From a virus: a stretch of 59,401 nt of DNA. Positions 1-59,401 of the stretch are shown here, piece by piece. Every line of letters starts with the position of its first letter. Within the stretch, counting starts at the first letter, position 1. The stretch is from the IMG/VR virus record IMGVR_UViG_3300002038_000009, positions 1 to 59,401 of that record; one strand, 5' to 3'. Under the pieces are notes generated by a model. The model was given only the letters and a program-made list of their open reading frames with translations, did not search any database and was not told where the DNA came from. Both the position numbers and the translations under genes were made by a program.

Positions 1-46
1 GAGCCGCCGCGTGAGCCGCCAAGCGAGCCGCCGCGTGAGCCACGTG
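1..46. repeat. Terminal redundancy of the window (1-46 identical to 59356-59401)
   Basis: GAGCCGCCGCGTGAGCCGCCAAGCGAGCCGCCGCGTGAGCCACGTG is present at both ends, and an ORF crosses the junction in frame. Confidence 0.9.
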
Positions 47-457
47 AGCAGCATCATCAGCAGCTTCAGCAGCAGCTCGCAAGCCCTTTCTTTTATCGAA
101 AAACCGAAGCCGATCAGCTTCTTTTTTTAAATCGGACGCATCTAACGCAATCGGGGCGTACACAGTTATAGCTTCCCACGCCAAAAATTCAGCACGTTCT
201 TGATCTAGGAGTGGGTTGTTTGTCCCGACTAATTTAAGAACTCTAAGTTGCAACTTGTCCCGATATTCTTGCGGCATACAGTCATTTATGCCTTGACAGA
301 ATCTTCCTATAACAGGTGATGTACAGGACGGCATATCACTCCATTCCTCACCCTCTAAAAAGCTCACCATCTCCATGACGCACATACCATCTTGTGGTGA
401 CTTGTGTGATCCAGCAGACAATTTGTAAGGTCCAAAATCTTCTAGTTTAAATTTCAT
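1..457 (-). CDS. 5' part of a wrap-around gene (about 240 aa once the 46-bp overlap is removed). Cys-containing N-domain followed by an Ala/His-rich and (Asp-Ser)6 low-complexity linker. Function unknown
   Basis: ATG at 457-455 (MKFKLEDFGPYKLSAGSHKSPQDGMCVMEM...). The frame is open to base 1 and continues as ...AADDAAHVAHAAARLAAH into 59401->59090. TAATG overlap with the upstream stop. Confidence 0.75.
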   Translation of the reverse strand, partial: MKFKLEDFGPYKLSAGSHKSPQDGMCVMEMVSFLEGEEWSDMPSCTSPVIGRFCQGINDCMPQEYRDKLQLRVLKLVGTNNPLLDQERAEFLAWEAITVYAPIALDASDLKKEADRLRFFDKRKGLRAAAEAADDAAHVAHAAARLAAHAAA

Positions 458-675
458 TATTCTTCTCCGGTTGTATCTTGGTGCGCCTCTAACAAATCGT
501 TCAAGGAACATGTGGTTTGTCCTGAGGGCTTGTAATGTGTAACGGCGTTTATCCATTCGCCATTCTGTCGAACATAAGTTTCAGGTTCCGGGGTTACTCC
601 CAGTTGTCCTCGTTCGCGCCTTACTGTCAACACAACATCACAACAGGGCGTGTAATGTACTCTTAATAATTTCAT
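457..675 (-). CDS. hypothetical protein (72 aa)
   Basis: ORF track. Start and stop overlap both neighbours in a packed leftward operon. Confidence 0.65.
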   Translation of the reverse strand: MKLLRVHYTPCCDVVLTVRRERGQLGVTPEPETYVRQNGEWINAVTHYKPSGQTTCSLNDLLEAHQDTTGEE

Positions 676-1061
676 CAGTCTGTTTCTCCAAATAGGTCCA
701 CAAGGTCTTGGACTTCTTCATCACTGACTTGTGTATCCACGTATTCATCACTGTAGTATTTTTCCATATCCTCGGCAGCTCGTCTACGGCGTGTGAAATC
801 AGCTCGCTTAGCAGCAGCTTCAACCTTAGTTATTAGTTTTACAGGCGACCCCTCTTTAGAGGCGGCCATAGAACTCGATAACTTCATTCGCTGTAAATGC
901 TCGGAGGTCTTGTTTCGGGTTCCCTTGATGTGGGTGATTGCCTCACATGTATTGAACCGCTCCCCACACTCCTTACACTCTCTACGGCGTAAGATAACCT
1001 CACCTTGATGACCTGTATCGACAACACGAAGCTTAGTTGATTTGCAATTAGGACACTGCAT
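675..1061 (-). CDS. NrdR-like zinc-ribbon protein without an ATP-cone (128 aa)
   Basis: MQCPNCKSTKLRVVDTGHQGEVILRRRECKECGERFNTCE aligns by eye with the NrdR N-terminal CxxC...RRRxCxxCxxRFxTxE zinc ribbon. The C-terminal 80 aa is acidic/basic and not ATP-cone-like. Confidence 0.65.
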   Translation of the reverse strand: MQCPNCKSTKLRVVDTGHQGEVILRRRECKECGERFNTCEAITHIKGTRNKTSEHLQRMKLSSSMAASKEGSPVKLITKVEAAAKRADFTRRRRAAEDMEKYYSDEYVDTQVSDEEVQDLVDLFGETD

Positions 1062-1245
1062 GTTTATCCAACGCCTCCTGTACTGAAATCCTATTTAAGG
1101 ACCACTCAAAGTCCTGAGTTTCGATGTTGAATCGGGTAGGGTAAATATAATCCTCCTCCTGACCCACAATATCTATGTCAGTGACTATCTCAGCGTCAAC
1201 CAGCAACTTCATTTCGATAGCATCCTTAATCTCAACTATTATCAT
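1048..1245 (-). CDS. hypothetical protein (65 aa)
   Basis: ORF track. Overlaps neighbours in the operon. Confidence 0.6.
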   Translation of the reverse strand: MIIVEIKDAIEMKLLVDAEIVTDIDIVGQEEDYIYPTRFNIETQDFEWSLNRISVQEALDKHAVS

Positions 1246-1408
1246 TGGTCTCCTCCATCTCTTTTATCTGGGGCACCGTGATTTCAGCGGAATATACTGT
1301 TAAAAAGCACTCACCGCGTTGGTCGTAGACCGTTGGGTACATAAAGGTATCCTCATACCCAACAACACGATCATTCGTTATGAGGTCCCGAGCTGTCAGG
1401 TACTTCAT
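1232..1408 (-). CDS. hypothetical protein (58 aa, below the ORF-track cutoff)
   Basis: Manual translation gives MKYLTARDLITNDRVVGYEDTFMYPTVYDQRGECFLTVYSAEITVPQIKEMEETNDNS. It fills an otherwise empty gap in a packed operon. Weak RBS. Confidence 0.45.
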   Translation of the reverse strand: MKYLTARDLITNDRVVGYEDTFMYPTVYDQRGECFLTVYSAEITVPQIKEMEETNDNS

Positions 1409-1433
1409 TTCTTTGTGGTCGTTGATTAGTATC

Positions 1434-1667
1434 TTAATGAGACACCTCCTGCCCCGTCGATTGTCGCGCCAGTATTTCGGCTACTAGTTTGTTGAAGGCA
1501 TCATTAAAATCACTGCCATATGTGTTAATCGATAGCCCACCCTCGGCCACATTGAAAGGTGTGTAGGTCATGGTCGGCCTGTTATTTAGAATAGCATACA
1601 CGAGCACACCGGTAAGTGCAACATCCTCAATAGAAATAGTATTAATTATTTTATCATTCGTTGTCAT
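1434..1667 (-). CDS. hypothetical protein (77 aa from ATG 1667; the ORF track extends to 1715)
   Basis: The internal ATG (MTTNDKIINT...) has GGAG 7 nt upstream and overlaps the upstream stop by 14 nt. Confidence 0.6.
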   Translation of the reverse strand: MTTNDKIINTISIEDVALTGVLVYAILNNRPTMTYTPFNVAEGGLSINTYGSDFNDAFNKLVAEILARQSTGQEVSH

Positions 1668-2097
1668 CACGCTCTCCAAAGTACTCACGTATGCCAAGTG
1701 CAACTTCAGGCTCAAAGAAGTTTTCAGGATGAGCCATCAGAATGTCCTGTATCTCATCGAAGGAGCACCTTAATATGTCATTGATAATTACAATGGAAGT
1801 GGGTCCAGTCAAATATCCTTCTATGTCCTTGCCAGTGATTTTCAAATCACTGGCCGTGCCTACATCATGCATTAGTCCTAAGCCGGGAACCAATGATTCA
1901 TAGGCATCATCATCGCCCAATCGTCGTCCACAGTAGTTTGAGCACCCCATTATCTTATTGGCAACACCTAGGCTGCAATAAGCTGCGGTGGGCTCACTTA
2001 ACTCAAGGTCACTTGTGTGGCACTGCTCGTAATCAGGTAGGTGTTCGATCCAGTTGAGAGCGTTATTGATCTTTTCTTCTACTGTTAGGTGCTTCAT
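1654..2097 (-). CDS. hypothetical protein (147 aa)
   Basis: ORF track. ATGA-type overlap with the next gene. Confidence 0.7.
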   Translation of the reverse strand: MKHLTVEEKINNALNWIEHLPDYEQCHTSDLELSEPTAAYCSLGVANKIMGCSNYCGRRLGDDDAYESLVPGLGLMHDVGTASDLKITGKDIEGYLTGPTSIVIINDILRCSFDEIQDILMAHPENFFEPEVALGIREYFGERDDNE

Positions 2098-2384
2098 AAT
2101 TCCTCCTCTTGTTCTACATACACATGCCAGACTAACATACCCTCACCTACTTGGAAAGTGCTTAGATAAGCATAATAAGGATCGTTAAATTCCTGTCCTG
2201 TCGCTACTATTTTTACACCGCGGTTAATTGTTTCGATATCCGGGTCCGTTGGTTGCTCAACCCAAATACAGGCTTGATCTTTTTGAATTTGAACCGTTAG
2301 AAAAACGGAGCCTCTTGGTAAAGGTAGCCGGTCTTCCTTGTCATTTAAGACATATTTATGGATTACTCTCATACTATACCTCAA
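2094..2384 (-). CDS. hypothetical protein (96 aa)
   Basis: ORF track. Overlapping starts and stops. Confidence 0.7.
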   Translation of the reverse strand: MRYSMRVIHKYVLNDKEDRLPLPRGSVFLTVQIQKDQACIWVEQPTDPDIETINRGVKIVATGQEFNDPYYAYLSTFQVGEGMLVWHVYVEQEEEL

Positions 2385-2898
2385 CTAAACTTACGGTTGT
2401 TTCAACACTAACACTAATGTGGGGGACAGGCTTGGCGCGAGGACGTGCCCGGTTATGTACGTCTGCCCAGTGATTTCGAATATCAACTAAGGTTCGTGCG
2501 GGTTTATCAGATTTGCCGAATGCCCGTCGATCAGAGAACATGTATCCCCCGTGACGGTTCCCCCAGATTTCTTTATTAGCATGGGCCCAAGCCTCTAGAT
2601 AATCAGGGTCTATAACCCCAAGGTCGTTAGCCATAAGGTAGGCCCCCGCCTTGTAGTCTAGCATACCTGCGTAATTACGGGCTTGGTCTAGCAGATGCTT
2701 ATCTAAGCCTGCTTGGTAACGGGCGAAGAGGTACCAACCGCCATGGCACATGGGGGACCCGCAGTAAGTTTGTAAGCGACCTACGTTCCCTTCGTACATA
2801 TCTAGGGACCCTTCTTCTCGTGCCTCTGGTATATTAAGTAGTACATAATCTAAGGTGCTGATTACTTTCTTAAATTGTTTACTGTTAGGTGTTTTCAT
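2374..2898 (-). CDS. hypothetical protein, tandem paralog A (CGSPMCHGGWY motif)
   Basis: Shares N-terminus MKTPNSKQFKKVI, the CGSPMCHGGWY motif and C-terminal VD(I/V)RNHWADVHNRARPRA with the next gene. Confidence 0.75.
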   Translation of the reverse strand: MKTPNSKQFKKVISTLDYVLLNIPEAREEGSLDMYEGNVGRLQTYCGSPMCHGGWYLFARYQAGLDKHLLDQARNYAGMLDYKAGAYLMANDLGVIDPDYLEAWAHANKEIWGNRHGGYMFSDRRAFGKSDKPARTLVDIRNHWADVHNRARPRAKPVPHISVSVETTVSLVEV

Positions 2899-3404
2899 GC
2901 TTCCACCAATTGTGTGGTCACCTTTACGTGAGGAATCGGAGTGGCTCTAGGACGTGCCCGGTTATGGACATCTGCCCAATGGTTGCGGACATCAACCAAG
3001 GTCATCGTATCTGCTTCGCCAAAAGCAAGGTTACTGCAAAACATACGACCACCATGAAAGTTACCCCAGATAGTCATATTTGAGTAGGCCCATGCAGTTA
3101 AATGGTCTTCTGTCTCAAACCCTAGATCATTGGCCATTATGTGGGCTCCCGCCTCGTAATCCATATGACCACATGCCGCCTTTAATGCATCAGTTTTTAA
3201 ATCTTTTGGCAAGCCTGTTTGGGTTCGAGCAACCACGTACCATCCACCATGACACATAGGGGAACCACAAAAGTTTTTGGGGTTTTTTACCTCAGGTTCT
3301 CCCATATCAAAATACTGTTCTTCTCGCGCGGCCGATATTGTTTTCAAGATGTGGTCGAAAGCGGCGATGACTTTCTTAAATTGTTTACTGTTAGGTGTTT
3401 TCAT
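2895..3404 (-). CDS. hypothetical protein, tandem paralog B (169 aa from ATG 3404; the ORF track extends to a TTG at 3461)
   Basis: The ATG at 3404 gives the same MKTPNSKQFKKVI start as paralog A. A 35-bp identical start region is present at 2864-2898 and 3370-3404. AGAGG RBS. Confidence 0.75.
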   Translation of the reverse strand: MKTPNSKQFKKVIAAFDHILKTISAAREEQYFDMGEPEVKNPKNFCGSPMCHGGWYVVARTQTGLPKDLKTDALKAACGHMDYEAGAHIMANDLGFETEDHLTAWAYSNMTIWGNFHGGRMFCSNLAFGEADTMTLVDVRNHWADVHNRARPRATPIPHVKVTTQLVEA

Positions 3405-3432
3405 TTTAGTGCCTCTGATTTTGTAAAATGAT

Positions 3433-3461
3433 AATTTACCACGGCCTATGAAAGAGTGCAA
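3433..3461 (-). promoter_or_regulatory. candidate leftward early promoter (TTGCAC-N17-TAAATT)
   Basis: On the minus strand the -35 TTGCAC is at 3461-3456 and the -10 TAAATT at 3438-3433, with a 17-nt spacer. It sits about 30 nt upstream of the first leftward gene. Confidence 0.5.
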
Positions 3462-3623
3462 CTTTTATTTTATAATGGCCTCTGTTAGACAGATGTACAG
3501 TACACTTTACAAATGTCTAATAGGTGATTTTAGATTGTATGATTTATAATATAATTAAACTATAGTTAATGTAATAATAGATAAACTGTCTAATACAGTA
3601 CGAGAGTACGTTTTCTCGGAACA

Positions 3624-3652
3624 AAAGTGTACTGTAAAACGTACTGTCTTTT
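3624..3652. repeat. left arm of a 29-bp perfect inverted repeat (AAAGTGTACTGTAAAACGTACTGTCTTTT)
   Basis: The reverse complement is present at 3850-3878. It contains two GTACTGT half-sites. Confidence 0.9.
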
Positions 3653-3849
3653 TGCCTTTAAAATCAAGTGTTTAGTGAAAACAGTATGCTAAGTATACTA
3701 TTTCTTCTATTTAAAGAGTTTATAAAATATATAATATATATACCCTATAGAATCTCAGAAAAATAAAAATAAAAACTTTTTTGGGCGTTTTTAGCATACT
3801 CTCGTACTTTCGGCCATTTTGAAAACGTAAGTCCTTGAAATCGTTGAAC

Positions 3850-3878
3850 AAAAGACAGTACGTTTTACAGTACACTTT
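3850..3878. repeat. right arm of the 29-bp inverted repeat
   Basis: AAAAGACAGTACGTTTTACAGTACACTTT is the reverse complement of 3624-3652. Confidence 0.9.
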
Positions 3879-3900
3879 CTAAAATGAAAACGTACTGTCC

Positions 3901-3929
3901 TTGTACTCTAGGGGCGGGTGTAGTAAAAT
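3901..3929 (+). promoter_or_regulatory. candidate rightward early promoter (TTGTAC-N17-TAAAAT)
   Basis: -35 at 3901-3906 and -10 at 3924-3929. It lies immediately downstream of an ACAGTAC-type repeat (3886-3900) and 32 nt upstream of ATG 3961. Confidence 0.45.
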
Positions 3930-3960
3930 AAGAACCTTGTTAATATAACGGTCCCCATAT

Positions 3961-4695
3961 ATGAGTAACGAAGATAAACACACACTTTTCCCTTGGGAGA
4001 CACAGGGTACACTTTTTGGCCCCGCTGATTTAGGTATTGGAAGATCACCTGAACCAAACCCAGATACATCTAATCAAGTAGGGGATATCAATTCAGATGA
4101 GGTTGGTAGTGGTGCGCGCTACAACGGGGGTAAACCCGATTTTTCTTTGTTGATTATAAAGGACCTGCCTGTTGTTGCCGCTTCCTCGGGTCTTCTAGTG
4201 TCTGCAATAAAAAACCTCGGGGAGTTTCAAATAAGTGGTGATGCTGATTATTTGGATAAGGCTTTAAAGGACACTTACGTATATGCACATACCCAGTTAG
4301 AAACAGAATATGTTTTCGAACCAGTGGTTCGGGTTTGGGAATTTGGCCAGAGGAAGTACGCTCGATGGAATTGGACTAAGGGCATGGCTTGGAGTGTGCC
4401 GATCGCATGTGCGGTACGTCATTGGCTGGCTATCGTGGAGAAGAAGGAGCCCATCGATGAGGACTCGGGTTATCCCCATTGGGCGCACATCGTGTGCAAC
4501 TTGCAAATGCTCAAGCAATACACCCGATCGTATCTTGAAGGAAATGACTTACCATACTTGACTTATCAAAAAGATGACCGCTTCACGATATCGGGTACCC
4601 TAACAGAATTTGATGTGACCGCTTGGCAACACGGGGCCGAACAGATAAACGGTACTTTACAATTCCAAACTCAAAATTCAATAAACCAAAATTAG
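3961..4695 (+). CDS. all-alpha (MazG-like) NTP pyrophosphohydrolase-like protein, resembling the dATP/dGTP diphosphohydrolase N-terminal (DUF5664-type) family
   Basis: Motifs recognised by eye: ARYNGGKPDFSLL, WEFGQRKYARWNWTKG, AVRHW, DEDSGYPHWAHIVCNLQML. Confidence 0.55.
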   Translation: MSNEDKHTLFPWETQGTLFGPADLGIGRSPEPNPDTSNQVGDINSDEVGSGARYNGGKPDFSLLIIKDLPVVAASSGLLVSAIKNLGEFQISGDADYLDKALKDTYVYAHTQLETEYVFEPVVRVWEFGQRKYARWNWTKGMAWSVPIACAVRHWLAIVEKKEPIDEDSGYPHWAHIVCNLQMLKQYTRSYLEGNDLPYLTYQKDDRFTISGTLTEFDVTAWQHGAEQINGTLQFQTQNSINQN

Positions 4696-4704
4696 ATTTC
4701 AAAA

Positions 4705-4971
4705 ATGAAAAACCAAAATCCGAAAACCAAAAATGATAATTCAAAATCTGAAAGTGATAAACCGAAAACAACTGATCTAATATCCTTGCGTACGGTTAGA
4801 CGAAAGCAAAGAGAACTCGATACAAATATAGCTGATTTAATCAATACATTCATTGAAGAGACGGATGGAGTACCCGTTAGTTATGTAAACTTAAATTATC
4901 GTAGGGTAGGACAGTTAGGTAGACAATATATTTCTGTTTCCATTAAAACAAAGATAAACGGTTTAGGTTAA
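4705..4971 (+). CDS. hypothetical basic protein (88 aa)
   Basis: ORF track. Co-directional, with short gaps. Confidence 0.65.
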   Translation: MKNQNPKTKNDNSKSESDKPKTTDLISLRTVRRKQRELDTNIADLINTFIEETDGVPVSYVNLNYRRVGQLGRQYISVSIKTKINGLG

Positions 4972-4974
4972 TTT

Positions 4975-5397
4975 ATGCTAATAAAATCTCGGGATCGAAG
5001 GAAGGGTATCTCCGAATTATTAGATCAGTGGGCAGACTGGGTGTTTCATCAAGATAAGGGTGAACTTCGGGCATTAGGTATTAAATCGTGGTTGGGTGAA
5101 TTAGTTCGTAACAACAACACAGACATAAACACCTACCATGAACCGATGCCTGTTATAGACTTAAGTCACCACGATGCTAGGATGACCATTATAGATGGTG
5201 CAGTTAAATCATTACCCCGTTTGCAAAGAGAGACAATTTTAATTGAGTACATCGTTAGGCGCCGTGATCGCAAAGAGATTAGGGAGAACTGGCTGCAGGT
5301 ACACAATAGGACCTACAATGCTCATCGTAAGATGATTTCATCGGTTAAAGATATATTGTGGATAATAATTGAGAAACCACTTGACAACCTAGTATAA
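4975..5397 (+). CDS. candidate Q-type transcription antiterminator (140 aa)
   Basis: LLDQWADWV... and ...ARMTIIDGAVKSLPRLQRETILIEY resemble the small lambdoid Q (QuuQ-like) family pattern LERWGAWA / DDDAMxIxxxMxxL. Its 3' end overlaps a promoter that is followed by a terminator. Confidence 0.45.
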   Translation: MLIKSRDRRKGISELLDQWADWVFHQDKGELRALGIKSWLGELVRNNNTDINTYHEPMPVIDLSHHDARMTIIDGAVKSLPRLQRETILIEYIVRRRDRKEIRENWLQVHNRTYNAHRKMISSVKDILWIIIEKPLDNLV

Positions 5398-5409
5398 AAT
5401 AATTAATAT
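5381..5409 (+). promoter_or_regulatory. sigma70-type promoter (TTGACA-N17-TAATAT), PR'-like position
   Basis: -35 at 5381-5386 and -10 at 5404-5409, about 60 nt upstream of terminator 5468-5504. Confidence 0.55.
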
Positions 5410-5467
5410 GTATTCAGTTGCTTTACCTCATAGATAAATGTAACTAATACCTTGATGTGTTTTTGAT

Positions 5468-5504
5468 AATCCCCTTCCGCCTTGTTCGGTTGGGGATTTT
5501 TTTT
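5468..5504 (+). terminator. Rho-independent terminator
   Basis: Stem AATCCCC (5468-5474) / GGGGATT (5492-5498), followed by a T8 run. Confidence 0.8.
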
Positions 5505-5508
5505 CGCC

Positions 5509-5591
5509 AAAGTGCAACTTTCATATGGATTAGTGAAGTGCAACTTGTATCTGTGGGAATCAAAGTGCAACTTGTATATCTGTGGGAATAA
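5509..5591 (+). repeat. three copies of AAGTGCAACTT, the last two inside a 27/29-bp tandem unit (AAGTGCAACTTGTAT(AT)CTGTGGGAAT)
   Basis: Motif at 5511-5520, 5537-5546 and 5564-5573. Tandem units at 5536-5562 and 5563-5591. Confidence 0.9.
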
Positions 5592-5670
5592 GGGTGTGTT
5601 AAATGGCCCAAAAGCGGTATAAACCTTATGTATTACAGTAAGTTAGGTAAAAATTAATTTCGAAAAGCCC

Positions 5671-5699
5671 TTGACAACAGGCCAAAGTAAAAGGATAAT
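5671..5699 (+). promoter_or_regulatory. sigma70 promoter (TTGACA-N17-GATAAT)
   Basis: Part of a duplicated promoter-leader cassette CTTGACAAC..AAAGTAAA..ATAATTTACTCAT...CAAGGTAT also found at 6168. Confidence 0.7.
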
Positions 5700-5732
5700 T
5701 TACTCATTCAACGAAACAAGGTATTTAATAAA

Positions 5733-6162
<430 letters not shown>

Positions 6163-6167
6163 AAGAC

Positions 6168-6196
6168 TTGACAACAAACTAAAGTAAACTTATAAT
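6168..6196 (+). promoter_or_regulatory. consensus sigma70 promoter (TTGACA-N17-TATAAT)
   Basis: -35 at 6168-6173 and -10 at 6191-6196. Confidence 0.8.
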
Positions 6197-6230
6197 TTAC
6201 TCATATTAATTAAACACAAGGTATATAAAA

Positions 6231-6953
6231 ATGACTATTAAGAAAAAAATAATTATCGAGGGTAAAGAGTATTTTGCCGAAAATGTACAAGATCTATACG
6301 AACAGAACTTTGTATTGCCTCAGAAAATGGCAGAAGAGTTTTTAAGAGATAAAACCGTTTACAGTATGAATGAGGAAGTGGAATTTATCCTTGCTTCTGA
6401 TGAACAAGATAAACCATTCGAATTTTCAGATATAGAGAACTATGATTACACGGGTCAGGTCGAGATACAAAGACGGCCTAACTACACACCTCATATGGGG
6501 GCTAATAATGTTACTGAATGGAAGACATACACACAAGAACAGGCCGATGAAAAAGCCGAGTTCTGGGAATACCTTTCTGATAAAATAGTCGAATTACAAG
6601 TAGTTATTTCTGATAGGATACATGAGTTTGACGAACAAGAGAAAAAAGGCGTTAGCCTTACAGATAAACAACTAAAATATTATAATAAGTTAGATGCTCA
6701 AGAGGACCGGCTACTTGATACCCTAAACCGATGTAACGAAAATCGTGATTCCTTAAATCAAATGTATTTTGATGACGCCCCTGAGATAATGCAATGGTTA
6801 TTATGTCCTGATTTATGTTATCACCTTAAACAACATGGTGAGTGTGTACTCGACAATAAGTACTGGGGCAGACAGTGCTACGGTCAATCTATTATTCTGG
6901 ATTCTGTAATTCAGAATATAGCTTTTGATATTCTATCTGTTGAGGGGGCTTAG
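6231..6953 (+). CDS. hypothetical acidic protein (240 aa)
   Basis: ORF track. Lies downstream of the consensus promoter and AAGGT RBS. Confidence 0.75.
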   Translation: MTIKKKIIIEGKEYFAENVQDLYEQNFVLPQKMAEEFLRDKTVYSMNEEVEFILASDEQDKPFEFSDIENYDYTGQVEIQRRPNYTPHMGANNVTEWKTYTQEQADEKAEFWEYLSDKIVELQVVISDRIHEFDEQEKKGVSLTDKQLKYYNKLDAQEDRLLDTLNRCNENRDSLNQMYFDDAPEIMQWLLCPDLCYHLKQHGECVLDNKYWGRQCYGQSIILDSVIQNIAFDILSVEGA

Positions 6954-6954
6954 T

Positions 6955-7152
6955 ATGAGATTAATACAAGCACACTCCTATGAAGGTGAGCCACTAGTGT
7001 ATGTGTATGAGCACGGGCAAGGTGAGTGGGTACACTATACAGTAGAGGACCTAACACAATATAACTACACTGATGTAGTGACATATGATAACAAACAACA
7101 AGCCTTAGACGCAGCTCAATCTATATTTAATAAGGCAATTGAAACAGGGTAA
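6955..7152 (+). CDS. hypothetical protein (65 aa from ATG 6955)
   Basis: GAGGGGG RBS upstream of MRLIQAHSYEG. The ORF-track start at 6925 would overlap the previous gene. Confidence 0.65.
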   Translation: MRLIQAHSYEGEPLVYVYEHGQGEWVHYTVEDLTQYNYTDVVTYDNKQQALDAAQSIFNKAIETG

Positions 7153-7159
7153 TTACAAA

Positions 7160-7282
7160 ATGTATAATAGTAAATCGATAAATAAACAGCGTAGGGATAA
7201 CAGCCCGTCATGGGTAGACGTAACTATCATGGCTATCCTATGGTTAATAATCTTTGTACTTGGAGGGAGATCATCAGACTAA
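7160..7282 (+). CDS. small membrane protein candidate (40 aa)
   Basis: Manual translation gives MYNSKSINKQRRDNSPSWVDVTIMAILWLIIFVLGGRSSD with one hydrophobic helix. It ends just before the tandem terminators. Confidence 0.35.
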   Translation: MYNSKSINKQRRDNSPSWVDVTIMAILWLIIFVLGGRSSD

Positions 7283-7310
7283 GTAATACAATAAACTAAA
7301 CACTAACTAA

Positions 7311-7338
7311 GGCCCACACACGTGGGCTTTTTAATGCC
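7311..7338 (+). terminator. Rho-independent terminator, copy 1
   Basis: GCCCAC-ACAC-GTGGGC hairpin followed by TTTTT. Confidence 0.8.
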
Positions 7339-7354
7339 TACAGTATAGGCCCAC

Positions 7355-7381
7355 GCCCACACACGTGGGCTTTTTAATGCC
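7355..7381 (+). terminator. Rho-independent terminator, copy 2 (27-bp duplicate of 7312-7338)
   Basis: Identical GCCCACACACGTGGGCTTTTTAATGCC. Confidence 0.8.
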
Positions 7382-7700
7382 TGCCACATTTACCCCACAC
7401 ATCACACACGCAGCTCACACATTCCCCTATGACCGGTACCCGGTCGCATCATTTCAAAATAAATAAATAATTATTATACTACGTCGGGGACCCTACATTT
7501 ATGTTCCTGTCGTGGGCGCATACTGATCACGATTTGGCACTATAATCTCAGTTTGCATAGTACCACCACAAGAAGTGTTTATAATCATACACTTACGAGA
7601 GCGTACAAAATTAAGTCTGGCGCGGGCTAACCACAAATATTCCATATTCTGATACGGAATAAAATAATTGTACAAAACACTCGTGTACCGGGCCACAATC

Positions 7701-7709
7701 TGGTAAAAT
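7701..7709 (+). promoter_or_regulatory. candidate extended -10 promoter (TGgTAAAAT)
   Basis: TGGTAAAAT lies 26 nt upstream of ATG 7735. No good -35. Confidence 0.3.
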
Positions 7710-7734
7710 ATTATTTTTATTAAAGGTAAAATAA

Positions 7735-8001
7735 ATGCTTGATGTAGAAGAGCTATGTGGGGTATTTAAGAAGCCCCGAATATTATTATTTCGAGAAACT
7801 GCGGTTTTTGGAGCCACGGCAAAGGTTTTGCAGGGGGACGGAACAGTGATATGGAGAAACCGTATGGTGGACCCCTCTTCGAGTACCATCGAAGCTGCCC
7901 TAGAAGATTATGACAGTTTATTAGAGTTTGAAACTATGTGTTTTGTAAAACGAAGTAAGAACACTTTTGTAATGAGTCAACCAACACAGGAGAACACATA
8001 A
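7735..8001 (+). CDS. hypothetical protein (88 aa)
   Basis: ORF track. Confidence 0.65.
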   Translation: MLDVEELCGVFKKPRILLFRETAVFGATAKVLQGDGTVIWRNRMVDPSSSTIEAALEDYDSLLEFETMCFVKRSKNTFVMSQPTQENT

Positions 8002-8264
8002 TGCCTTGTTATACTCCGCCTCCGCCTTGGCAGGGGGAACAAAGAAGGAATGCTGAACAGGCTTCAGTAATTCTATGCGAATACTGCACTAAGCAATTGG
8101 CCGATGATGAATTTATGCCGCAAAAACTACTGAAGTGGTTTATACAGCATCGGGAAGTCGATTTATGGCAGGCTCAAGATAACGGTTGGGGCAGATCGAA
8201 GTCTCCAGAAGTTATTGATAAGATTAAGAAGGATATACAGAAATTATCCAGACTAATCAAATAA
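8001..8264 (+). CDS. hypothetical protein (87 aa)
   Basis: ORF track. TAATG overlap with the previous gene. Confidence 0.7.
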   Translation: MPCYTPPPPWQGEQRRNAEQASVILCEYCTKQLADDEFMPQKLLKWFIQHREVDLWQAQDNGWGRSKSPEVIDKIKKDIQKLSRLIK

Positions 8265-8269
8265 ACCCC

Positions 8270-8298
8270 TTGACAAAAGTAACAAACTATGGTTTAAT
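8270..8298 (+). promoter_or_regulatory. sigma70 promoter (TTGACA-N17-TTTAAT)
   Basis: -35 at 8270-8275 and -10 at 8293-8298, with the same CCCTTGACAA context as the other early promoters. Confidence 0.65.
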
Positions 8299-8389
8299 AG
8301 CGTTTCATGGGATTGATTAACATACAAACCCCTATATTTAGTGTCGCTATTATGAATATGAAAGATAAAGAATCAGAGTGTATCGAGTA

Positions 8390-8635
8390 ATGGCGACTTG
8401 GAGAGAATTGATAGGTAGGGCACTTCATGATGGCGACGTATTGATATCAAATACGCTATCAGAAGAAGAAATGGATCGTGAGTTCGATAGCGATTATGGC
8501 GCGGAGGAGGGTCTACCATTCACAGCGTGGAGTAAAGACTGGGTTTATTTTCCGGTTGGTTATGATGGTTCTGAACGGGTGCGCAGTGTGCCCCGTAATC
8601 CTAATGGGGAAGCTACTCCTCATCTGGGAGGTTAG
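8390..8635 (+). CDS. hypothetical acidic protein (81 aa from ATG 8390)
   Basis: The ORF track starts at GTG 8378. ATG 8390 overlaps the stop of a 12-codon remnant ORF (8352-8390). Confidence 0.65.
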   Translation: MATWRELIGRALHDGDVLISNTLSEEEMDREFDSDYGAEEGLPFTAWSKDWVYFPVGYDGSERVRSVPRNPNGEATPHLGG

Positions 8636-8637
8636 TA

Positions 8638-8700
8638 ATGGGCCTGTTCGGAAAGAAGCGCATAGCTGACGCCCTACCTCTAATCAAGGTGGTGAAATGA
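8638..8700 (+). CDS. micro-ORF (20 aa), translationally coupled on both sides
   Basis: GGAGG lies 7 nt upstream. MGLFGKKRIADALPLIKVVK. ATGA overlap with the next gene. Confidence 0.3.
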   Translation: MGLFGKKRIADALPLIKVVK

Positions 8701-8936
8701 CCACTTTAAAGGTTAATAGGAATATTATTGAGTTTAGTGACTCGGAGTTGACTGACCTAGAAAAGCTAAAGGCTTGCTTCGATGATATTGGGGTGGAGTA
8801 TGAGTTTGCTATCGAGAAGAGACCGCAAGGGGATAGCCACCTCGAGATAAGAGGTGGCAATTACTCTTATTTCAGATTTCAATTTGATGGTTCGGATGAT
8901 GGTAAGTATTTAGGTTGTGCTGAGAGCGGCACATGA
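8697..8936 (+). CDS. hypothetical protein (79 aa)
   Basis: ORF track. Confidence 0.65.
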   Translation: MTTLKVNRNIIEFSDSELTDLEKLKACFDDIGVEYEFAIEKRPQGDSHLEIRGGNYSYFRFQFDGSDDGKYLGCAESGT

Positions 8937-9262
8937 ACCGTAGAGGATTCCTAGCCACATCACTCGCGGCCTGCGCTGCCCCAGCTTTCGTTAAGAGCGA
9001 GAGTTTGATGGGGTTGTGGGTTCCGAGAGATCGATTTGTTTTTACATCGGAAATGATGGCTGATGTTAGCAATAAGATGCTTGAGTTAATCTGTGAGAAG
9101 TTTATGGTTGTCCATAATAATATTTTAGAAGATAATTATGGTATTTCATATAGGGACTCAATATCTGAGATAACTCAAATTGCATTGAATAGGCACGGAA
9201 GATCTGCTGAAGATTTCAAGGTTGTTGGTGGTGAATTGATTTTGGTTGGAGAGGTATTATGA
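8933..9262 (+). CDS. small protein with a twin-arginine (Tat)-like signal peptide (109 aa)
   Basis: The N-terminus MNRRGFLATSLAACAAPAFV matches the S/T-R-R-x-F-L Tat pattern followed by a hydrophobic stretch and AxA. Confidence 0.6.
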   Translation: MNRRGFLATSLAACAAPAFVKSESLMGLWVPRDRFVFTSEMMADVSNKMLELICEKFMVVHNNILEDNYGISYRDSISEITQIALNRHGRSAEDFKVVGGELILVGEVL

Positions 9263-9372
9263 ATATGAATATGAAATATAAAGAATCAGGGTGTATCGGT
9301 AAGGAGGGCTTCAAGCCTCGGTTTATACTTGACGATGAGCCTTTGCTGATACTTGACCCAACTGATATCTAA
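9259..9372 (+). CDS. small ORF (37 aa)
   Basis: ATGA overlap with the previous stop. MNMNMKYKESGCIGKEGFKPRFILDDEPLLILDPTDI. Its 5' end is duplicated at 8348-8385. Confidence 0.4.
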   Translation: MNMNMKYKESGCIGKEGFKPRFILDDEPLLILDPTDI

Positions 9373-9445
9373 TTTAAAGAATTTGATCTGCGCACGCTAA
9401 CAAAGCCCGTCATTCCAGTGAACACGTTTCACCTTTGACGCGTCC

Positions 9446-9482
9446 AAACCCCGTTTCTATTGGCGTAGAGCGGGGTTTTTAT
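9446..9482 (+). terminator. Rho-independent terminator
   Basis: AAACCCCG (9446-9453) / CGGGGTTT (9471-9478), followed by a T run. Confidence 0.8.
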
Positions 9483-9725
9483 TTAAAATTCATGCAAAGT
9501 GGAGTTGTTATTTCTTAAGGTTGTAGATAGTTAATATCCAATATCCGGATAATGGATAATTAAATCAAAAAGATAGAGCTATATCGTGTAGATATTCCGT
9601 ATTCGAATGTGGAATAGCGGCGTTGACTAATTCAAGTTGTTCGTAAAACTTGAAAATACGCCAACGTAAGTGAGATTTGCAAGCTTACTGATGAGTATAC
9701 AAACTCGCTGCAAATGTATACCTAT

Positions 9726-9749
9726 AAGTTGCTTTTGAAGTTGCTTTTG
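9726..9749 (+). repeat. perfect tandem 12-mer AAGTTGCTTTTG x2
   Basis: Direct reading. The second copy supplies TTGCTT, which with an 18-nt spacer faces TATAAG at 9765-9770. Confidence 0.85.
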
Positions 9750-9850
9750 GTTTAAAAAGAAGCATATAAGGGTACCCACACTACCAAAATATCGACATGT
9801 TTAAACTATGTGTCGGTTGCATAAACATATCTATGCAAAAAGGATCTCCC

Positions 9851-10033
9851 ATGAACCCCGAACAAATTTTAATAAGGCGCCAGCAGCGTAAATTGCTAGG
9901 AGCCTGTGCTACTTGCACTCACGCAACAGAAAACTATAAAAACCTTGGCGCCCCCGCTTGTGAAAAGGGGTCCGCCACCTTCAAGAAAAAACAATGCGCC
10001 CGCTTTGAGTATAACTCTCATTGGGCCCGCTAG
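9851..10033 (+). CDS. small Cys-rich protein (60 aa from ATG 9851)
   Basis: AGGA RBS 6 nt upstream of MNPEQILIRRQQ. The ORF track extends to 9797. Confidence 0.5.
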   Translation: MNPEQILIRRQQRKLLGACATCTHATENYKNLGAPACEKGSATFKKKQCARFEYNSHWAR

Positions 10034-10036
10034 TAC

Positions 10037-10145
10037 AAGAATAGCAACAACCCACACTAATAAGAAAGGAAGATAGGTTTAACCTGAAGCACAGGATGCT
10101 GAAGCTCTGATCCTCATACTGGAATTGAGGTCTGTTGCTATTCTT
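10037..10145 (+). other. 109-nt element closed by a 13-bp stem in the leader of the structural operon
   Basis: AAGAATAGCAACA (10037-10049) pairs with TGTTGCTATTCTT (10133-10145). There are internal hairpins such as CCTCA..TGAGG. Confidence 0.4.
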
Positions 10146-10193
10146 ACCATTAACAAACGGTCATTTGTTAACTATACATACGGAGAGTAACAC

Positions 10194-11909
10194 ATGACTT
10201 TTGTCGCAACTGATTGGTCGTTTGATCGTGCTAATGGTAACTTACGTTACATTGGTGGTGATCATGACGGCACAGGGGGTACGCCTAGCTACGCCACCAC
10301 CCTTGAGATACACAGAGCTATTCAGGATTTCGAAGATAACTTGACTAGTTCCGGTGACGATGAAATCGACATCACCGACATCGACTTCTCTAGCCGATCA
10401 ACAGATAACATTATAACCTTGATTGGTTCAGCTAATATCGATGATGCTTCCTCGGAACACATCTACAATGGCTCTATCATTCAGAATGGTGGTGATGACA
10501 TCTATGACGGTATCGTTAACTTCGGTAACTCGACCGTTCAGATCCAGATCATCCAGAACGGTACTGTTTTAGCCGATGACTGGTGGAACTTCAGTGGGGG
10601 TGGTTTGAATGCTGACGGCAATGCTGGTATCTCACACAACTTTATGATCAAAACCCGTGATGCGGGTGCAGACATCGATGGTCGACGCCTTTTGGGCACA
10701 ACTAAAGTGTATGGTAAAACATACTCTGAGTTCCCAATTAACGGAACGCAGCGTGGTCTAAACGTACTGGCTCTTTCTAATACTGACGATCTTAATAACG
10801 CTACAGCTTCAGGTACAGTTGCGGCCTATCCGATCACAAACCTTACAGAAGGTTATAACGGGATCGATGTTGACGGTAACGGATCAGACGAGTTCTACTA
10901 CTCAGAATGGGACCTAGCGGGACAAGCTATCAATGACTATTATGAGTATGCTAAGTACATCACACGTGACGGATCAGCAGAAACCTTGTACGGACTATCG
11001 GGTGAGTTGTTTCGGGGTATAACGCACGAGATCGACATTGATACACCTACGGGCACGTTTAATGCGTTTGAGCCCGTTAGTTGGGCAACAGGGACTGGGC
11101 AAATGCTTGCTATCGATTCCCCGACGGCTGGGACGAAGATGTATATACAACTTCTAACCGGCGTGGCACCAACTGACAACCAAACAATCACAGGCGGTAC
11201 GTCTACGGCAACTGCCGATGTTAACCTGACGGTTACAGAACGCCCTGTTGCCGATGTATTTGTTGGCGTATCAACGGGTTCCGCTATTATCGGAGCCTAC
11301 GGACTTGGTATCGAAAGTGCTGATCTTGCCGCAACAGACAAAGTATTTGATTTAACAAATACACAGATCACACCGCCTAACCAAGTAACGTTCAGCGTAT
11401 CGGGGCTGGTAATTGGCGAGGACACTGTTCACGTAGCACCTTGGGACGGGGCTAGTACCGATGTCAATGGAGACCCGGCCTTTGATAAGGACCAACTATC
11501 CCTGAATACGGCTCTGACCACCGATAACATTACATCTGTGGTAACCACAGCCGCGATTCCATCCGACACCCCTTCTTCTGGCTATATCCGAGTAGTGGAC
11601 GATAATGGCTTCTCTCGTAGGCTAAGTTATTCAAGTTGGACTGGATCGGTGTTCACAATCGACTCTACGGACGGACAAGAAGACTTTGCCGCCGTGAACG
11701 CTAGTGTGTCAAACAATGTTTGGATCAGTTACCTAGACTTAGTTGCGACAGCCACCACCGAGACATTCACAGTGGTTTACGATTCTGATCGACAACTAGT
11801 GGTACTTGTTCGAGACGGCGGGGGTACTCCGATTAAGCAATTTATCACCTCGGCTACTTTAGGTAGTTCAGGTGGTTCTGTATCGGCTATTAGGACTTCC
11901 GACTTGTAG
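10194..11909 (+). CDS. large virion-protein candidate (571 aa, Gly/Thr/Asp-rich; fibre or spike-like)
   Basis: Long ORF with GGAG RBS. First gene after the structured leader. Function inferred only from size, composition and context. Confidence 0.6.
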   Translation: MTFVATDWSFDRANGNLRYIGGDHDGTGGTPSYATTLEIHRAIQDFEDNLTSSGDDEIDITDIDFSSRSTDNIITLIGSANIDDASSEHIYNGSIIQNGGDDIYDGIVNFGNSTVQIQIIQNGTVLADDWWNFSGGGLNADGNAGISHNFMIKTRDAGADIDGRRLLGTTKVYGKTYSEFPINGTQRGLNVLALSNTDDLNNATASGTVAAYPITNLTEGYNGIDVDGNGSDEFYYSEWDLAGQAINDYYEYAKYITRDGSAETLYGLSGELFRGITHEIDIDTPTGTFNAFEPVSWATGTGQMLAIDSPTAGTKMYIQLLTGVAPTDNQTITGGTSTATADVNLTVTERPVADVFVGVSTGSAIIGAYGLGIESADLAATDKVFDLTNTQITPPNQVTFSVSGLVIGEDTVHVAPWDGASTDVNGDPAFDKDQLSLNTALTTDNITSVVTTAAIPSDTPSSGYIRVVDDNGFSRRLSYSSWTGSVFTIDSTDGQEDFAAVNASVSNNVWISYLDLVATATTETFTVVYDSDRQLVVLVRDGGGTPIKQFITSATLGSSGGSVSAIRTSDL

Positions 11910-12319
11910 TGAAGCTGGTTTTTCATCACGAAGACTTCGACAGAGACGTATCAAGCGGTACGTCTCATGCATTATCACAATGGATGGAATTGTGTTCAGC
12001 ATTCGATGTCACGGACGTTATTATAATAAACAAAACACCAGATAAATTAGTTTATCCTAACCAAGAGATTAATGTACAAACGCTTCCATCACTGAAATAT
12101 TTTCTTTTACTAGAAGAGCCCTATATTTTCGTAGAGCAAGGGGGGCACCCTTGCTACTCGTCCCTTGATTATAAAGGAGAGTGGCTGGTTTTTGGCGGAC
12201 ACAGGGGGTTGCCCATGATTGAGGGGACTAAATACGTAACAATAAAAACACCAGTAGCTTTGTACCCTAGAGAAGCGGCTGCTGTAGTGATGTCTAATAT
12301 ATGGCTGACATCACTTTAG
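11909..12319 (+). CDS. hypothetical protein (136 aa, GTG start). C-terminus weakly SPOUT-methyltransferase-like
   Basis: WLVFGGHRGLP...VTIKTPVALYPREAAAVVMSNI loosely resembles SpoU motifs 2/3. This is weak. Confidence 0.5.
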   Translation: MKLVFHHEDFDRDVSSGTSHALSQWMELCSAFDVTDVIIINKTPDKLVYPNQEINVQTLPSLKYFLLLEEPYIFVEQGGHPCYSSLDYKGEWLVFGGHRGLPMIEGTKYVTIKTPVALYPREAAAVVMSNIWLTSL

Positions 12320-13815
12320 ACGGCGTCGTTCAAAACACAGCCGAATCTACGGCAGGCTGGAGTACTGGTAATCTCGATGGTGAATTGTTCTATCAAGGAT
12401 CTGGGTCTATTGGAGCGAAAGTTGGTTCGGGTACGTCGCCTTTTGTACATACAGGCACCGCACGAAATTTTTCGTTAGCGGGGGCCAATGAGGGGGATCA
12501 TATTATTGTGATCCTAACTTCGCTGACAGCCGGTAAACTGGACACTAAGGCAAATGGGGGTTTACGTATTAGGTGTGGGTCCTCTACCAGTGTTTATGGA
12601 GACTGGTATGTGGATGGATCGGACACTAAGTCTCCCACTACGTCTTTCTTACCCTATATAGCTGATCCTGAGTCGGATTTTGATGCTGTTGCAGGGGGGT
12701 TTAGTCTAACGGGAAACCCTGCTCAGTTGAGTGCCACCCCTTCTTTCGGGGGTGTTTTTAAAGCAGTCTCTGGTATTATGGGTAACTTTAACAACAGCTT
12801 GGTCGATCAAATTACCATTGGTAAGGGGTTACAGGCAACAGGAACAGCGGGAGTACTGCAAGACTTTGTTGATGCAGATGAAGGGACGACCAATAACCGA
12901 TACGGCTTTATTACAACCAAAGACGGAATTGTTTACTGCCAAGGAAAATTATTTTTTGGCACCTCTTCCGCTTCTTTAGCTTTCTCTGATTCGGATCAGG
13001 TTTTAGTTTTTCAGGACGCCCCCGTAGCAAGTACTTTTTACGAGATGATCTTTGACAATAGCGGTAGTTCTTCCGTACTCGATAGTTGGGTTATTAAGTC
13101 CGCAGGTTTGTCTCAAGCAGCGTTCACTGTACTGAATGGTTCGGTGGAAGTTAAAAACGGTACTATTACAGCTTTCCGACAATTTGATCTAAACACAGCG
13201 ACTACTTTTACAGATCAAAAAATATCTAACTCGGGAGTAATTAATGTTAACGGGGCTACCCTATCAGGGTGCATTATTAACGACTCCACTGCTACCTCCG
13301 CACTTGTAGTGGATACAGCGTCCCACATAAATAATATTAGTGACACCTTGTTTGCAAGTAATACAGGACACTCCATAGAGTTAACTGATCAGGGTACATA
13401 TTCTTTCTCAGGACTTACATTTACAGGAGGGGGTGCTGACGGCACCGCTACCGCGGATATTTATAATAATTCTGGCGGAGCCATAACGATAAACATTGTT
13501 GGCGGCTCCACACCAACGGTTAGAAATGGTGCAGGAGCAACAACTGTAATTAATAATGCGGTGGATATTGTACTAACTGACATGGTTGCCGGGAGTACTA
13601 TTCAGATTTTTGATCTAACAAATTCTGTGGAGTTGTTCAGGTTAATAGAACCCACCAACACCTTTTCAGGAACGGTGAATTTTGTAGGACCAATCACATT
13701 ACGTATTCGGGTAAGGAACGCAAGCAGCTCACCTTTTTATAAAACTTTTAATGCCACAGGTACCTTGACAAGCTCGGGGTTCAACCTCTCTGTTAACCAA
13801 GAACTGGATGAATAA
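12301..13815 (+). CDS. beta-helix-like fibre/spike candidate (504 aa)
   Basis: Long ORF with repetitive Gly/Ser/Thr/Asn-rich beta-strand-like segments. Confidence 0.6.
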   Translation: MADITLDGVVQNTAESTAGWSTGNLDGELFYQGSGSIGAKVGSGTSPFVHTGTARNFSLAGANEGDHIIVILTSLTAGKLDTKANGGLRIRCGSSTSVYGDWYVDGSDTKSPTTSFLPYIADPESDFDAVAGGFSLTGNPAQLSATPSFGGVFKAVSGIMGNFNNSLVDQITIGKGLQATGTAGVLQDFVDADEGTTNNRYGFITTKDGIVYCQGKLFFGTSSASLAFSDSDQVLVFQDAPVASTFYEMIFDNSGSSSVLDSWVIKSAGLSQAAFTVLNGSVEVKNGTITAFRQFDLNTATTFTDQKISNSGVINVNGATLSGCIINDSTATSALVVDTASHINNISDTLFASNTGHSIELTDQGTYSFSGLTFTGGGADGTATADIYNNSGGAITINIVGGSTPTVRNGAGATTVINNAVDIVLTDMVAGSTIQIFDLTNSVELFRLIEPTNTFSGTVNFVGPITLRIRVRNASSSPFYKTFNATGTLTSSGFNLSVNQELDE

Positions 13816-14054
13816 TGACTGACGAATTTAATGTACACGTTGCTAAGGCAATGGAAGAAGTGAATGTGCGTAACGCCCGTTCTATTGTGGAGTACTCTAA
13901 GGCCACACGTGGACTGGTCGATGACCTAATTAGTAGGTTTAATACCCTCGAGGGGCAACTGCAGCAAAGAGACCTCGAGATCGATCAACTTAAACAAAAA
14001 GTAGTGGCGCTACAGGTAGTTAACGCAAAGCGAGATGCGGTTAACGTTACGTAA
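13815..14054 (+). CDS. coiled-coil protein (79 aa)
   Basis: ORF track. Heptad-like ...LEGQLQQRDLEIDQLKQKVVALQ. Confidence 0.65.
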   Translation: MTDEFNVHVAKAMEEVNVRNARSIVEYSKATRGLVDDLISRFNTLEGQLQQRDLEIDQLKQKVVALQVVNAKRDAVNVT

Positions 14055-14056
14055 TC

Positions 14057-14626
14057 ATGTTGACGATTGATTGGGGAACAACTTATCGCATTCACGTACC
14101 CCAATCATATTTAGAGTTTGTTAGTACCGATATCTACAATCTGGATACCGAGCAGTTTAGAAGAGACCTTTTACTTTTAGAGCATTCTGTTGAGGGAATA
14201 GTCGAGCCGAAAACACACGAGCACAACACAACCTACACCATATCGGACGTGGAGTACGCGAGAGCGATACAAATCCTCCCTCCTTACAGCGTAGAGTTTG
14301 AGGAAGGCCAGTATACGGTAAACTTAATAGGTTCTAACAATAACATTGGTGATGTTAAGGCCGGGATACTCGTACGTAATCAAGTACAAGTCATACCGGG
14401 TAATACGGCTGGCTTGGTGGTTTCTGAAGGAGGTGATGGCGGGACCACAATAATTAGAGGGGATAGTTGCTGTACAACATTTGTACATAGTAACCCGATA
14501 GAGTCGTATGTTGTCGCTAATGCAACTAACACTGATGTATCACTTAGAGGACACTTATCCGTTAATCAAAAACCTTTACAACGTACAGTTACTTCTACAT
14601 CAAGGTTAACTGTCAACGCGAGTTAA
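14057..14626 (+). CDS. hypothetical structural-module protein (189 aa)
   Basis: ORF track. Confidence 0.65.
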   Translation: MLTIDWGTTYRIHVPQSYLEFVSTDIYNLDTEQFRRDLLLLEHSVEGIVEPKTHEHNTTYTISDVEYARAIQILPPYSVEFEEGQYTVNLIGSNNNIGDVKAGILVRNQVQVIPGNTAGLVVSEGGDGGTTIIRGDSCCTTFVHSNPIESYVVANATNTDVSLRGHLSVNQKPLQRTVTSTSRLTVNAS

Positions 14627-14630
14627 ACAC

Positions 14631-15014
14631 ATGACAACAAATCTAGATCCGATCGTAACTAATCAGCAGTTCAGAGCCCGTTGGGTTTTGAGAGGTTTAG
14701 AGCACGAGGACGAACAGTTTCGAATAAGTCCCTCCGCTACTGTTGAGGCCATAATAAAGTCGCCCCGAGGTAATACCGCGTACACACCTTGGGTGACATT
14801 GAACCATGACGATAATCGCGACGACAACTGGTCCTTGTCAACAATAGATCTGATCTTTGACTCCGCCCATACAGCCCTTGTGGTTAACACAGACACTGCC
14901 ATCATTGCTGTTCGTATACAAGGTGTATTCGTAGATCGAGATGGTACTGATACAACAGATACATATGACAAGATATTTTCGGCGCTTTACCCGGTGGAGG
15001 AAGGCTTAGCATAA
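14631..15014 (+). CDS. hypothetical protein (127 aa)
   Basis: ORF track. Confidence 0.65.
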   Translation: MTTNLDPIVTNQQFRARWVLRGLEHEDEQFRISPSATVEAIIKSPRGNTAYTPWVTLNHDDNRDDNWSLSTIDLIFDSAHTALVVNTDTAIIAVRIQGVFVDRDGTDTTDTYDKIFSALYPVEEGLA

Positions 15015-15034
15015 CTTAATTTTACGGTCAAAAT

Positions 15035-15526
15035 ATGGAAACCTTTTCTCAAAATCGATTAGCCGAGCTTACGGGTGTGGATAGACGCACCCTAAAGAAG
15101 TACTTGGCTAAGTATGCACCGGACAAGAAGTCTGACACAAGAGAGGAGTATTCATTTAAGACTGCCGCTATAGCACTCAGTGCTATGCCTTCGTGGAAGG
15201 TGTCAGATTCTAAGGGTGCTGAAACAGACCCCGCTAAGATGGAGCCTAAGGACCGTAAAGATTGGTACGACGCTGAAAACAAACGTCTTTCCTATGAGTC
15301 CTCTTTACGAGAACTGATACCAGTTGCAGAAGTCAGGGAGGTCGTGGCGGAGGCCTTTAAGATTGTTACCTTTGCTTTAGACACGTTACCAGACAGAATT
15401 GAACACCAAGTTGGGCTGCAGCCTGATCAGTTAAAGGTTTTCTTGGGATCGGTTGATGACGCACGACAATCATTAGCCCAGAACCTACAAGAATTCTTGG
15501 AAGAGGACGATGACACACCAGCATAG
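15035..15526 (+). CDS. terminase small subunit candidate
   Basis: N-terminal HTH-like NRLAELTGVDRRTLKKYL and an acidic C-terminus. Overlaps the large terminase start. Confidence 0.65.
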   Translation: METFSQNRLAELTGVDRRTLKKYLAKYAPDKKSDTREEYSFKTAAIALSAMPSWKVSDSKGAETDPAKMEPKDRKDWYDAENKRLSYESSLRELIPVAEVREVVAEAFKIVTFALDTLPDRIEHQVGLQPDQLKVFLGSVDDARQSLAQNLQEFLEEDDDTPA

Positions 15527-17582
15527 TTTCGCTACGGCTAAAGAAACGCTGTTACCGGTTGTTGATATTGTACGTCCGCCTAAACGTCTTACAGTAACTG
15601 AGTGTGCCGAAGAGTATGTTTATTTAAAAGACGAGTCTTACACGGGTTATTATCCATCCGCACTGGCACCCTTGATGGGAGAGCCCGCGGATTGCCTGAC
15701 ATCACGTTACTTCGATAGTGTGATACTAGCCGCCGGAGTACAGAACGGTAAAACACAATCAGTCATATTAAATGGCGCAGCGCATAAAATTGTTGCTGAC
15801 CCGATGGATGTGATGATTGTAGAAAAAGATATGGCTTCGGCCAATGACTTCTCTGTTAGAAGACTTGATCGAATGCTTAACAACTCTCCTAAGTTAAAGG
15901 AGTTGTTACTGCCGGGCAGGACCAGCGACACAGTTTTTAGAAAGAAGTTTAAATCAGGCCAGTTACTTAATGTAGGCTGGCCTAGTCGAAATCAGTTAGC
16001 CGGTAAGCCCATCGGGTTTATGTTGGGGACCGACTACGATCGGTGGCCAGATGATGTAGGAGGCGAGGGATCTGGTTTTGATCAGATGAAGAAGCGTACC
16101 ACTACATACATGAGTAAAGCCATGTGTGCAGTAGAAAGTACACCATCTAAAGAAGTAGAAGACCCCAAGTGGCAGGCTAAGGAGGAGTTTCCTCATGAGG
16201 CGCCGCCAACAAGGGGTATATTAGGGTTATATAATACAGGTGACCGGCGCATGGTCTACGCCAAGTGCCCTCACTGTGAAGAGTATTTTTGTCCTAGTCC
16301 GAACCCTGATGAAACCCTTTTCCTACCGGAAGCGGACAGTGTTGAGGAAAGGGCAGACCAGATAGCCTTGATCTGCAGCAACTGCGAAGGACACATCACT
16401 CTGCACCATGAACGTGAGTTTAGAAGCACTGCGGTCTGGTTAAAAGAGGGGCAGACGATAGACAGTGACGGTACCATAAGAGGAGAGGGCCGTAAGTCCA
16501 GACGCGCCAGTTTCTGGTGTGCCGGGTGGTTCGCATCCTTTAACAGTTGGTACGAGATTGCACTGACATACGCTCGAGCGGAAGATCAGTACATAAGGTC
16601 TGGTGACGAAGAGGCATTAAAGAACTGCTATAACCAAGAGTTTGTTTATCCTTACATACCTAAGTCTAGGCGCTCGAGAGCCGCTAATTACGACATACTG
16701 AAAGACAGGTCACTGGATAATGATCGGTTCACCGTACCAGAGGGTGTCCGTACTATCTTAACCAGCGTGGATGTTCAAGGCGGTAAGAACTCTCGCTTTG
16801 AGGTAGGGGTGTTCGGATTGGGGGCAGAGAATAGATTATGGCCTATGGACAGGTACGCGATTCGTGAGACTGACCGAAGTGGCACGACCGACAGGGTTCA
16901 GCCCTCTGTTTATGAAGAAGACTGGGATCTGTTAAACGCTAAAATCACCGCTACCTTTAAAATATCGGACGGGAGCGAATTGATGAACCACTACCTTGTA
17001 GTGGACTGCGGCGGCGAACCGGGTGTTTATGACAACGCCTTGAACTGGTACCGTTCCTTGAAGCCTGAGCTACAGAACAAGTGTTACCTCGTTAGAGGTC
17101 AAGGTGGTGAAGCGGTCAAGAAAAAAATTAAAGAAAATAACGATAAAGTTATTTTAAGTTGGCCTGACAGTAGAGAGCAGTCTAACAGAAAGGTTTCTAG
17201 TAAAGGTGATGTACCTGTACTAATGATCAACACAGATCGTTTTAAAGACGACATTATGGGTCAGTTAGAAAGAGACTTCGATGGATGGGGATATGTTCAG
17301 TTTCCTCGATACTATAAAGATATCCATTACGAGGAACTACTTAACTCTGAGATTCGAGAGCCTCATGGGTGGGAGCCTATAAGGGGTAAGGCAAACGAGA
17401 CCCTAGATTTGTTCGTTTATGCACTTGCGATATGGCACCATTTAGGAGGTCATGATATCAACTGGCAGAGGCCACCGCTATGGGCTGCCGAACTAGATAA
17501 AAATAGTAATGTGGTCACGTCCGGCGTGAGACGCCAAATTAAAAAACGTCCCTATAGGAGAGTACACAATGCCGGTCGATAA
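15510..17582 (+). CDS. terminase large subunit, lambda GpA-like
   Basis: 690 aa. Walker-A-like AAGVQNGKTQS, a CPHCEEY...CSNCEGH zinc-finger-like pair, and lambda gene order (A-W-B-C-D-E). Confidence 0.8.
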   Translation: MTHQHSFATAKETLLPVVDIVRPPKRLTVTECAEEYVYLKDESYTGYYPSALAPLMGEPADCLTSRYFDSVILAAGVQNGKTQSVILNGAAHKIVADPMDVMIVEKDMASANDFSVRRLDRMLNNSPKLKELLLPGRTSDTVFRKKFKSGQLLNVGWPSRNQLAGKPIGFMLGTDYDRWPDDVGGEGSGFDQMKKRTTTYMSKAMCAVESTPSKEVEDPKWQAKEEFPHEAPPTRGILGLYNTGDRRMVYAKCPHCEEYFCPSPNPDETLFLPEADSVEERADQIALICSNCEGHITLHHEREFRSTAVWLKEGQTIDSDGTIRGEGRKSRRASFWCAGWFASFNSWYEIALTYARAEDQYIRSGDEEALKNCYNQEFVYPYIPKSRRSRAANYDILKDRSLDNDRFTVPEGVRTILTSVDVQGGKNSRFEVGVFGLGAENRLWPMDRYAIRETDRSGTTDRVQPSVYEEDWDLLNAKITATFKISDGSELMNHYLVVDCGGEPGVYDNALNWYRSLKPELQNKCYLVRGQGGEAVKKKIKENNDKVILSWPDSREQSNRKVSSKGDVPVLMINTDRFKDDIMGQLERDFDGWGYVQFPRYYKDIHYEELLNSEIREPHGWEPIRGKANETLDLFVYALAIWHHLGGHDINWQRPPLWAAELDKNSNVVTSGVRRQIKKRPYRRVHNAGR

Positions 17583-17790
17583 CTACACACATGAAGATTT
17601 ACGGTACCTGCAGGAAGCAATTGCAGCCGGTGAATTGAAGTCTAAGCATCAGGACAGGTTTGTTCAGTATCGAGATCTAGATGAAATGTTAAGAATTGAA
17701 CAACGCATGATCCAATCACTTAAGGCTCAGGAAGCCCCCTCTAGACCTGAGCGAAAGAGTTTTCGTTTGTGTGTTGATTCGGGATTATAA
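17569..17790 (+). CDS. gpW-like head-tail joining protein
   Basis: 73 aa, located between the large terminase and the portal as in lambda. Confidence 0.5.
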   Translation: MPVDNYTHEDLRYLQEAIAAGELKSKHQDRFVQYRDLDEMLRIEQRMIQSLKAQEAPSRPERKSFRLCVDSGL

Positions 17791-17792
17791 GA

Positions 17793-19286
17793 ATGGTATC
17801 GATTGTAGACACAGGGGGAAGACCCCTAAGACAGATGGGACGCGCTACCCATAATGTAGCGGCATCTCGCGGCAAGCGTTCTACAGTAATGACTGGTCGG
17901 TCATCTGGACCGAACTCAGCCGTTAACCCAGAGTTGCCACGTGTTCGTAACCGTGCCAGAGATGCGGTAAGGAACAGTCCTTATATTGGTAACGCCTTAC
18001 GAGCCTTGGTTAAACATGAGGTAGGTACCGGCATTACTTGCCGCTTTCAGGTTGAAGACGAGTCACTTCAAGAACACTTGACGGAAGCTTGGAAGGAGAG
18101 TCTTCCCAACATGTTTAGTGAAGGCATAGGCCACTTTTATGCGGGCCAGCGCCTTGGTAGTCGCGGTCGCAATGAATCAGGAGAGGTGTTTTTACGCCGT
18201 CGCAGGCGTCCAGCTAGATCAATGGCGGGCGTTCCTATTCAGGTTCAAATGCTGGAGTCGGATCTATTAGACACTACTTACAATGCGGAACTAACTAATA
18301 ACAATTATATCCGTGCGGGTATCGAGCTAAACACTCGCGGAGACAGAGTAGCTTACCATTTCTTTAAACAGCATCCTGATGACCTCCAAGGAACCTTTAG
18401 TTCTAACGCACAGCGTGTCCGTATACTGGCCAAGGATGTAGTTCACCACTACATACCGATGCGGCCCGGACAGCTTCGTGGTATGCCTATTGCTTCCCCT
18501 GCGTTATTTAAGAACGCTAACTTAGAAGCATATGATGATTATGAACTGGAGCGTAAAAAGAATCACGCTTCTTTCACTGGTACTATTGAACGTGAAGCTC
18601 GCTATGACACTAAAGGGGTTCAGATAGACCCTATAACAGGTGAGCGGTTTGATCCAGATATGGAGATACCTGATGTTAATTTCACTGCAGGTGTTATTAC
18701 TCAGTTAGGTGATGGTGAGAAGCTGCAGTTGTTTGATGCTGAGAAAGGCGGGGAGTTTTACGCTGATTACATGCGCCAACAACTCATGTCTATATCTTCA
18801 GCTTTTGGTGTTCCTTATGAGTTGGTTACGGGCGACTGGAAAGAAGTTAATGACCGTATATTACGCGCCATTCTGAATGATTTCCAACGAGAGATTGAGG
18901 CCATTCAGGAGATCTACCTGATAACCCAATTGTGTCAGTCTACCTTGGCTTGGTGGATGGATGCGGGTGTGTTGTCTGGACGACTACAACTACCTGACTA
19001 TGCTGACCGAAGATCTGAGTACTTAGAAGTCGATTGGCGCCCACAAGGATGGGCATATGTGCATCCGTTACAAGATGCTCAGGCCGCTGCTCTTAGAATT
19101 GAGACAGACCTGAGTACTCATGAAAAAGAGGCACGTAAACATAATGTTGATTCGGATAAGGCACTTCAAGAAAATGTTGCGCATATGGCACGTAAGCAAG
19201 AGCTGATGAAGGAAAACGGCATTGAAACACCTACCGAAACCGATAAAGAAGAGGACACGAATGAAGTATCTAAAACTGGCGAGTAG
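17793..19286 (+). CDS. portal protein, lambda family
   Basis: 497 aa. Position and size match lambda gpB-type portals, with an acidic C-terminus. Confidence 0.8.
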   Translation: MVSIVDTGGRPLRQMGRATHNVAASRGKRSTVMTGRSSGPNSAVNPELPRVRNRARDAVRNSPYIGNALRALVKHEVGTGITCRFQVEDESLQEHLTEAWKESLPNMFSEGIGHFYAGQRLGSRGRNESGEVFLRRRRRPARSMAGVPIQVQMLESDLLDTTYNAELTNNNYIRAGIELNTRGDRVAYHFFKQHPDDLQGTFSSNAQRVRILAKDVVHHYIPMRPGQLRGMPIASPALFKNANLEAYDDYELERKKNHASFTGTIEREARYDTKGVQIDPITGERFDPDMEIPDVNFTAGVITQLGDGEKLQLFDAEKGGEFYADYMRQQLMSISSAFGVPYELVTGDWKEVNDRILRAILNDFQREIEAIQEIYLITQLCQSTLAWWMDAGVLSGRLQLPDYADRRSEYLEVDWRPQGWAYVHPLQDAQAAALRIETDLSTHEKEARKHNVDSDKALQENVAHMARKQELMKENGIETPTETDKEEDTNEVSKTGE

Positions 19287-20616
19287 ACTATTTAACACAC
19301 CTCTTTTGGTAGAGGAGTCGTATCTAGCTACCTTCGTAGCTGCGTTTGCGGGTCAAGATCCTAAACTAGAAGTAGGTACCATAACAATGAGTGATGGATC
19401 AGGCTTGAGCCCTGAACAAGCACTAGAAGGTGCTCCAATTCGAGCACAAGTTGTTGGCTACCGTATTCATGGGGGCGTGGCAGTTATACCAGTGAGTGGG
19501 GCGTTAGTTAATAAAGGGTCCTACCTACCTACCGAGTCCGGTATGCAGGGGTACAACGGTATCCTAACAATGTTCTCGCAAGCACTGGATGATCCAAGTG
19601 TGGAATCGATTGTGCTAGACATTGATTCCCCCGGTGGAGAAGTAGCGGGCTGTTTCGATCTTTGTAGATTGGTTGCCGCCTCTAGAGATGAGAAGCCTAT
19701 TGTGGCGTTTGTCGGAGAACAAGCTACGTCAGCAGCTTATGCTATCGCTTCCGCCGCGGAAACAATTTATGTACCTCAGACAGGTATGGTCGGATCGATC
19801 GGTGTACTCGTAGCACACCAAGACTTCTCGAAGAAATTAAGCAAAGTCGGGATTAAGGTAACCTTGATCCACTCGGGCGAACACAAAGTGGATGGAAACC
19901 CCTTTGAGGCACTGCCCTCCACAGTTAAAGAAAATATTCAGGACCGCATCGACTCTACACGACAAATGTTCGCAGAACTTGTCGCAGAGAATCGATCCAT
20001 GTCTGTTGAATCAGTCTTGGCAACCGAGGCCCAGACTTACGAAGGCGCTACAGCAGTAGATATTGGCTTAGCGGACGAAATTATGTCATTTAACGAGGTT
20101 ATTGAGACTATGAGTAAAAATAAAGATGCTGGCAACGTGTCATTAGATGCGCAGGCCACTATGAAGAATGAAGATTCGGAGCCGTTGTTGGAAGATACAC
20201 AGCCTACCGAAGAAGCCAAGGAAGCCGCTCCCGAAACTAAAGAGCTGGCTGTCGAGGAAGGTAACGTAGAAGCGGTTCTTTTTGACGCATTAGCCGTTAC
20301 TGAGCTTTGTGAAAAAGCTGAAGCCGGACACTTGGTTGCCACCTTCATTAAAGATCAGGCTACGTCAGAGCAGGTTGAAAAGTCTCTTGCGCAGCTTACT
20401 GAATTACGCGGCAAATTAGTTGCTGCGGAGATGACACCTGAGCAAGTTGCTCGTGTCGAAGCGCATTTCGATTCACCCGCGAACTTGGCGGCTGCCGTTA
20501 TAGCAGAGTCAAAGGCAGAGGACGCGGAGATTCGGGGTACTATCACTTCCCGTGGGGAAGGACAATCTGAGACCAAGAAGGGAGTTAACTTTTATGACTT
20601 CCAACAAACGTCTTAA
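19261..20616 (+). CDS. S49 (SppA/ClpP-like) prohead protease with a C-terminal Ala/Glu-rich scaffold-like domain
   Basis: VLDIDSPGGEV and SAAYAIASAA motifs. ATG 19261 has a GAGGA RBS (the ORF track starts at 19222). The C-terminal 170 aa is coiled and acidic, like lambda C/Nu3. Confidence 0.8.
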   Translation: MKYLKLASRLFNTPLLVEESYLATFVAAFAGQDPKLEVGTITMSDGSGLSPEQALEGAPIRAQVVGYRIHGGVAVIPVSGALVNKGSYLPTESGMQGYNGILTMFSQALDDPSVESIVLDIDSPGGEVAGCFDLCRLVAASRDEKPIVAFVGEQATSAAYAIASAAETIYVPQTGMVGSIGVLVAHQDFSKKLSKVGIKVTLIHSGEHKVDGNPFEALPSTVKENIQDRIDSTRQMFAELVAENRSMSVESVLATEAQTYEGATAVDIGLADEIMSFNEVIETMSKNKDAGNVSLDAQATMKNEDSEPLLEDTQPTEEAKEAAPETKELAVEEGNVEAVLFDALAVTELCEKAEAGHLVATFIKDQATSEQVEKSLAQLTELRGKLVAAEMTPEQVARVEAHFDSPANLAAAVIAESKAEDAEIRGTITSRGEGQSETKKGVNFYDFQQTS

Positions 20617-20645
20617 TTTTAATAATAACGAACGGAGAATAAATT

Positions 20646-20993
20646 ATGCCTGTTCTTAATGAACCAAACCACACTGGGGAGTTTATTGTTACTGAATCAA
20701 ACGGCTACCGCTCACGCGGTGAAGGCCAAGTTGCTTCTGGTAATGATCTGGTAGCTGGAGCTGTAGTTCAACTAACTGGTGGCGAGTATGTCCCAGTTGT
20801 GGATGCTGCAACAGACCCTGTTGGGGTACTTTACGCCGCTGTAGATGCTACATCTGCCGCAACCGATGGTGTATTCCTTGTACGTGATGCTGAAGTTACA
20901 CGAGCACGACTAACCTTCCCTGCAGGCTTTGATACTGCTCAGGAAGATGCAGTTGCTGATCGCCTTGTAGCTGAAGGCATTAAAGTAGTTTAA
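20646..20993 (+). CDS. head decoration protein (gpD-like)
   Basis: 115 aa, immediately upstream of the major capsid gene. Confidence 0.65.
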   Translation: MPVLNEPNHTGEFIVTESNGYRSRGEGQVASGNDLVAGAVVQLTGGEYVPVVDAATDPVGVLYAAVDATSAATDGVFLVRDAEVTRARLTFPAGFDTAQEDAVADRLVAEGIKVV

Positions 20994-21013
20994 CCTGTTA
21001 GGAGAATAATATT

Positions 21014-22024
21014 ATGGCTTTACCTGACGTATTTAATGGTGACTTATTCAAATTGCAGGAATTGACTGCTGCGATCAAGGACATCACCTATACCCCTTCG
21101 CGAGTACAAGAGATGAATCTTTTCTCTGCGCAAGGAATCCGAACGACTTCTGTTGTGATCGACTTCGGTGTTGACTCTGTTAACATCGTTCCCGCGGCTG
21201 AACGTGGTGCTACACCAAGTACAGTTGTTGGCGACAAGTACAGTTCTCGTCCCTTTTCTACCGTTCACTTGCCACAGCGTTCAAACGTAATGGCGGATGA
21301 AGTGCAAGAGGTCCGCTTGTTCGGAACCGAGGACAGCACTAAAGGCGTGGAGATGGTAATCAACCAGCACCTCAGTAAGCACAAGCGCAACCTTATGCTT
21401 ACTAAAGAGAACCACATGTTCGGCGCGATCAAAGGACAAATCCTTGATGCCGACAGTAGCGTTCTTTTAGATATCCACGCTGAGATGGGTACTACTCCCG
21501 CTGAGTTCGACATGGAGTTGGATGACGACACAGTTAAGATGCAGAACAAGGTTGTTGAGCTTAAGCGAACAATTGACGATGCACTTGACGGCGTACCGTA
21601 CAGCCAGATCCACGTACTCTGTGGTAAAGGCTTTTTCGATGCCTTCGTTGGCCACGCTAAAGTGGAAGAGAGCTGGTTACGTTTCTCAAGTTCTTCAATG
21701 CTTCGCGATGATCTACGACGCGGCTTCACCTACGGTGGAGTTACTTTCGAAGAGTACCGTCCGGGCGCTGGCGTCACTATTCGTGACAACGAAGCTTGGG
21801 CCGTTCCGATGGGTGTGTCTGACATGTTCATCGCACGCTATGCTCCGGCCGATTACGTGGAGACTGTCAATACTGTAGGTATTGAGATGTACACGAAGGC
21901 AGAAGCGATGGACTTCGACAAAGGTGTTGTTCTAGAGAGCCAAGCTAACTGGCTACACCTAAACACGCGACCAAATGCTGTTATTCGACTTGGCCTGAAC
22001 CAAGCTGAAGTAGACGCAGTATAG
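21014..22024 (+). CDS. major capsid protein (lambda gpE-like)
   Basis: 336 aa, with the MALPDVFNGDLFKLQELTAAI N-terminus typical of the capsid protein E family. Synteny supports the call. Confidence 0.85.
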   Translation: MALPDVFNGDLFKLQELTAAIKDITYTPSRVQEMNLFSAQGIRTTSVVIDFGVDSVNIVPAAERGATPSTVVGDKYSSRPFSTVHLPQRSNVMADEVQEVRLFGTEDSTKGVEMVINQHLSKHKRNLMLTKENHMFGAIKGQILDADSSVLLDIHAEMGTTPAEFDMELDDDTVKMQNKVVELKRTIDDALDGVPYSQIHVLCGKGFFDAFVGHAKVEESWLRFSSSSMLRDDLRRGFTYGGVTFEEYRPGAGVTIRDNEAWAVPMGVSDMFIARYAPADYVETVNTVGIEMYTKAEAMDFDKGVVLESQANWLHLNTRPNAVIRLGLNQAEVDAV

Positions 22025-22031
22025 TAGTCAC

Positions 22032-22343
22032 GTGGGTAGACGCCGAGAAAAAAGGGTAGCTTTGAGTGTATTTAGGCACCACAGTTACCCCGGCGTCTAC
22101 GAGGATAGAGACGGAAAGACTTGTCGTGTTCGCTACATAGATCAGCATATGATTGATCTAGAAGGGGAGTACGATGAGTCTGTCTTGCAAGCGGATATGA
22201 TACAGGTGTTGACTAGGGAACTGCCTAGGCACGACACCTCTAGAAGTAAGCTTACTTCCTTGGAGACCGAACAGGTGTATAACCTAGGAAGAGAAGTGAA
22301 GGATGACGGGTACATTCGTACCATTGAAGTACAGAAAGAATAA
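22032..22343 (+). CDS. head completion/connector protein candidate (FII-like by position)
   Basis: 103 aa, GTG start, first gene after the capsid gene. Confidence 0.5.
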   Translation: MGRRREKRVALSVFRHHSYPGVYEDRDGKTCRVRYIDQHMIDLEGEYDESVLQADMIQVLTRELPRHDTSRSKLTSLETEQVYNLGREVKDDGYIRTIEVQKE

Positions 22344-22897
22344 TGTTTGCTTTCCGAGCCTCGGATCAGGCACGACTACGAACTATTTATGGCTCTGATG
22401 CGGTCCTAGATGTTAGTCGCAGAGCCTTGTTTGACACAGGTAAAAAAACTAGGACTGAGATAAGTAAACAAGTCAGGAACGTATTTAACGTTACTGCCGG
22501 TAAAGTAAAAGAGAAGTCGTTCGTTTTTCGCCAACGAGGTAACTCATCAGAAGTAAATATAGGTTACCGGGATTTCCGCCCTAATTTAGGACGCTTCGCA
22601 ACCGGTGCTAAGCGTAATGCCCGCGTGAAAATCAAGAAGGGACGCGGAGTTAAGACAGTACGCGGAGGGTTTAGGATTGAGAAGTTTGGTAGTCTCATAT
22701 GGAAGAGGTTGACACCACAAGAGGCTCAGTCCAGCAGGTACCGCAACCGTAAGATTAAGATAAAAGTATTACGTACAATAGCGGTTCCTGAGATGGTTCG
22801 CGCCACCTCAAACACACGCGAGCTACAGCAGACTATTCAAAAAACATTTGATCAGAGATTTGATCATCATTTCAGACGACGGTTGGGGTTACGCTAA
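22343..22897 (+). CDS. tail completion protein candidate (gpZ / HK97 gp10-like by position)
   Basis: 184 aa, basic. ATGA-type coupling. Confidence 0.5.
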   Translation: MFAFRASDQARLRTIYGSDAVLDVSRRALFDTGKKTRTEISKQVRNVFNVTAGKVKEKSFVFRQRGNSSEVNIGYRDFRPNLGRFATGAKRNARVKIKKGRGVKTVRGGFRIEKFGSLIWKRLTPQEAQSSRYRNRKIKIKVLRTIAVPEMVRATSNTRELQQTIQKTFDQRFDHHFRRRLGLR

Positions 22898-23304
22898 TGT
22901 TGGATTCGTTTAAGTTACAAGAAGAAACAGCAGCCGCCATGCTGAAATATTTTAAGATCTACGAGCTAGCTAATTTCATGGAGGCCTCTGAGTCGGATAT
23001 GAAAGAGGTGCCCGCCGCATTTATGGTTCCTTTTACGGAGGACCCTAGAGGGGAAACCTTTAACGCTATGACCGATCAGGCCGCTGATCATGTTGTGGGC
23101 ATAACCATCATTTCTCGAGCGGAGCGACTTAGAGAGGCACGTCGCCATGCCCATTCAGTATTCGTAGGGCACCGTCCCCACCCCGAAGAAATAGATATTC
23201 CGTTCCATGCCATGTTGTGGCACGGCGGGGAAATTAAACTCATCCGAGGCGCTAACATGGTCTGGATGGACTTGTATAGAACATACACACTAGGAGGCTG
23301 CTAA
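22897..23304 (+). CDS. tail terminator candidate (gpU-like by position)
   Basis: 135 aa, immediately upstream of the major tail region. Confidence 0.5.
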   Translation: MLDSFKLQEETAAAMLKYFKIYELANFMEASESDMKEVPAAFMVPFTEDPRGETFNAMTDQAADHVVGITIISRAERLREARRHAHSVFVGHRPHPEEIDIPFHAMLWHGGEIKLIRGANMVWMDLYRTYTLGGC

Positions 23305-23498
23305 TGCCAATAATTTATCGTAACGAAAAAGGAGACCTTGTTAAGAAGGGTTCCAACGGCTGCACTGATTGTGGTCTTCCCGGTACCAATGAGAAGGTAC
23401 TTGACGAGTCGGTTGAGGAGTCAATCGTTTCAAACACTAAAGCCGAGTCTAAAAACAAGGCATCTACCAAGAAAGAGGTAATTAACGATGACGATTAG
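23304..23498 (+). CDS. hypothetical protein (64 aa)
   Basis: ORF track. Confidence 0.55.
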   Translation: MPIIYRNEKGDLVKKGSNGCTDCGLPGTNEKVLDESVEESIVSNTKAESKNKASTKKEVINDDD

Positions 23499-24486
23499 TA
23501 TTAACGAGCGTTCCAAAGCGCTTTACGCAGAAGTGCAAGCGGCTGTAGGGGTTAAAGAAACCTTCGACGCTACTGATATTTTGCGTACATCTAACCTGCA
23601 AGCCGCTATCTACGACGGCGACACTACTACTATTAACTATGATGGTGGTACAGGCCGTAACGATGTAGAGCGACACACAACCTTCTACAACAAGTTCAGC
23701 TTTGAAGCTGACCTGATCGGTGGCGGTGACGCTGGCGGCGGCGCAATTGATCCTCCTCCAATGGCTGACATCATTCGCGCTTGCGGATACGATATGGATG
23801 TATCCACACCCGGCGAAGTGGTTTTCACCATGGCGGACAGAGCTAATATCGATGTTGCGTCATTAGGAATGGTACGTACTGTAGAGACTAACTCTCCGGG
23901 TGATTTCCGAGTGTATCGCTACGATACATTGAATGCCCGTGGACAGTTAGGTATTAGCTTGAGTGACGACCGACCTAAGTTTGTTGTTACAGATATGACA
24001 GGTGTTTACGAGCGACCTGTTGATGTTACTAGCACGCCTCTAGGTACTGAAGTACCTGCGCTAACCGCAGCGCCAGTTACATTCACGAATGGTGCGTTTA
24101 ACACACTTACGTTTAACGGAGAGTCACTATGTACACACGCCTTCACCATCCCATCACTTGGATGGTCTGTGGTACCTGTAGACAAGCCCAACTGTGATGA
24201 CGTTACGTTACAGGAACAAAAAGTCGTGATCGATATCACGTTCAAGCAACTTGATTGGACAGCCAACGGTAATCCATTTGAGTGGGCCGAGGATCATGAG
24301 AACGCAAACTACTACCCGCTAGTACTTAGTATGGACGATCGTATTGGCCATATCTGTAAGATCAATGCTACGGGCCGTATGATGAACGTACAAGAGGTTG
24401 CATTAGAAGATGGAAACGTAGGTGTTCAAGCACAAATTGAAGTGCAAGATAACCTACTTGATTTTGGTTTCTACTCTACTGTTTAA
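23488..24486 (+). CDS. major tail protein candidate
   Basis: 332 aa. Followed by a strong hairpin terminator and then the chaperone pair and tape measure. Confidence 0.65.
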   Translation: MTISINERSKALYAEVQAAVGVKETFDATDILRTSNLQAAIYDGDTTTINYDGGTGRNDVERHTTFYNKFSFEADLIGGGDAGGGAIDPPPMADIIRACGYDMDVSTPGEVVFTMADRANIDVASLGMVRTVETNSPGDFRVYRYDTLNARGQLGISLSDDRPKFVVTDMTGVYERPVDVTSTPLGTEVPALTAAPVTFTNGAFNTLTFNGESLCTHAFTIPSLGWSVVPVDKPNCDDVTLQEQKVVIDITFKQLDWTANGNPFEWAEDHENANYYPLVLSMDDRIGHICKINATGRMMNVQEVALEDGNVGVQAQIEVQDNLLDFGFYSTV

Positions 24487-24498
24487 GTAGTGTAGGGT

Positions 24499-24540
24499 GG
24501 CAGGATGTTGTTGACCGTGACATCCTGCCACAACTTTTTA
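24499..24540 (+). terminator. Rho-independent (probably partial) terminator after the major tail gene
   Basis: 10-bp stem GGCAGGATGT / ACATCCTGCC, followed by ACAACTTTTTA. Confidence 0.7.
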
Positions 24541-24568
24541 CGGTCAACAAACGGTAAACGGTGAAGTT

Positions 24569-24991
24569 ATGAGTAAATTAAATATTCTTGGATTTGAAGA
24601 ACACGTTAACATTCCAGTAACAGTTGAGCTACTAGATGACGAGACAGTAGAGTTCGTTGCTAAGTTCAAACGTATGGATCGCAAGAAACTAGAGAAGGTT
24701 GTTAAGGAAGCGCAGGCGCGAGCGGTTGAAGCACGTGACCTAGAGTCTAAGAAAATAATCGCAGAGGGCGCTGAGAAGAAGGCACTGACCAAGAAGATAG
24801 ATAAGCTTAACTCAGAAAGTAATGATACGTTAATTGATGGTATCGTTGATTGGAGTGAATTTTATGATATCGATGAGAACGAGGTTCCTTTCTCTAAGGC
24901 AACTCTTAAACAATTACTTGACCACCCTGCTTTCCTAAGGGCACTCGATGCGGCCTTCTGGCGTGCCACAGGCGAACGCATAAAAAACTAG
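24569..24991 (+). CDS. tail assembly chaperone (gpG-like)
   Basis: 140 aa directly upstream of the tape measure. Ends at a slippery heptamer. Confidence 0.75.
   Translation: MSKLNILGFEEHVNIPVTVELLDDETVEFVAKFKRMDRKKLEKVVKEAQARAVEARDLESKKIIAEGAEKKALTKKIDKLNSESNDTLIDGIVDWSEFYDIDENEVPFSKATLKQLLDHPAFLRALDAAFWRATGERIKN
24982..24988 (+). promoter_or_regulatory. -1 programmed frameshift slippery heptamer A_AAA_AAC
   Basis: In the zero frame this reads ATA AAA AAC TAG. The -1 frame is open from here to 25356. Confidence 0.65.
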
Positions 24992-25356
24992 AACAGGCTG
25001 GCCTCTACCTTGGAGGTGCAGCCGTTAACATTAACCTAGAGAAGCAACTGGATGCTGAGTTAGAAGAGGCTGTGATCATGGGCGCTCATCGTGAGACGTA
25101 CATGGCTCAGCAAATAGAACGGGACAGTATAACAGACTACGAATTGTTCGCTGAAAATATCCCGGCCTATAATTTATTCCAAGAAGTACAGACGCAGTTC
25201 CGATACGTGGCAGGGCAGAAGTTAATACCTACCGGTTTGGATTATTCAGGTGTGGAAGCGCATCTTAACATTCTTTACGAACAGGATGATATACCCGATT
25301 TAATGAAAGACTTACAAGTTATTGAAAGAGCTTACTTAAAGGCGATGCATGACTAG
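24988..25356 (+). CDS. gpT-like extension, expressed as a G-T fusion by -1 frameshift (the ORF track shows only 25072-25356)
   Basis: The -1 frame reads ...LEQAGLYLGGAAVNINLEKQLDAELEEAVIMGAHR... with no stop from 24988. It overlaps the tape measure start. Confidence 0.6.
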   Translation, partial: LEQAGLYLGGAAVNINLEKQLDAELEEAVIMGAHRETYMAQQIERDSITDYELFAENIPAYNLFQEVQTQFRYVAGQKLIPTGLDYSGVEAHLNILYEQDDIPDLMKDLQVIERAYLKAMHD

Positions 25357-28300
25357 GACTATTTCTGAGCACCTCTTACGACTAACCGGAGATAACTCCG
25401 GTTTTGTCCGTGCGGCAGATGGATCATCCTCTGCGATTAAGCGCTTGGATGAAAGCTCACGAAGAGGTCAGGCTTCTTTAGATCGGTACAACTCTTCCCT
25501 GCAAGTATCTACACGTGCTACAACAGCCTTTGCACGTGCCTTTGGAGGAATAACCATAGGGCTAGTGGCTAGGGAGTTCGTGCAAGCCGCGGACTCAATG
25601 ACCTTGTTAGAAGGTCGCTTGAAGTTGGTAACCGATGGTACTAACGATTTAATATCCACCCAACAGAATTTATTTTCTGTGGCTCAGGACTCCCGTGCGA
25701 GTCTAGAAGCCACCACCTCTTTCTATGTTCGCTTAGCACAGCGCTTAGGTGAGGCCACAACCGGATCACTCGAGTTAAGTGAGATAACCGAGTTAGTTTC
25801 CAAGTCCTTAAAAATTGGTGGTGCCACCGCTAAGGAAACCACCTCTTCCCTCCTACAACTTAGTCAGGCCCTTTCTAGCGGTCTGCTACGTGGCGATGAA
25901 TTCAGATCACTATCTGAGAATGCCGTAGGCCTGATGCAGAACATTGCTGATGGCGCTAACCTGACCCAAGCCGAATTACGAGCGCTATCAATTGAAGGAA
26001 AACTAACCACCGAGCTAATCTTGGACGCGTTAGCGAACTCAGCCCCTGAGATCCGCCGCCAATTCAATGAGATCCCCGTCACGTTTGGTGATGCCGTCCA
26101 ACGCTTACAGAACATCGCTGTTCAGGGCGTGGCGGACTTCAACCAAGAGTTTAAAGTAACAGATAAGTTAGTTGAAACTGTTGAGTTCTTAGGTAATAAC
26201 ATAGAGGGATTGACTCAATTATTTACGGCCCTCGTAGCAGTTAAAGTAGGACGTAGTATAGCAGAAACTACCGCAGCTATGCGTGCCTCGTCTGCTGCTG
26301 CACAGGCACAGTCAGCCGCCTTGATTTCAGCCGAAAGAGCCACCGTAAGGAAGGCACTTGCCGATGCCGGAGCATCGCGGGCGGCAAGAGACGATTTAAT
26401 TATACAGCAACAACGTACTCGAGCGTTAATATCGGCAGGTGGTCCACAAGCTAGGCTGATCGAACTTAAGAAAGCCGACGCAGTACTGACCACCAGTTTA
26501 GCACGCGCTAACACCCGGTTACTAACCAGTGATGTTGCTTTAGCCCAAGCTAAACGACAATTAGCTGCGGCAACAGCTACCACCACGACTGTTATGAGTC
26601 GGTTAGGAAGCGTAGTAGGTGTACTTGGCGGTCCTGTAGGCATAGCCTTACTCGCCACACAATTGGCATTCATGTTTGATGTCTTCGGTGACGGTAATGA
26701 ACAGATTGAGTTAACAACTCGTTCGTTCGAAGAGCTTAGCAACAAGACACAAGAACTAACAGAGTTAGGATTCGAAGATTTAACCCTTAGGAAACAACAA
26801 ATAGAAGAAGAGATCGCTTGGCGATCAGCAATCGACAGTACGATTGAGGGGAATCAACAGAAACTTGGCATAGCACAGGAGCTATTAAAAGTAACTGAGG
26901 AAGAGCTAGCCCAGACCAGAGAGGGACAGGAATTAGCTCTCGAAGACCTTCGTAATCAAAAAGCTGCCCTTGCCGCCGAGGAACAACGACTTAGCTCTCG
27001 GGCCCGACTGAACTCTTCTATTATTGGGCTGACAGCTAACCAAAATGAATTAGTGGCTGTTCAACGTGAGTTGAAAATAATAGAAGACCAGCTTACTGTG
27101 GCCGCAAGAGAACGGCAAGCTGCATCTGACGACAGTCTGGTAGCTTTCGTAAGCACCTTATCTGCAGAGACAGAGGGTGCCCAAATACGTAGAAAGTTGA
27201 TAGAAGGACTCGAGGACGAGGCCTCTAAGATTACTGCTAAGCGTGTTGAATTAGAGCGGTTAAAGACCTTACAGCAAGAAACCAACAATAACGATTCACT
27301 TAGTGCGGAAGGCAAGAAGGTTCTTGCCGAACAAATCAAAAAGCTTACCGAACAGATTGAAGGCCGTACTAAGAAAAGTAAGAACCAATTAGATATTGTA
27401 GAGCAACTCGAGAAAAAAGAGAGTGACTTACGTGCGGAAATAGAGAAGTTAACGTCAGCTCATCAAGCATCGGGTGAACAGGTTTCTATCTTTAGTGTGG
27501 CGCTCGAGTCAAAGCGCAAGGAATTAGAGAAACACCTCGGAATAATACCTGATGTTAGTGCAAAAGTTGAGGAACTTACAGCCAAGTATATTTCTGGCGA
27601 GATAACTGTTAAAGAATATGAGAAGGCCCTAAAACAATTAAAACTCACGCAGCAAGAGGTTGAGGCTGTACTACGAGAAAGTGGGGCCACCTATGACAAA
27701 GCCGAGGCTGCGTTAAAGAAGCTTAATCAAGCTCAGCAAGACCAGTTGGAGATACAACGGATTGCTGCTACCGAAGGCGAAGTTGCGGCTGAAGTTTATC
27801 GTGAGCTGGCTAAGGTGGCAGATGATTACGGACTTACCGTAGAAGAGCTTAAAGAAAAGTACCCGGAACTAATTGAAAAACAAGCTGAGTTCATCGAGCA
27901 GCGAGAGGGTCTGGAAGAAGTAAATAAAGCCATTGAAGATTTCAGTACCTCGCTAGCCGACGCCATCGTAGAGGGCGAGAACCTAGGTGACTTTTTCAAA
28001 GAACTATGGAAGAAGATGGTCAAGGACTTCATCGCTTCCGGTATAACCAAGTTAATTGGGTCTCTTATCAGTGGTAATGGATTTGACTTTTCTGGGTTCA
28101 CTGTTGGTGGCGGTGGCGGAGGAACAGGTGGGGCATTACTCGGAGGACTACTTAACGGTGGTCGAGGCGGTACTTCACCTAACGGCTCAGGCGGATTAAT
28201 ACAACAAGGCGGACAAGCTCTCGGCCTGACGGCAGATCAAACAACTGCAGTTATCGATGGCGCGGGCGCTGTACTGTCCTTATACAATGGGTATCAGCAG

Positions 28301-30295
28301 ATTACCAACGGTAATGAGATCGGTGGGGCCTTACAAATTGCTAATGGAGGTGTACGAGGGTACAACGCATTTCAGTCATTTACTGGTGGCCAGCAGTTAG
28401 GCGGCAACATAGTAGGCGGACTTGGAGTAGCCGGTGGACTTTACGGTATTTACGGTGGTATTCGTCAGGGCGGACTAGAAGGGTATGGTTCGGCCGCTAT
28501 CAGTGCATATCAAACATACGCGTCGTTACAAGCACTCGGATTCCTTGGTGGCGGTGTCGCCGGGGCAGGGGCAGGAACGATAGGCGCAGGCGTACTTGGT
28601 AGTGGTGTTGGCGGTGCTGGCGTGGGTGCAACTTTAACTGGTGGAGGCGGAGCTGCAATAACTGGCGGAGGTCTAGGGGCCGGAGCGGGTGGTGGTAGCG
28701 GAGCTGCAGCCGGAGCGTTAGGTACTACAGGCGCTGTCCTTGGGTACGTTGCAATTGCTGCAGCATTAGACCAAGTTCTTTTAGATGGGAAAATCGGTGA
28801 CGCCGGTTTCCGAGCCGATAGAGCTAAATACGAGGATATTAAAAACGGTGGTTTCGGGGGCTTAGCCAAAGCACTTAACCGTGACTTCACAGGGGACACA
28901 CTCAGAACTTTTGTCGGTGGTCTGATCGGACGAGGAGCCCGATCGTATGAAGAAATACTACAAGAGGATCGTCTACCAGAGTTACTTGGAATTAACGCAG
29001 GTTCCGCGTTTGGAGCCAACGGTGGATTAGGGTTTAACGGCGGTAACGCAGGTATATTCGGAGCCAACTTCGGTATCCGGGGGTCTGGGCTAACCGCCCA
29101 GTTCTTAGCCAATGGTGGCGAGAATGGTAACGGTGGTTTCTTTACAGGTGCCCAATCAAGTCTCGATGGTTTTGAAGAGGCCTTGAGGGAAGCCGGTTTT
29201 GATGGACTGATTAATAACACGGCCGGAACCCTACGGGTTTTCGATGAAGAAAAAACCATCGAAGACATCATGGCTGTGTGGCGCACATACTCTGAAGGAC
29301 TAGAAGAGAACGTGGCCGCAAGTGAGGTTTTCCGAACCGCGGTTGAAAATGGCTTGCTCGGACACGAGTCTCATGCTAAACTATTCTTCGAAAATTTCGC
29401 AGTAGGTTTTGGTCAGTCTGCTTTTGAGGCACGTGACTCACTTCTATTGATCGATTCACGCTTCGATGAATTACGTGATAACGGCATAGCCGCTACCGAC
29501 GCGCTATTCCAGTCTATCGGAGAGCACTATGGTATAGCAGTAGAGGATGCCCAGTTCTTTGTAGAGCAGACAGGTGTGAGTGTTGATCAATGGGTAGAGA
29601 ACTTTACTAACGCAAGCGATCAAAACCTAGCAGCCTTACTAGAGTTTAACGGTGATGGTGTAACTGCATTCGAGGATGCGCTACGCACTATGGACGCCGC
29701 TTCTAGTGATATGTCAGCCTCTGTGAGTGAGGACTTCCAAGGTATAGCCGGTACCGCTGCAGAGCAAGCTAGAAGGGCTGCCGACGCATTTGGTGGTAGT
29801 TTCGATACTATTACTGATGGCAGTGAGCTAGCAATCGACTCAATCGGCGCGGACTTCTCTAGTCTAACAGATAAGATACAGCAGCAAGGTACAGATGCAG
29901 CCAATGCTTATAAAGAGAGCTTACGTTCTCTAGAAGGTACTCTGAACGGCGTTAACCTAGGTACTCCTAGGGCGGGCAAAGCCAGTATTAGTGTTGAGAG
30001 CGGTGGGAATATCCGTGACCTAGGGCAGTTTAACAGCGCTCTCAGTGGTAGTGAGACTGTTACCCCCGGAGGGTTTGGGTTAGGTAGTACCTTAGATAAG
30101 CAGTACACCTTGGGTATGAACGATCAAGAATCCTTGACAGTTAACCGTAAGGGGATGATTGAACGTATAGAAAGAAAGATTGATCAACTCGATAACCAGT
30201 CACGGGGTGAATCTTCGAACGGAGACATTAAGAAATTGTTGCAAGAGGTTAGAAAACAGAATAAATATCTGGGGGCGCTAGTACGTGAACGTTAA
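25349..30295 (+). CDS. tape measure protein (1648 aa)
   Basis: Very long, with coiled-coil Ala/Glu/Gln/Leu-rich regions and a long Gly-rich hydrophobic segment. Position is after the chaperones. Confidence 0.9.
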   Translation: MTRTISEHLLRLTGDNSGFVRAADGSSSAIKRLDESSRRGQASLDRYNSSLQVSTRATTAFARAFGGITIGLVAREFVQAADSMTLLEGRLKLVTDGTNDLISTQQNLFSVAQDSRASLEATTSFYVRLAQRLGEATTGSLELSEITELVSKSLKIGGATAKETTSSLLQLSQALSSGLLRGDEFRSLSENAVGLMQNIADGANLTQAELRALSIEGKLTTELILDALANSAPEIRRQFNEIPVTFGDAVQRLQNIAVQGVADFNQEFKVTDKLVETVEFLGNNIEGLTQLFTALVAVKVGRSIAETTAAMRASSAAAQAQSAALISAERATVRKALADAGASRAARDDLIIQQQRTRALISAGGPQARLIELKKADAVLTTSLARANTRLLTSDVALAQAKRQLAAATATTTTVMSRLGSVVGVLGGPVGIALLATQLAFMFDVFGDGNEQIELTTRSFEELSNKTQELTELGFEDLTLRKQQIEEEIAWRSAIDSTIEGNQQKLGIAQELLKVTEEELAQTREGQELALEDLRNQKAALAAEEQRLSSRARLNSSIIGLTANQNELVAVQRELKIIEDQLTVAARERQAASDDSLVAFVSTLSAETEGAQIRRKLIEGLEDEASKITAKRVELERLKTLQQETNNNDSLSAEGKKVLAEQIKKLTEQIEGRTKKSKNQLDIVEQLEKKESDLRAEIEKLTSAHQASGEQVSIFSVALESKRKELEKHLGIIPDVSAKVEELTAKYISGEITVKEYEKALKQLKLTQQEVEAVLRESGATYDKAEAALKKLNQAQQDQLEIQRIAATEGEVAAEVYRELAKVADDYGLTVEELKEKYPELIEKQAEFIEQREGLEEVNKAIEDFSTSLADAIVEGENLGDFFKELWKKMVKDFIASGITKLIGSLISGNGFDFSGFTVGGGGGGTGGALLGGLLNGGRGGTSPNGSGGLIQQGGQALGLTADQTTAVIDGAGAVLSLYNGYQQITNGNEIGGALQIANGGVRGYNAFQSFTGGQQLGGNIVGGLGVAGGLYGIYGGIRQGGLEGYGSAAISAYQTYASLQALGFLGGGVAGAGAGTIGAGVLGSGVGGAGVGATLTGGGGAAITGGGLGAGAGGGSGAAAGALGTTGAVLGYVAIAAALDQVLLDGKIGDAGFRADRAKYEDIKNGGFGGLAKALNRDFTGDTLRTFVGGLIGRGARSYEEILQEDRLPELLGINAGSAFGANGGLGFNGGNAGIFGANFGIRGSGLTAQFLANGGENGNGGFFTGAQSSLDGFEEALREAGFDGLINNTAGTLRVFDEEKTIEDIMAVWRTYSEGLEENVAASEVFRTAVENGLLGHESHAKLFFENFAVGFGQSAFEARDSLLLIDSRFDELRDNGIAATDALFQSIGEHYGIAVEDAQFFVEQTGVSVDQWVENFTNASDQNLAALLEFNGDGVTAFEDALRTMDAASSDMSASVSEDFQGIAGTAAEQARRAADAFGGSFDTITDGSELAIDSIGADFSSLTDKIQQQGTDAANAYKESLRSLEGTLNGVNLGTPRAGKASISVESGGNIRDLGQFNSALSGSETVTPGGFGLGSTLDKQYTLGMNDQESLTVNRKGMIERIERKIDQLDNQSRGESSNGDIKKLLQEVRKQNKYLGALVRER

Positions 30296-33200
30296 CTCTA
30301 TATACGATGTGCTGAAGTATACCGAGCGCCCGGTACTGGCACTCGAGACACACACAAACAATACCGCTTTTCTTAGCATAGATTATTACGATAATCTAGG
30401 TGCTTTAGAATCAGAGCCTGTCGTTGTCTTGCCCAGCAATGCGGACATGGTTTTTTCTACAGGTCCTGTTTTAGGTAAGCATTACCATAAATTGTTATTG
30501 AACGAAACATCCTTGGTCTCGTCAATTCCAGAGCCGTTTAGTGGCAGTGGTGGTTCTAACAACATCGCAACCTTTAGTATTGATTATAAGGGTGCCTCCC
30601 AGAATTTGAGAGATAAGTTTTGGGACGACAGCCCTTATGTTCTTAAAGTTGGCGGACGTGTATTCTATCAAGAAGAAGGACAAACAACTTTAGACTATAG
30701 TGACTACAAGGTAATCAGTACAGGTACCTTTACATCTTTTAGTTTGGACGATAACCTAGAACTTAGTTGTGACGCCTTACCTGCGGAACTGTACAACCCC
30801 TTTCCGGTTAATACACACGACGGTGGGTTGTCTGACGGCGCCACCAAGGATTATATATTTGGCGATGTTAGAGGCCACTCTCCGAAACCCGTACAACCCG
30901 GTATATTTGATTTTCATGACGGGAAAATATCACCTAACCGGGACACCCCTATTGATTTTTGTCCTTTCGTAGCTTTCGAAGATCAGGAAATATACGGAGA
31001 CTTAGACGTCACGGGAGCTACCACAGGTCTCGTATATGATAGCACAGACCTCAACCTTGTTACCGAAAGCAACCAGAAATTAGTCTCTACGGTTCCGGTC
31101 AATATCCAGATATCAACATTTCGAAAAAATACTACCCTGCAGGCGAATAAAGATTCGTCCGGTGTGTTTAGGGTTCTGGCAGAGGATGACGCAAAGACAG
31201 ATATAGCAGCCGTGGCAAGGGATTTTAATTTTCGTAAGCAGTCAGATAAACGTGCGGTTAGCAGTGGCCGTGTAGGATGCGAGATAACTACTACCGGAGG
31301 AGCCGTACTTTATAATGCGGGAGGTGATGTAGACGGTTATTCCAATTACTGGGTTAAATTAAACGGTCGAGATAACGATACGGGCCGTGTAAAAATAAAA
31401 CTCGACCGTAAAATTAAAGGGGCCACCCTAGTTGTTAGGAGTCTTAATCAAGATCCCGGTGCTGTGGCCACCATAGATAACTGGAGTAAAGATCCTGATT
31501 CCATAACTCCCGACTACGGATTAACAGTTAACAGTGAAGTCGTCCTAAGCAATGTTTTTAGTGATACCATTGAGTTCGACTATACAGGTAATGGCTTGTT
31601 TGACTTAGGGGACGGGACTCTAACAGCCATCTGGATTAAAGAACTAGAGGCCTATACCCCTCAGGTAATGGGACTTTGTATTTCATCAGATGTACCACTT
31701 GCCGGACTGACCTTAGAGGTGTTATCTTCTAGTGGAGAAAGTATTACTAGTTTCAGTAAAGCCCCAGACATACCACTGTCTTTGTTCGATAGTGAAACGG
31801 GCGCTACACGTCGATTAGTTTGGACAGAAGTAGGCGCCGATAAATTAAACATGAATTGGTTTTCGGTAGGGGAAGAGGTTATTTTTAATCTGTCCCAATT
31901 AGTTGTTTCGTCAGGGACTTTCGGAACGTTTCTGGAAGAAGGAATAATTAGAATGATACCTGCCGCCTCATCCTCCACCGGATTTAGTACACGGATGTTG
32001 ATTAAAGACTCCCCCTCAGATACTACGGCTTACAGGAACTGTTCGTTTCGAGCACGTGTAGTGGGATTGACTCAGGTGGATGTAAGTTGGGGTTACACGC
32101 AAGGTGTTCCAGAACTGACTACTAAAGTAACTGATTCCTTCGAGGAGTATACCTTCGTGGCCGGGGATTCTGTGTCAGACGGCTACCTAGGTGGTGCTTC
32201 AGCTTCAGGCGGACTGCATTTTTTTACCACGCGAGGACTTACTCCATATGAGGTACACGTCACTGATTATCGTGAGTGGGTGGCTGATATACCGGCTAAC
32301 AATTCTTTTATAGGCACTGAGAATAAAGTACTTGATCCCCAGTCTGACGAACCTAAGTTTATTCAGGGGTTCAAGGTACCTAGTATAGAACAGTATCCTG
32401 CATTACCTAGGTCGCTTTCACTTTATGATGACCAAGGTAACCTCAAGGTTTCAGAAAAATATGGAGAGACTGTCTTTGGTAGTTTTCACGGGCAACGTGA
32501 ACTGCAATTTGATTCAGACATCTTGGTAGACAACACTATTACTAAGGTTTGGACCGACCCGCAAGGCCGGATTTATATACATGGTCCGTCAATAACGCAG
32601 GTAGAAGGGTCCTCTGTTACCGAGTTAGTTAGGCTAAGTTCTGAGGGAGAATACGATCCTACTTTTAAACCTGATGTGCTTACAACGAACCCTAGTGATG
32701 TGGGCATGTATGGGTTAAATGGAATAGGTCAACCGGGTCCCGTAACCCTCGATGATATGGTATTTGTGGGAGAGGACATCTACATTAGTGGAAACTTCGG
32801 TAGCCAAGATTTGAGCACGCGATCGAGTTTAATTAAGTTAGATGAATTTGGTCGAGTAGACACAAGTTTTGATGTGTTCTATCGATTGGCTGCGGTGGCA
32901 GGTAGTGATCTAAGTATCACACGTGATGGTGATAAGTTTTTAATCACGGGAGACTTTACCTCGTTACTTGGTAAGGATACCGATGGTGTGCTTAGACTAA
33001 ACAGTGACTTTTCAGTAGATAATACATTCACAGCAGACTTTAACAACCTAGCGGATGTGTTAAAAATCATACCGTTCGGGGATAAATACTACGTTTGTGG
33101 TTCTTTCAGTGAGCAGGGACAAATAGATGGATGGGTTATTTACCGCCTTAACAATGATGGTAGTATAGACCCTTCTTTTGATGCAGGTACTGCTAGTGAT

Positions 33201-34331
33201 GGCGACACCGCTAAGGACATGCTGTTACTTGAAGGAAATAGAATCCTGATTGTAGGGGACTGGCTAACCCTCGGAGGTATTCAAAACAGTGGCCATGCGG
33301 CATTGCTAGATTCTTCCGGCAATGTTTTACTTTCTGATCCGAATGTTAGTAGGAACGCTGCGGGAGCACCTATATCCGATGATTTTAATGGCGGGTTTAA
33401 CAAAGTATGGGAAACAGATAACGGCTACGTGGTACAAGGTTCTTTTACTGAGGCTGGTACCCGGCAATTACCGGGGCTAGCGGGTCTGGACGCAAGTTTA
33501 AAGTTGATGCCTAGTTTCGGAGAAGCCATAACAGGTGCTACAGAAGTGCAGGACGCAGCCTATCAAATTGGTGATAGGCTAATAATTGTTGGTTCTTTTA
33601 CTGATTTGAATGGGGTGCCTCGTAATAGAATAGCGAGGTTGAACGCGGACGGAACTATAAAGATTACCCCTGTAGGCGATGTGATGAAGTTAATGGTGGA
33701 TGCTGCGGCGGGCGAGGGGTTCGTGCTACCGGATTACCCTAGAACAATGCGGATTGGTAAGGCCTTTACAGAACAAAGGCCGGTTATTAGTTGGTGTGAC
33801 ACCTTGTGCTCCGAAACTGACTTTATCCGTATAATGGATCTGGACACACAAAAACTTGCCTTTAGATCTAGATACAATGGTAATCCGTCAAGTGCTGAGT
33901 TTGAAATATCGGACGCACTTATCATAAAGGACTCGATCGTTCGTGAAAGGACCTTGGCCAGACAATCTAGGTATGAGATAGAATATTTTGATGAGAACTC
34001 CGACAAACTTAGAGATCTAGATAGTGTCTCTTCTCTGATAATAAGGGAGTCCAAATTAGAACCTAAGACAATATTTTCGTCAGTGGTTGAGAAGTCTGAC
34101 GCTGAGTACTTGGCAGGTAGAATATTACGTGATGGTTCTTCTGCCAGTGAGTGGAGCTTTTCTTTAGAGGGTGATCATCATCGATTAGATCCGGGTATGG
34201 TAGGTTATGTTTTTAGTCCAGACTTACCTCAACGATTTATCTGTGAACTAACTACCGTAACTCGAAACTTAGAAACACGTAATATGGACATAGTAGCCGT
34301 ATTTTATAACAACTACAGGAGTGCGGTTTAA
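30285..34331 (+). CDS. giant distal tail/tip protein (1348 aa) with an internal beta-propeller-type repeat domain
   Basis: GTG start overlapping the tape measure stop. At least 5 repeats of the L(N/D)xxGxxDxSF...G(D/S)F(T/S) type lie between about 32570 and 33670. Confidence 0.65.
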   Translation: MNVNSIYDVLKYTERPVLALETHTNNTAFLSIDYYDNLGALESEPVVVLPSNADMVFSTGPVLGKHYHKLLLNETSLVSSIPEPFSGSGGSNNIATFSIDYKGASQNLRDKFWDDSPYVLKVGGRVFYQEEGQTTLDYSDYKVISTGTFTSFSLDDNLELSCDALPAELYNPFPVNTHDGGLSDGATKDYIFGDVRGHSPKPVQPGIFDFHDGKISPNRDTPIDFCPFVAFEDQEIYGDLDVTGATTGLVYDSTDLNLVTESNQKLVSTVPVNIQISTFRKNTTLQANKDSSGVFRVLAEDDAKTDIAAVARDFNFRKQSDKRAVSSGRVGCEITTTGGAVLYNAGGDVDGYSNYWVKLNGRDNDTGRVKIKLDRKIKGATLVVRSLNQDPGAVATIDNWSKDPDSITPDYGLTVNSEVVLSNVFSDTIEFDYTGNGLFDLGDGTLTAIWIKELEAYTPQVMGLCISSDVPLAGLTLEVLSSSGESITSFSKAPDIPLSLFDSETGATRRLVWTEVGADKLNMNWFSVGEEVIFNLSQLVVSSGTFGTFLEEGIIRMIPAASSSTGFSTRMLIKDSPSDTTAYRNCSFRARVVGLTQVDVSWGYTQGVPELTTKVTDSFEEYTFVAGDSVSDGYLGGASASGGLHFFTTRGLTPYEVHVTDYREWVADIPANNSFIGTENKVLDPQSDEPKFIQGFKVPSIEQYPALPRSLSLYDDQGNLKVSEKYGETVFGSFHGQRELQFDSDILVDNTITKVWTDPQGRIYIHGPSITQVEGSSVTELVRLSSEGEYDPTFKPDVLTTNPSDVGMYGLNGIGQPGPVTLDDMVFVGEDIYISGNFGSQDLSTRSSLIKLDEFGRVDTSFDVFYRLAAVAGSDLSITRDGDKFLITGDFTSLLGKDTDGVLRLNSDFSVDNTFTADFNNLADVLKIIPFGDKYYVCGSFSEQGQIDGWVIYRLNNDGSIDPSFDAGTASDGDTAKDMLLLEGNRILIVGDWLTLGGIQNSGHAALLDSSGNVLLSDPNVSRNAAGAPISDDFNGGFNKVWETDNGYVVQGSFTEAGTRQLPGLAGLDASLKLMPSFGEAITGATEVQDAAYQIGDRLIIVGSFTDLNGVPRNRIARLNADGTIKITPVGDVMKLMVDAAAGEGFVLPDYPRTMRIGKAFTEQRPVISWCDTLCSETDFIRIMDLDTQKLAFRSRYNGNPSSAEFEISDALIIKDSIVRERTLARQSRYEIEYFDENSDKLRDLDSVSSLIIRESKLEPKTIFSSVVEKSDAEYLAGRILRDGSSASEWSFSLEGDHHRLDPGMVGYVFSPDLPQRFICELTTVTRNLETRNMDIVAVFYNNYRSAV

Positions 34332-35122
34332 TGATTAATAGTATGCGCCTTACCAGACCTTACTTAGATGCGGCTGTGGTAGAAGAGTTTTTTGATGGGA
34401 CCGACCTGAGTACTATAGGAACTGTCTATAGAGCCTTGTCCGCAACCGAACAAAATATATTAATACCTTCGATTAATAATGTTGACTACCAGGCTTCTGG
34501 GGTGTACTCGAGATTTACTATAGTACTCCCTGAAGCCAGACCTGTAGACCGCCTTGCCATAGAGGGCGTTCCTATCGAATCAGCTCCCACAGTATCTGTG
34601 GCCGCCTTTGATGGAACTAACTTCACGAATATAGTTAGTGATCAATTATTTTTAATAGATGACGATTGCGAAACCACCAATATGATTATTAGGTTCCCAG
34701 AAAGAACCTCTGATATCGAATACAGTGTTACTTTCCAGCAACTGACTGAACAAACGCAGATGCAAAATATTTTTATAGGAACACTCGGGTGGGAACCAGA
34801 CGATAATTATAATTGGGGCTCCCAACAATTAGGAAGTCCTGTTCTGGAAGAACGCCAAACAGAAACATCCAATAGGTTCAGGGTTACCGACAGAACGCGT
34901 AGGCACACGCTGCAGTTTGACAACCAGTCAGAGACCACCGTTGAGAACTTAAATAAACTATTAACACGTAGGTTGAAAGACGGATACTGCTTATATGAAC
35001 GAGATAAAACCACTGATGAGTTATGGTTCCTCGCGTCTGTTCAGGGTACTGCGATGACTCCTCAACAAGCCTTTAATTATTCTATATCAATAACAGCGAC
35101 GGAGATTGACGAATGGCTGTAA
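34331..35122 (+). CDS. tail tip/baseplate-associated protein candidate (263 aa)
   Basis: ORF track. TAATG coupling to the previous gene. Confidence 0.6.
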   Translation: MINSMRLTRPYLDAAVVEEFFDGTDLSTIGTVYRALSATEQNILIPSINNVDYQASGVYSRFTIVLPEARPVDRLAIEGVPIESAPTVSVAAFDGTNFTNIVSDQLFLIDDDCETTNMIIRFPERTSDIEYSVTFQQLTEQTQMQNIFIGTLGWEPDDNYNWGSQQLGSPVLEERQTETSNRFRVTDRTRRHTLQFDNQSETTVENLNKLLTRRLKDGYCLYERDKTTDELWFLASVQGTAMTPQQAFNYSISITATEIDEWL

Positions 35123-35976
35123 GTATTTTAAATAGGTCTAGGCAACAATGCTCTCAGACCGCAACCGGCGTATATACCTTAGGTAGTTCGATAAATTTAT
35201 ACCAAACAATAGAGCAGGGTATCGTTGATGCCTCGGGTACGGTGGCAGAAGGGCAGGAGGCGGTTGTTATTATTCAATACGCTGATGGCTTATTCTCCGG
35301 TGACTGGACACGGGTAAGGGTTCGTTTTGAGTCTGGACAGTTGATACGCGTTGAGACCTTACGTACTCAAGTAGGTCCTATCACAGATGATTCAGACCTC
35401 GACTTCAACCAAGCACAAACATTAATTGTTTATGGTACAGTAGATCAGGCCGGTATCGATGCGACCATTACTGAAAATGTAGATGCTGCAGTGGCTGCGG
35501 CACAGCACCCCGGGCCTCAAATACTGCAGACAGGTTCTTTTCGAGGTACGGGTCAGTGGGGTTCTTATACTACTGACCACAATACTACTACGTTTACAGC
35601 CGCGACAGTGAACTCATTGGTGGTGCCTGCAACCTCTGCCACTAGCACCTTCGTTTACAGTTGCAGTGCGGGGATACTAACAGAAAGATCGGGCGTTGCC
35701 GGGTCAGGAGTCAGGTCTAGAGTGCAAATGTATCATAGAAATTCTTCGGGCACATTTATTAATAGTAGTGATTCTATCGAAGTCGGGTTCTTTAGTATGC
35801 CTAATTCAGATACAAATTTCGGGGTGCATGGGGGAGTAGCCTTAAATGATACATTATTAAGTGGGGAACGTAATCAAAATGATGAGTGGGAAATAAAACC
35901 TTACATTCGAATAGTGGACATTAATACCTTTGTGACACTTAATGATCTTTCTGTAAATTGGATGGAAATCGGATAA
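35113..35976 (+). CDS. tail fibre/receptor-binding candidate (287 aa)
   Basis: Last structural ORF before the lysis genes. Gly/Ser/Thr-rich. Confidence 0.55.
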   Translation: MAVSILNRSRQQCSQTATGVYTLGSSINLYQTIEQGIVDASGTVAEGQEAVVIIQYADGLFSGDWTRVRVRFESGQLIRVETLRTQVGPITDDSDLDFNQAQTLIVYGTVDQAGIDATITENVDAAVAAAQHPGPQILQTGSFRGTGQWGSYTTDHNTTTFTAATVNSLVVPATSATSTFVYSCSAGILTERSGVAGSGVRSRVQMYHRNSSGTFINSSDSIEVGFFSMPNSDTNFGVHGGVALNDTLLSGERNQNDEWEIKPYIRIVDINTFVTLNDLSVNWMEIG

Positions 35977-36000
35977 TATAACAAATAAAAACAATAGAGT

Positions 36001-36321
36001 GTGGAAATGGGATTAGTAGAATTAGGACTTGTGGTTCGGATCATAGCCGGAACGATAACTATTATAGCTATTGTTGGCGGCGTGGTCTTCATGGTCAGAA
36101 AAAACAAGTACGATGTGGATCAAGTAGCTAAAGAGCTTACGCGAGAAGTGGCGGAACGTGACAAAGAACTGGAGCGTGTTCATAAACGATTAGACACGCA
36201 TGAAGCGAAGATCCATGAGAGTGAAAAACAGAACGTAGGAATAATGCAGCACCTACGTGGATTGGAATCTTCTATTAGTGAGATAAAAGAAATATTGGTC
36301 AGAATGACCCCCGGAGGTTAG
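36001..36321 (+). CDS. membrane protein with one N-terminal TM helix and a coiled-coil tail (holin or holin-regulator candidate)
   Basis: LVVRIIAGTITIIAIVGGVVFMV hydrophobic helix. Start is GTG 36001 or ATG 36007. Confidence 0.55.
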   Translation: MEMGLVELGLVVRIIAGTITIIAIVGGVVFMVRKNKYDVDQVAKELTREVAERDKELERVHKRLDTHEAKIHESEKQNVGIMQHLRGLESSISEIKEILVRMTPGG

Positions 36322-36322
36322 T

Positions 36323-36655
36323 ATGAAAGATTTATGGTTAAAAGTTATAGCGTGGTTCAAATCAGAACCGGACTCACCTATGGGTCGCTTTCGAATGAAA
36401 GAGGCGGCAATCATGGGCGTTATCTTGTTGTCAGTGGTGTTCTTTTTTAATAAAGACTTGTTCATTGGATGGGCGTCACAGATGATAATGCAATTCGCCA
36501 AGGCTGGTCTAGCGTCCTTCCTATTCTATTGGATTGTACAGCGTAAAGTACTTCACGATCGCACGCATGAATTACCACAGGACCAAGAATACAAGCGGCA
36601 GAATGTGTTGGCTATAGGGTATGCTCTGATAATCGCATGTTCTCTCGCTATTTAA
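36323..36655 (+). CDS. holin candidate (110 aa, about 3 hydrophobic helices)
   Basis: Hydrophobic segments AAIMGVILLSVVFFF, AGLASFLFYWIV and VLAIGYALIIACSLAI. Immediately upstream of the muralytic gene. Confidence 0.55.
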   Translation: MKDLWLKVIAWFKSEPDSPMGRFRMKEAAIMGVILLSVVFFFNKDLFIGWASQMIMQFAKAGLASFLFYWIVQRKVLHDRTHELPQDQEYKRQNVLAIGYALIIACSLAI

Positions 36656-37272
36656 TCACTTTTATCGCGCTATTCTTATGCGCTTGTAGCGGTCCTGTCG
36701 AGGCTGAACCACCTGTCGGGGACCCTGTTCCCCGAGGTAATTGGCCTGCTAAGTGTGACCCACTGGTATCCTACTACTTGGAATCAAACAATCCAAGCAG
36801 GGAAGCAGCCTTGACAGAACAAGAAAGCGGGTGTAATCAGTTCGCGCAGTCACCGTACGCCAAGGGTTACCGTCAGTTCACTGACAGCACAGGAAAGTGG
36901 TTGGCGCAAACACATTGCTCTCATCTAGGATCATACCAACCTTGGAACACTCATTGGCAGATGTCTTGTGGCATCATTTACTCTGAACTTAAGGAAAAAA
37001 ACAATAACTACGCGGCACAAGGCGGAGACAGTGAGTACTGTGTTAACCGTAAGATAGCTGAAGCGGAGTATAACGGGGGTAATTGGATTATTTGGGAACT
37101 GCAACTTTCGGGCGGAGACCTAGTGCAGGCTGAACAAATCTGTGGTACAATGCTGTTGAAGAACGGTCGTAAACGTGCTATGTGGGCGTGTGAAGAAAAC
37201 TATTCCTACTTCGAACACATATCTCGACGGCAACCGAAATACACACAACTCGGCGGAGAACTCTGTCACTAG
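36637..37272 (+). CDS. lytic transglycosylase (SLT family) endolysin with an N-terminal signal/lipobox
   Basis: EQESGCNQFAQSPYAKGYRQF matches the E-S...S...G-x-x-Q SLT motif, and AEYNGG matches AYNAG. N-terminus MFSRYLITFIALFLCAC. Confidence 0.7.
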   Translation: MFSRYLITFIALFLCACSGPVEAEPPVGDPVPRGNWPAKCDPLVSYYLESNNPSREAALTEQESGCNQFAQSPYAKGYRQFTDSTGKWLAQTHCSHLGSYQPWNTHWQMSCGIIYSELKEKNNNYAAQGGDSEYCVNRKIAEAEYNGGNWIIWELQLSGGDLVQAEQICGTMLLKNGRKRAMWACEENYSYFEHISRRQPKYTQLGGELCH

Positions 37273-37281
37273 GAGATATGA

Positions 37282-38001
37282 ATGAAATTTACTAAACCCC
37301 TAACCATATTCCTTTTACTCACGTTTCTTACTGCGTGCGGTAGTACAGGAAAAAATATCAGTATTAGTGATGGCGCTACTGTCGTTTCAATGCGCAGTGC
37401 GGATTACGCTGCTATGAAGCAAGCTGAATTCGATGCGCTCGCTAATGCCGAGTACTTTAAAGCAGAGGCTAAGAAGTATGAGCACGTAATTGATCCAACA
37501 GCACAGGTTGCGTTACGAGCACTTGACGCACTCGATACTAATAAGCGTACTCCTACTAATGGTAACGACGTTCGTATTGCGGAAGCCTCTGCTAGTGTGC
37601 AAAAAACTCAGGCTTGGACGGGACTCGTTAAAGGTACCCTTGGCGTACTTGGACAGACAGCCTTGGGGTATAAAGGCATAGATACCTTTGGTAAGTTAGC
37701 GACATCCGCACTTGAAAAAGACTCTGTTAATATCAATGCAGACAACGGATCTACTATCCAAGGTGCTATCGGTGAGGGTAATACCTACAGTGTAGAACAA
37801 GTTAGTGGTATTCTTACCGAGCCCGCTCCGGTAAATCCGATTACTTTAGGCGGGGGTCCTGAGGAGGGGGAACCTGAAATGTGTGACCTACGTGAACTCA
37901 TTCCTGTTGAAGAGGGTTCTAACCAAGATGCCAATGACTGCTTTGATGATAATGGTGATGGTCTAGTTTGCTCGACTGGCGGCGGGTGCGTCGATAACTA
38001 A
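37282..38001 (+). CDS. lipoprotein of unknown function (239 aa, Cys-rich acidic C-terminus)
   Basis: Lipobox LLTFLTAC|GS. Confidence 0.65.
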   Translation: MKFTKPLTIFLLLTFLTACGSTGKNISISDGATVVSMRSADYAAMKQAEFDALANAEYFKAEAKKYEHVIDPTAQVALRALDALDTNKRTPTNGNDVRIAEASASVQKTQAWTGLVKGTLGVLGQTALGYKGIDTFGKLATSALEKDSVNINADNGSTIQGAIGEGNTYSVEQVSGILTEPAPVNPITLGGGPEEGEPEMCDLRELIPVEEGSNQDANDCFDDNGDGLVCSTGGGCVDN

Positions 38002-38342
38002 TGGGTATCTTGTTACGATGGGTACTGCCGATAGCTTTGTCGGCAGTCCTTGGCTGGTTCAGCATAAACAAGGTGACCGGTACATTCTCCAAAGCAGCTA
38101 AAGCCGATGAACTTCAGTTAGAGATAGATGCGTTGAAAATCACCCATGCGTCACAGATCGAACAACTGACTACGGGGTTCAATAAAACTGTGGAGCAGGT
38201 ACAGGCTAAGAGCGAGGCCCGAGACATACGTCGGGAAGAATGGCGACAAGCATATTACAACGAAGTTGGAAAAAACGGTACAAAAAGAAATGACGAAACT
38301 AAAGAATGGGGCACTGTTACTTACCCTGATGAGCTTGATTAG
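38001..38342 (+). CDS. i-spanin (Rz-like)
   Basis: N-terminal TM helix (ILLRWVLPIALSAVLGWF) followed by a coiled coil. Overlaps the lipoprotein gene that follows. Confidence 0.65.
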   Translation: MGILLRWVLPIALSAVLGWFSINKVTGTFSKAAKADELQLEIDALKITHASQIEQLTTGFNKTVEQVQAKSEARDIRREEWRQAYYNEVGKNGTKRNDETKEWGTVTYPDELD

Positions 38343-38634
38343 CGGCTGCGCTACGAGACCACCTGAAACAATAATTGTTGATCCCCCTAATGTGGCTTTT
38401 CCCAGTGAGATTAGCTTACTAGACTACCCTATCCGACCCGAGGGCGAGTTGAAAACAAACTGCCATATGCACAACTACCGCAAGAAACTTGAGGAGTTTG
38501 GCTGTGATTCGGTTTTCTTGTTTTCGTCTTTTGTGGAACGAATGACTGGTAAAAAACAGGTTACCGTGCCGACACAATGTACTGAAATATTAAAAGGCAC
38601 CCGTAACTACTTGAACTGTAACGATATCGACTAG
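38290..38634 (+). CDS. o-spanin (Rz1-like lipoprotein), overlapped architecture
   Basis: MTKLKNGALLLTLMSLISGC|ATRPPE lipobox plus a Pro-rich start. ATG 38290 (the ORF track starts at TTG 38266) lies inside the i-spanin 3' end. Confidence 0.6.
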   Translation: MTKLKNGALLLTLMSLISGCATRPPETIIVDPPNVAFPSEISLLDYPIRPEGELKTNCHMHNYRKKLEEFGCDSVFLFSSFVERMTGKKQVTVPTQCTEILKGTRNYLNCNDID

Positions 38635-38690
38635 AGCCAAAACCCTAATTATGATAGAATATGGGCTTGCCAAAATACGGAGGCCCATAT

Positions 38691-40247
38691 ATGGCTACTA
38701 CTTCTGAGCAACGATTAGAGAAACTAGTTGAGGTTTGGGGAGACTCCAAGTCCCAAGCTGATGCCTGCCGCAGAGCAGGTTATAAAACAAAGGACCCTAG
38801 ACGACAACACAGACTCCGGCGTGCCGCGGAAGAACATACGGGCGTAACCTTACCGGCTATCAATGCCAATAAATCCTCCCCCTCCTTCTGGGACATCAAG
38901 TGTCCTTCCTCTCTCGACATGGTGGCTGCCCGAAAGTCTAAGGACTTCGTGATCACCTCATGTACCAATAACTCACCCCTTGTAAAACCATTCCTGACGG
39001 CGCTAGATAAATTTGCGCAATACAGGGAGGGGCAACTATTAGTTGTACCTGTACGATACCGTAATCCAGATGGGTTCCGATCAAAGCAGGTTCACAAGTG
39101 GCCCGAGGAAATAGAACCGTTCGCGCTCACCAAGGACCTGCACCTAGGACCTAAGTTAGTTATATCCTCTCATCGATTGAATGCCACGAGTGTTAATCCG
39201 CTCGCAGGTAAGCAAGCGCTGTCTGGACAGAAGAGTGCAATTTACGGTCACCCTCAACTCGCTATGGAACTGGTAGGCACGCCCAAGAATCAGATGCCGA
39301 AAGTAATGATGACAACAGGTAGTTGTAATCGTCCTAAGTACTCGGCAACCGATGCCGGGGGCAAGGCTAAGTTCTATCATACGATTTACGCTATCTACGT
39401 CAAGGTGGTGCGGGGAGCTTTCTATTACATTCAGTTGGGATGGGATGGTACCGGTTTTGCCTTTGGTAACGAGTATTGGACCGAAGAAGGGCTATCAAAC
39501 GACCCCGCTGTCGCGAATATTGTGCATGGTGACAGCCACGTATGGCATGAAATTGCTCAGATCTCGGCCTCAAAACAACGCGTTAACGACTTGATACGTC
39601 CTGACATACAAGTTTTCCATGATCTGCACGATCAGCACATTGGCTCCCATCACAACACTGTTCGTGAACGAATCGAGATGGCATTGAAAGGAGACGTGTT
39701 TATCGAGGACGAGGTGCGTATGTCGATAGACTACATCGAAAGACTAGGGGCTGGTACCCAGAACTACATTGTTGGTTCTAACCATAACGATCACCTCGAT
39801 CAGTGGCACAATAGTTATAACGTACACAAGGATCCGGCCAACGCTAAGTTTCACGGTTGGCTAGCGTCTAATATGTATGGTACTCCAAGAAGTGCCCTCG
39901 AGACTTGCTTCGATGAGTGGGGCTGTTCTGTTCATTATGAGTTTCTAGATCGTAATGATGCACGTATGATCAATACGATCGATGTATCACAACATGGGGA
40001 TACCGGAACTAATGGTGCTCGCGGTAGTGCTAAGGGGTTCGCTAAGACTACTCTCAAGACCATAATTGGTCACAGTCACACACCTTGCATTGAGAAAGGG
40101 TGCTGGCAGGTAGGTACCTCGACCGATTCAATGGGGTATGCTAAAGGGTATGGAACATGGATGCTGACCGATTGCTTGATCTACTCTAACGGTAAACGTG
40201 CGCTAGTTAACCATGTTAAGGGAAAAACTATATTTGATGTAGTATAG
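38691..40247 (+). CDS. HTH-containing metallophosphoesterase (calcineurin-like) protein
   Basis: Motifs HGDSHVWH, HDLHDQH, GSNHNDH, QHGD and GHSHTP in canonical order. N-terminal KSQADACRRAGYKTKD is HTH-like. GGAGG RBS upstream of ATG 38691. Confidence 0.6.
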   Translation: MATTSEQRLEKLVEVWGDSKSQADACRRAGYKTKDPRRQHRLRRAAEEHTGVTLPAINANKSSPSFWDIKCPSSLDMVAARKSKDFVITSCTNNSPLVKPFLTALDKFAQYREGQLLVVPVRYRNPDGFRSKQVHKWPEEIEPFALTKDLHLGPKLVISSHRLNATSVNPLAGKQALSGQKSAIYGHPQLAMELVGTPKNQMPKVMMTTGSCNRPKYSATDAGGKAKFYHTIYAIYVKVVRGAFYYIQLGWDGTGFAFGNEYWTEEGLSNDPAVANIVHGDSHVWHEIAQISASKQRVNDLIRPDIQVFHDLHDQHIGSHHNTVRERIEMALKGDVFIEDEVRMSIDYIERLGAGTQNYIVGSNHNDHLDQWHNSYNVHKDPANAKFHGWLASNMYGTPRSALETCFDEWGCSVHYEFLDRNDARMINTIDVSQHGDTGTNGARGSAKGFAKTTLKTIIGHSHTPCIEKGCWQVGTSTDSMGYAKGYGTWMLTDCLIYSNGKRALVNHVKGKTIFDVV

Positions 40248-40256
40248 TAATGGGGA

Positions 40257-40343
40257 CTATAGCCCCATTACCGCAAGGAAAGGAAGTGTTATTAGCACAA
40301 GGATGAGTGCTGTGGTAGCCACGCGTTCAATTTTGAGTTCCAT
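40257..40343 (-). CDS. small hydrophobic peptide candidate (28 aa)
   Basis: GGAGG RBS. MELKIERVATTALILVLITLPFLAVMGL. Last ORF of the minus arm. Confidence 0.3.
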   Translation of the reverse strand: MELKIERVATTALILVLITLPFLAVMGL

Positions 40344-40418
40344 ATTTGCCTCCAGTTATTAATTGTGAGGCGACATTGTACGTGCCCTCGTCCTTGGGCA
40401 CCAATGATTTATCTTTAT

Positions 40419-40856
40419 CTATGCCATTCCATGAAGTAATATGTGAACAGAGTCCTTATCAAACTTATCGTGGATCAGGGCTGTTCCGGGTAAGTCTGCT
40501 ACGTCCATCATAGTCATCCCCGGCCGTCTCCGCATAAGCCCCTCATAAGACATAATCAAGTGACCGTCACTAAATCCATGAACGAGGTGGCATCCTGCTC
40601 CCGCCTGTCCGCGAGCCACGAGCCACGCTTCCTGATAGGCTTCAAAGTGAGGATTGTATTTACCCCCCGGTGACGGTAACCGTGCGTCCCATTTAGCCTC
40701 TATCCAACCATTTTTCTTAAGTATCCCGTAACTGACATCAGGTATACCTACACTGTCAGAGTCCTCATGAAGTTGCCAGTGTAGTGGCACATCATAGTGG
40801 TTACTGTAGGCTACAAAACCCGCCTGTACCTGCTTTTTAAACTTAGCTTCGCTCAT
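40419..40856 (-). CDS. PD-(D/E)xK nuclease (VRR-NUC-like)
   Basis: GIPDVSYGILKKNGWIEAKWD matches the D...ExK core. Adjacent to the polymerase. Confidence 0.55.
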   Translation of the reverse strand: MSEAKFKKQVQAGFVAYSNHYDVPLHWQLHEDSDSVGIPDVSYGILKKNGWIEAKWDARLPSPGGKYNPHFEAYQEAWLVARGQAGAGCHLVHGFSDGHLIMSYEGLMRRRPGMTMMDVADLPGTALIHDKFDKDSVHILLHGMA

Positions 40857-42757
40857 AATGTTATTTCCTTAATCGATCCCCAAGATGATCCACGTTCTAC
40901 ATCGACCACCAAAGGTACTTTAACTACAAAGGCTGTTTCCATAAGGTGCTTGACCTCGCGCATAGCCTCTATGTGCTCACTACTTTGGTTTGCGCTGAAA
41001 TCTAGCTCATCGTGTACCGTCAGCATAGGTACCCCAACCACAGCACATACCCCCGACTGATAAATGTCCACCATCGCTTTCTTCATAACGTCAGCGGCAG
41101 ACCCCTGAACTACGGCGTTAAGAGCTTTGTATGTAAACGCTCGTTTAATGTTCGGTCCGTACTCATGCAGCGCCTCCGCGTGGGGTTTAGGGAACTTACC
41201 TTTCTGCCAACGGCTAGGCTCATACAGATCAAACCGTCGGCGGCGACCCGCCAATGTATGTACGTGACCACGACTGTCGGCAGTCCTCTTGGCTAGGTCC
41301 AATAATTCTTTCATGAAAGGAACGTTATCGTGGAACCGGTTCAGGATCTGCTTGCCCTCGGACATTCCTACCCCTAGTGATTCAGATAATTTTTTAACTC
41401 CCATTCCATAAATTAACCCAAAGTTGATCACCTTAGCTTGTTTACGGGTTATCCCAATATCTTTTGCTGTCATCCCATGAGCATCGAATAATGGATCGTC
41501 CGCATAGTGTGCACGCATGGCTTCCGCGGCAGGCCCTTTGGCATAGTGTAGTGCTAATCGATATTCAACAGATGAATAATCTAGTTTATACCAATCCTCT
41601 CCATCCTCAGGTACGTACAAGGATCGTATTAATGGGTCACCGGGTATGTTCTGTAAGTTTGGCAGGGAAGAACTGAACCGCCCGGTGACGGTACCGTACT
41701 CGTCTCCCCTTAATTGATTAAACGCTGGATGTATTCGGTCACGAACAACATAACTATTTATGTAGCTGTCTAAGAACACGTCGTGCATCTTGGTCGCTTT
41801 CTTAAGCTCGTTAACCTTGATCCCAAACTCAGAGTTCTCGAGTACGGCCGCAGTAAACGATGGGTTACCTGCCTCGGTACGCGCATAGGGTAAGTGCAAC
41901 TTTGTATAAGCTTCTTCCAAACATGCGTTCTCATAAACAGCTATTGGCATCCCCGCCATTTGATCGATTTCTTTCTGGAGCTGGATCATTCGTTTGGCCG
42001 CCCCGCTCTGAACCTCATCGACCATAGACATGTTGACCCGGACACCACGGGACTTCATATCTAACAGCATTGGTATCAACGCCGTCTCTAAATCAAACAC
42101 GTCCCAAAGCGCTTGTTTAGATAACTCTTCACGTTGACGCTCCCAGATTCTTAACGGCAGGGTTACGTCCCCAATACCATACTTAGCAACTACCTCAGGC
42201 GGGCAGCGGTAAATATTACCCGCCTGTGTTCTAGTGGCTCTTCCCCCAAATTGAGAGGCACAGTACTCATAGAGTTCGTCATCAACCTTGGCTTCCCCCA
42301 AATACTTATCAGCCAGCGCACCTAAGCTGTAGGACTTGGCGTTCTCATCGATAAGCGGTTCGGCTACCTGAACATCAATAATCTTACCGGCGGGACGAAC
42401 ACCCTGTTGATTTGATAAATAATCTAGGTCGTAGAGTGCGTTCGCAAACAACACTTCCCGATGAGGGTTTTCCATTAGATTCTTCAACCAGTGTATGGTC
42501 TCTTCAGCATTAAAACACTCATCTTCATACCCCTCGTGTTCGATAGGTATATACCAACCATCGATGGTGCCTTGTTCGAACTCTGCCCCCACACCGATAC
42601 CCGCTATGTACCCACCTGTACGAACACTAGGGCCGGTGCTTTTAAGATTAGGGTCATATGTTTCTATGTCTATGCATAGTCTAATGGCCTCATCTAAGTT
42701 TGGTAACTCGTTAATCTTGACCAGACTATTTGTTCCGATATCGTGGTTATATATCAT
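40853..42757 (-). CDS. family A DNA polymerase with 3'-5' exonuclease domain (634 aa from ATG 42757; the ORF track extends to 42898)
   Basis: DIETYD (Exo I), DYSSVEYRLALH (motif A), RKQAKVINFGLIYGMG (motif B), LTVHDELDF (motif C). Confidence 0.9.
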   Translation of the reverse strand: MIYNHDIGTNSLVKINELPNLDEAIRLCIDIETYDPNLKSTGPSVRTGGYIAGIGVGAEFEQGTIDGWYIPIEHEGYEDECFNAEETIHWLKNLMENPHREVLFANALYDLDYLSNQQGVRPAGKIIDVQVAEPLIDENAKSYSLGALADKYLGEAKVDDELYEYCASQFGGRATRTQAGNIYRCPPEVVAKYGIGDVTLPLRIWERQREELSKQALWDVFDLETALIPMLLDMKSRGVRVNMSMVDEVQSGAAKRMIQLQKEIDQMAGMPIAVYENACLEEAYTKLHLPYARTEAGNPSFTAAVLENSEFGIKVNELKKATKMHDVFLDSYINSYVVRDRIHPAFNQLRGDEYGTVTGRFSSSLPNLQNIPGDPLIRSLYVPEDGEDWYKLDYSSVEYRLALHYAKGPAAEAMRAHYADDPLFDAHGMTAKDIGITRKQAKVINFGLIYGMGVKKLSESLGVGMSEGKQILNRFHDNVPFMKELLDLAKRTADSRGHVHTLAGRRRRFDLYEPSRWQKGKFPKPHAEALHEYGPNIKRAFTYKALNAVVQGSAADVMKKAMVDIYQSGVCAVVGVPMLTVHDELDFSANQSSEHIEAMREVKHLMETAFVVKVPLVVDVERGSSWGSIKEITL

Positions 42758-42833
42758 ATATGGTATACCTTGTTGACCGTTATTAAAATGCCCCCGACCT
42801 AAGTCGGAGGACTTTGGCACTTCCCAGTAAGTA

Positions 42834-43613
42834 CTAGAACTCGTTTGATTCCTCAGTGTGTGATGTCGCCGCACCACCACCTTCATCAGATGCTGCATGG
42901 TCTACTTTGGCACCGCCCCTAGATACGATCTCAGCGAACTCCTTAGCCGCAGTGTAGGTAGCGGCGTCAGTGATCTGCTCACCAATACCGAACTTAGGCA
43001 GTTTCCAAGTGTCGCCGTCTTTTTGTTCGTGGGTAACATCCATAACATAGGTATGGCTGTAATCCGCAGGTCGAAACTTAGAACCGTCAGCACGCTCTAA
43101 TCGGATAGACGAAATGATGTCCCCTAACTCCTTAGAACGCTTGATCGCCGTGCTTTTAAGACTAAGGACCGCTGGCTGTAAGTCGCCATCGATCACCTGA
43201 AGCACGTACCAGACTCGTGTATCCATGATGTGGTTTCCATTAGGGTGTAGGTAACGCCCCCTGTCATCACGTTCTAGTCCTAAAGCGAACTCTCGGGACA
43301 CCTCACCCTTGAACCCACCCCCGGCCTCACGCGGTACCCATTCAAGGAACTGCCGGGAGTAACCACAAGGGATAAACACGGCAGGGGCTGTGGTAAGTGC
43401 CTTAGAAGAGGTATTGATTATCATACCAACTTCAGCACCTTGCACGTAGTCACCACTGTCCTTATCTACTTCGGGCGAACCCTTTTGAAGCACCTTAAGG
43501 AAAGGTGTCGTCAGATCATCTTGATCAAACTTGGTGGCCTCCTGACCATCCGCCTCATAATTAATTACGGCCAACTCGGTGTTAGCCTTTTCTACTACTT
43601 CTGTATTACTCAT
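42834..43613 (-). CDS. ssDNA-binding protein candidate (259 aa)
   Basis: Lies in the replication module. Flexible Gly-rich acidic C-terminal tail ending ...TSHTEESNEF, like the SSB and T7 gp2.5 tails that end in Phe. Confidence 0.4.
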   Translation of the reverse strand: MSNTEVVEKANTELAVINYEADGQEATKFDQDDLTTPFLKVLQKGSPEVDKDSGDYVQGAEVGMIINTSSKALTTAPAVFIPCGYSRQFLEWVPREAGGGFKGEVSREFALGLERDDRGRYLHPNGNHIMDTRVWYVLQVIDGDLQPAVLSLKSTAIKRSKELGDIISSIRLERADGSKFRPADYSHTYVMDVTHEQKDGDTWKLPKFGIGEQITDAATYTAAKEFAEIVSRGGAKVDHAASDEGGGAATSHTEESNEF

Positions 43614-43628
43614 CTTAAAGGTTTCCTA

Positions 43629-44192
43629 TTATTTTATTACAGTTTTTTGGTAGGGGTAGTAAGAGAACGTTTCAGGTGGTGTAACACCCTCTTCGATCAT
43701 TCCCCTCATAGATGCCTTTAGTGTCTGAGGATGTACAGATTCAGTGTCACTAAACGACAAATCATTTTCTAACAAGAGGTCTACTGTCTCCTGCGCTTCG
43801 GCGCCTTCCCCGCGGTCAAATTGGAGGGACAGCTTACGCTTAATGATTTCCTCCTTACCGTTCTCTCGCAGCCATGTGAACGCCTCTTGTTGGGTGGCTT
43901 TCTTAATACTTATTGCAAAGTCTTCGGCTACCGACACCTTACGACCATCCCCCAGTTCAAGGGACTTGACGTTGCCCATCTCTTTAAAGAGATCCGGGAT
44001 GTGTTGTTCTGACAGTTCTTTGACCACCTTCTTCTGGGCCTTAACTTTTTCCTCTAGCTCATCTAACACCTTGTTGGCATCATCTAACTTGGCCACAAGC
44101 GACGTTAGGTCACTGACATCGCCGGAGTCTGGGAGAGCCATCGCTTTCTCATCGACGTCCGCCTCCATTAAGTCCATTATACTTTCATTCAT
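43629..44192 (-). CDS. hypothetical replication-module protein with an N-terminal coiled coil (187 aa)
   Basis: ORF track. Confidence 0.65.
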   Translation of the reverse strand: MNESIMDLMEADVDEKAMALPDSGDVSDLTSLVAKLDDANKVLDELEEKVKAQKKVVKELSEQHIPDLFKEMGNVKSLELGDGRKVSVAEDFAISIKKATQQEAFTWLRENGKEEIIKRKLSLQFDRGEGAEAQETVDLLLENDLSFSDTESVHPQTLKASMRGMIEEGVTPPETFSYYPYQKTVIK

Positions 44193-44193
44193 A

Positions 44194-46641
44194 TTATTTA
44201 CTCACCATTTGGACCCATGCACGGGCGGGATCGCCTAGTACGAGGTCACTAACATCTTTCTTTTGCTTAAGTGCTTTCAACACACCCTCATCGATGGTAT
44301 CAACGCACACTAAATCTAGGTACAGACACTTGGAGGTTTGTCCCGTTCTATGGGTACGGTCCTCGGATTGCCTGCGATCACGTAACGAATAACTGTTAGA
44401 AAAGAACACGTTATTGGATGCGTTCACGAGGGTGTGGCCACGTGACATGGTTCGGTTAGTCACCAGTGTATCACAGGTCTCATCGTTTTTAAACCGATAA
44501 ATTTGTTCCTCTCGTGCCTCACCAAGGACGCCCCCATGAACGACAGCGCATCGGTCCTCGCCAAGGGCCTCAACGACAGCATCGATTTCATCTCGGTACC
44601 TGCACCATGTGATTAAGTCAGTAGTAGCCGTGTACTTATCAACGTTCTCACGTAACCACCTGATCTTGGGCTCGTCCTTAATGAACACACCCTTGTCCGC
44701 AAACCCCCCGGTGATACGCGATAGTTTGCCCATCAGGTCCAGTGCATTTTTGGCGTACACCACACGTGCTTCCTCTAACTCTTCAGGTGCAACTTGTCCC
44801 TCACGACAGGCGGCCTCAACTTCTTGGAACTCTTCGAGTAGGTAGAACGCACGCTCCTCCATATCTCGATAGAAGCGATTCTGTTCACGGCCCATCTCGA
44901 GAGGTATCGTTTTATAGACTTTAGCAGGCAGGTCAACACAGTCCTCTTTCAGTACGCGATCGCTACAGGTCTTCATGATAGCGCCCAACTTATCCAGATT
45001 ACGGTGCCCCACCGGGAACTTCTGGATGATCTCACGGGCACCTTTCTTGATAACCTTGTCCGCCATATAACTGTATCGTGCGCGAAAACTATAATAGTCT
45101 TGCTTTAATATTGAGGGACTCAAAAACTGTAGTTGTGACCAAGCGGCGAGCGGCTTACTATCCACGGGGGTGCCTGTAGCGATACGACGCGCCACAAATT
45201 TCGGAGCTTGCTTAATTAAGTACTTGGTCCTCTTAGCATCTGGGTTACCGATGTCATCAGATTCGTCTATAATCCCAAAGCAGCGATGAGTTTTTAAAAG
45301 GTACTCGAGCGCAGCAAACTGCTTTTTAGCCCGTGAGAATCCTTCGGTTGGAAAACAAATGATCTTTAGCTTGTCGCGATGATTGGCTTCATCTATGACT
45401 CCAACGAATTCTTTCTCCCACCTCTTACCCTTACTGTTATAGTAGGTCCAGCTTATGTATTCGTCATCGGCTACCGCAAGGTGTTTGGGAATCTCCTCAA
45501 CTACCCAGTTAGCGTGTACACCGTTCGGTGCAATCACCACCACACAATCTATGGCGCCTCGTGCGTAGGCATGAGCGGCATGGTCAAGTAATGTTTTTGT
45601 TTTCCCTGTATTACCCGTCGGGAACACCTTTCCATTTCGTCTTAGTAACAACCCACCGGAAGGGGTGGTGAAACAATATTTCTTATCCCCTTCTTGTGGA
45701 GGATAGTATGTTATATTACTGGCCCTTACTGTGGTCAGACCTTTGTTTGATTTGCGTGCCCTAACTACAAAGTTACCGCGACCATCCGCTCCCTTAGAAG
45801 CGTAGCAACCTATCCCTCCGAACACTAGTTGTATGAAATCAGCATCCGATTCAATTGTGGTGTAAAATTCTTGTCGTTCTTGATTACCATCCCATTGTAA
45901 GCACTCGGATTTTATAATCTTCATGTCTTCTTGGTCTGCCTCCCACCAAAACCCATGATAATCCTTCTGCTTTACAGGGGCTTCAAATGAAAAAATAGTG
46001 TACCCTGTTGTTTTACAAACACGTTCGTATACATTTGAGGTGTCTCTCAATAACCATCTCAGGCGCTCTATCTTTCTACCCTTCTTAAGACGTATGGTAC
46101 AGCGAGAGGTCTTACAGTTAGATGGGAAATAACCATCCGCCTGTACAGCCACCTGTAACCTGATGTCGTTTTCTGACATACCTAATTTACTTTGAATACC
46201 CTTTCCTAAACTTAGTCTATAAGTGGTGGGTAAGAACTGCATCGCAGTGGGGGAGGCGCTTAAGCGATCAACCAACTCCCCCGCGTGAGTAAAACCGGCA
46301 TTTCTATTCTGCTTAGTTAGGGTGGGCATCCGGTGTGAGCTGCATAACATTTGATCCAGCCCGCGATTATGTTTAAAGTGATGGAAGCCGTCACTGGGGT
46401 ACACATGGTACTCTGACGGCTCGACTAGACTCACCTCTAAAGTAGCGGGGTCCCATTGGCCTACTAGATCCCCCTCACAATACTCATCAATTCTTTTCCA
46501 ACCGCCGGTCGTTAAAAACTCAGTGTCGGATGAAACACACCCTTGCTCCCAGAACAGCCCAAAGAACTTGTGTGTTCTGAACTGCTCGTAACCGTACTTT
46601 TGATGAGCCATTGGCTCGGTCTTTAAGACTATCTCTGTCAT
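44194..46641 (-). CDS. SNF2-family helicase interrupted by an intein
   Basis: Extein motifs FWEQG|TGKTKT (I, split), VVIAPNGVHANW (Ia), IIDESDD (II), QSEDRTHRTGQ (VI). Confidence 0.9.
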   Translation of the reverse strand: MTEIVLKTEPMAHQKYGYEQFRTHKFFGLFWEQGCVSSDTEFLTTGGWKRIDEYCEGDLVGQWDPATLEVSLVEPSEYHVYPSDGFHHFKHNRGLDQMLCSSHRMPTLTKQNRNAGFTHAGELVDRLSASPTAMQFLPTTYRLSLGKGIQSKLGMSENDIRLQVAVQADGYFPSNCKTSRCTIRLKKGRKIERLRWLLRDTSNVYERVCKTTGYTIFSFEAPVKQKDYHGFWWEADQEDMKIIKSECLQWDGNQERQEFYTTIESDADFIQLVFGGIGCYASKGADGRGNFVVRARKSNKGLTTVRASNITYYPPQEGDKKYCFTTPSGGLLLRRNGKVFPTGNTGKTKTLLDHAAHAYARGAIDCVVVIAPNGVHANWVVEEIPKHLAVADDEYISWTYYNSKGKRWEKEFVGVIDEANHRDKLKIICFPTEGFSRAKKQFAALEYLLKTHRCFGIIDESDDIGNPDAKRTKYLIKQAPKFVARRIATGTPVDSKPLAAWSQLQFLSPSILKQDYYSFRARYSYMADKVIKKGAREIIQKFPVGHRNLDKLGAIMKTCSDRVLKEDCVDLPAKVYKTIPLEMGREQNRFYRDMEERAFYLLEEFQEVEAACREGQVAPEELEEARVVYAKNALDLMGKLSRITGGFADKGVFIKDEPKIRWLRENVDKYTATTDLITWCRYRDEIDAVVEALGEDRCAVVHGGVLGEAREEQIYRFKNDETCDTLVTNRTMSRGHTLVNASNNVFFSNSYSLRDRRQSEDRTHRTGQTSKCLYLDLVCVDTIDEGVLKALKQKKDVSDLVLGDPARAWVQMVSK
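45610..46539 (-). mobile_element. 310-aa intein inserted in the helicase P-loop, with a possible degenerate LAGLIDADG endonuclease domain
   Basis: Starts CVSSDTEFLT (block A), has LCSSH (block B) and ends ...NGKVFPTGN|T (block G, +1 Thr). Removing it restores GTGKT. LQVAVQADGYF is LAGLIDADG-like. Confidence 0.8.
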
Positions 46642-47103
46642 TTATATAGTTACCAAAACACTTCTTTTTATCGGCAGTTCCTCAGAAAAGACACCGGTGA
46701 GATCACGGTACTGTACAATGTCCCCCTTACGGGACCATATCGTGTAGGCGCTCAGATCAGACCACGTGGACACATAAGAAGTACTGACCAAGCGAGAAAG
46801 GTCAAACATTGGTATACGAAAATTGTTCCGGGTACCACTAATATTCATGTGTATATCTTGGAACGATTCACTTCCCACCGGCACCACACTAAAATAACAA
46901 AGCTCTTTCTCAGTATCATACACACAGGCGCCATCTGCTAAGAACCCGGTCGGATCGAAGGTGACACCCTTATTTGTGGATATTGCCTCCTGCCCTATAG
47001 GGGTAAGCTCATCTATTTGAAAGTACTTGTGGTTAGTTTCAATGAAGGCTGTTAATGACTGGCCTTCATAGTCACATGAGAGAACAGTAAGTTTAGTTAT
47101 CAT
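46642..47103 (-). CDS. hypothetical protein (153 aa from ATG 47103)
   Basis: MITKLTVLSCDYEG start overlaps the upstream stop. The stop abuts the helicase ATG. Confidence 0.65.
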   Translation of the reverse strand: MITKLTVLSCDYEGQSLTAFIETNHKYFQIDELTPIGQEAISTNKGVTFDPTGFLADGACVYDTEKELCYFSVVPVGSESFQDIHMNISGTRNNFRIPMFDLSRLVSTSYVSTWSDLSAYTIWSRKGDIVQYRDLTGVFSEELPIKRSVLVTI

Positions 47104-47305
47104 GACCGTGTGCCTGTTTTTTACTAAAATGGTAAAGGTGGTAAAGCAACCATATAACGGGTCCGACCACAACAATAAAAACCCAAAACATAAACGCTAG
47201 TACATAAAGTCCCTCGTCTATATAGTCAGTGTATAGGATCGTAAGTACATGGGCTGTTACGAAGCCCCCTAGTAAGTAACACAGGATACCAGCAATTACC
47301 ATCAT
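47093..47305 (-). CDS. small membrane protein (70 aa, two hydrophobic helices)
   Basis: ORF track. MMVIAGILCYLLGGFVTAHVL... and LAFMFWVFIVVVGPVIWLLY. Confidence 0.6.
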   Translation of the reverse strand: MMVIAGILCYLLGGFVTAHVLTILYTDYIDEGLYVLAFMFWVFIVVVGPVIWLLYHLYHFSKKQAHGHDN

Positions 47306-47538
47306 AGCTTTGTCACCTGCACACCTTTGTAGCTGCCCTTGCCTTCACGCAGTTTACGTAAAAGCATTTGATAATTGATCTCATAGAAGTCACACCAAGT
47401 ATTAAGGTTACGGACGTAGAACGTTTTTCGTCCACACACGACATAATAATTAGGAACACCTTTATCCCATGCGATAGTAGAGCACTCGATGTCCTCGTCT
47501 ACCAGTTCTTCGATTCTTTCTAATACATCTTTACTCAT
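47302..47538 (-). CDS. hypothetical protein (78 aa from ATG 47538)
   Basis: GGAG RBS upstream of MSKDVLERIEE. The ORF-track N-terminal extension (to 47592) is a translation of the tRNA gene. Confidence 0.65.
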   Translation of the reverse strand: MSKDVLERIEELVDEDIECSTIAWDKGVPNYYVVCGRKTFYVRNLNTWCDFYEINYQMLLRKLREGKGSYKGVQVTKL

Positions 47539-47549
47539 ATTTTCTCCAT

Positions 47550-47626
47550 TGGGGTGTTCGATGGGGTTCGAACCCACATCCTCCCAAGTCACAGTCGGGG
47601 GCCTTACCAGTTAGACCACGAACACC
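47550..47626 (-). tRNA. tRNA-His (anticodon GUG) with encoded G-1 and 3' CCA
   Basis: Manual fold of GGTGTTCGTGGTCTAACTGGTAAGGCCCCCGACTGTGACTTGGGAGGATGTGGGTTCGAACCCCATCGAACACCCCA. It gives a 7-bp acceptor stem plus G-1:C73, a D arm GTCT/AGGC, an anticodon stem CCCGA/TTGGG with loop CTGTGAC, and a T arm GTGGG-TTCGAAC-CCCAT. Confidence 0.85.
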
Positions 47627-47662
47627 ATAGCTGGGTAGTAGTACACTGTTACTATACCACGT

Positions 47663-49789
47663 TTAGAATTCTGGATCTACATGCTTAAGGTAAGTATCTA
47701 GTAGATCGCGATCGGTCATAGAACGATAAATCGGATCGTTGGACAGTACACACAAACTGTACCGTTTGGTAGGCTTACCGGGTTGATTCTTATTAATCGC
47801 AAACCGACGGTGGCCATAGTGGTCTAGCACGGTGTTGATCATGCGATTAGAAACGCCACTAATATTTTGCGTTTCTGACATATATTGACGGATAACGGAA
47901 ATCTCACAGATCGGATGGTTGGCCCCAATGTGTTGTAAGGCTTCTTGAGTTTCTTCTGCCCTATCCGGTGCTGTAGTGGTCTCCTGAATAGCAGCCTTAA
48001 ACTTAGCTTGGCGGTCAGATTGAATAGGCGCCTTATTAGGAGTGAACGTTTGAGTGTCGTAGTCCAACAAGTAAGCCATGACTGCTTCCATACCACCGTT
48101 GTAGTATAACCAATCGTGGTAACCGTTTATCCAATCGGCGGTGGCATCACTAACTGTTACACCTGAGTTCTTTATAGCGGTAGCCGAAACAATAACGTAA
48201 TAGCGTCTGTCTGAGGGCTCTATCTCAATAGGCACTAGGTGATTTGACAGGCCTATGAAACGCGTCACATTATCTATCTGGTATTCATTAATATACTTAC
48301 GCTTAACCGTAACCTTATCATTAGTCACCTTTTCTTTAAGGGCGTTGGCCAGTGCCTTGGTCTGCGTACTGTGTGATATCCTCATCTCTTCAATGGCCAC
48401 TACCAATTTGTTTTCCAACAAGGCTGTCCAGTTACCTAGCATATCGGCGGCTGCGATAGCAGAATAGTTGTGCATACCCACCAACCGACCCATGATGTCA
48501 CACAACGTACTCTTGCCCGAACCCTGCCCTCCGATCAGGATGGGCATCCAACGAACCTTTTCCTCCGGGCGTTTGACCGCATGGGACATGAAGCCAAGTA
48601 GGGTAGCAATCGACTCGGGCTCACCGTCGCATAAACTAGCGACATGTCTAAGGAAGGGTGTAACATCCCCCTCTTTTGGTTGAATAGTTGTTGGTCGCCA
48701 GTTGTTCCAGTACTTCTCAACCCCGTGCGCTACGATCAGTTCCTTGTTAGGGAAGTAACCGAACCCTCGTACGTTATTACAGGCTAGCATATGCCCTTTA
48801 ATATCTTTCTGAGAAGCGGTGCGCCCAAAGATAAGTGGAATCTGGTTGGCCTTAAGGTGGGTGCCATCGGTAGTGAACACGTCAGCATCTATCACATAGG
48901 TTAGGTAGGGCATACGTTGTTCTATAGGTAGCGCATCGATCTCCTCTATCTCATAATCCTCTAGGCGAGTAATTTGATCAGAGTACCAGCGCTTAAGTGC
49001 AGCGAAAGCATCATCGGGTAAATGTTGTCGTAGGGTCTGCTCCCCTGCTACACGTCCGCCGTTCTCGAGTTTGCGAATAGTTGCCTTGACTTGAGCACTA
49101 CGATCTTCCACATCACCAGTGATCTCACCGATAGCGGTAACGACATCGAGTATGGTTTCTTCATCGTACTGGTTCTTGGCCAAAAATCCAGCGAGACCGA
49201 GTGACAGGTTATGTCTACTGCCGTCGCTCCAATAAGGCGTGATGAAGTCACAAGTAGCCACAAGTCGAACTTGCCTAAACAGCCAGTCTCCTGATTGGAT
49301 AGTTGCCGGTGAATCTCCGATAAGCTCGATTTTTGCCCCGGAAGGATGCAAGCTCGGAGCAACCATAGTGTACTGTGAGTTATTAGACCCATCCGTTCCC
49401 CGCATCTCACAAGACATCTTGTTAGACGGGAGGGTAAACTGTTTTGTATGTATAGGATCATGACCACTCGGTATGTTATAAAGATAGTGAGTCACCACAC
49501 CATCTTTTTTAAGCATTAAAGTTTTAGGTAATAGCTTAGGGGCATAGCGCCTTGCGTTAGGTGAGTCCAGATCTATATCGACACACGTCTTACCCAATAG
49601 TAGACCAATATTACTAGCACCACCGCTCTTATTGAAGCGCTCGAGTTCGGTAGCCTCCTTCCAAGGGGTGGTCTTCCAGTCTTTATTGGCTGGTATCTTA
49701 CCGCCGGGTCTTCCGGCTATGGGGTGCCACCCTAGCTCGATATAATATTCCGCCGCTTCAGAGGGAGACGAAAACTCTTTAACCAGCAC
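47663..49789 (-). CDS. bifunctional primase-polymerase (AEP) / SF3 (D5/P4-type) helicase
   Basis: N-terminus YYIELGWHPIAGRPGGKIPANKDW and CVDIDLD (AEP). Walker A ILIGGQGSGKST and Walker B VVAIEEM. GTG start. Confidence 0.85.
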   Translation of the reverse strand: MLVKEFSSPSEAAEYYIELGWHPIAGRPGGKIPANKDWKTTPWKEATELERFNKSGGASNIGLLLGKTCVDIDLDSPNARRYAPKLLPKTLMLKKDGVVTHYLYNIPSGHDPIHTKQFTLPSNKMSCEMRGTDGSNNSQYTMVAPSLHPSGAKIELIGDSPATIQSGDWLFRQVRLVATCDFITPYWSDGSRHNLSLGLAGFLAKNQYDEETILDVVTAIGEITGDVEDRSAQVKATIRKLENGGRVAGEQTLRQHLPDDAFAALKRWYSDQITRLEDYEIEEIDALPIEQRMPYLTYVIDADVFTTDGTHLKANQIPLIFGRTASQKDIKGHMLACNNVRGFGYFPNKELIVAHGVEKYWNNWRPTTIQPKEGDVTPFLRHVASLCDGEPESIATLLGFMSHAVKRPEEKVRWMPILIGGQGSGKSTLCDIMGRLVGMHNYSAIAAADMLGNWTALLENKLVVAIEEMRISHSTQTKALANALKEKVTNDKVTVKRKYINEYQIDNVTRFIGLSNHLVPIEIEPSDRRYYVIVSATAIKNSGVTVSDATADWINGYHDWLYYNGGMEAVMAYLLDYDTQTFTPNKAPIQSDRQAKFKAAIQETTTAPDRAEETQEALQHIGANHPICEISVIRQYMSETQNISGVSNRMINTVLDHYGHRRFAINKNQPGKPTKRYSLCVLSNDPIYRSMTDRDLLDTYLKHVDPEF

Positions 49790-49793
49790 GGAC

Positions 49794-50048
49794 CTACGCC
49801 GCCATCACTTTAGGATGACCGGGACCACGTCGATAGGGAACACCCTTCTGTGCTTTGATCCACTGAACAGGGATAAGGAATTGTCCGTTCTTATCGAACG
49901 CCTTTGTATATATAGGGGGACTACCTACGTACACATCCCCTGTGATGGCTTTAGGCACTAGAGCACGTTTAGTAAACACAGCCTCTTTCTTTCGTCTAGC
50001 ACAGTAATCTTCGTATGTTTCATTGATTTTACGTGGTGGGCAAGCCAT
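49794..50048 (-). CDS. hypothetical basic protein (84 aa)
   Basis: ORF track. GAGGA RBS. Confidence 0.65.
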   Translation of the reverse strand: MACPPRKINETYEDYCARRKKEAVFTKRALVPKAITGDVYVGSPPIYTKAFDKNGQFLIPVQWIKAQKGVPYRRGPGHPKVMAA

Positions 50049-50092
50049 CTTATCCTCTAAATTTTAATTGTTTCTGTGCAACCGTTGCGCGC

Positions 50093-50101
50093 ATTGTACC
50101 A
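50093..50101 (-). promoter_or_regulatory. candidate extended -10 promoter (TGgTACAAT) on the minus strand
   Basis: Reverse complement of ATTGTACCA, in the 79-bp intergenic gap upstream of ATG 50048. Confidence 0.3.
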
Positions 50102-50127
50102 CAACGGGTGGGTATCGGTCTATCGTT

Positions 50128-50394
50128 TTAAGCAGTGTACTGGTCTATTAAATCCGCTAACAGTGCGGTGCAGTGCGCTACTCCAACAACATTATCTTGT
50201 TCCATTAGGTCACGTAACAGTATGGTCAAGGAAACGACATCGCTACTATATCCCTGCCTGACCACCTGTGGTACTGCTAAATTAGCTTGCTCCAAGTCCT
50301 CAGATAAGAAGTGTCCGCGTTCCTCGGCGTCTAGTATGGTCTCACCTTCGTGAACCATGTCTGCTTCCTGTAATATAGCTAATACTAAACTCAT
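50128..50394 (-). CDS. hypothetical acidic protein (88 aa)
   Basis: ORF track. Confidence 0.6.
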   Translation of the reverse strand: MSLVLAILQEADMVHEGETILDAEERGHFLSEDLEQANLAVPQVVRQGYSSDVVSLTILLRDLMEQDNVVGVAHCTALLADLIDQYTA

Positions 50395-50606
50395 AATTGC
50401 CTAACCTGCTTGTTGGTGAAATAAGCGATTTTAGACAGCCCACGTCCTTCCGGTGTGCTAGTTGCCTTAAGTGCAACTTTATAATGCCACCATCGATCAC
50501 CGGCTAAACGTGACTTATGTTCTATCACGGTGCCCACATCGCCCTTACGGTAGCGAATAAAATCGCTACCGGCATGGTCGTCATCTACTAAAATCTCTAC
50601 CTTCAT
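50391..50606 (-). CDS. hypothetical protein (71 aa)
   Basis: ORF track. ATGA overlap. Confidence 0.65.
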   Translation of the reverse strand: MKVEILVDDDHAGSDFIRYRKGDVGTVIEHKSRLAGDRWWHYKVALKATSTPEGRGLSKIAYFTNKQVRQL

Positions 50607-50617
50607 GACGCCGTACG

Positions 50618-51097
50618 TTAACTATCATCTTTGTCTGGCGCGTAAGGACCGGGGGAGAACGTATTATACTCACCTATCTCTTCTATCGCCGCTTCGGTCC
50701 AATCAATAGCGGCCGAGGCTAAAACTGCTTTACCTGAAAGATTATAAATAAAACAATCGAAGTGACTAATTATTTTGGGTAAGGCGGATTGCATACTGCT
50801 AAGATCGAAATCGAAACGGGGACGACTTAATGGTCCCTCAGAAGGCAATTCTTCGAATTCACAAAACTGTTGTAGTACTTCGTCCGAAGATCCTAGTGTG
50901 GTTATGTCAGGAAACTCGTTCCCCTCTTCATCCTTATCTTCGAACAGTAATCCTAGGAACACTGCATGTGGCGTAGTCTTAGATAAAACTTCCGCCACTC
51001 GGTCCGCTAATGCGGGGGCCTCAGCTACTCTTACTAATCTTTCTATACTATCCTCTATAGACTTGTCTGAGGTGTTATCTGCGTTTTGTTCTGTCAT
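50618..51097 (-). CDS. strongly acidic protein (159 aa)
   Basis: ORF track. AGGAG RBS. First gene after promoter 51158-51186. Confidence 0.7.
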   Translation of the reverse strand: MTEQNADNTSDKSIEDSIERLVRVAEAPALADRVAEVLSKTTPHAVFLGLLFEDKDEEGNEFPDITTLGSSDEVLQQFCEFEELPSEGPLSRPRFDFDLSSMQSALPKIISHFDCFIYNLSGKAVLASAAIDWTEAAIEEIGEYNTFSPGPYAPDKDDS

Positions 51098-51157
51098 ACT
51101 AATACTCCTGTCTATTGGTTTTTAATAAATGTTTACTGCATCACTAATTGAGAAAAA

Positions 51158-51186
51158 ATTTTAACACAGCTTTTTTAAAAAGTAAA
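51158..51186 (-). promoter_or_regulatory. candidate sigma70 promoter (TTTACT-N17-TAAAAT) on the minus strand
   Basis: -35 at 51186-51181 and -10 at 51163-51158, in the 92-bp AT-rich gap. Confidence 0.5.
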
Positions 51187-51189
51187 GCA

Positions 51190-51471
51190 TTATTTTACCT
51201 CATATAATACACAATACTGGTAATGGGTTCGGGTACCGAGGCTGGGGGACAGCTCTTCAGTCATTAGTTTACGGAACTTAACGAGGGGCTTGCTATCAAA
51301 TAGAAATACCTCGGTACCGTCTTCCCACTCCAAGTATCTGCCCCGATCGGCAACTTCAACCAACTGCCAATCGGAGTGTCCTAACGCATATGATATAGCA
51401 GAATGGACGATCAGTTCGCGGCCGGGTCCAACCAACCCTTCTTCGGACTGATAGATATCTTGATTTTTCAT
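51190..51471 (-). CDS. hypothetical protein (93 aa)
   Basis: ORF track. Confidence 0.65.
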   Translation of the reverse strand: MKNQDIYQSEEGLVGPGRELIVHSAISYALGHSDWQLVEVADRGRYLEWEDGTEVFLFDSKPLVKFRKLMTEELSPSLGTRTHYQYCVLYEVK

Positions 51472-51478
51472 AGGCTAC

Positions 51479-51805
51479 TTAATCCACGAACCCTAGTATT
51501 TTATCCACGTCACGCCTAAGATACAGTTCACCCTCTCTTGCACTTATAGCGTCCCTGTGGCTGATATCAGAGGCATCCTTTAATTCTACCCAGATGTCGG
51601 AGCAGGTACTACGTGCTAGGGACTTACCTCCTATAGCACCAAAGACTAGACGTAATAAGTTGATCTCAGCCTGAGATTCTAGTGTAATGGTAGCCGTGGG
51701 CTCTTCCTGCGCTCTATGGATTATTTGACTTAGGTCTATCGCATCCTTTACGGTAAAAGGGAAATCCCCCTCGTACACGCCGTTTTTACTTATATCGATT
51801 TTCAT
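51479..51805 (-). CDS. hypothetical protein (108 aa)
   Basis: ORF track. Confidence 0.65.
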   Translation of the reverse strand: MKIDISKNGVYEGDFPFTVKDAIDLSQIIHRAQEEPTATITLESQAEINLLRLVFGAIGGKSLARSTCSDIWVELKDASDISHRDAISAREGELYLRRDVDKILGFVD

Positions 51806-52029
51806 GGTTTACTCCTATTAAGTAAGTTCGTATAAAAATTAAAAACAAATCCGGCCACACCGGTCACGGTTGAGAAAATACCTGCCGCTTCTAGGCTAAT
51901 AGTTTCCATACCCTTTATCCAGATAAACACCTCCCAAACAAAGGTCCCATAACAGGCCATCATAGCCATCGGAAAAATACGAAACCGGTCTAGTACTTCA
52001 GCCGCATCTAATAGCATCTGTTTTTTCAT
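51802..52029 (-). CDS. membrane protein (75 aa)
   Basis: ORF track. Two hydrophobic segments. Confidence 0.6.
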   Translation of the reverse strand: MKKQMLLDAAEVLDRFRIFPMAMMACYGTFVWEVFIWIKGMETISLEAAGIFSTVTGVAGFVFNFYTNLLNRSKP

Positions 52030-52259
52030 GCGCGCTTACCTGTTAGCCAGAAGTAGAGTTCTGCTTCAGAGAAAGCGATACGCAAGTTATCATAGACAGA
52101 CTCAGGCATAACCCTAAGTCCTGTGCCACCCCTGTACCATGTTCCAACTGGTGTAACCCCGCCTGTTATTCCTACGCCAATATAAACCCACACTTGATAT
52201 GCCTCGGCCCTTTCTTTATGCCACTCGATAAACCGCTCTATCTGTGCTGACAGAAGCAT
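52026..52259 (-). CDS. hypothetical protein (77 aa from ATG). The reading frame is open upstream to 52406 without a start codon
   Basis: ORF track. See the frameshift finding. Confidence 0.55.
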   Translation of the reverse strand: MLLSAQIERFIEWHKERAEAYQVWVYIGVGITGGVTPVGTWYRGGTGLRVMPESVYDNLRIAFSEAELYFWLTGKRA

Positions 52260-52427
52260 GTGGTCTCGTTTGGTTTCGGCTTCATATTTGGTTTTGAAAA
52301 GATTACCGGCGTTCCATCGCAGTAACTGACATGTGTTCTGAACCGGATGTATGGCACCCTCGCTAGTAACGCAAAACTTAGCAGAATCATCCCTTGTCGC
52401 CGGGATCTAGTTCTATCTCTAATTTTT

Positions 52428-52601
52428 TCATGATGTGTCCTCCACTCGAATCATTTCTTTATTCATTAGATACCCCATACCTATACCTGCTATATAAATA
52501 CAGACGATACCGGTTATTTCTTTAAACGTTGCTTGCACGTCAAGTAGGGCTGACCCTATGACCATCAGTGCGATCAAAGACCAGTAAATTAGGGTGTTCA
52601 T
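52428..52601 (-). CDS. small membrane protein (57 aa, below the ORF-track cutoff)
   Basis: Manual translation gives MNTLIYWSLIALMVIGSALLDVQATFKEITGIVCIYIAGIGMGYLMNKEMIRVEDTS. ATGA overlaps at both ends. Confidence 0.55.
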   Translation of the reverse strand: MNTLIYWSLIALMVIGSALLDVQATFKEITGIVCIYIAGIGMGYLMNKEMIRVEDTS

Positions 52602-52795
52602 AATTGTTCCTCATACATTAATTCTTCAGCCCCACAATAATAGACTACTGTGGCACGGCCATTATTACCTATGACCACAAGATCGGTAATATAACATTCT
52701 GTACGGACCTGATGACTCAACGACAAATCCTCTACACACCGACCTAATAAAATTACGATCAACAAACCTAGTCCTATATACTTAACTGTCTTCAT
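52598..52795 (-). CDS. small protein with an N-terminal hydrophobic signal/anchor (65 aa)
   Basis: ORF track. MKTVKYIGLGLLIVILLGRC. Confidence 0.6.
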   Translation of the reverse strand: MKTVKYIGLGLLIVILLGRCVEDLSLSHQVRTECYITDLVVIGNNGRATVVYYCGAEELMYEEQL

Positions 52796-53030
52796 CTAGT
52801 ACCTCTATACCTTCACCGTTAGTGTATTCATTTAATGAGCACTTAAAACACGTGCCTTGCGTCAACAGACTTTCATCAAAGTCCCTGTTTATGGTAGCCA
52901 TAGATCGTTCGATGGCCCCGCGCTGGCCCCGGTTATCTCGCCACTTTTCATATATGCCCACACTCATACCAGTCGGAAGTATCTGGCAACAGGTGGTACA
53001 TAACTTAGTGTGAGGGGCGCTCTTAGTCAT
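52782..53030 (-). CDS. Cys-rich small protein (82 aa)
   Basis: ORF track. CTTCCQ...CFKC. Confidence 0.6.
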   Translation of the reverse strand: MTKSAPHTKLCTTCCQILPTGMSVGIYEKWRDNRGQRGAIERSMATINRDFDESLLTQGTCFKCSLNEYTNGEGIEVLDEDS

Positions 53031-53320
53031 TACTGCACCACGATCTGGGTTCCGGGCTCTAAGGGCTCAACCATAAAGGTAAAGTTGTGGGATCCTCTCC
53101 AATTAGAGCCTCCGTGCTCACTCGGTTCCGAAAGATTAACTAGTGTGTTGGCGTCTTCATTACCGGTTTCGTATTTTTCCGAAAAATTCTTTACCATCAA
53201 GACCAACGTACCTTCAAAATCAGGATAACCTTGCACAATCACCCCCATCTGATTATTTTTTAACTCCCTTGCAGGTATCAGCTTTTTATTTTGGTCTTTA
53301 CTTAATTTGTATGTTGTCAT
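53030..53320 (-). CDS. hypothetical protein (96 aa from ATG 53320)
   Basis: GGAGG RBS upstream of MTTYKLSKDQ. Confidence 0.65.
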   Translation of the reverse strand: MTTYKLSKDQNKKLIPARELKNNQMGVIVQGYPDFEGTLVLMVKNFSEKYETGNEDANTLVNLSEPSEHGGSNWRGSHNFTFMVEPLEPGTQIVVQ

Positions 53321-53538
53321 GATGCCTCCGGGCAATTTGGTGGTGTTTCCACCGTGGTCATAAATTCTATAATATTTTTATCAACTTTTATACCTTTTAT
53401 ACCTTTTACCGTAGCTGTCTGTCTGGGATACACTAGGGTAAAACCTGTCCTAGTATCACATATCTCAGTGAATACTAGTGAACGGCCGGGAACCTTCTTC
53501 CAAAGGCCTATTCCGAAATCAGGGTTTGTTATACTCAT
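53317..53538 (-). CDS. hypothetical protein (73 aa from ATG 53538)
   Basis: ATGA overlaps at both ends. Confidence 0.6.
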   Translation of the reverse strand: MSITNPDFGIGLWKKVPGRSLVFTEICDTRTGFTLVYPRQTATVKGIKGIKVDKNIIEFMTTVETPPNCPEAS

Positions 53539-53993
53539 GAGGACGGCACCCATTCGCCACTTCCACCACAATCGGTACAGGTTACATTACTGTAGATCAT
53601 TGAGTCGTGTCCGGTTCGTCTAACAGGTACATTATGTTGTCCTATGCCATCACACGCATCACAGGTCTGGTACCAGTAGCGTTCTTCCCGGTTGTAGATC
53701 CAGTTGTCTACTTTACCTACTGACTGGGGGCGGTCCTCTACCCAGATATCGACATCTATATCATGCTTGTCACGCATGTAAGGGTCTTTATCAGTGCCCT
53801 CGGTGTAGAATACCTCTAAGTCTAGGTTTGGATTGATCGTAACTGGCTCGTTATCGCCTCGGGCAGTCACTATGATAACCTTGTGTCCGTTCTGTTGGAA
53901 CTCACTTATGATGAGGTCAAAGGTAGCCGGATCAGCCGAGTAAGTTCCGTCATAATCAACTGATATGATCATCGGTCTTTCGATAATACTCAT
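53535..53993 (-). CDS. HAD-superfamily phosphatase (nucleotidase-like) fused to a CxxCxGxG zinc finger
   Basis: VDYDGT (motif I), IIVTARG (II), DIWVEDRP (IV). C-terminal CDACDGIGQ...CTDCGGSGEW. Confidence 0.6.
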   Translation of the reverse strand: MSIIERPMIISVDYDGTYSADPATFDLIISEFQQNGHKVIIVTARGDNEPVTINPNLDLEVFYTEGTDKDPYMRDKHDIDVDIWVEDRPQSVGKVDNWIYNREERYWYQTCDACDGIGQHNVPVRRTGHDSMIYSNVTCTDCGGSGEWVPSS

Positions 53994-53994
53994 T

Positions 53995-54171
53995 TTAAGT
54001 TACCCTCAATAAACATAATTCATGATATATAATTTGATCGATAAGTTCCTCGCGTTCGGCCACTAAGCGGTCAACCGCCAGTCCGAAATCAAGTCCCCTG
54101 CGCTCCTTCTGTACGGCCGCGAGTGCAATTTGTCTCTCAACCGTTTTTAATCTTTGCTCTAGTGTTTTCAT
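53995..54171 (-). CDS. coiled-coil small protein (58 aa), possibly translated from a leaderless mRNA
   Basis: Manual translation gives MKTLEQRLKTVERQIALAAVQKERRGLDFGLAVDRLVAEREELIDQIIYHELCLLRVT. There is no SD. The -10 element ends 6 nt upstream of the ATG. Confidence 0.5.
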   Translation of the reverse strand: MKTLEQRLKTVERQIALAAVQKERRGLDFGLAVDRLVAEREELIDQIIYHELCLLRVT

Positions 54172-54177
54172 GGTTCT

Positions 54178-54206
54178 AATTTAACACGAGTGCAACTTGT
54201 TGTAAA
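54178..54206 (-). promoter_or_regulatory. candidate sigma70 promoter (TTTACA-N17-TAAATT) on the minus strand
   Basis: -35 at 54206-54201 and -10 at 54183-54178. The AGTGCAACTT motif lies in the spacer. Confidence 0.5.
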
Positions 54207-54263
54207 GTATTATTTTACATAGTATTCCCATGCGGTGTAACCACCAAATCACCAAATCACCGT

Positions 54264-54297
54264 ATAAAAACCCACTCCCGACCACAGAGAGTGGGTT
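54264..54297 (-). terminator. Rho-independent terminator (minus strand)
   Basis: Read on the minus strand: CCCACTC-loop-GAGTGGG followed by TTTTTAT, 40 nt after the stop of 54339-54767. Confidence 0.7.
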
Positions 54298-54338
54298 AGC
54301 CTAACCGCCACCATAGCGGTTAACATAGGCAGGATTGC

Positions 54339-54767
54339 CTAATTCTTTTCACCACCTTCCGGTAGCATTGCTTTTAGTTTTCGTACAAGCATTGTTAATA
54401 CATGTTCTGCATCTGCACATTGCTTTCTATCCACTGGTTGGACCATAGAACCTGCATAACCAGATTGTGTTGATCTGAAAAATTCAACAGCCTCCACCAT
54501 ACCCCTAGCAATAGACTCCCAGTCTGGTTCTTGGATGTCTTCAGAGAAATGGTCAACCGCCTTAGCGTATATCTGTTTAATCGTTGTCCAGCTTATATTT
54601 GCGTATATGTCTACCTCTCCTGACCCGTGACACGCCTCGCATTCTCCCCCATACCCATCACACTCAGGACATTGAACCTCACCTGCAAACTCCTTAAATT
54701 CGCCAATCATAAGGCCTTTAGCACCATTTTCGGCGGTCAAAGCATTGGGCATCAATATCTTTTTCAT
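54339..54767 (-). CDS. protein with a DnaJ-type CxxCxGxG zinc finger (142 aa from ATG 54767)
   Basis: CPECDGYGGECEACHGSGEV. GGGGGAGAA RBS. The ORF track extends to 54860. Confidence 0.6.
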   Translation of the reverse strand: MKKILMPNALTAENGAKGLMIGEFKEFAGEVQCPECDGYGGECEACHGSGEVDIYANISWTTIKQIYAKAVDHFSEDIQEPDWESIARGMVEAVEFFRSTQSGYAGSMVQPVDRKQCADAEHVLTMLVRKLKAMLPEGGEKN

Positions 54768-54893
54768 TTCTCCCCCTTCTCTAGTAGCACTAGCTCGTGC
54801 CGTTGGCAGGGCGCAAGTTGATTCACAGGTGCAGACTTTTGGTATTTTGTCAAATTGCATCTTTCTTCACCTTTGGGTTGTCTGATTGTTTAC

Positions 54894-55163
54894 TCATATC
54901 TTGTCGTAATGCCGCGCAGGGAAACATTTATTGCGGTCATATGCCTCTATCGCAGCGACGCAAAGTGTGGCAGCTTTAAGTAGGTGCTTACGCTGCAAAT
55001 ATGGGGTTGAATCAATTCGAGCAGCATCGCTAGAATACATTGCAATGTATGCCACCCAATCATTCAGAGTATTTTTATCATCAAACGCTTCACCCCATCT
55101 ATCATCCTGGTATTTTCTTTCTTCGCTTATTTCTTCAAGTATATTTTCATGTATTAAGTTCAT
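54894..55163 (-). CDS. small all-alpha protein, weakly MazG-like (89 aa)
   Basis: EERKYQDDRWGEAFDDKNTLNDW pattern. The usual EExxE metal motif is not evident. Confidence 0.55.
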   Translation of the reverse strand: MNLIHENILEEISEERKYQDDRWGEAFDDKNTLNDWVAYIAMYSSDAARIDSTPYLQRKHLLKAATLCVAAIEAYDRNKCFPARHYDKI

Positions 55164-55187
55164 ATTAATATCTCCTATGGACTACAC

Positions 55188-55391
55188 TTAGGTGCTATCC
55201 GGTTTATGGGGTTCAGGCATGGCCATCCAATATTTCACATTTCCCATAATCACGCCCTGAAGATAGAAATCGCCCTCATCAAAACAAAGCTCTAATACAG
55301 TAGATTTTCCAATCTGCCCAATTACGGGAACGCACCTGTTTGAATATCTTTGTTTCGGCAATCTATCTTCAACAGAAATCCAATCACTCAT
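55188..55391 (-). CDS. DUF551-like protein (67 aa)
   Basis: MSDWISVEDRLPK N-terminus typical of DUF551 phage proteins. Confidence 0.65.
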   Translation of the reverse strand: MSDWISVEDRLPKQRYSNRCVPVIGQIGKSTVLELCFDEGDFYLQGVIMGNVKYWMAMPEPHKPDST

Positions 55392-55409
55392 AGCGATACC
55401 TCTTTGGTT
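55361..55409. repeat. 49-bp direct repeat, copy A (gene junction: ...PKRYRYE stop plus the start of the DUF551 gene)
   Basis: Identical to 55618-55666. Confidence 0.95.
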
Positions 55410-55599
55410 GGGCGGCTTGAATCTTGTTTAAAACAATGTCGCAAGCCCAATCAAGGTCACTGCTTTGGTTTATGGTCTGACGCACCAACACATTAGGCCA
55501 ATCCCATATGCGAACCTCAATATCGGCTCTGCCTCGCCAACCTATATCCCAAGTAAGTCCAAGCACTTCTACTTCATCAGCAAAATCGTTAATGTTCAT
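55384..55599 (-). CDS. hypothetical protein (71 aa) inside a 257-bp unit bounded by 49-bp direct repeats
   Basis: ORF track. GAGGA RBS. Confidence 0.6.
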   Translation of the reverse strand: MNINDFADEVEVLGLTWDIGWRGRADIEVRIWDWPNVLVRQTINQSSDLDWACDIVLNKIQAAQPKRYRYE

Positions 55600-55617
55600 T
55601 TAATCCTCTATACGGCT

Positions 55618-55666
55618 ATCTATCTTCAACAGAAATCCAATCACTCATAGCGATACCTCTTTGGTT
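55618..55666. repeat. 49-bp direct repeat, copy B (contains a 10-codon DUF551 start remnant MSDWISVEDR-stop)
   Basis: Identical to 55361-55409. Confidence 0.95.
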
Positions 55667-55677
55667 CTATAGCCAGT

Positions 55678-55959
55678 TTATACGATGCACGGACATGTCC
55701 AAACTGGCTTTGTTCCCTTACCATTTCCTGCCCCGCTATACCAGCATGGGCTATCCAACATTTCTCGCTCCTCGACATGCTCAGGTGGAAATCCAAACCT
55801 AACCCTATCCATGCCGATAGAACTCTGTTTAACTTCCTCACCAAAATACTCAGAGAACATTTCCGCAGCCTCTTGTTTCGAGAAGTTAATACCGCTCAAA
55901 AGCATTTCGCCATTACTGAAATCTACTGGTTCAGAAAACATTTCTTCAAACTTACTCAT
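55678..55959 (-). CDS. hypothetical acidic protein (93 aa)
   Basis: ORF track. Preferred over the overlapping 55641-55844 frame on composition. Confidence 0.55.
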   Translation of the reverse strand: MSKFEEMFSEPVDFSNGEMLLSGINFSKQEAAEMFSEYFGEEVKQSSIGMDRVRFGFPPEHVEEREMLDSPCWYSGAGNGKGTKPVWTCPCIV

Positions 55960-55977
55960 ATCTATTCCTCTGTACGG

Positions 55978-56358
55978 CTATCTAAGTTGATTGGGGTTGC
56001 TGATTAGGTCGAACACGTCAGGTCTGATTTCTGATATACACACCTTTTCTCGATCAATTTGCTCGCTGGTTGGCACACCCTGATTTTTACAGCAGCACGA
56101 GAAATCTATACAGCACTCATTCCTAATTGGGTTATGTAGCGGCCTACCTTTGCACCATTCATTGAACTGAAGAGCCAGACTTTCCGCGTCAGATAGTCCG
56201 ATAAATAAATCGGCACCATCTTTTTGAAGGTAAGACAAGTCCGTATGGGTGCAAGATGGGGCACATACCATTTCTTTTAAATCTGGATCTCTAGAAAATA
56301 TACGCCCAAGTTCGTTGGCTTCTTTAAAGCTAATGCCGCATTTCGCGCATGATTCCAC
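55978..56358 (-). CDS. Cys-rich protein (126 aa)
   Basis: ORF track. Multiple CxxC/CC clusters. Confidence 0.65.
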   Translation of the reverse strand: MESCAKCGISFKEANELGRIFSRDPDLKEMVCAPSCTHTDLSYLQKDGADLFIGLSDAESLALQFNEWCKGRPLHNPIRNECCIDFSCCCKNQGVPTSEQIDREKVCISEIRPDVFDLISNPNQLR

Positions 56359-56360
56359 TT

Positions 56361-56699
56361 CTATCTCTCCTGTGTTAAGACCATGTTCTGGTCATTGGTT
56401 TGGTTTGAATCTAATAATTGAATAAAATTATCCTCCTTTCGAGACACACTAAGACCACAATCTGTGCAGGAGCAACTGTAGTGAACATAAACTGAGGTGC
56501 CGTCTACTCCTACTTCATAATCCTCCCTTAGTGACTCTTCTATCGTGTCTGGTCGAGTATCTAGTTCATGTTTTAGAGTGTAAAAACCATCGATGGGCAT
56601 AGTTCCATATGCTTCCTCTAGCTGCTTTCTTAGGATGGTAGTTTCCTGATTATGTTTTTCCAGGCAATTCGGGCATACAGCCCAATTATCTGCACTCAT
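56361..56699 (-). CDS. zinc-ribbon-like protein (112 aa)
   Basis: CPNC...CSCTDCG. Confidence 0.65.
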   Translation of the reverse strand: MSADNWAVCPNCLEKHNQETTILRKQLEEAYGTMPIDGFYTLKHELDTRPDTIEESLREDYEVGVDGTSVYVHYSCSCTDCGLSVSRKEDNFIQLLDSNQTNDQNMVLTQER

Positions 56700-56819
56700 G
56701 CGGAATACTCCTTAGTTAAAGGGTTTAGGTATTGATCGGCTTTTGCTCATGACCACTACAATTTTACAAAAACTAAAAAATAACAGTGGAAAATCCTAGC
56801 GTGCTTTTGTTCATCTCTG

Positions 56820-57062
56820 CTATGACACATCATCGTCACCGTAACCGCTACCGTCATCGTCATCGTCATCGTAACCGCTACCGCTACCGCTACCGCTACT
56901 GCCACCGTAACCGCCACCGTAACCGCCACCGTAACCGTAACCGTAACAGTAACCGCCACCGCCACCGTAACCGCCACCGCCACCGCCACCGTAACCGCCA
57001 CCGTAACCGCCACCGTAACCGTCACCGATCAAATCATTAAAACTAACTATTTTGGGTTCCAC
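56820..57062 (-). CDS. Gly/Tyr-rich low-complexity protein with a poly-Asp tail (80 aa, GTG start)
   Basis: (M)EPKIVSFNDLIGDGYGGGYGGGYGGGGGGGYGGGGGYCYGYGYGGGYGGGYGGSSGSGSGSGYDDDDDDGSGYGDDDVS. This frame is contiguous with the upstream gene. All three frames are open across the repeat. Confidence 0.5.
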   Translation of the reverse strand: MEPKIVSFNDLIGDGYGGGYGGGYGGGGGGGYGGGGGYCYGYGYGGGYGGGYGGSSGSGSGSGYDDDDDDGSGYGDDDVS

Positions 57063-57430
57063 TCTGTCGCCCCCATAATTGATTCAAAAACATCATCTTC
57101 ACAGAGGCACATTTGAACTAACTGGTACCCGTGAGAATGATCGTTCTTGACTGTTATCCTACTTGAAGATAGGTCTATTGAAGTTTTAGAAATGCCCTCT
57201 ACTGCTCCCGCCTTATCCCAGTAATGTATTTTCCTTGAGACACCGCCGCGCCATTTCATACCATCAATATCGACAAGAGTAGTACAAAAAACACCGGCCT
57301 GATCGTCCCTAACGATAACTTTCTTTCCAATAAAGTCAGCCATCATGTCCCTCGGTTTTGTTTCACACTCCCCTTTAAACATGTTTTTAAGTTGCTTTAA
57401 TTCACCTAATGTTAAATCATCTATGTTCAT
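57047..57430 (-). CDS. hypothetical protein (127 aa)
   Basis: ORF track. Confidence 0.7.
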   Translation of the reverse strand: MNIDDLTLGELKQLKNMFKGECETKPRDMMADFIGKKVIVRDDQAGVFCTTLVDIDGMKWRGGVSRKIHYWDKAGAVEGISKTSIDLSSSRITVKNDHSHGYQLVQMCLCEDDVFESIMGATEWNPK

Positions 57431-57469
57431 CTTTATTTCCTATTGTTAATTTGATAAATAACTCTCTGC

Positions 57470-57495
57470 GAGTCTTCGTGTTTAACTGTCATCTT
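57470..57495. repeat. 26-bp direct repeat, copy 1 (remnant gene start MTVKHEDS...)
   Basis: GAGTCTTCGTGTTTAACTGTCATCTT is identical to 57858-57883. Confidence 0.95.
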
Positions 57496-57532
57496 CAAGC
57501 TCCCATGTTAAAGGTTTTAAATCGAAACATAC

Positions 57533-57880
57533 TCACAGTCCACCCTCCCCATCGTCAGAAATTTCTATGGTTTTTCTGACAACATCGTTAGCAAATTGCT
57601 TTGCTTTAGTGACTAGGCCGCGCTGGGTGTAGCATTTATTGAAGTAGCGGCAGTATTCAACACCACCATGAATAAAATATAGGTTGGATTGGGCATATCC
57701 GTTCGGCTTATGCCAAGCTGTGCTTTCTGCTCTTACAAACCCATGCGGCGTAGCCACTAGAATCCCATGATCCTCGTGATTGTAGCCCTCAAATTGATCA
57801 TAGTCGGTGTTTCTAGGATATCCACCGTAACCCGTTTTAGGATAAAGAGCGTACCGTGAGTCTTCGTGTTTAACTGTCAT
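57533..57880 (-). CDS. hypothetical protein (115 aa)
   Basis: ORF track. GGAGG RBS. Confidence 0.7.
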   Translation of the reverse strand: MTVKHEDSRYALYPKTGYGGYPRNTDYDQFEGYNHEDHGILVATPHGFVRAESTAWHKPNGYAQSNLYFIHGGVEYCRYFNKCYTQRGLVTKAKQFANDVVRKTIEISDDGEGGL

Positions 57881-57883
57881 CTT
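57858..57883. repeat. 26-bp direct repeat, copy 2 (true start of 57533-57880)
   Basis: Identical to 57470-57495. Confidence 0.95.
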
Positions 57884-58071
57884 TCTAAAGCCTCCAGACT
57901 AAACACATTAATAATCGGTTCATCGAAGTTCTCGAATTCCTGCCAGCATGTTTTTCCTGTGTTAAGATCAACAACCCACGCCATTTTATTAGCATCTTTT
58001 ACATCTAAAACGCAAACCCGAATGGTTTCAGATCCTTCCGGATATACGTCTAAAATTTCGCCCTTGTTCAT
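57877..58071 (-). CDS. hypothetical protein (64 aa)
   Basis: ORF track. ATGA overlaps. Confidence 0.65.
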   Translation of the reverse strand: MNKGEILDVYPEGSETIRVCVLDVKDANKMAWVVDLNTGKTCWQEFENFDEPIINVFSLEALER

Positions 58072-58157
58072 CTCTCATCTCCATAGTAATGCGGCATTAA
58101 CGCCACAACGAAAATAGCGGTTATTAGTAATATGTGTTCGTAGCCGAGGTTAGTCAT
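58068..58157 (-). CDS. small hydrophobic peptide candidate (29 aa)
   Basis: Manual translation gives MTNLGYEHILLITAIFVVALMPHYYGDER. ATGA overlap with the next gene. Confidence 0.35.
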   Translation of the reverse strand: MTNLGYEHILLITAIFVVALMPHYYGDER

Positions 58158-58293
58158 GGGCCAATCTCTCCCTAACAGGAAACTTAACTTCAACGTACCC
58201 GCGCTGATAGCGGTGCCTTATTGCTATCGGAATATCGGCCAATGCTTTAGCCATCTTGCGCTCGTGTTCTGCTTGCTTGGTTTGGTTGCTCAT
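58150..58293 (-). CDS. small basic protein candidate (47 aa)
   Basis: GGAGAG RBS. MSNQTKQAEHERKMAKALADIPIAIRHRYQRGYVEVKFPVRERLAHD. It fills the gap after the pentapeptide gene. Confidence 0.45.
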   Translation of the reverse strand: MSNQTKQAEHERKMAKALADIPIAIRHRYQRGYVEVKFPVRERLAHD

Positions 58294-58875
58294 TTAACTC
58301 TCCAATTCCGCTAATCTTTTCATGTCTTCCATAGCCTCGTCATTAAAGCAATGAAAGTCCGGTACTTTTCTTAAATCTGGATCACTGACTAGATATATCA
58401 AGGTTGCTGCTAGCGACGTGCCAAGGGAAGCTTCAAGTTTCGATCCACCCTCGCCAGCTAAGGTTGTTACCCACCCTGCTCGACAATGGGTTGTTTCACA
58501 TGAATGCCACTCATGCATGTTTAATGCGCCCTCCCTAGAAGCTGCCTCATAGACTTCTTTATGTATGTTTTCTATGACAGGTACGTCACTCAGGGCGGCA
58601 AGGCTCAGAATGGTGCCCCTCAGAATGGTGCCTCTCAGGGCGGCAAGGCTCAGGTCGGCACCACTCAGATTGGCATGGCTCAGGTCGGCACCACTCAGGT
58701 CGGCACCACTCAGGTCGGCACCACTCAGATTGGCATGGCTCAGGTCGGCTCCGTTTTTAACCGCCCACTTCACAGCCAAACCAACTTTCTCTGATCTTTC
58801 CGCATTTTCATCACAGTATATATCGGCGGTAACTTGAACGTCGCCGCTAAACCTATTTAGAATATCGAATTTCAT
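58294..58875 (-). CDS. pentapeptide-repeat protein (193 aa)
   Basis: ADLSHANLSGADLSGADLSGADLSHANLSGADLSLAALRGTILRGTILS, encoded by near-perfect 15-nt DNA repeats. The C-terminal domain contains HEWHSCETTHCRAGW. Confidence 0.85.
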   Translation of the reverse strand: MKFDILNRFSGDVQVTADIYCDENAERSEKVGLAVKWAVKNGADLSHANLSGADLSGADLSGADLSHANLSGADLSLAALRGTILRGTILSLAALSDVPVIENIHKEVYEAASREGALNMHEWHSCETTHCRAGWVTTLAGEGGSKLEASLGTSLAATLIYLVSDPDLRKVPDFHCFNDEAMEDMKRLAELES

Positions 58876-58887
58876 TATTCTTCTCCG
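58868..58887. repeat. 20-bp junction repeat AATTTCATTATTCTTCTCCG (second copy at 450-469)
   Basis: Both copies span ...GEE-stop, the RBS and an ATG-AAA-TT gene start. Confidence 0.9.
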
Positions 58888-59072
58888 TCGCCTTCAGCGC
58901 GATAAACTATCTCTTTTATTTTCCCATCAACAACATGGCACCAATTCCATTCTTTCTTACATTTCTGGGCTTGTCTTTTAGCGTCATCTAAGTCGTCAAA
59001 GTCATTAATAAAATCATCAAATCCCCCGCAAGGGTAATAAAGGTCGCTACTAAATAATAAAAATCTTTTCAT
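58875..59072 (-). CDS. hypothetical protein (65 aa)
   Basis: ORF track. Confidence 0.65.
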   Translation of the reverse strand: MKRFLLFSSDLYYPCGGFDDFINDFDDLDDAKRQAQKCKKEWNWCHVVDGKIKEIVYRAEGDGEE

Positions 59073-59089
59073 TGTCTTAAATCCTATGG

Positions 59090-59401
59090 TTAAGCCATGA
59101 CCTCATCTAGTTCACGCAGTCTTATTGCCTGTTTTTCGCTTAAGCGAGTCTGCTTTCCGTCATTCCCGATTTCCAGTAGTTGGTCTAGTGTTTCTAGCAC
59201 TTGGTCCCATATTTGTTGCGATACAGTAACACCAGCAACACTAGTAACACGGGCAGCACGGGCAGCAGCCGCAACAGCATCAGAATCAGAATCAGAATCA
59301 GAATCAGAATCAGAATCAGCATAAGCATCAGCAGTCGCCGCCGCGTGGGCCGCGTGAGCCGCCGCGTGAGCCGCCAAGCGAGCCGCCGCGTGAGCCACGT
59401 G
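59090..59401 (-). CDS. 3' part of the wrap-around gene (see 1-457)
   Basis: The frame is open to the window end. The GTG 'start' in the ORF track is internal (…HVAHAAARLAAH…). Contains ADSDSDSDSDSDSDA. Confidence 0.75.
   Translation of the reverse strand, partial: HVAHAAARLAAHAAAHAAHAAATADAYADSDSDSDSDSDSDAVAAAARAARVTSVAGVTVSQQIWDQVLETLDQLLEIGNDGKQTRLSEKQAIRLRELDEVMA
59279..59320. repeat. hexanucleotide microsatellite (ATCAGA) x6 plus one imperfect unit
   Basis: Direct reading. It encodes (Asp-Ser)n on the minus strand. Confidence 0.95.

Follow-up and report, generated by a model that had tools for sequence, protein, structure and literature searches.

A conserved, mirror-arranged array of AGTAC-type units between divergent genes of a tailed phage: a possible bidirectional replication origin

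The non-coding region found at positions 3405-3960 of a 59,401-nucleotide phage sequence (the window) contains a compact module of short AGTAC-type units arranged around an AT-rich core. About 12 such units are kept in position and orientation about a common centre in four phage lineages, while the flanking proteins of those lineages are 38-65% identical. Because the layout has been kept despite this divergence, the comparison of sequences tells us that the region is functional. As to what the function may be, we tentatively favor the reading that the module (approximately 3595-3909) serves as a bidirectional replication origin of the type iterons, AT-rich melting site, iterons; this reading appears plausible, if somewhat short of probable. 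The module may perhaps control the early promoters also.

Anatomy of the divergent region

An earlier note on this DNA had described a 556-bp non-coding gap between two divergent arms. The ORF map and the sequence agree that the gap is exactly 3405-3960, with a leftward gene starting at ATG 3404 (minus strand), whose 169-aa product matches database protein P0106, and a rightward gene starting at ATG 3961 (plus strand). All the elements named in that note were found at their places, the one amendment being that its second inverted pair does exist but is perfect for 12 nt only (3597-3608 and 3797-3808), not for 16. The arms of the 29-bp inverted repeat (3624-3652 and 3850-3878) are 100% complementary, and a search of the whole window identified this perfect repeat as the longest local inverted repeat in its 59.4 kb. 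The heptamer ACAGTAC occurs 18 times in the window (8.5 ± 3.2 expected), and 7 of the 18 copies lie within 3497-3898, an 87-fold local density. The spaced pair AGTAC-N7-AGTAC is confined, in the window, to the two arms of the 29-bp repeat. The AT-rich core was also confirmed: it spans 3702-3790, is 80% A+T, and has the lowest duplex stability of all 100-bp windows of the genome (dG of -102, compared with a mean of -135 and a standard deviation of 7.2). It is a candidate DNA-unwinding element.

Three features are absent from the earlier description: two IHF-consensus-like sites, a mirror layout at the level of the units, and a plan shared by the outer clusters. The latter is seen when the right outer cluster is compared with the reverse complement of the left one, as both consist of two direct units, an 8-nt spacer and an inverted unit. 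The module so defined extends over approximately 310 bp (~3595-3909) and contains some 12 units.

Read from left to right, the region begins with P_L, a candidate sigma70-like leftward promoter with a presumed function (3433-3461, minus strand), made of a -35 element TTGCAC (3461-3456), a 17-nt spacer and a -10 element TAAATT (3438-3433). Its counterpart in lineage L024 is TTGCGT-17-TAAAGT, and its -35 region lies inside one copy of a separate motif, AGTGCAACTT. A distal left element follows (3482-3523), an imperfect hairpin or inverted repeat that includes an extra unit, ACAGTACACTTT (3497-3508, plus strand), and is kept in L024 at a matching offset (-248 vs -250). Next to it, left of the core module, is a second AT-rich stretch (3525-3585), which ranks second or third in instability among the windows of the genome and is partially conserved in L024 and L025. 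Directly outside the outermost left unit is a TGTCnAnT element (3587-3594, plus strand), whose columns TGTC-A-TA are invariant in the four lineages.

The outer-left cluster (3595-3647) is made of two plus-strand units, ACAGTACGAGAG at 3595-3606 and AGAGTACGTTTT at 3603-3614 (offsets -152 and -144), and two minus-strand units that occupy 3624-3647, ACAGTACACTTT at 3624-3635 and ACAGTACGTTTT at 3636-3647 (offsets -120 and -108). Offsets and orientations in this cluster are identical in L024, L033 and L032, and partly so in L025. The left IHF-consensus-like site, AATCAAGTGTTTA (3662-3674, plus strand), is a perfect match to WATCAANNNNTTR and has an equivalent in all lineages. The inner-left units, ACAGTATGCTAA and TAAGTATACTAT (3681-3701, plus strand; offsets -66 and -57), face the core, with counterparts at -65 and -56 in L024 and L025; in L033 the conserved position is -56. 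Beyond the core, the inner-right units, AGAGTATGCTAA and AAAGTACGAGAG (3791-3810, minus strand; offsets +47 and +55), face the core from the other side, with GTACT-T-GG invariant across the four lineages. The right IHF-consensus-like site, TTTCAAGGACTTA (3828-3840, minus strand), has one mismatch in the window and is perfect in L024, L025 and L033.

The outer-right cluster (3855-3909) contains ACAGTACGTTTT at 3855-3866 and ACAGTACACTTT at 3867-3878 on the plus strand (offsets +108 and +120), followed by two minus-strand units at 3887-3909, ACAGTACGTTTT at 3887-3898 and AGAGTACAAGGA at 3898-3909 (offsets +143 and +154). In the window, the last of these overlaps the -35 element of P_R and the preceding one abuts it. 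P_R is a candidate sigma70-like rightward promoter, likewise of presumed function (3901-3929, plus strand; -35 TTGTAC at 3901-3906, 17-nt spacer, -10 TAAAAT at 3924-3929), with TTGCGT-17-TAAAAT as its counterpart in L024. Outward-facing promoter-like sites at both edges, as previously suggested, can thus be read directly in the sequence and are both conserved in L024; a simple consensus promoter scanner listed neither of them.

Conservation of the module in four lineages

The comparison set comprised the window phage and three other phage lineages, and no more were found. The earlier note had named loss of the repeats in relatives as grounds for abandoning its interpretation; what we observed is that unit positions and orientations are kept in all four lineages. 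The common offsets are approximately -152, -144, -120, -108, -65 and -56 on the left and +47, +55, +108, +120, +143 and +152 on the right, constant to within 1-2 bp. The order of orientations is +, +, -, -, IHF-like site, +, + on the left side, and -, -, IHF-like site, +, +, -, - on the right side. The IHF-like sites are 166 bp apart in the window and 164 bp apart in every relative, despite indels in the core. In each lineage the core has an A+T content of 67-80% and ranks among the 0.2-2% least stable windows. For comparison, third codon positions of the flanking genes are 31-45% identical. The perfect 29-bp inverted repeat, to which the looping idea of the earlier note was tied, is not conserved and is peculiar to the window phage; L024 lacks one of the four units that make it up.

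Gapped global identity was discarded as a measure of conservation: shuffled controls reach ~0.60, so that the value of 0.66 obtained for L025 and L033 carries little meaning. In-register ungapped tests were adopted instead. Identity was 0.40-0.65 in register, compared with 0.26-0.30 out of register (z = 3.5-9.6), in all six lineage pairs, and 40 of 158 and 35 of 171 columns were invariant where 4.5 and 4.1 were expected. Dyad symmetry at the level of individual bases is modest (0.36-0.45 vs 0.26-0.29; z = 1.9-3.7).

Between lineages, P_L and P_R shift by approximately 100-240 bp relative to the module, whose own geometry stays constant to 1-2 bp. Given this variable distance to the outward promoters, the module is a self-contained, autonomous unit. 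No second copy of the module was found in the genome, where PWM matches elsewhere are unclustered and at chance level; the same scan found the units absent from every other promoter. Four unit-like matches within the primase gene were dismissed as chance occurrences, three of them being absent from the 90%-identical primase gene of L027.

The IHF-like sites deserve a separate comment. Two perfect matches to WATCAANNNNTTR are found in the window and 3.1 are expected; since the count by itself is not significant, the argument rests on conserved position and spacing. In L025 and L033 the sites match the consensus perfectly, as does the right one in L024, and they are preceded on the 5' side by A/T-rich TTTAAA or TTTATA. 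Their NNNN positions are conserved too (GGGC/GGAC), and it is therefore possible that these predicted sites may be bound by a protein different from IHF.

Searches for additional relatives gave the following results. Megablast against GenBank phages detected no close relatives; the best identities to deposited phages were at most 42% for the DNA polymerase and at most 39% for TerL. In IMG/VR, an exact search for the arm core ACAGTACGTTTTACAGTAC found no match, a search via the first leftward gene found no relatives, and a search via the 244-aa gene yielded domain-level relatives only, all of them devoid of the module. A scan of IMG/VR for paired IHF-like sites recovered two further copies from the L033 lineage, the other 16 matches being unrelated coding sequence. 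Scans of IMG/VR and GTDB genomes for AGTGCAACTT pairs returned chance matches almost exclusively, and no new lineage.

Origin, early control and other readings

The earlier note had left the choice between an operator array and a bidirectional origin, or both. The evidence favors an origin, or a self-contained nucleoprotein machine, over simple occlusion of promoters by multiple operators, for the following reasons: the module keeps its internal geometry although promoter distances vary; no unit overlaps P_L in any lineage; units abut or overlap P_R in two lineages only, those of the window and L024; and units elsewhere in the genome do not exceed chance.

SaPI/PICI-type origins are marked by two repeat sets around a central AT-rich region, with at least two opposed repeats per side, immediately 3' of a pri/rep gene. 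Here, approximately six units lie on each side of 3702-3790, and opposed repeats are found on both sides in the four lineages: the inner units face each other across the core (+ on the left, - on the right), and the outer clusters form mirror images. The location is different: the primase-helicase gene is at 47663-49789 (minus strand), and downstream of it come a tRNA and a small ORF; neither repeats nor any origin-like structure were found there. If the genome is circular, this gene is ~13 kb away across the window ends, which argues against an origin. So does a second conserved array, made of 3-4 direct copies of AGTGCAACTT at 5509-5575 and adjoining the conserved 140-aa gene; it looks like classical iterons and may be a rival origin site. 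A further point against is that the outermost right units touch the -35 element of P_R in the window phage and L024, an arrangement that fits a regulatory role also. No DnaA boxes were found in the region. The cumulative GC skew has its minimum there; however, the minimum coincides with the switch in gene orientation, and the two are confounded, so it does not provide independent support.

The putative trans-acting initiator is the product of the 47663-49789 gene, a 708-aa protein that combines PrimPol with a DUF5906/VapE-like helicase of the SF3/D5 type (Pfam PF09250, PF19263 and PF05272; E = 6e-18 against the PDB 'Primase' entries 6k9c and 6k9e). Its C-terminal 149 aa have no sequence match in Pfam or PDB, and no winged-helix or other DNA-binding domain was recognized in them; no sequence similarity was detected between the primase-helicase and SaPI Rep chains in PDB. 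Among the conserved neighbours (proteins of 244, 88 and 140 aa, and the 169/174-aa paralogues), none has a DNA-binding match in Pfam or PHROG, a negative that is weak evidence for small novel proteins. A NrdR-like zinc-ribbon protein is encoded at 675-1061. The predicted structures of the 88-aa protein (pLDDT 68; a helix plus a beta-hairpin) and the 140-aa protein (pLDDT 46) were too poor for fold search. The 140-aa protein may resemble Q82/QuuD-type antiterminators, though neither Pfam nor PDB gave support even at E <= 10.

If the module is an origin, a phage-encoded initiator would bind the AGTAC-type units, which face opposite ways on the two sides of the core. The likeliest initiator would be the PrimPol-SF3-type helicase, acting through an unrecognized DNA-binding region, and a small early protein might be an alternative. 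Host IHF, or a protein with a similar site preference, would bend the DNA ~83 bp on either side of the centre, and the bends would bring each outer four-unit cluster back against the inner units and against the margin of the AT-rich core. The strained core might then melt and two helicase assemblies might load, facing apart, perhaps assisted by transcription from P_L and P_R. Occupation of the outermost right units, which overlap the -35 element of P_R in the window, may feed back on early transcription. The complete scheme (a mirror-symmetric origin in a tailed phage, with two IHF-type bends and back-to-back PrimPol-SF3 helicases, in which the same complex gates both early promoters) is a speculation that we would rate as rather unlikely to hold in full. 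If true, it would give a bacterial virus an equivalent of the double-hexamer origins known from eukaryotic DNA viruses, joined to an oriC-style bend-and-capture mechanism.

A different reading, compatible with an origin, is that an early phage protein binds the AGTAC-type units cooperatively, and that a bend by IHF produces a looped complex that switches both early promoters, for instance in early shut-off. We regard it as a possibility of some weight, though by no means a probable one. The array lies between two conserved outward sigma70-like promoters, and a fixed internal geometry with IHF-like sites fits a complex that depends on architecture. In the window the last two units overlap or abut the -35 element of P_R; an L024 unit ends 2-3 bp from the -35 element, and in L033 an additional unit is found 22 bp before the -35 element of P_R. 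Precedents exist in phage Mu, where an IHF site separates operators O1 and O2, and in phage 186, where flanking CI sites lie ~300 bp on either side of pR. Overlap of units with the promoter core is seen at P_R in two lineages (the window and L024) but not in the other two (L025 and L033), and at P_L in none. In the window, 36 bp separate the -35 element of P_L from the closest unit; in L033 this element is ~240 bp away from the module, and P_R lies ~90-100 bp past the last module unit in L025 and L033. Besides, none of the adjacent conserved genes was identified as HTH, RHH or repressor-like in Pfam and PHROG scans, in agreement with the earlier observation that a CI/Cro-type repressor is absent next to the region. 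Control of promoters would also leave unexplained both the presence of the least stable DNA of the genome at the centre and the absence of units from all other promoters.

We consider it quite improbable that the region is a cos (packaging) site, with a nicking site in the core and with the units and IHF-like sites serving terminase small subunits as in lambda cosB. The TerL protein is of the lambda GpA/Chi type, and the cos junction of Chi has an IHF-consensus site at +60 together with repeat clusters. The distance of 11.3 kb between terS and the region is no bar, because the terminase genes of phage Chi are more than 10 kb from its left cos end (PMC4342425). A low-coverage contig, L026, begins 10 bp from the centre of the L025 module; yet eight independent contigs span the module uninterrupted. 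The core has no GC-rich or partly symmetric candidate for a nicking site, and a two-sided mirror layout is unsuited to unidirectional packaging. Furthermore, the window and L033 share 78% identity in TerS, but their unit flanks differ (GTACGTTTT vs GTACAAAAC). Candidates at least as good are the invariant AGTGCAACTT array and the gap at 9373-9797, where a 10/12 match to the Chi cos sequence is found.

Conservation due to a structured non-coding RNA or an embedded small protein gene is highly improbable: the inverted repeats yield a long predicted hairpin, and a 51-aa ORF (3720-3875, minus strand) has a 53-aa ORF called at the same place in L024, but the RNAalifold covariation term (+0.6 kcal/mol, with many broken pairs) gives no support, no Rfam family rises above noise, a frameshifting indel separates the ORFs of the window and L024 (mismatches 10/13/17 by codon position), and the L033 module contains no ATG-ORF longer than 5 aa.

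Other identities were considered for the units and discarded: LexA boxes, Pho boxes and sigma54 promoters by inspection of spacing and sequence, and DnaA boxes by the same inspection plus the search of the region. A genome end at the divergence point, an idea taken from Chi-like records, was rejected as Chi-like genomes are organized differently. An attP or partition site was discarded as no integrase or ParA/ParB was found among the subset of ORFs scanned.

Relation to known systems

Among tailed phages with PrimPol/D5-type primase-helicases, only a minority have a known replication origin, and the phage family described here has no cultured or annotated member. If the module is an origin, it would provide a compact substrate of ~310 bp, precisely mapped and footprinted by evolution, in which ~12 units are combined with two bend sites and a single melting core, as well as a system to study the positioning of SF3-type self-loading helicases in bacteria and the twofold, mirror-image recruitment of a host bending protein. 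If it is a control complex, two early promoters would be governed by an unusually elaborate switch of locked geometry, in a phage without a recognizable repressor. Under either reading, the comparative map names the exact bases to mutate.

By analogy, the closest known match of the module appears to be the SaPI/PICI origin, in which opposed iteron sets surround an AT-rich region and the helicase is self-loading and sometimes fused to a primase (PMC9371898; PMC6092414). The likeness lies in penta- to heptanucleotide iterons in two opposed sets that flank a central AT-rich region, and in the proposed loading of one hexamer per side (PMC9371898; PMC6092414). In contrast, SaPI/PICI origins lie directly 3' of the rep gene, whereas the primase-helicase gene is distant here, and they have no IHF-like sites. 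The module is also larger, and it belongs to a 59-kb tailed phage, in which divergent early promoters flank it.

In the oriC origin, IHF bends the DNA beside the unwinding element, and the bend carries bound initiator to the melted DNA, with critical spacing (PMC10380432). Each side of the module resembles the left half of E. coli oriC in having a putative bend site between a putative initiator array (DnaA boxes in oriC) and an AT-rich candidate unwinding element; unlike oriC, it has no DnaA boxes, it is mirror-duplicated, and its initiator would be phage-encoded. Polyomavirus and papillomavirus core origins have short penta- or hexanucleotide sites in inverted pairs beside AT-rich DNA, on which SF3 double hexamers assemble head to head. 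The phage helicase belongs to the SF3/D5-type domain family, with no homology of origins implied; unlike the module, those origins are ~64 bp long, do without a bending protein and rely on an initiator whose origin-binding domain is defined.

The early operator region of phage Mu (O1-IHF-O2-O3, between divergent Pe and Pc) and the CI sites of phage 186 would resemble the module, if it is a control complex, in the presence of repeated sites and an IHF bend between divergent promoters, and in the cooperation of distant sites by bending or wrapping. In Mu and 186, however, the operators overlap their own promoters and the repressor gene is adjacent, neither of which holds here across lineages, and an extreme AT-rich core is lacking. 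Lambda cosB (R3-I1-R2-R1) and Chi cos have inverted protein-binding repeats around an IHF site, to which the units and IHF-like sites of the module may be compared, and the terminases are of the same broad family; cosB is, however, one-sided and adjoins its nicking site, whereas the module is two-sided and has no visible nicking site. Phage Chi (KM458633, positions 226-482) also contains seven copies of GTTACAA, in both orientations, around an AT-rich non-coding stretch. Motif, layout and position (beside cos, before gene 1) differ from those of the module. The likeness, which is one of analogy only, is that of a heptamer array around an AT-rich stretch in the nearest characterized phage group.

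Divergence point of the phage genome

The window (59.4 kb) is a siphovirus-like phage genome organized in two arms. The plus-strand arm (3961 to ~40250) carries small early genes followed by TerS/TerL, portal, capsid, tape measure and tail genes; the minus-strand arm (~40400 round to 3404) carries a family-A DNA polymerase, an SNF2-type helicase, a PrimPol-DUF5906/VapE (SF3/D5-type) primase-helicase, tRNA-His and many small genes. Megablast with the window gave zero matches among deposited phages, whose nearest proteins are at most 42% (DNA polymerase) and 39% (TerL) identical. A short tandem coding repeat is common to both window ends, an observation compatible with a circular assembly without proving one. 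In-frame tandem coding repeats are found at 5866-5930 ((CCAGAG)n, Pro-Glu repeats), 56819-57046 (12-nt period array), 58589-58767 (15-nt period array in a pentapeptide-repeat protein, PF00805), and 59263-59396 and 6-62; the latter are the 12-nt repeats at both ends that account for the apparent terminal overlap. Several small leftward genes have near-exact duplicated start regions: 55356-55409 / 55613-55666 (54 nt, 98%), 57453-57495 / 57841-57883 (43 nt, 84%) and 55598-55622 / 55960-55984 (25 nt, 88%). Such duplication suggests that genes were recently copied locally or that translation-initiation cassettes are shared.

The two arms diverge from 3405-3960, and the cumulative GC skew minimum falls there, at a point where skew and gene orientation are confounded. 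The non-coding gap is exactly 3405-3960, since the left gene begins at ATG 3404 (169 aa, the same as its database copy). Every feature that an earlier note had listed in this region was found in the sequence. Among local inverted repeats in the window, the perfect 29-bp one (3624-3652 / 3850-3878) is the longest; ACAGTAC, with 18 copies in the window against 8.5 ± 3.2 expected, has 7 of them inside ~400 bp (87-fold local density); and, over 100 bp, duplex stability in the genome is lowest at the AT-rich core (dG -102 vs -135 ± 7). Two sigma70-like promoter candidates face outward, P_L (3461-3433, minus strand, TTGCAC-17-TAAATT) and P_R (3901-3929, plus strand, TTGTAC-17-TAAAAT). The array of short AGTAC-type units around the core, at ~3595-3909, is hereafter the module.

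Several other explanations of the module were rejected. Its sole sizeable ORF (3720-3875, minus strand) is frameshifted by an indel relative to the contig L024, shows mismatches without third-position bias and lacks a counterpart in the L033 group. A covarying structured RNA was discarded (RNAalifold covariation term +0.6, many pairs broken), and an Rfam search of the region found no family. Nor are the units a dispersed regulatory motif, as their weight matrix gives chance-level, unclustered matches elsewhere in the window; of four unit-like matches within the primase gene, three lack conservation in L027, a contig with a similar primase-helicase. No DnaA boxes were found in the region.

The flanking genes have features of their own. 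Tandem paralogues, 58% identical, make up the first two leftward genes (2374-2898 and 2895-3404, minus strand); their family lacks a Pfam domain, is also found in L027 and the L033 lineage, and has just two further homologues in a set of 5.8 billion proteins. Further left, a gene at 675-1061 (minus strand) encodes a 128-aa protein with an NrdR-like N-terminal zinc ribbon (PF22811, E = 5e-13) and without a recognised ATP-cone; it is 62% identical to an L027 protein and is possibly a DNA-binding early protein. On the other side, AACGGTC(A/C)C replaces the Shine-Dalgarno sequence 8-14 nt 5' of the first rightward start codon and is kept in three lineages (window 3945-3952; L024 ~2820; L025 ~3906). 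A translational operator and an unusual ribosome-binding site are both possible roles.

Unit geometry in four lineages

Relatives recovered through flanking and downstream genes yielded three further lineages with the same divergent layout: the Logan contig L024, whose homologue of the 244-aa protein is 63% identical to that of the window; L025/L026/L029 (52%); and the L033 group (L031-L034, L041, L052; 48%, with the neighbouring 140-aa protein at 40%). The latter group is a true relative, as its TerL, portal and capsid are 77%, 68% and 56% identical to those of the window. Another contig, L023, is the same phage from a different run.

When each AGTA[CT] unit was placed relative to the midpoint between two conserved IHF-like sites, one plan was found to be common to the four lineages. 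The left units lie at -152 and -144 (plus), -120 and -108 (minus), and -65 and -56 (plus); the right units are their mirror image, at +47 and +55 (minus), +108 and +120 (plus), and ~+142 and +152 (minus). Unit presence is uneven: L024 lacks +120, L025 lacks two outer units per side and L033 lacks one inner unit per side. The IHF-like sites, AATCAAGTGTTTA at 3662 (plus) and TTTCAAGGACTTA at 3828 (minus), fit the consensus WATCAANNNNTTR (PMC10380432). Their spacing is 166 bp in the window and 164 bp in all relatives, despite indels in the intervening core. As the consensus has 2 matches in the window against 3.1 expected, a number not significant alone, the case for these sites relies on conserved position, orientation and spacing. 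The 29-bp inverted repeat is not kept as such: L024 lacks one of its four units, and the left and right arms diverge from each other in sequence in other lineages. Base-by-base dyad symmetry is modest (0.36-0.45 vs 0.26-0.29); the symmetry of the module resides in element order and orientation.

Gapped global identity was dropped as a conservation measure, as shuffled controls reach ~0.60. In its place, each half was aligned at its IHF-like site for ungapped comparison, in register and in shifted registers. In-register identity was 0.40-0.65 vs 0.26-0.30 shifted (z = 3.5-9.6) in all six lineage pairs. Columns invariant in all four lineages number 40/158 in the left half and 35/171 in the right half (expected 4.5 and 4.1; maximum 11), and sit on the outer-left unit pair, both IHF-like sites, the inner-right unit and the +108 unit. 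Third codon positions of adjacent genes are 31-45% identical.

Both promoters are kept between the window and L024, with plausible counterparts in L025 and L033. In the window and L024 the -35 of P_R lies at ~+150, where it overlaps or abuts the last units; in L033 and L025 it lies at ~+242 to +253, with ~95 bp containing a third IHF-like site in between. Across the four lineages the -35 of P_L lies at ~-290, -305, -205 and -390, and no unit ever overlaps it. Because promoter distances vary, the module is a self-contained cassette, rigid inside, between the promoters. In L025, a perfect 12-bp palindrome (GGACATATGTCC, 3833-3844) lies just 5' of the P_R -35.

The direct-repeat array and other non-coding gaps

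The 140-aa protein (4975-5397) adjoins the module in every lineage, and a terminator plus a 335-825 bp non-coding gap always come next. Its sequence pattern may resemble that of Q82/QuuD-type antiterminators or a sigma region-4-like helix-turn-helix; no Pfam or PDB match was found even at E <= 10, and its AlphaFold model has a pLDDT of 46. Directly after the terminator-like hairpin (5470-5500), 3' of this gene, stand three tandem copies of AGTGCAACTT (5509-5575). The 10-mer has 8 exact copies in the window, all on the plus strand (~0.1 expected), the single ones at 1697, 3455, 41893, 50470 and 54189; one copy overlaps the P_L -35 in this phage only. Three to four identical tandem copies occupy the same place in L024, L025, L033 and L032, where the 140-aa protein is only 40-65% identical. 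The array could represent iterons of an origin, terminase-binding sites, or an activator/antiterminator array for transcription control. Downstream of it, L025 (5640-5790) and L033 (4610-4720) carry a further family, TTTGGTGAATG / CATTCATTTGGTGAAT (~4 copies); like the L025 palindrome, these look like lineage-specific extra control elements.

Near-identical strong sigma70-like promoters, TTGACAAC-N17-TAATTTACTCAT, at 5671-5703 and 6168-6200, each precede a rightward gene and are probably middle-gene promoters. An exact 28-nt duplication, GCCCACACACGTGGGCTTTTTAATGCCT (7312-7339 and 7355-7382), forms two tandem terminator-like hairpins. A 425-bp non-coding gap (9373-9797) holds a terminator, a tandem AAGTTGCTTTTG pair, the palindromes TATCCAATATCCGGATAATGGATA (9535-9558) and TATTCCGTATTCGAATGTGGAATA (9593-9616), and a 10/12 match to the phage Chi cohesive-end sequence (9385-9396); the gap may be a cos site or a late-control region.

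Interpretation and likeness to known systems

The earlier note had proposed an operator array and/or a bidirectional origin. This two-way reading is partly supported. We tentatively favour the origin, and the emphasis shifts from the perfect 29-bp repeat to the conserved arrangement of units and to the candidate bend sites. The following observations underlie this preference: a layout of two opposed short-repeat sets around the most meltable DNA of the genome, as in SaPI origins; paired candidate bend sites, as in oriC; a PrimPol-SF3-type protein that is the only candidate replicative helicase of the phage; and the finding of no alternative origin-like structure beside its gene. That gene (47663-49789) is 90% identical in protein and 77% in DNA to its L027 counterpart (8532-10655), while the neighbouring L027 genes are only 34-66% identical to those of the window, a mosaicism that suggests recent exchange of the replication gene. 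Confidence in the origin is not higher mainly because of the AGTGCAACTT repeats near the 140-aa gene, a rival location for it.

Somewhat less probable is an IHF-assisted regulatory complex for both early promoters, which would be compatible with an origin. It accounts for the location between promoters and for the overlap with P_R; however, it leaves unexplained the variable promoter distances, the untouched P_L and the extreme core, and no recognisable repressor was found (modelling the structures of the conserved 88-aa and 140-aa neighbours was of no help). That the module is a cos site is very improbable: the phage Chi cos junction likewise has an IHF-consensus site and repeat clusters, and distance from terS is no argument because Chi terminase genes lie >10 kb from cos (PMC4342425), but the module is two-sided, shows no nicking-site candidate and is read through by eight contigs.

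Geometry suggests that a sharp bend at +/-83 would fold each outer cluster (108-152) back next to the inner units and the core edge. If the outer-right units are occupied, P_R could be modulated as well in this phage.

The phage family has no characterised member. In phage Chi (KM458633), seven GTTACAA heptamers, some in each orientation, surround an AT-rich stretch (226-482) in non-coding DNA between cos and gene 1, and an IHF-consensus site lies 60 bp from cos. The cluster resembles the module by analogy only, and we know of no established function for it. SaPI origins share with the module the opposed repeat sets flanking an AT-rich centre: they contain 6-12 iterons, half on each side and in opposite directions, bound by a self-loading helicase, sometimes primase-fused, thought to load one hexamer per side (PMC9371898). 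The paired candidate bend sites resemble oriC, where DNA bent by IHF juxtaposes the initiator array and the unwinding element (PMC10380432). Rather than a new kind of system, the module represents a novel version, unusually elaborate and well footprinted, of the iteron / AT-rich / iteron design; alternatively, it is such a version of IHF-assisted operator arrays.

Follow-up and report, generated by a model that had tools for sequence, protein, structure and literature searches.

The locus at 5509–5591 raises the question of what a short sequence present on only one strand does in a phage genome, and why three of its copies stand directly behind a terminator. The stretch analysed, here called the window, is the whole of a ∼59.4-kb metagenomic phage contig (59,401 nt, 45% GC). 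The initial annotation had listed eight exact copies of the 10-mer AGTGCAACTT and had offered four roles without choosing between them, namely operator of an early regulator, phage-specific promoter element, replication iterons or priming sites, and nick sites. A conserved cluster of the motif beside a gene for a sigma-like protein favours the regulator binding site among these, while the motif as a self-contained promoter lacks a conserved −10 element.

All eight coordinates of AGTGCAACTT proved correct and all copies lie on the + strand, while dinucleotide-preserving shuffles of the window contained on average 0.09 copies and never reached eight. Six of the eight are preceded by A, as had been pointed out, and the resulting AAGTGCAACTT has a strand count of 6:0 (+:−). 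The excess resides in the 9-mer core GTGCAACTT and in TGCAACTT, that is, in ∼11–13 sites: the core is found 11 times on the + and never on the − strand (order-3 Markov expectation 0.22 and 0.18, respectively), and TGCAACTT shows a strand count of 13:1. Allowing up to one mismatch to AGTGCAACTT, 15 copies were found on the + strand and one on the − strand, compared to ∼4.4 expected for both strands summed. The earlier list of one-mismatch copies was incomplete, as + copies at 1615, 28625, 37098 and 39234 had been overlooked, and its entry at 247–256 has to be withdrawn, since this site (GTTGCAACTT) carries two mismatches and keeps only TGCAACTT. The statement that no reverse copy exists holds for exact AGTGCAACTT, but a one-mismatch copy is present on the − strand at 11633. 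Equally enriched unrelated 10-mers were looked for, and the other top k-mers of the window turned out to be coding tandem repeats (5880–5921 and 56910–57020), leaving no rival dispersed motif.

The window is organised in two opposed blocks, and GC skew tracks the direction of transcription. The leftward block starts at 40.4 kb, crosses the contig ends and stops at 3.46 kb; it encodes PolA, Pam3 gp33/gp34-like proteins, an SNF2 helicase, a PrimPol/DUF5906 primase-helicase, an NrdR-like Zn-ribbon protein and many small ORFs. The rightward block (3961 to 40247) starts with genes for a MazZ-like dGTP_diPhyd protein, an 88-aa ORF and a 140-aa ORF, followed by ∼9 kb of unknown genes and then by lambda-type TerS(DUF1441)/TerL(gpA)/portal/S49 protease/gpE capsid and tail genes. 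TerL is 36–39% identical to proteins of Casjensviridae and lambdoid prophages. No close isolate was found by DNA in INPHARED, and protein searches with ORF 10194–11909 and with the 140-aa protein were also empty. Rfam gave no match, and searching the literature for the motif itself brought up nothing but primers; the motif module is new to the databases and papers searched.

The triple cluster follows the last of the three first rightward genes (Table 1). As the initial annotation held, it is preceded by a terminator, a hairpin followed by a T-run. Of the proposed 27/29-bp tandem repeat, a ∼29-bp repeat stands for units 2 and 3 (5536–5589, detected by TRF). The long form of unit 2 also occurs in the related loci L114, L270 and L265. 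Together with the leader and the terminator, the promoter at 5381–5409 makes up a unit resembling lambda pR'/tR'.

Table 1 Motif copies and neighbouring features in the window
Feature	Position	Strand	Remarks
140-aa protein, candidate binder	4975..5397	+	family always encoded directly upstream of the array
Sigma-70-type promoter	5381..5409	+	TTGACA-17-TAATAT, in and just past the 3' end of gene 4975-5397
Intrinsic terminator	5468..5504	+	directly upstream of the array; -16.6 kcal/mol
Array unit 1, short form	5509..5520	+	AAAGTGCAACTT; begins 5 nt past the terminator T-run
Array unit 2, long form	5536..5557	+	AAGTGCAACTT with extension GTATCTGTGGG
Array unit 3, last	5562..5586	+	AAAGTGCAACTT with GTATATCTGTGGG
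Dispersed exact copy	1697..1706	+	antisense within minus-strand CDS 1654-2097
Dispersed exact copy	3455..3464	+	divergent control region, in the spacer of rightward promoter-like ATGAAA-17-TATAAT (3448-3476)
Dispersed copy GGTGCAACTT	28625..28634	+	sole core copy of the late (structural) arm
Dispersed exact copy	41893..41902	+	antisense within the PolA gene; codons KLHL
Dispersed copy GGTGCAACTT	44786..44795	+	core 9-mer intact; antisense within the SNF2 helicase gene
PrimPol/D5-type primase-helicase	47663-49789		
Dispersed exact copy	50470..50479	+	antisense within minus-strand CDS 50391-50606; perfect TATAAT abuts
Dispersed exact copy	54189..54198	+	intergenic, in promoter-like spacers of both strands
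Promoter-like sites around copy 54189	54206-54178 (-); 54181-54208 (+)		

Relatives were found via homologues of the primase (78–81% identity) and of the 140-aa protein, and nine distinct loci contain the gene family together with enough downstream sequence (the window, L265, L266 (= L267), L268, L269, L114, L270, L408 and L412). In all nine the array lies at the syntenic position, in the same orientation as the gene of the 140-aa family, and AGTGCAACTT is present in every one of them. The order of the module is a gene for a 133–140 aa protein, in most cases a sigma-70-type promoter within its 3' end, a leader of 60–100 nt, a strong intrinsic terminator, and an array of up to four co-oriented copies of (A)AAGTGCAACTT placed 1–17 nt past the terminator. 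A promoter of the form CTTGACA/CTTGACG-17-TAnnnT recurs in the 3' end of the gene in L265, L266, L269 and L412, and the leader of the window and of these four relatives carries a recurring tTTGTTrG. In eight of the nine loci, 1–17 nt separate the first unit from the end of a strong hairpin with a T-run (−11.5 to −20.8 kcal/mol). A run of three to four (A/G)TGCAACTT copies exists in each of the seven loci that are not truncated by a contig end, and fewer array copies remain in the truncated L408 and L412; all arrays are intergenic. Gene and array are invariably adjacent and co-oriented, and the family HMM matches every array-bearing relative.

Among the 24 units of seven loci, AAGTGCAACTT is invariant except for a G-to-A exchange at one position in two units, while the flanks vary. 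The two bases before AAGTGCAACTT are mostly A, and a looser RYATCTGTGG(G)AA often follows, always so in the last unit. The spacing of the units in these seven loci is irregular and ranges from 16 to 41 bp (16, 22, 24, 26, 27, 28, 30, 31, 32, 35 and 41); for the module as a whole it is 13–41 bp. In the array-bearing loci, the identity of the protein falls from 65% down to roughly 25–30%, neighbouring proteins are just 38–65% identical and GC ranges from 0.37 to 0.46. That the 11–12-mer is kept despite this divergence in GC and neighbouring proteins points to selection. The motif is a real, conserved and functional feature, and these data support a selected, strand-specific DNA (or RNA) signal.

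Outside the array, the copies are almost confined to the leftward early/replication arm. With 58% of the genome, the late arm holds only one of the 11 core copies (binomial P ∼0.001, or ∼0.005 with the array counted once), and this copy at 28625 could be a chance occurrence. Three exact copies lie antisense inside minus-strand CDS (1697, 41893 and 50470), as had been described. The copy claimed for the spacer of a promoter at 54178–54206 was also recovered there, with promoter-like elements on both strands, and it precedes by 17 nt the start codon (ATG) of a small unlisted ORF running leftwards from 54172. The promoter-like site at 3448–3476 points toward the operon encoding the 140-aa protein, and the copies at 3455 and 54189 both lie in spacers of rightward promoter-like sites with similar geometry. 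Perfect TATAAT occurs at offset 0 at 50470 and at offset 6 at 3455; with both sides of the 12 dispersed sites counted, three perfect TATAAT were found, compared to a background of 0.43% per 14-nt window. The offset is variable (0–6 nt, with one case on the opposite side), which fits an operator overlapping core promoters better than the fixed geometry of an activator. The TATA-like tract that had been reported to follow the motif is real at some copies of the window, but it is not conserved in relatives. Neither downstream of the last units nor of the dispersed copies was a conserved −10 element found at 16–17 bp, so that a self-contained promoter is not supported and the sites are not ordinary promoters of extracytoplasmic function (ECF) sigma factors.

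The dispersed copies differ in their history from the array. In L253, whose primase is 78% identical, five exact copies are found in 22 kb with a strand count of 5:0; their orientation relative to the genes is the same as in the window, and their places are different. The copy at 41893 is common to L255 and not present in L253 or L254. In the dispersed copies the motif covers codons for KVAL and RSCT in L253 and for KLHL in the window, in different codon phases, and alignments show that such copies arise by substitution within otherwise alignable coding DNA. The signal is not a peptide, as the copies within genes are spread over all three codon phases and stem from these lineage-specific substitutions. 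The copy at 4493 is accounted for by coding: it spells a conserved Cys-Asn-Leu of the dGTP_diPhyd protein and recurs in L269 and L270. The further relatives L252, L254, L256, L257/L260 and L259 have zero or one dispersed copy, and the contig of L260 nevertheless bears an array (L270). Since the array is kept where dispersed copies are lacking, it represents the core element and the dispersed copies a lineage-specific addition. Absence of the motif at syntenic positions in related phages, which the initial annotation had named as a refuting result, thus applies to the dispersed copies, yet these are independently enriched in L253, while the cluster is syntenic everywhere. The module is conserved, fixed in orientation and independent of coding.

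Two other repeats were considered as analogues and rejected: the top k-mer of L257/L260, AGGCGCATACC, belongs to a coding array of pentapeptide repeats, and of the five copies of the 10-mer CTTTTACTAC in L262 three encode the same in-frame (A/P)FTT peptide, so that it is probably a protein repeat. The potential hairpin AAGT-GCA-ACTT of the motif was discarded as well, with a predicted free energy of 0.0 that makes it unstable on its own. No complementarity of the motif to the phage tRNA-His was detected, and comparison by eye with sigma-54, IHF, NrdR-box and Tus/Ter sequences gave no convincing match. A cos site was considered with regard to the distance between array and TerS (9.4 kb in the window, 3.5 kb in L114) and was dropped, as the argument from distance fails in the related isolate Gwanakrovirus, where terS directly follows the replication genes. 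When the presence or absence of window genes was compared with that of dispersed copies, no clean candidate emerged. For the NrdR-like Zn-ribbon protein, identity is 65% in L253 vs 41% elsewhere, a contrast that probably reflects overall relatedness.

The gene that always precedes the array encodes the candidate for a cognate binding protein, and its product is among the two that the initial annotation had put forward for binding tests. The 140-aa protein has no sequence-family match in Pfam, PHROG or PDB, and its family is tiny, with six matches among 1.8 billion representatives. The helices of its C-terminal half show a pattern like that of sigma region 4 (LPxLQRETIL.EY...RTYNAHRKMISSVKD), and an AlphaFold model of moderate confidence (pLDDT 66.7) is all-helical with a C-terminal helix-turn-helix. 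In Foldseek searches of the PDB no match was significant (E-values >0.7), and AlgU, sigmaE, sigmaE region 4 on −35 DNA, SigH and SigW recurred among the best matches. In BFVD, RpoE-like and sigma-70 region 2/4 phage proteins recurred, the best of them likewise not significant (E 0.07, prob 0.99). With E-values from 0.07 to about 5 for ECF sigma matches, the predicted structure resembles these factors only weakly. No change of the motif accompanies the altered putative recognition helix of P0026, which could mean that a different, more conserved reader exists or that the motif acts by base pairing. A marginal homologue, P0029 (L411), is encoded before a terminator with a different repeat behind it, GATCATTAGC; this is suggestive of co-variation and too weak to be used.

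We tentatively propose that the motif is an asymmetric binding-site array of the adjacent sigma-like regulator at the early/late boundary, an interpretation that we put forward with some reserve. In this view a protein would recognise an asymmetric site of 12 bp, (A)AAGTGCAACTT, with the 10-mer as its invariant core, and the principal site would be the tandem array that lies right behind the terminator ending the rightward early operon, on the border to the late/structural block. We infer both the binding partner, from the adjacency of gene and array, and the transcriptional role. The 4975–5397 protein is the most likely binder and may bind as a monomer via its sigma-region-4-type helix-turn-helix, which would account for the asymmetric site and its single orientation. 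It also speaks for the proposal that the invariant 3' half of the motif, GCAACTT, is one base off the ECF −35 consensus GGAACTT. Several protomers on the array may then control RNA polymerase at the boundary, with a late switch by termination, read-through or activation, while the same protein could modulate early promoters by single copies in promoter spacers (3455, 54189) or abutting a −10 element (50470). The gene order counts for this proposal, as it mimics that of lambda, with a regulator gene last in the early-right operon, a promoter, a short leader, a terminator and the late block.

Operator function leaves unexplained the common orientation of the 11 core copies (and of five of five in L253) and the amassing of copies inside leftward genes, as well as the independent gain of dispersed copies in two lineages. 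Tandem AAGTGCAACTT arrays, non-coding ones among them, also occur in unrelated viral contigs without the protein family, so that a more widespread reader of the motif is possible. Arrays of the 11-mer were found in L405 (15 copies), L175/L393, L226, L397, L403 and L168/L170/L245, which share no protein with the window. An exception is L239, which has a pair of GTGCAACTT and matches the window ORF 54339–54860 with 43% identity over 77 aa.

Other functions would place the motif in replication or on the DNA of the virion. If the array were an origin, its units would serve as iterons for an initiator, either the 140-aa protein or the PrimPol/D5-type primase-helicase, as P4 alpha binds octamers, and at the dispersed copies secondary loading or priming may take place on one of the template strands. 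We consider this unlikely, even if three to four direct repeats are present in a long non-coding region, which in L266 reaches up to 825 nt with further repeat families and phased A-tracts, and even if the terminator in front would shield it against transcription. The phage has PrimPol+DUF5906, PolA and SNF2, yet no recognised origin, and the GTG of the units, with a GTGG following in many of them, compares with the GTG/GTGG templates recognised by AEP primases of this architecture (PMC8718748). However, the spacing of the repeats is irregular and not helically phased, A-tracts near arrays are limited to L266 and L268, no DnaA box (≤1 mismatch) was found near any array, the array region of the window has just 57–68% A+T, and the adjoining protein is sigma-like and not Rep-like. 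General lagging-strand priming sites are ruled out by a late arm almost free of copies, and relatives with a ∼80% identical primase keep the array with hardly any dispersed copies. This last trait also bears on nicking, in which every copy would be cut in one strand by a nickase of the phage, a situation known from T5, phiKMV-like phages and Pseudomonas phage tf. In phage tf, 14 copies of the 9-mer TACTRTGMC (11 of them identical) span two convergent gene arms and are confined to the top strand, and every copy is nicked (PMC3517423). Eleven identical 9-mers on one strand only are formally close to tf (PMC3517423), and the motif is common to relatives at shifting positions. Nevertheless, nicking appears quite improbable to us: no nuclease or nickase domain was found among roughly 60 ORFs scanned, a conserved tandem array tied to a terminator and a regulator gene has not been described for nick systems, the copies are not chromosome-wide, with the late arm as depleted as given above, and some relatives retain the array alone.

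The restriction to one strand and one arm might instead be accounted for by a phage-encoded timer at the level of RNA. The late transcript produced by read-through would start with three to four AAAGUGCAACUU, its 5' end thus consisting of tandem 11–12-nt 'seeds', and these would pair with their exact complement, AAGUUGCACU, brought into early/replication mRNAs by the dispersed copies, whose strand is opposite to that of the leftward genes. Such pairing would shut those mRNAs down late in infection; the antisense targets could be gained and lost by point mutation in any frame. This accounts for the one-strand rule, the leftward-arm restriction, the identity over 10–12 nt, the indifference to frame and the rapid turnover of positions; the 11-nt duplex has a predicted energy of −13.8 kcal/mol, and the array is transcribed only upon read-through of the terminator. 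Still, we give it a low probability, since an array that is invariant in relatives nearly devoid of dispersed copies needs another primary role, the copy at 3455 lies probably upstream of the leftward transcription start, and the Rfam search mentioned above provides no known RNA family. By analogy to ops for RfaH, it is also possible that the motif acts as a one-strand signal read by the elongating polymerase. Finally, the motif may belong to the host, as a Chi-like hotspot for RecBCD/AddAB or the site of another host protein, with its orientation fixed relative to rolling-circle replication or cos packaging. Copies that share one orientation and are gained at arbitrary sites, as seen here, are typical of Chi, the irregular array spacing fits independently acting sites, and the motif is invariant across phages differing in GC. 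Tandem pairs of the 11-mer in IMG/VR are ∼13-fold commoner than those of a reversed-sequence control (26 versus 2), a value that depends on a single control pattern containing CpG. We nevertheless regard a host signal as highly improbable. A conserved length of 10–12 nt is atypical for Chi, with 12 invariant bases far exceeding any known Chi (5–8 nt), the copies are not genome-wide, and the array is fixed beside a terminator and a regulator gene. A scan of genome collections for tandem copies returned mostly unrelated repeats in Verrucomicrobiota, Hydrogenedentes and other MAGs; it gave no clue to the host and no candidate host enriched in the motif.

An uncultivated marine phage lineage with lambda-type packaging genes and only distant isolates (TerL 36–39% to Casjensviridae) carries a conserved three-part control module of a small sigma-like protein, a terminator and an invariant asymmetric repeat array. 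This makes a candidate protein–DNA pair available for testing, and late-switch regulators would gain a new family should the partner be confirmed. Should the copies instead be nicks or RNA targets, those phenomena would be extended to a new phage group. The lineage also demonstrates that a one-strand 10-mer can spread through the coding DNA of one arm in some lineages while the array stays fixed, a behaviour for which Chi sites and phage nick sites are otherwise the main precedents.

Compared with known systems, the motif shares single traits with several. The −35 motif of sigmaE/AlgU is GGAACTT and that of Bacillus sigmaM is TGCAAC, and ECF −35 elements have the AAC core in common with GCAACTT; the model of the adjacent protein bears a weak resemblance to ECF sigmas, among them sigmaE region 4 bound to its −35 DNA. 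In contrast to ECF sigma systems, there is no conserved −10 at 16–17 bp, the protein is shorter than known ECF sigmas and its fold match is not significant. The iterons of lambda ori, P1 oriR and P4 ori/crr resemble the array as non-coding direct repeats, and a primase-helicase of the P4/pRN1/NrS-1 type is encoded here. P4 crr consists of extra repeat copies elsewhere in the P4 genome, a trait paralleled by the extra motif copies of the window. Unlike iterons, however, the array combines irregular spacing with a lack of DnaA boxes and of a clear unwinding element, and its neighbour is not Rep-like. At the early/late switch of other phages, the small proteins phi29 p4 and TP901-1 Alt bind several repeats and can repress early and activate late promoters; they have no homology to the 140-aa protein, and their systems are not known to have genome-wide co-oriented copies inside genes.

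The nick consensus of tf, T5 and phiKMV-like phages is similar in being a short asymmetric exact motif with about a dozen copies on one strand of two opposed arms (PMC3517423). It differs in that the window has a conserved tandem array beside a terminator and a regulator gene, a nearly empty late arm and no recognisable nickase. The arrangement of lambda Q, pR' and tR' is alike in the regulator gene being last in the early-right operon, and in the strong constitutive promoter, the short leader, the terminator and the late block with lambda-type packaging and head genes. The Q protein of lambda occupies its asymmetric site as a monomer, Q21 recognises direct repeats in tandem, and both sites are located at the promoter (PMC9388147). 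In the phages described here the repeats lie 1–17 nt past the terminator and not at the promoter, no conserved −10-like pause element is present, and the 140-aa protein resembles no Q protein in sequence or family. As an addition to the array module, the dispersed one-strand copies are unusual. The module is best filed among phage regulatory repeat arrays, paired with a new family of small sigma-like proteins.

Non-coding arrays of the 11-mer motif also occur in three unrelated IMG/VR contigs. One of these, L405, carries 15 units of AAAAGTGCAACTTTTTCTGTCGGTTTC adjoining a RecT-like early operon, and in the other two, L175 and L393, the copies lie immediately 3' of a terminator-like hairpin. 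A homologue of the 140-aa family, to which the sigma-like protein encoded directly upstream of the array in the window (4975-5397, + strand) belongs, was not detectable in any of the three. In the related phage contigs a second set of repeats, varying by lineage, follows the conserved co-oriented AGTGCAACTT array, which itself remains unchanged across L266, L114, L270 and L268 despite these differing second sets.

Positions of repeats and of a tRNA gene in the window and in other viral contigs
Feature	Contig	Position	Strand	Context
11-mer array	L405	9396-9884
11-mer array	L175	4502-4555
11-mer array	L393	2436-2467
CATTCATTTGGTGAATG-type palindromes	L266	5680-5790		downstream of array
CATTCATTTGGTGAATG-type palindromes	L114 (rc) and L270	10610-10720		downstream of array
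GAGAATGATTCTC, second repeat set	L268	1005-1100		downstream of array
CCAGAGCCAGAG, coding tandem repeat, 6-nt period	window	5880-5921	+	ORF 5866-6162 or 5733-5957
ACCGCCACCGTAACC, coding tandem repeat, 12-nt period	window	56910-57020	minus-strand reading	ORF 56756-57025
TACTGTAAAACGTACTGT, inverted pair of ACAGTAC/GTACTGT family	window	3626-3650; reverse complement 3855-3880
tRNA-His (GTG)	window	47550-47625	-	between primase-helicase and SNF2 region

The other top k-mers of the window are due to the two coding tandem repeats listed in the table. Pentapeptide-repeat proteins are found among the early genes of both the window (58294-58875, - strand) and the related contig L257 (3926-4000), and the top k-mer of the latter, AGGCGCATACC, results from the 15-nt coding repeat of such a protein. 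A second repeat family, ACAGTAC/GTACTGT, was observed in the control region from which the leftward and rightward early operons diverge (3480-3920). The window has 18 copies of it in all, 7 of them clustered here within a stretch of 600 bp, and they look like operators for another repressor.

Beside the motif copy at 54189 lies an ORF of ∼57 aa (54002-54172, - strand), which is under the 60-aa listing threshold. Its ATG at 54172 is located just downstream of that copy, and the near-copy at 54122 falls within it. A Shine-Dalgarno sequence is not obvious for this ORF, which may be leaderless.

The rightward operon ending with the sigma-like gene is opened by ORF 3961-4695 (+ strand), an arrangement kept in all relatives. 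The N-terminal domain of its product is a MazZ-like dATP/dGTP diphosphohydrolase (PF18909), which hints at nucleotide-pool or DNA-modification chemistry. The protein encoded at 675-1061 (- strand) has an NrdR-like N-terminal zinc ribbon without a recognisable ATP-cone, and the relatives likewise keep it, L253 at 65% identity and the L254 group at 41%. The SNF2 helicase (44194-46641, - strand) comprises 815 aa compared to 482-488 aa in L252, L253 and L254, and its N-terminal extension of ∼330 aa matched no family.

Window positions 5381-5504 hold a near-consensus promoter, a leader of ∼60-90 nt and a strong terminator, together forming a short transcription unit. Relatives also carry its leader motif tTTGTTrG and its segment TAAC(T)AATACCTT(T)GAT, and no match to the unit was obtained in Rfam. 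In its organisation this short unit resembles the pR'/6S RNA/tR' of phage lambda.

What the first reader, a model, noticed from the sequence alone, without database searches (positions are those of the whole stretch)
58294..58875. Early-arm pentapeptide-repeat protein built from near-identical 15-nt DNA repeats (candidate DNA mimic)
The central part is A(D/N)LS(G/H)-type pentapeptide repeats. At DNA level several 15-nt units are identical (CTCAGGTCGGCACCA(C/T) x4 within 58650-58745). A 45-nt higher-order unit is duplicated, with one copy spanning 58650-58694 and the second starting 60 nt away at 58710, which suggests recent expansion. Pentapeptide-repeat proteins such as Qnr and MfpA fold into a DNA-like beta-helix that binds gyrase. 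A phage early protein of this type could target a host DNA-binding enzyme or a defence nuclease. The C-terminal 90 aa (HEWHSCETTHCRAGW...) is a separate domain.
Basis: partly seen in the sequence, partly recalled or inferred. Interest (0 to 1): 0.5.

Follow-up and report, generated by a model that had tools for sequence, protein, structure and literature searches.

The report
Phage cap-rod-head pentapeptide-repeat early protein
This is a real phage gene for a short pentapeptide-repeat rod joined to a conserved His/Cys domain of unknown function; it is one more member of a large, uncharacterised phage family, and nothing specific supports a Qnr-like DNA-mimic role.

Summary
Window 58294-58875 (-) encodes a 193-aa protein. 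Eleven in-register 15-nt units encode residues 43-97. One unit occurs exactly four times, and a 41-nt block is exactly duplicated 60 nt away.

With an alignment, AlphaFold2 (pLDDT 85.5) gives three modules:
- an N-terminal cap
- a pentapeptide beta-helix of about 2.75 coils, which superposes on Np275, Alr5209 and MfpA
- a separate all-alpha C-terminal domain of about 95 aa carrying the motif W-H-x-C-x3-H-C-R-A-G-W

The protein belongs to PHROG 31265 (8e-52). Cultured relatives are Ralstonia podophage "putative pentapeptide repeat proteins". The C-domain has 1427 representative clusters and no Pfam, PDB or PADLOC match.

Repeat number is highly variable: 0-37 units across the family, and about 7 versus about 38 in two Bakolyvirus phages whose C-domains differ by one residue. 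The modules shuffle. The same cap and rod carries DUF5758 or other tails, and the same head sits on Cys-x-x repeats, on leucine-rich repeats (LRR) or alone.

Qnr and MfpA models score far below their cut-offs, and the rod is only about 14 Å long. The most likely reading is an early host-interference protein whose head is the specific module, but the function is not shown.

This scan has met the same family before on other genomes (e1-3668307, e1-3686247, e1-3540262).

The parts
58294..58875 (-). Complete CDS, 193 aa plus stop: cap, pentapeptide rod and His/Cys head
   Evidence: ORF list; PHROG 31265 at E 8.1e-52; more than 1342 homologues
58750..58875 (-). N-terminal cap, residues 1-42: beta-hairpin (2-7, 13-18) plus helix (27-40). 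Conserved motif N-R-[WF]-x-G-x-V-Q-x-T-A-E-I
   Evidence: AF2 model, pLDDT 90-94 over this part; conservation in alignment A1; the same cap is found with other tails
58585..58749 (-). Array of 11 pentapeptide repeats (residues 43-97), about 2.75 coils of a right-handed quadrilateral beta-helix, encoded by near-identical 15-nt units
   Evidence: Pfam PF00805 at 6.5e-17; TRF; unit table; superposition on PRP structures
58649..58689 (.). First copy of the exact 41-nt duplication
58709..58749 (.). Second copy of the exact 41-nt duplication, 60 nt from the first
58297..58584 (-). C-terminal 'HCRAGW' head, residues 98-193: all-alpha domain, not matched by any Pfam model
   Evidence: AF2 helices 104-112, 120-125, 132-139, 141-151, 153-164 and 178-192; 1427 representative clusters at E <= 0.001; no Pfam or PDB sequence match
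58471..58509 (-). Conserved His/Cys cluster W123-H124-x-C126-x3-H130-C131-R132-A-G-W135. C131 sits just before helix 132-139. H105 (58561-58563) is also conserved.
   Evidence: Invariant or >=90% conserved in A1, A2 and A3; substitution table
58873..58886 (-). Start region: GGAG Shine-Dalgarno 7 nt before the ATG. The ATG overlaps the TAA of the upstream 65-aa gene (TAATG).
   Evidence: Read from the sequence
58291..58296 (-). The TAA stop abuts the ATG of the next 47-aa gene (TAAATG), which suggests co-transcription and translational coupling
   Evidence: Read from the sequence

Best explanation
The gene encodes a three-module accessory protein of a very large, uncharacterised phage family (PHROG 31265). 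The modules are a conserved N-terminal cap, a short rigid pentapeptide-repeat beta-helix ('rod') and a conserved all-alpha C-terminal 'head' of about 95 aa with a His/Cys cluster (H105, H124, C126, H130, C131, R132).

Shown here: the architecture, the family membership, the recent DNA-level expansion of the rod, the extreme variation in repeat number among relatives, and the shuffling of caps, rods and heads.

Inferred: the protein is made early, together with the small genes around it. It acts on the host cell, in takeover or counter-defence. The head is the specific module that engages the target, possibly through a bound metal or a reactive cysteine. The cap and rod form an exchangeable scaffold of variable length that evolves by slippage or unequal recombination between near-identical 15-nt units, and this tract also serves as the crossover site where heads are swapped.
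For: Architecture: the AF2 model built with a 68-sequence alignment has pLDDT 85.5. The rod superposes on Np275, Alr5209 and MfpA.

Family: PHROG 31265 at 8.1e-52; more than 1342 homologues. The head alone finds 1427 representative clusters. Of the 150 best, 88 carry PF00805 and a few carry LRR, DUF4116 or Cys_rich_CPCC. By my own classification, 26 of 157 fetched loci have Cys-rich N-terminal parts.

Head conservation: H105, H124, C126, H130, C131 and R132 are each >=90% conserved, and 112 of 150 representatives keep all nine polar positions tabulated.

Rod variability: 0-37 units in the family. Ralstonia phage Jenny has about 7 units and Sarlave about 38, with heads one residue apart. P0283 and P0285 have near-identical caps (50/52 aligned) and identical heads but differ by 110 aa.

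Shuffling: the nearest relatives of the cap (61-76% identity) carry DUF5758 or at least four other tails. P0290 and P0291 have identical 47-aa caps and unrelated heads. Cap and head pairwise identities are uncorrelated (Spearman 0.07, 104 proteins).

Position: tightly coupled small genes upstream of replication genes, as for RsoP1IDN gp4. In prophages the gene lies downstream of CI-like repressors and near RecT/RecE. No neighbour is shared by more than 6 of 79 viral loci, so it looks like a self-contained module.

Precedent: a different phage pentapeptide-repeat protein with a hard-to-assemble repeat tract, gene 24_60 of Vibrio phage 24, counters the Sucellos defence (bioRxiv 10.1101/2024.07.02.601686).
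Against: No member of this family has been tested experimentally. I found no paper on it. Early expression is inferred from gene position only. The head has no significant fold or sequence match, so 'target-engaging' is an inference from conservation. The His/Cys residues are lost one at a time in a few members, which proves neither a metal site nor a catalytic site. 24_60 does not appear to carry this head: no Vibrio phage among 50,697 records matches it. The cap is also highly conserved, so it could equally be the functional end. The weak cap-head correlation could be inflated by the short length of the cap.
Confidence: 0.5

Rival explanations
1. General DNA-mimic decoy. The mildly acidic beta-helix imitates duplex DNA and titrates a host DNA-binding defence enzyme such as a restriction enzyme, RecBCD or BREX. 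The head would dimerise or anchor it.
For: The rod has the same fold as the DNA-mimicking proteins MfpA and Qnr. The rod is acidic (pI 4.5, net -4), and the family median is -0.27 charge per unit. In 13 of 157 loci a RecT gene lies on the same strand; in 9 of these it lies 0-1.7 kb downstream, a position like that of lambda gam, and RecE follows in 4. The gene sits in an early, accessory position.
Against: Here the rod is only about 14 Å long, roughly 4 bp. The family tolerates 0-37 units, and some genuine members, encoded inside their loci, have no rod. 8% of rods are net positive. The same head sits on Cys-x-x and LRR rods, which are not DNA-like. The conserved parts are the cap and the head. 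RecT linkage is seen in only 8% of loci and not in this phage.
Confidence: 0.15
2. Effector enzyme. The head is a small Cys/His-dependent enzyme, a hydrolase or transferase, that modifies a host protein. The rod recruits the substrate, as the beta-helix does in the effectors SopA and NleL.
For: H130-C131-R132 is nearly invariant, and C131 sits at the N-terminus of helix 132-139, which is a typical setting for a reactive thiol. C131 is replaced by Ser in 4 of 150 representatives. Swapping of heads on one chassis resembles polymorphic effector systems. NleL and SopA appear among the fold matches of the rod.
Confidence: 0.15
3. Qnr/MfpA-type topoisomerase binder. The protein binds host gyrase or topoisomerase IV as those proteins do, inhibiting or protecting it during infection.
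For: Same repeat fold. Weak sequence hits to the Qnr and MfpA models. Phages are known to target gyrase with other small proteins, Igy and Gip (PMC10886550).
Against: Scores of 17-24 bits against curated cut-offs of 240-480. It has 2.75 coils rather than 8-9. The array is uninterrupted, so there are no Qnr loops. A 95-aa head stands in place of a short C-terminal dimerisation helix. Repeat number is unconstrained in the family.
Confidence: 0.05
4. A drifting repeat-bearing ORF with no current function: a selfish expansion of a microsatellite-like tract inside a decaying gene.
For: The repeat tract is unstable, and it truncates assemblies and annotations in relatives.
Against: The frame is intact, with a Shine-Dalgarno site and coupled stops and starts. 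All units stay in frame. The cap and head are conserved across thousands of phages, with about 25 near-invariant positions. The model is confident.
Confidence: 0.03

Closest known systems
PHROG 31265 and the 'putative pentapeptide repeat protein' of Ralstonia podophages (RsoP1IDN gp4, RSK1 ORF34, RpY1, the BHDT group, Bakolyvirus)
   Same: Same cap-rod-head architecture and the same HCRAGW-type head (56-60% identity over the head, 41-57% over the whole protein). The gene also sits among small early-region genes before the replication genes.
   Different: A different phage type: a 59-kb siphovirus-like genome with a tape-measure protein. At 193 aa the query is shorter than all but one of its 119 listed nearest homologues, and its 11 units compare with a range of 9-30 and a median of 18. 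No family member has a known function.
Cyanobacterial pentapeptide-repeat proteins Np275/Np276, Alr5209 and HetL
   Different: They lack this cap and this head, and their own functions are largely unknown.
MfpA, Qnr, AlbG and McbG (topoisomerase-interacting pentapeptide-repeat proteins)
   Same: Right-handed quadrilateral beta-helix; the rod superposes on MfpA at 0.6 Å over 51 residues.
   Different: The curated family models are missed by more than ten-fold in bit score. This rod has about a third of the coils, no Qnr loops, and a globular head instead of a dimerisation helix. Repeat number is unconstrained.
Gene 24_60 of Vibrio phage 24 (postulated anti-Sucellos protein)
   Same: A phage pentapeptide-repeat protein with a repeat tract that is hard to assemble. 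Deletion makes the phage sensitive to a defence system (bioRxiv 10.1101/2024.07.02.601686).
   Different: No Vibrio phage in the 50,697-record collection carries the HCRAGW head, so it is an analogy, not family membership. I did not have the 24_60 sequence.
DUF5758-tailed pentapeptide-repeat proteins (Pfam PF19062), e.g. Rhizobium phage RHph_TM3_3_14B gene 031
   Same: Nearest relatives of this protein's cap and rod: 65-76% identity over residues 1-42 among the DUF5758-tailed metagenome and prophage hits, and 55.8% over residues 1-95 for the Rhizobium phage gene. That gene also has an early position, downstream of a repressor.
   Different: The C-terminal head is completely different, and its function is also unknown.
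SopA and NleL (type III effectors: beta-helix plus HECT-like ligase)
   Same: A pentapeptide-type beta-helix is used as a platform joined to a distinct C-terminal effector domain.
   Different: The head is unrelated, the proteins are far larger, and they act in eukaryotic cells. This is an architectural analogy only.

Membership tests
Pentapeptide repeat proteins (Pfam PF00805) | Tandem A(D/N)LXX pentapeptides scoring above the Pfam gathering threshold | tested here: met
   61.2 bits against a cut-off of 20.2, E 6.5e-17; 11 uninterrupted units
Pentapeptide repeat proteins (Pfam PF00805) | Right-handed quadrilateral beta-helix fold | tested here: met
PHROG 31265 (phage cap-rod-HCRAGW proteins) | Profile match that covers the C-terminal head as well as the repeats | tested here: met
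   E 8.1e-52; residues 31-192 aligned to profile positions 76-247 of 264. The head alone recovers the Ralstonia phage members.
Qnr family | Score above the NCBIfam Qnr cut-offs | tested here: not met
   17-24 bits against cut-offs of 240-480
Qnr family | About 9 coils interrupted by loops A and B | tested here: not met
   11 contiguous units (about 2.75 coils) with no insertion. The Qnr features are as reviewed in PMC10886550 and from my own knowledge.
MfpA family | Score above the NCBIfam MfpA cut-off | tested here: not met
   20.3 bits against 360
MfpA family | Tail-to-tail dimer through a short C-terminal helix, giving a rod of DNA-like length | not testable with these tools
   The C-terminus is a 95-aa globular domain. 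The oligomeric state was not modelled.
DNA-mimic proteins (Ocr, ArdA, Gam-like function) | Dense negative surface charge arranged like a phosphate backbone over 12 bp or more | tested here: inconclusive
   Rod net charge -4, pI 4.5, length about 14 Å. Family rods range from -0.86 to +0.41 charge per unit.
Zinc-binding His/Cys domains | Four conserved ligands brought together in space | not testable with these tools
   Five candidate ligands are each >=90% conserved, and H105 to Asp swaps occur. Distances could not be measured.
Known anti-phage defence proteins (PADLOC-DB) | Match to any defence-system model | tested here: not met
   No hit at E <= 0.01 for the protein or for five relatives with other architectures

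The most novel reading that the evidence does not exclude
Phages carry a polymorphic 'cap-rod-head' family of early proteins. The repeat tract is kept similar at the DNA level across very different phages (GCC-GAC-CTG-AGY-GGY units; GC well above the surrounding genome). It would act as a portable recombination linker that changes rod length and also swaps unrelated C-terminal heads (HCRAGW, DUF5758 and at least four others) between genes. This would be a combinatorial counter-defence or host-takeover arsenal, analogous to polymorphic toxins, and the gene in this window would be one allele of it.
Probability: 0.3. Interest if true: 0.7.

Novelty: new member of a known kind. Interest (0 to 1): 0.35.

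Why it matters
The gene itself is an ordinary member of a catalogued but unstudied family. The family is very large: 1427 clusters at 50% identity for the head alone. It sits in early or accessory regions of many unrelated phages and prophages and shows signs of genetic conflict, namely hypervariable repeat number and swapped modules. Finding the target of the HCRAGW head would assign a function to thousands of 'pentapeptide repeat protein' annotations. It would also stop them being read as Qnr-like resistance genes or DNA mimics by default. There is a practical point too: the repeat tract breaks assemblies and truncates annotations in deposited phage genomes.

Tried and rejected
- Near-identical phages: megablast of the region against 50,697 phage records found nothing. 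The best IMG/VR relatives are only 60-66% identical. Repeat number therefore could not be compared among close relatives of this phage, and I used the Bakolyvirus phages instead.
- Single-sequence AF2 was unusable (pLDDT 49.7).
- The ESM Atlas gave leads only, to DUF8296 (TM 0.55) and DUF6197 (TM 0.53). DUF6197 gave no match to the window's genome, and PF26948 is not in the library. These leads were not pursued further.
- PADLOC: no hit.
- Fusions to enzymes: the 'longer' search found only Cys_rich_CPCC + PRP + head forms.
- Conserved neighbours: none of the window's neighbouring genes recurs in the other viral loci, and no neighbour cluster occurs in more than 6 of 79 loci.
- RecT/RecE linkage: real, but seen in only 13 of 157 loci, so it was rejected as a general rule.
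- Many apparently 'stand-alone' heads in my loci are ORFs cut at contig ends inside the array. Only a few are clearly internal (L066, L068, L108).
- Literature: no paper on the Ralstonia phage proteins or on DUF5758.

Full report
**Observation.** The ORF at window 58294-58875 on the minus strand encodes 193 aa. Residues 43-97 are eleven uninterrupted pentapeptides of the A(D/N)LS(G/H) type, grading into AALRG and TILRG. Pfam PF00805 matches at 6.5e-17. On the + strand there are 11 in-register 15-nt units at 58589-58753. CTCAGGTCGGCACCA is exact four times, at 58649, 58679, 58694 and 58709. Identical peptides always use identical codons. All 11 Leu are CTG, a codon that makes up 14% of Leu codons in 11 long ORFs of this genome. 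Four independent ADLSG units would share codons with probability of about 7e-9.

**Genome setting.** The window is a complete 59.4-kb viral record whose ends overlap by 46 bp, so its 'end' is arbitrary. The + strand carries terminase, portal, major head, tape measure and lysis genes. The minus strand carries DNA polymerase, helicase and primase. I found no integrase or repressor among the ORFs scanned. The pentapeptide gene lies in the run of small minus-strand genes that precedes the replication genes. Its ATG overlaps the stop of the upstream 65-aa gene (TAATG, with GGAG 7 nt upstream), and its stop abuts the next ATG. 'Early arm' is therefore plausible but rests on position only. Ralstonia phage RsoP1IDN has the homologue as gene 4, ahead of the primase and helicase genes.

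**Structure.** Single-sequence AF2 failed (pLDDT 49.7). With a 68-sequence alignment (A1) the model reached pLDDT 85.5. It has three parts:
- a cap, made of a beta-hairpin (2-7, 13-18) and a helix (27-40)
- a beta-helix at about 41-97
- an all-alpha domain at 104-192

**Family.** The protein matches PHROG 31265 at 8.1e-52 across the rod and head, and it has more than 1342 homologues. Cultured relatives are Ralstonia podophages plus Flavobacterium phage FL-1. Qnr, MfpA and HetL NCBIfam models score far below their cut-offs.

The head alone (residues 98-193) finds 1427 representative clusters at E <= 0.001. Of the best 150, 88 carry PF00805. A few carry LRR, DUF4116 or Cys_rich_CPCC. Others have Cys-x-x arrays or only a short N-terminal extension.

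H105, W123, H124, C126, H130, C131, R132, A133, G134 and W135 are each >=90% conserved. The losses that do occur are single, for example H105 to Asp six times and C131 to Ser four times. The head has no Pfam, PDB-sequence or PADLOC match and no convincing fold match. Because it was never folded alone, novelty of the fold is not established.

**Variability of the rod.** Estimated unit number runs from 0 to 37 in the family, and from 9 to 30 (median 18) among the 120 nearest homologues.
- In the genus Bakolyvirus, phage Jenny has about 7 units and Sarlave about 38, while their heads differ by one residue.
- Three sister records (Adzire, Elie, Simangalove) begin or end inside the array and annotate only the head.
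- P0283 and P0285 have near-identical caps (50/52 aligned) and identical heads but differ by 110 aa.

**Module shuffling.** A search with the cap alone (residues 1-42) returned 33 proteins, the 32 other than the query at 61-76% identity. Only two carry the HCRAGW head. Seven or eight carry DUF5758 (PF19062), and the rest carry at least four further unrelated tails. Examples in cultured phages are Caulobacter phage Jess A gp021 and Rhizobium phage RHph_TM3_3_14B gene 031. P0290 and P0291 have identical 47-aa caps, similar arrays and unrelated heads. Among 104 proteins with both the cap and the HCRAGW head, pairwise cap identity and head identity are essentially uncorrelated (Spearman 0.07). The two ends therefore have separate histories, and the array between them is the obvious crossover site.

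**DNA-level oddity of the arrays.** In 86 loci the arrays average 70.5% GC against 58% in the flanks, and they exceed the flanks in 99% of loci. Leu is CTG in 82% of units and the first position is GCC in 71%. In this window the array is 64% GC against 45% for the genome. Part of this follows from the amino-acid composition. The uniform codon choice does not.

**Context elsewhere.** In bacterial genomes the gene is rare: 92 confirmed loci in a scan covering 185,579 species, spread over many phyla. The isolates I checked carry it in prophages, downstream of a CI-like repressor on the same strand and near RecT/RecE. RecT is on the same strand in 13 of 157 loci and lies 0-1.7 kb downstream in 9 of them, a position like that of lambda gam. 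This is a lead towards a role related to recombination or RecBCD, but the association is far from general and is absent in this phage. No neighbour is shared by more than 6 of 79 viral loci.

**Interpretation.** The rod fold is right, but the DNA-mimic or gyrase reading lacks specific support. The reasons are the sub-threshold scores, the short uninterrupted rod, the globular head where Qnr and MfpA have a dimerisation helix (PMC10886550), the unconstrained repeat number, and rods that are sometimes net positive. I favour an early host-interference protein in which the head is the specific module and the cap and rod are an evolvable scaffold (confidence 0.5). Rivals are a general DNA decoy (0.15), a Cys/His enzyme head (0.15), a Qnr-like gyrase binder (0.05) and a functionless ORF (0.03). 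The only experimental precedent I found is gene 24_60 of Vibrio phage 24, a repeat-unstable pentapeptide protein that counters the Sucellos system. It does not seem to carry this head.

**Earlier notes and novelty.** The scan has met this family on other genomes and reached the same reading. I reached it independently before reading those notes, and I tested the hypervariability and the tail-domain claims myself. This finding is a new member of a known but uncharacterised kind.

**Limits.** The caps on folds, family scans and homologue searches were exhausted.

Noticed in passing
window 56834-57027; 59275-59396 continuing into 1-41: Two further coding tandem-repeat tracts lie in the same minus-strand arm within about 2.6 kb of the pentapeptide gene. 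One has period 6/12/24 and lies inside a Gly/Tyr-rich 80-aa ORF. The other has periods 6 and 12 and encodes Asp-Ser and Ala/His repeats in the ORF that wraps across the record junction (556 to 59090 through the 46-bp overlap). Three repeat-built genes in one early arm is unusual.
   Followed up: partly
window 58868-58887 and 450-469: An exact 20-bp stop/Shine-Dalgarno/start junction (minus strand CGGAGAAGAATAATGAAATT) precedes both the pentapeptide gene and the wrap-around gene, both of which begin MKF.
   Followed up: partly
86 loci among L002-L161; window 58585-58749: Pentapeptide arrays are GC-rich everywhere, whatever the phage's own GC (70.5% against 58% in the flanks; array above flank in 99% of loci). 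They use CTG for Leu in 82% of units and GCC at the first position in 71%. Possible explanations are exchange of arrays between phages, GC-biased conversion within arrays, or a constraint at the DNA level.
   Followed up: partly
P0290 vs P0291; P0283 vs P0285 (metagenome proteins): P0290 and P0291 have identical 47-aa caps and unrelated C-terminal heads. P0283 and P0285 have near-identical caps (50/52 aligned) and identical heads with arrays of about 2 and about 24 units. These are direct snapshots of head swapping and rod resizing.
   Followed up: partly
L164, L167, L168 (Ralstonia phages Adzire, Elie, Simangalove): These GenBank records start or end inside the repeat array, and only a truncated 85-aa 'hypothetical protein' (the head) is annotated. 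The array evidently broke the assembly or set where the record was linearised.
   Followed up: yes
L084 and L085 (Xanthomonas sp. NCPPB 1128, one contig): Two 12.6-kb stretches around the homologue, 37 kb apart, are 100% identical. This is either a tandemly duplicated prophage or an assembly duplication.
   Followed up: no
P0184, P0194, P0201, P0240, P0256 and others; 26 of 157 loci: Sister proteins carry the same head behind long Cys-x-x triplet arrays, with a distinct conserved N-terminus (W..D.NGNR.S..YFGS).
   Followed up: partly
L169 2501-2792 (Flavobacterium phage FL-1): The head homologue matches in two pieces and straddles the gap between two annotated short CDSs. This may be a frameshift or a sequencing error in the only non-Ralstonia cultured carrier.
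   Followed up: no
window 47550-47625 (-): A tRNA-His (GTG anticodon) gene lies between the primase gene and the next minus-strand ORF.
   Followed up: no
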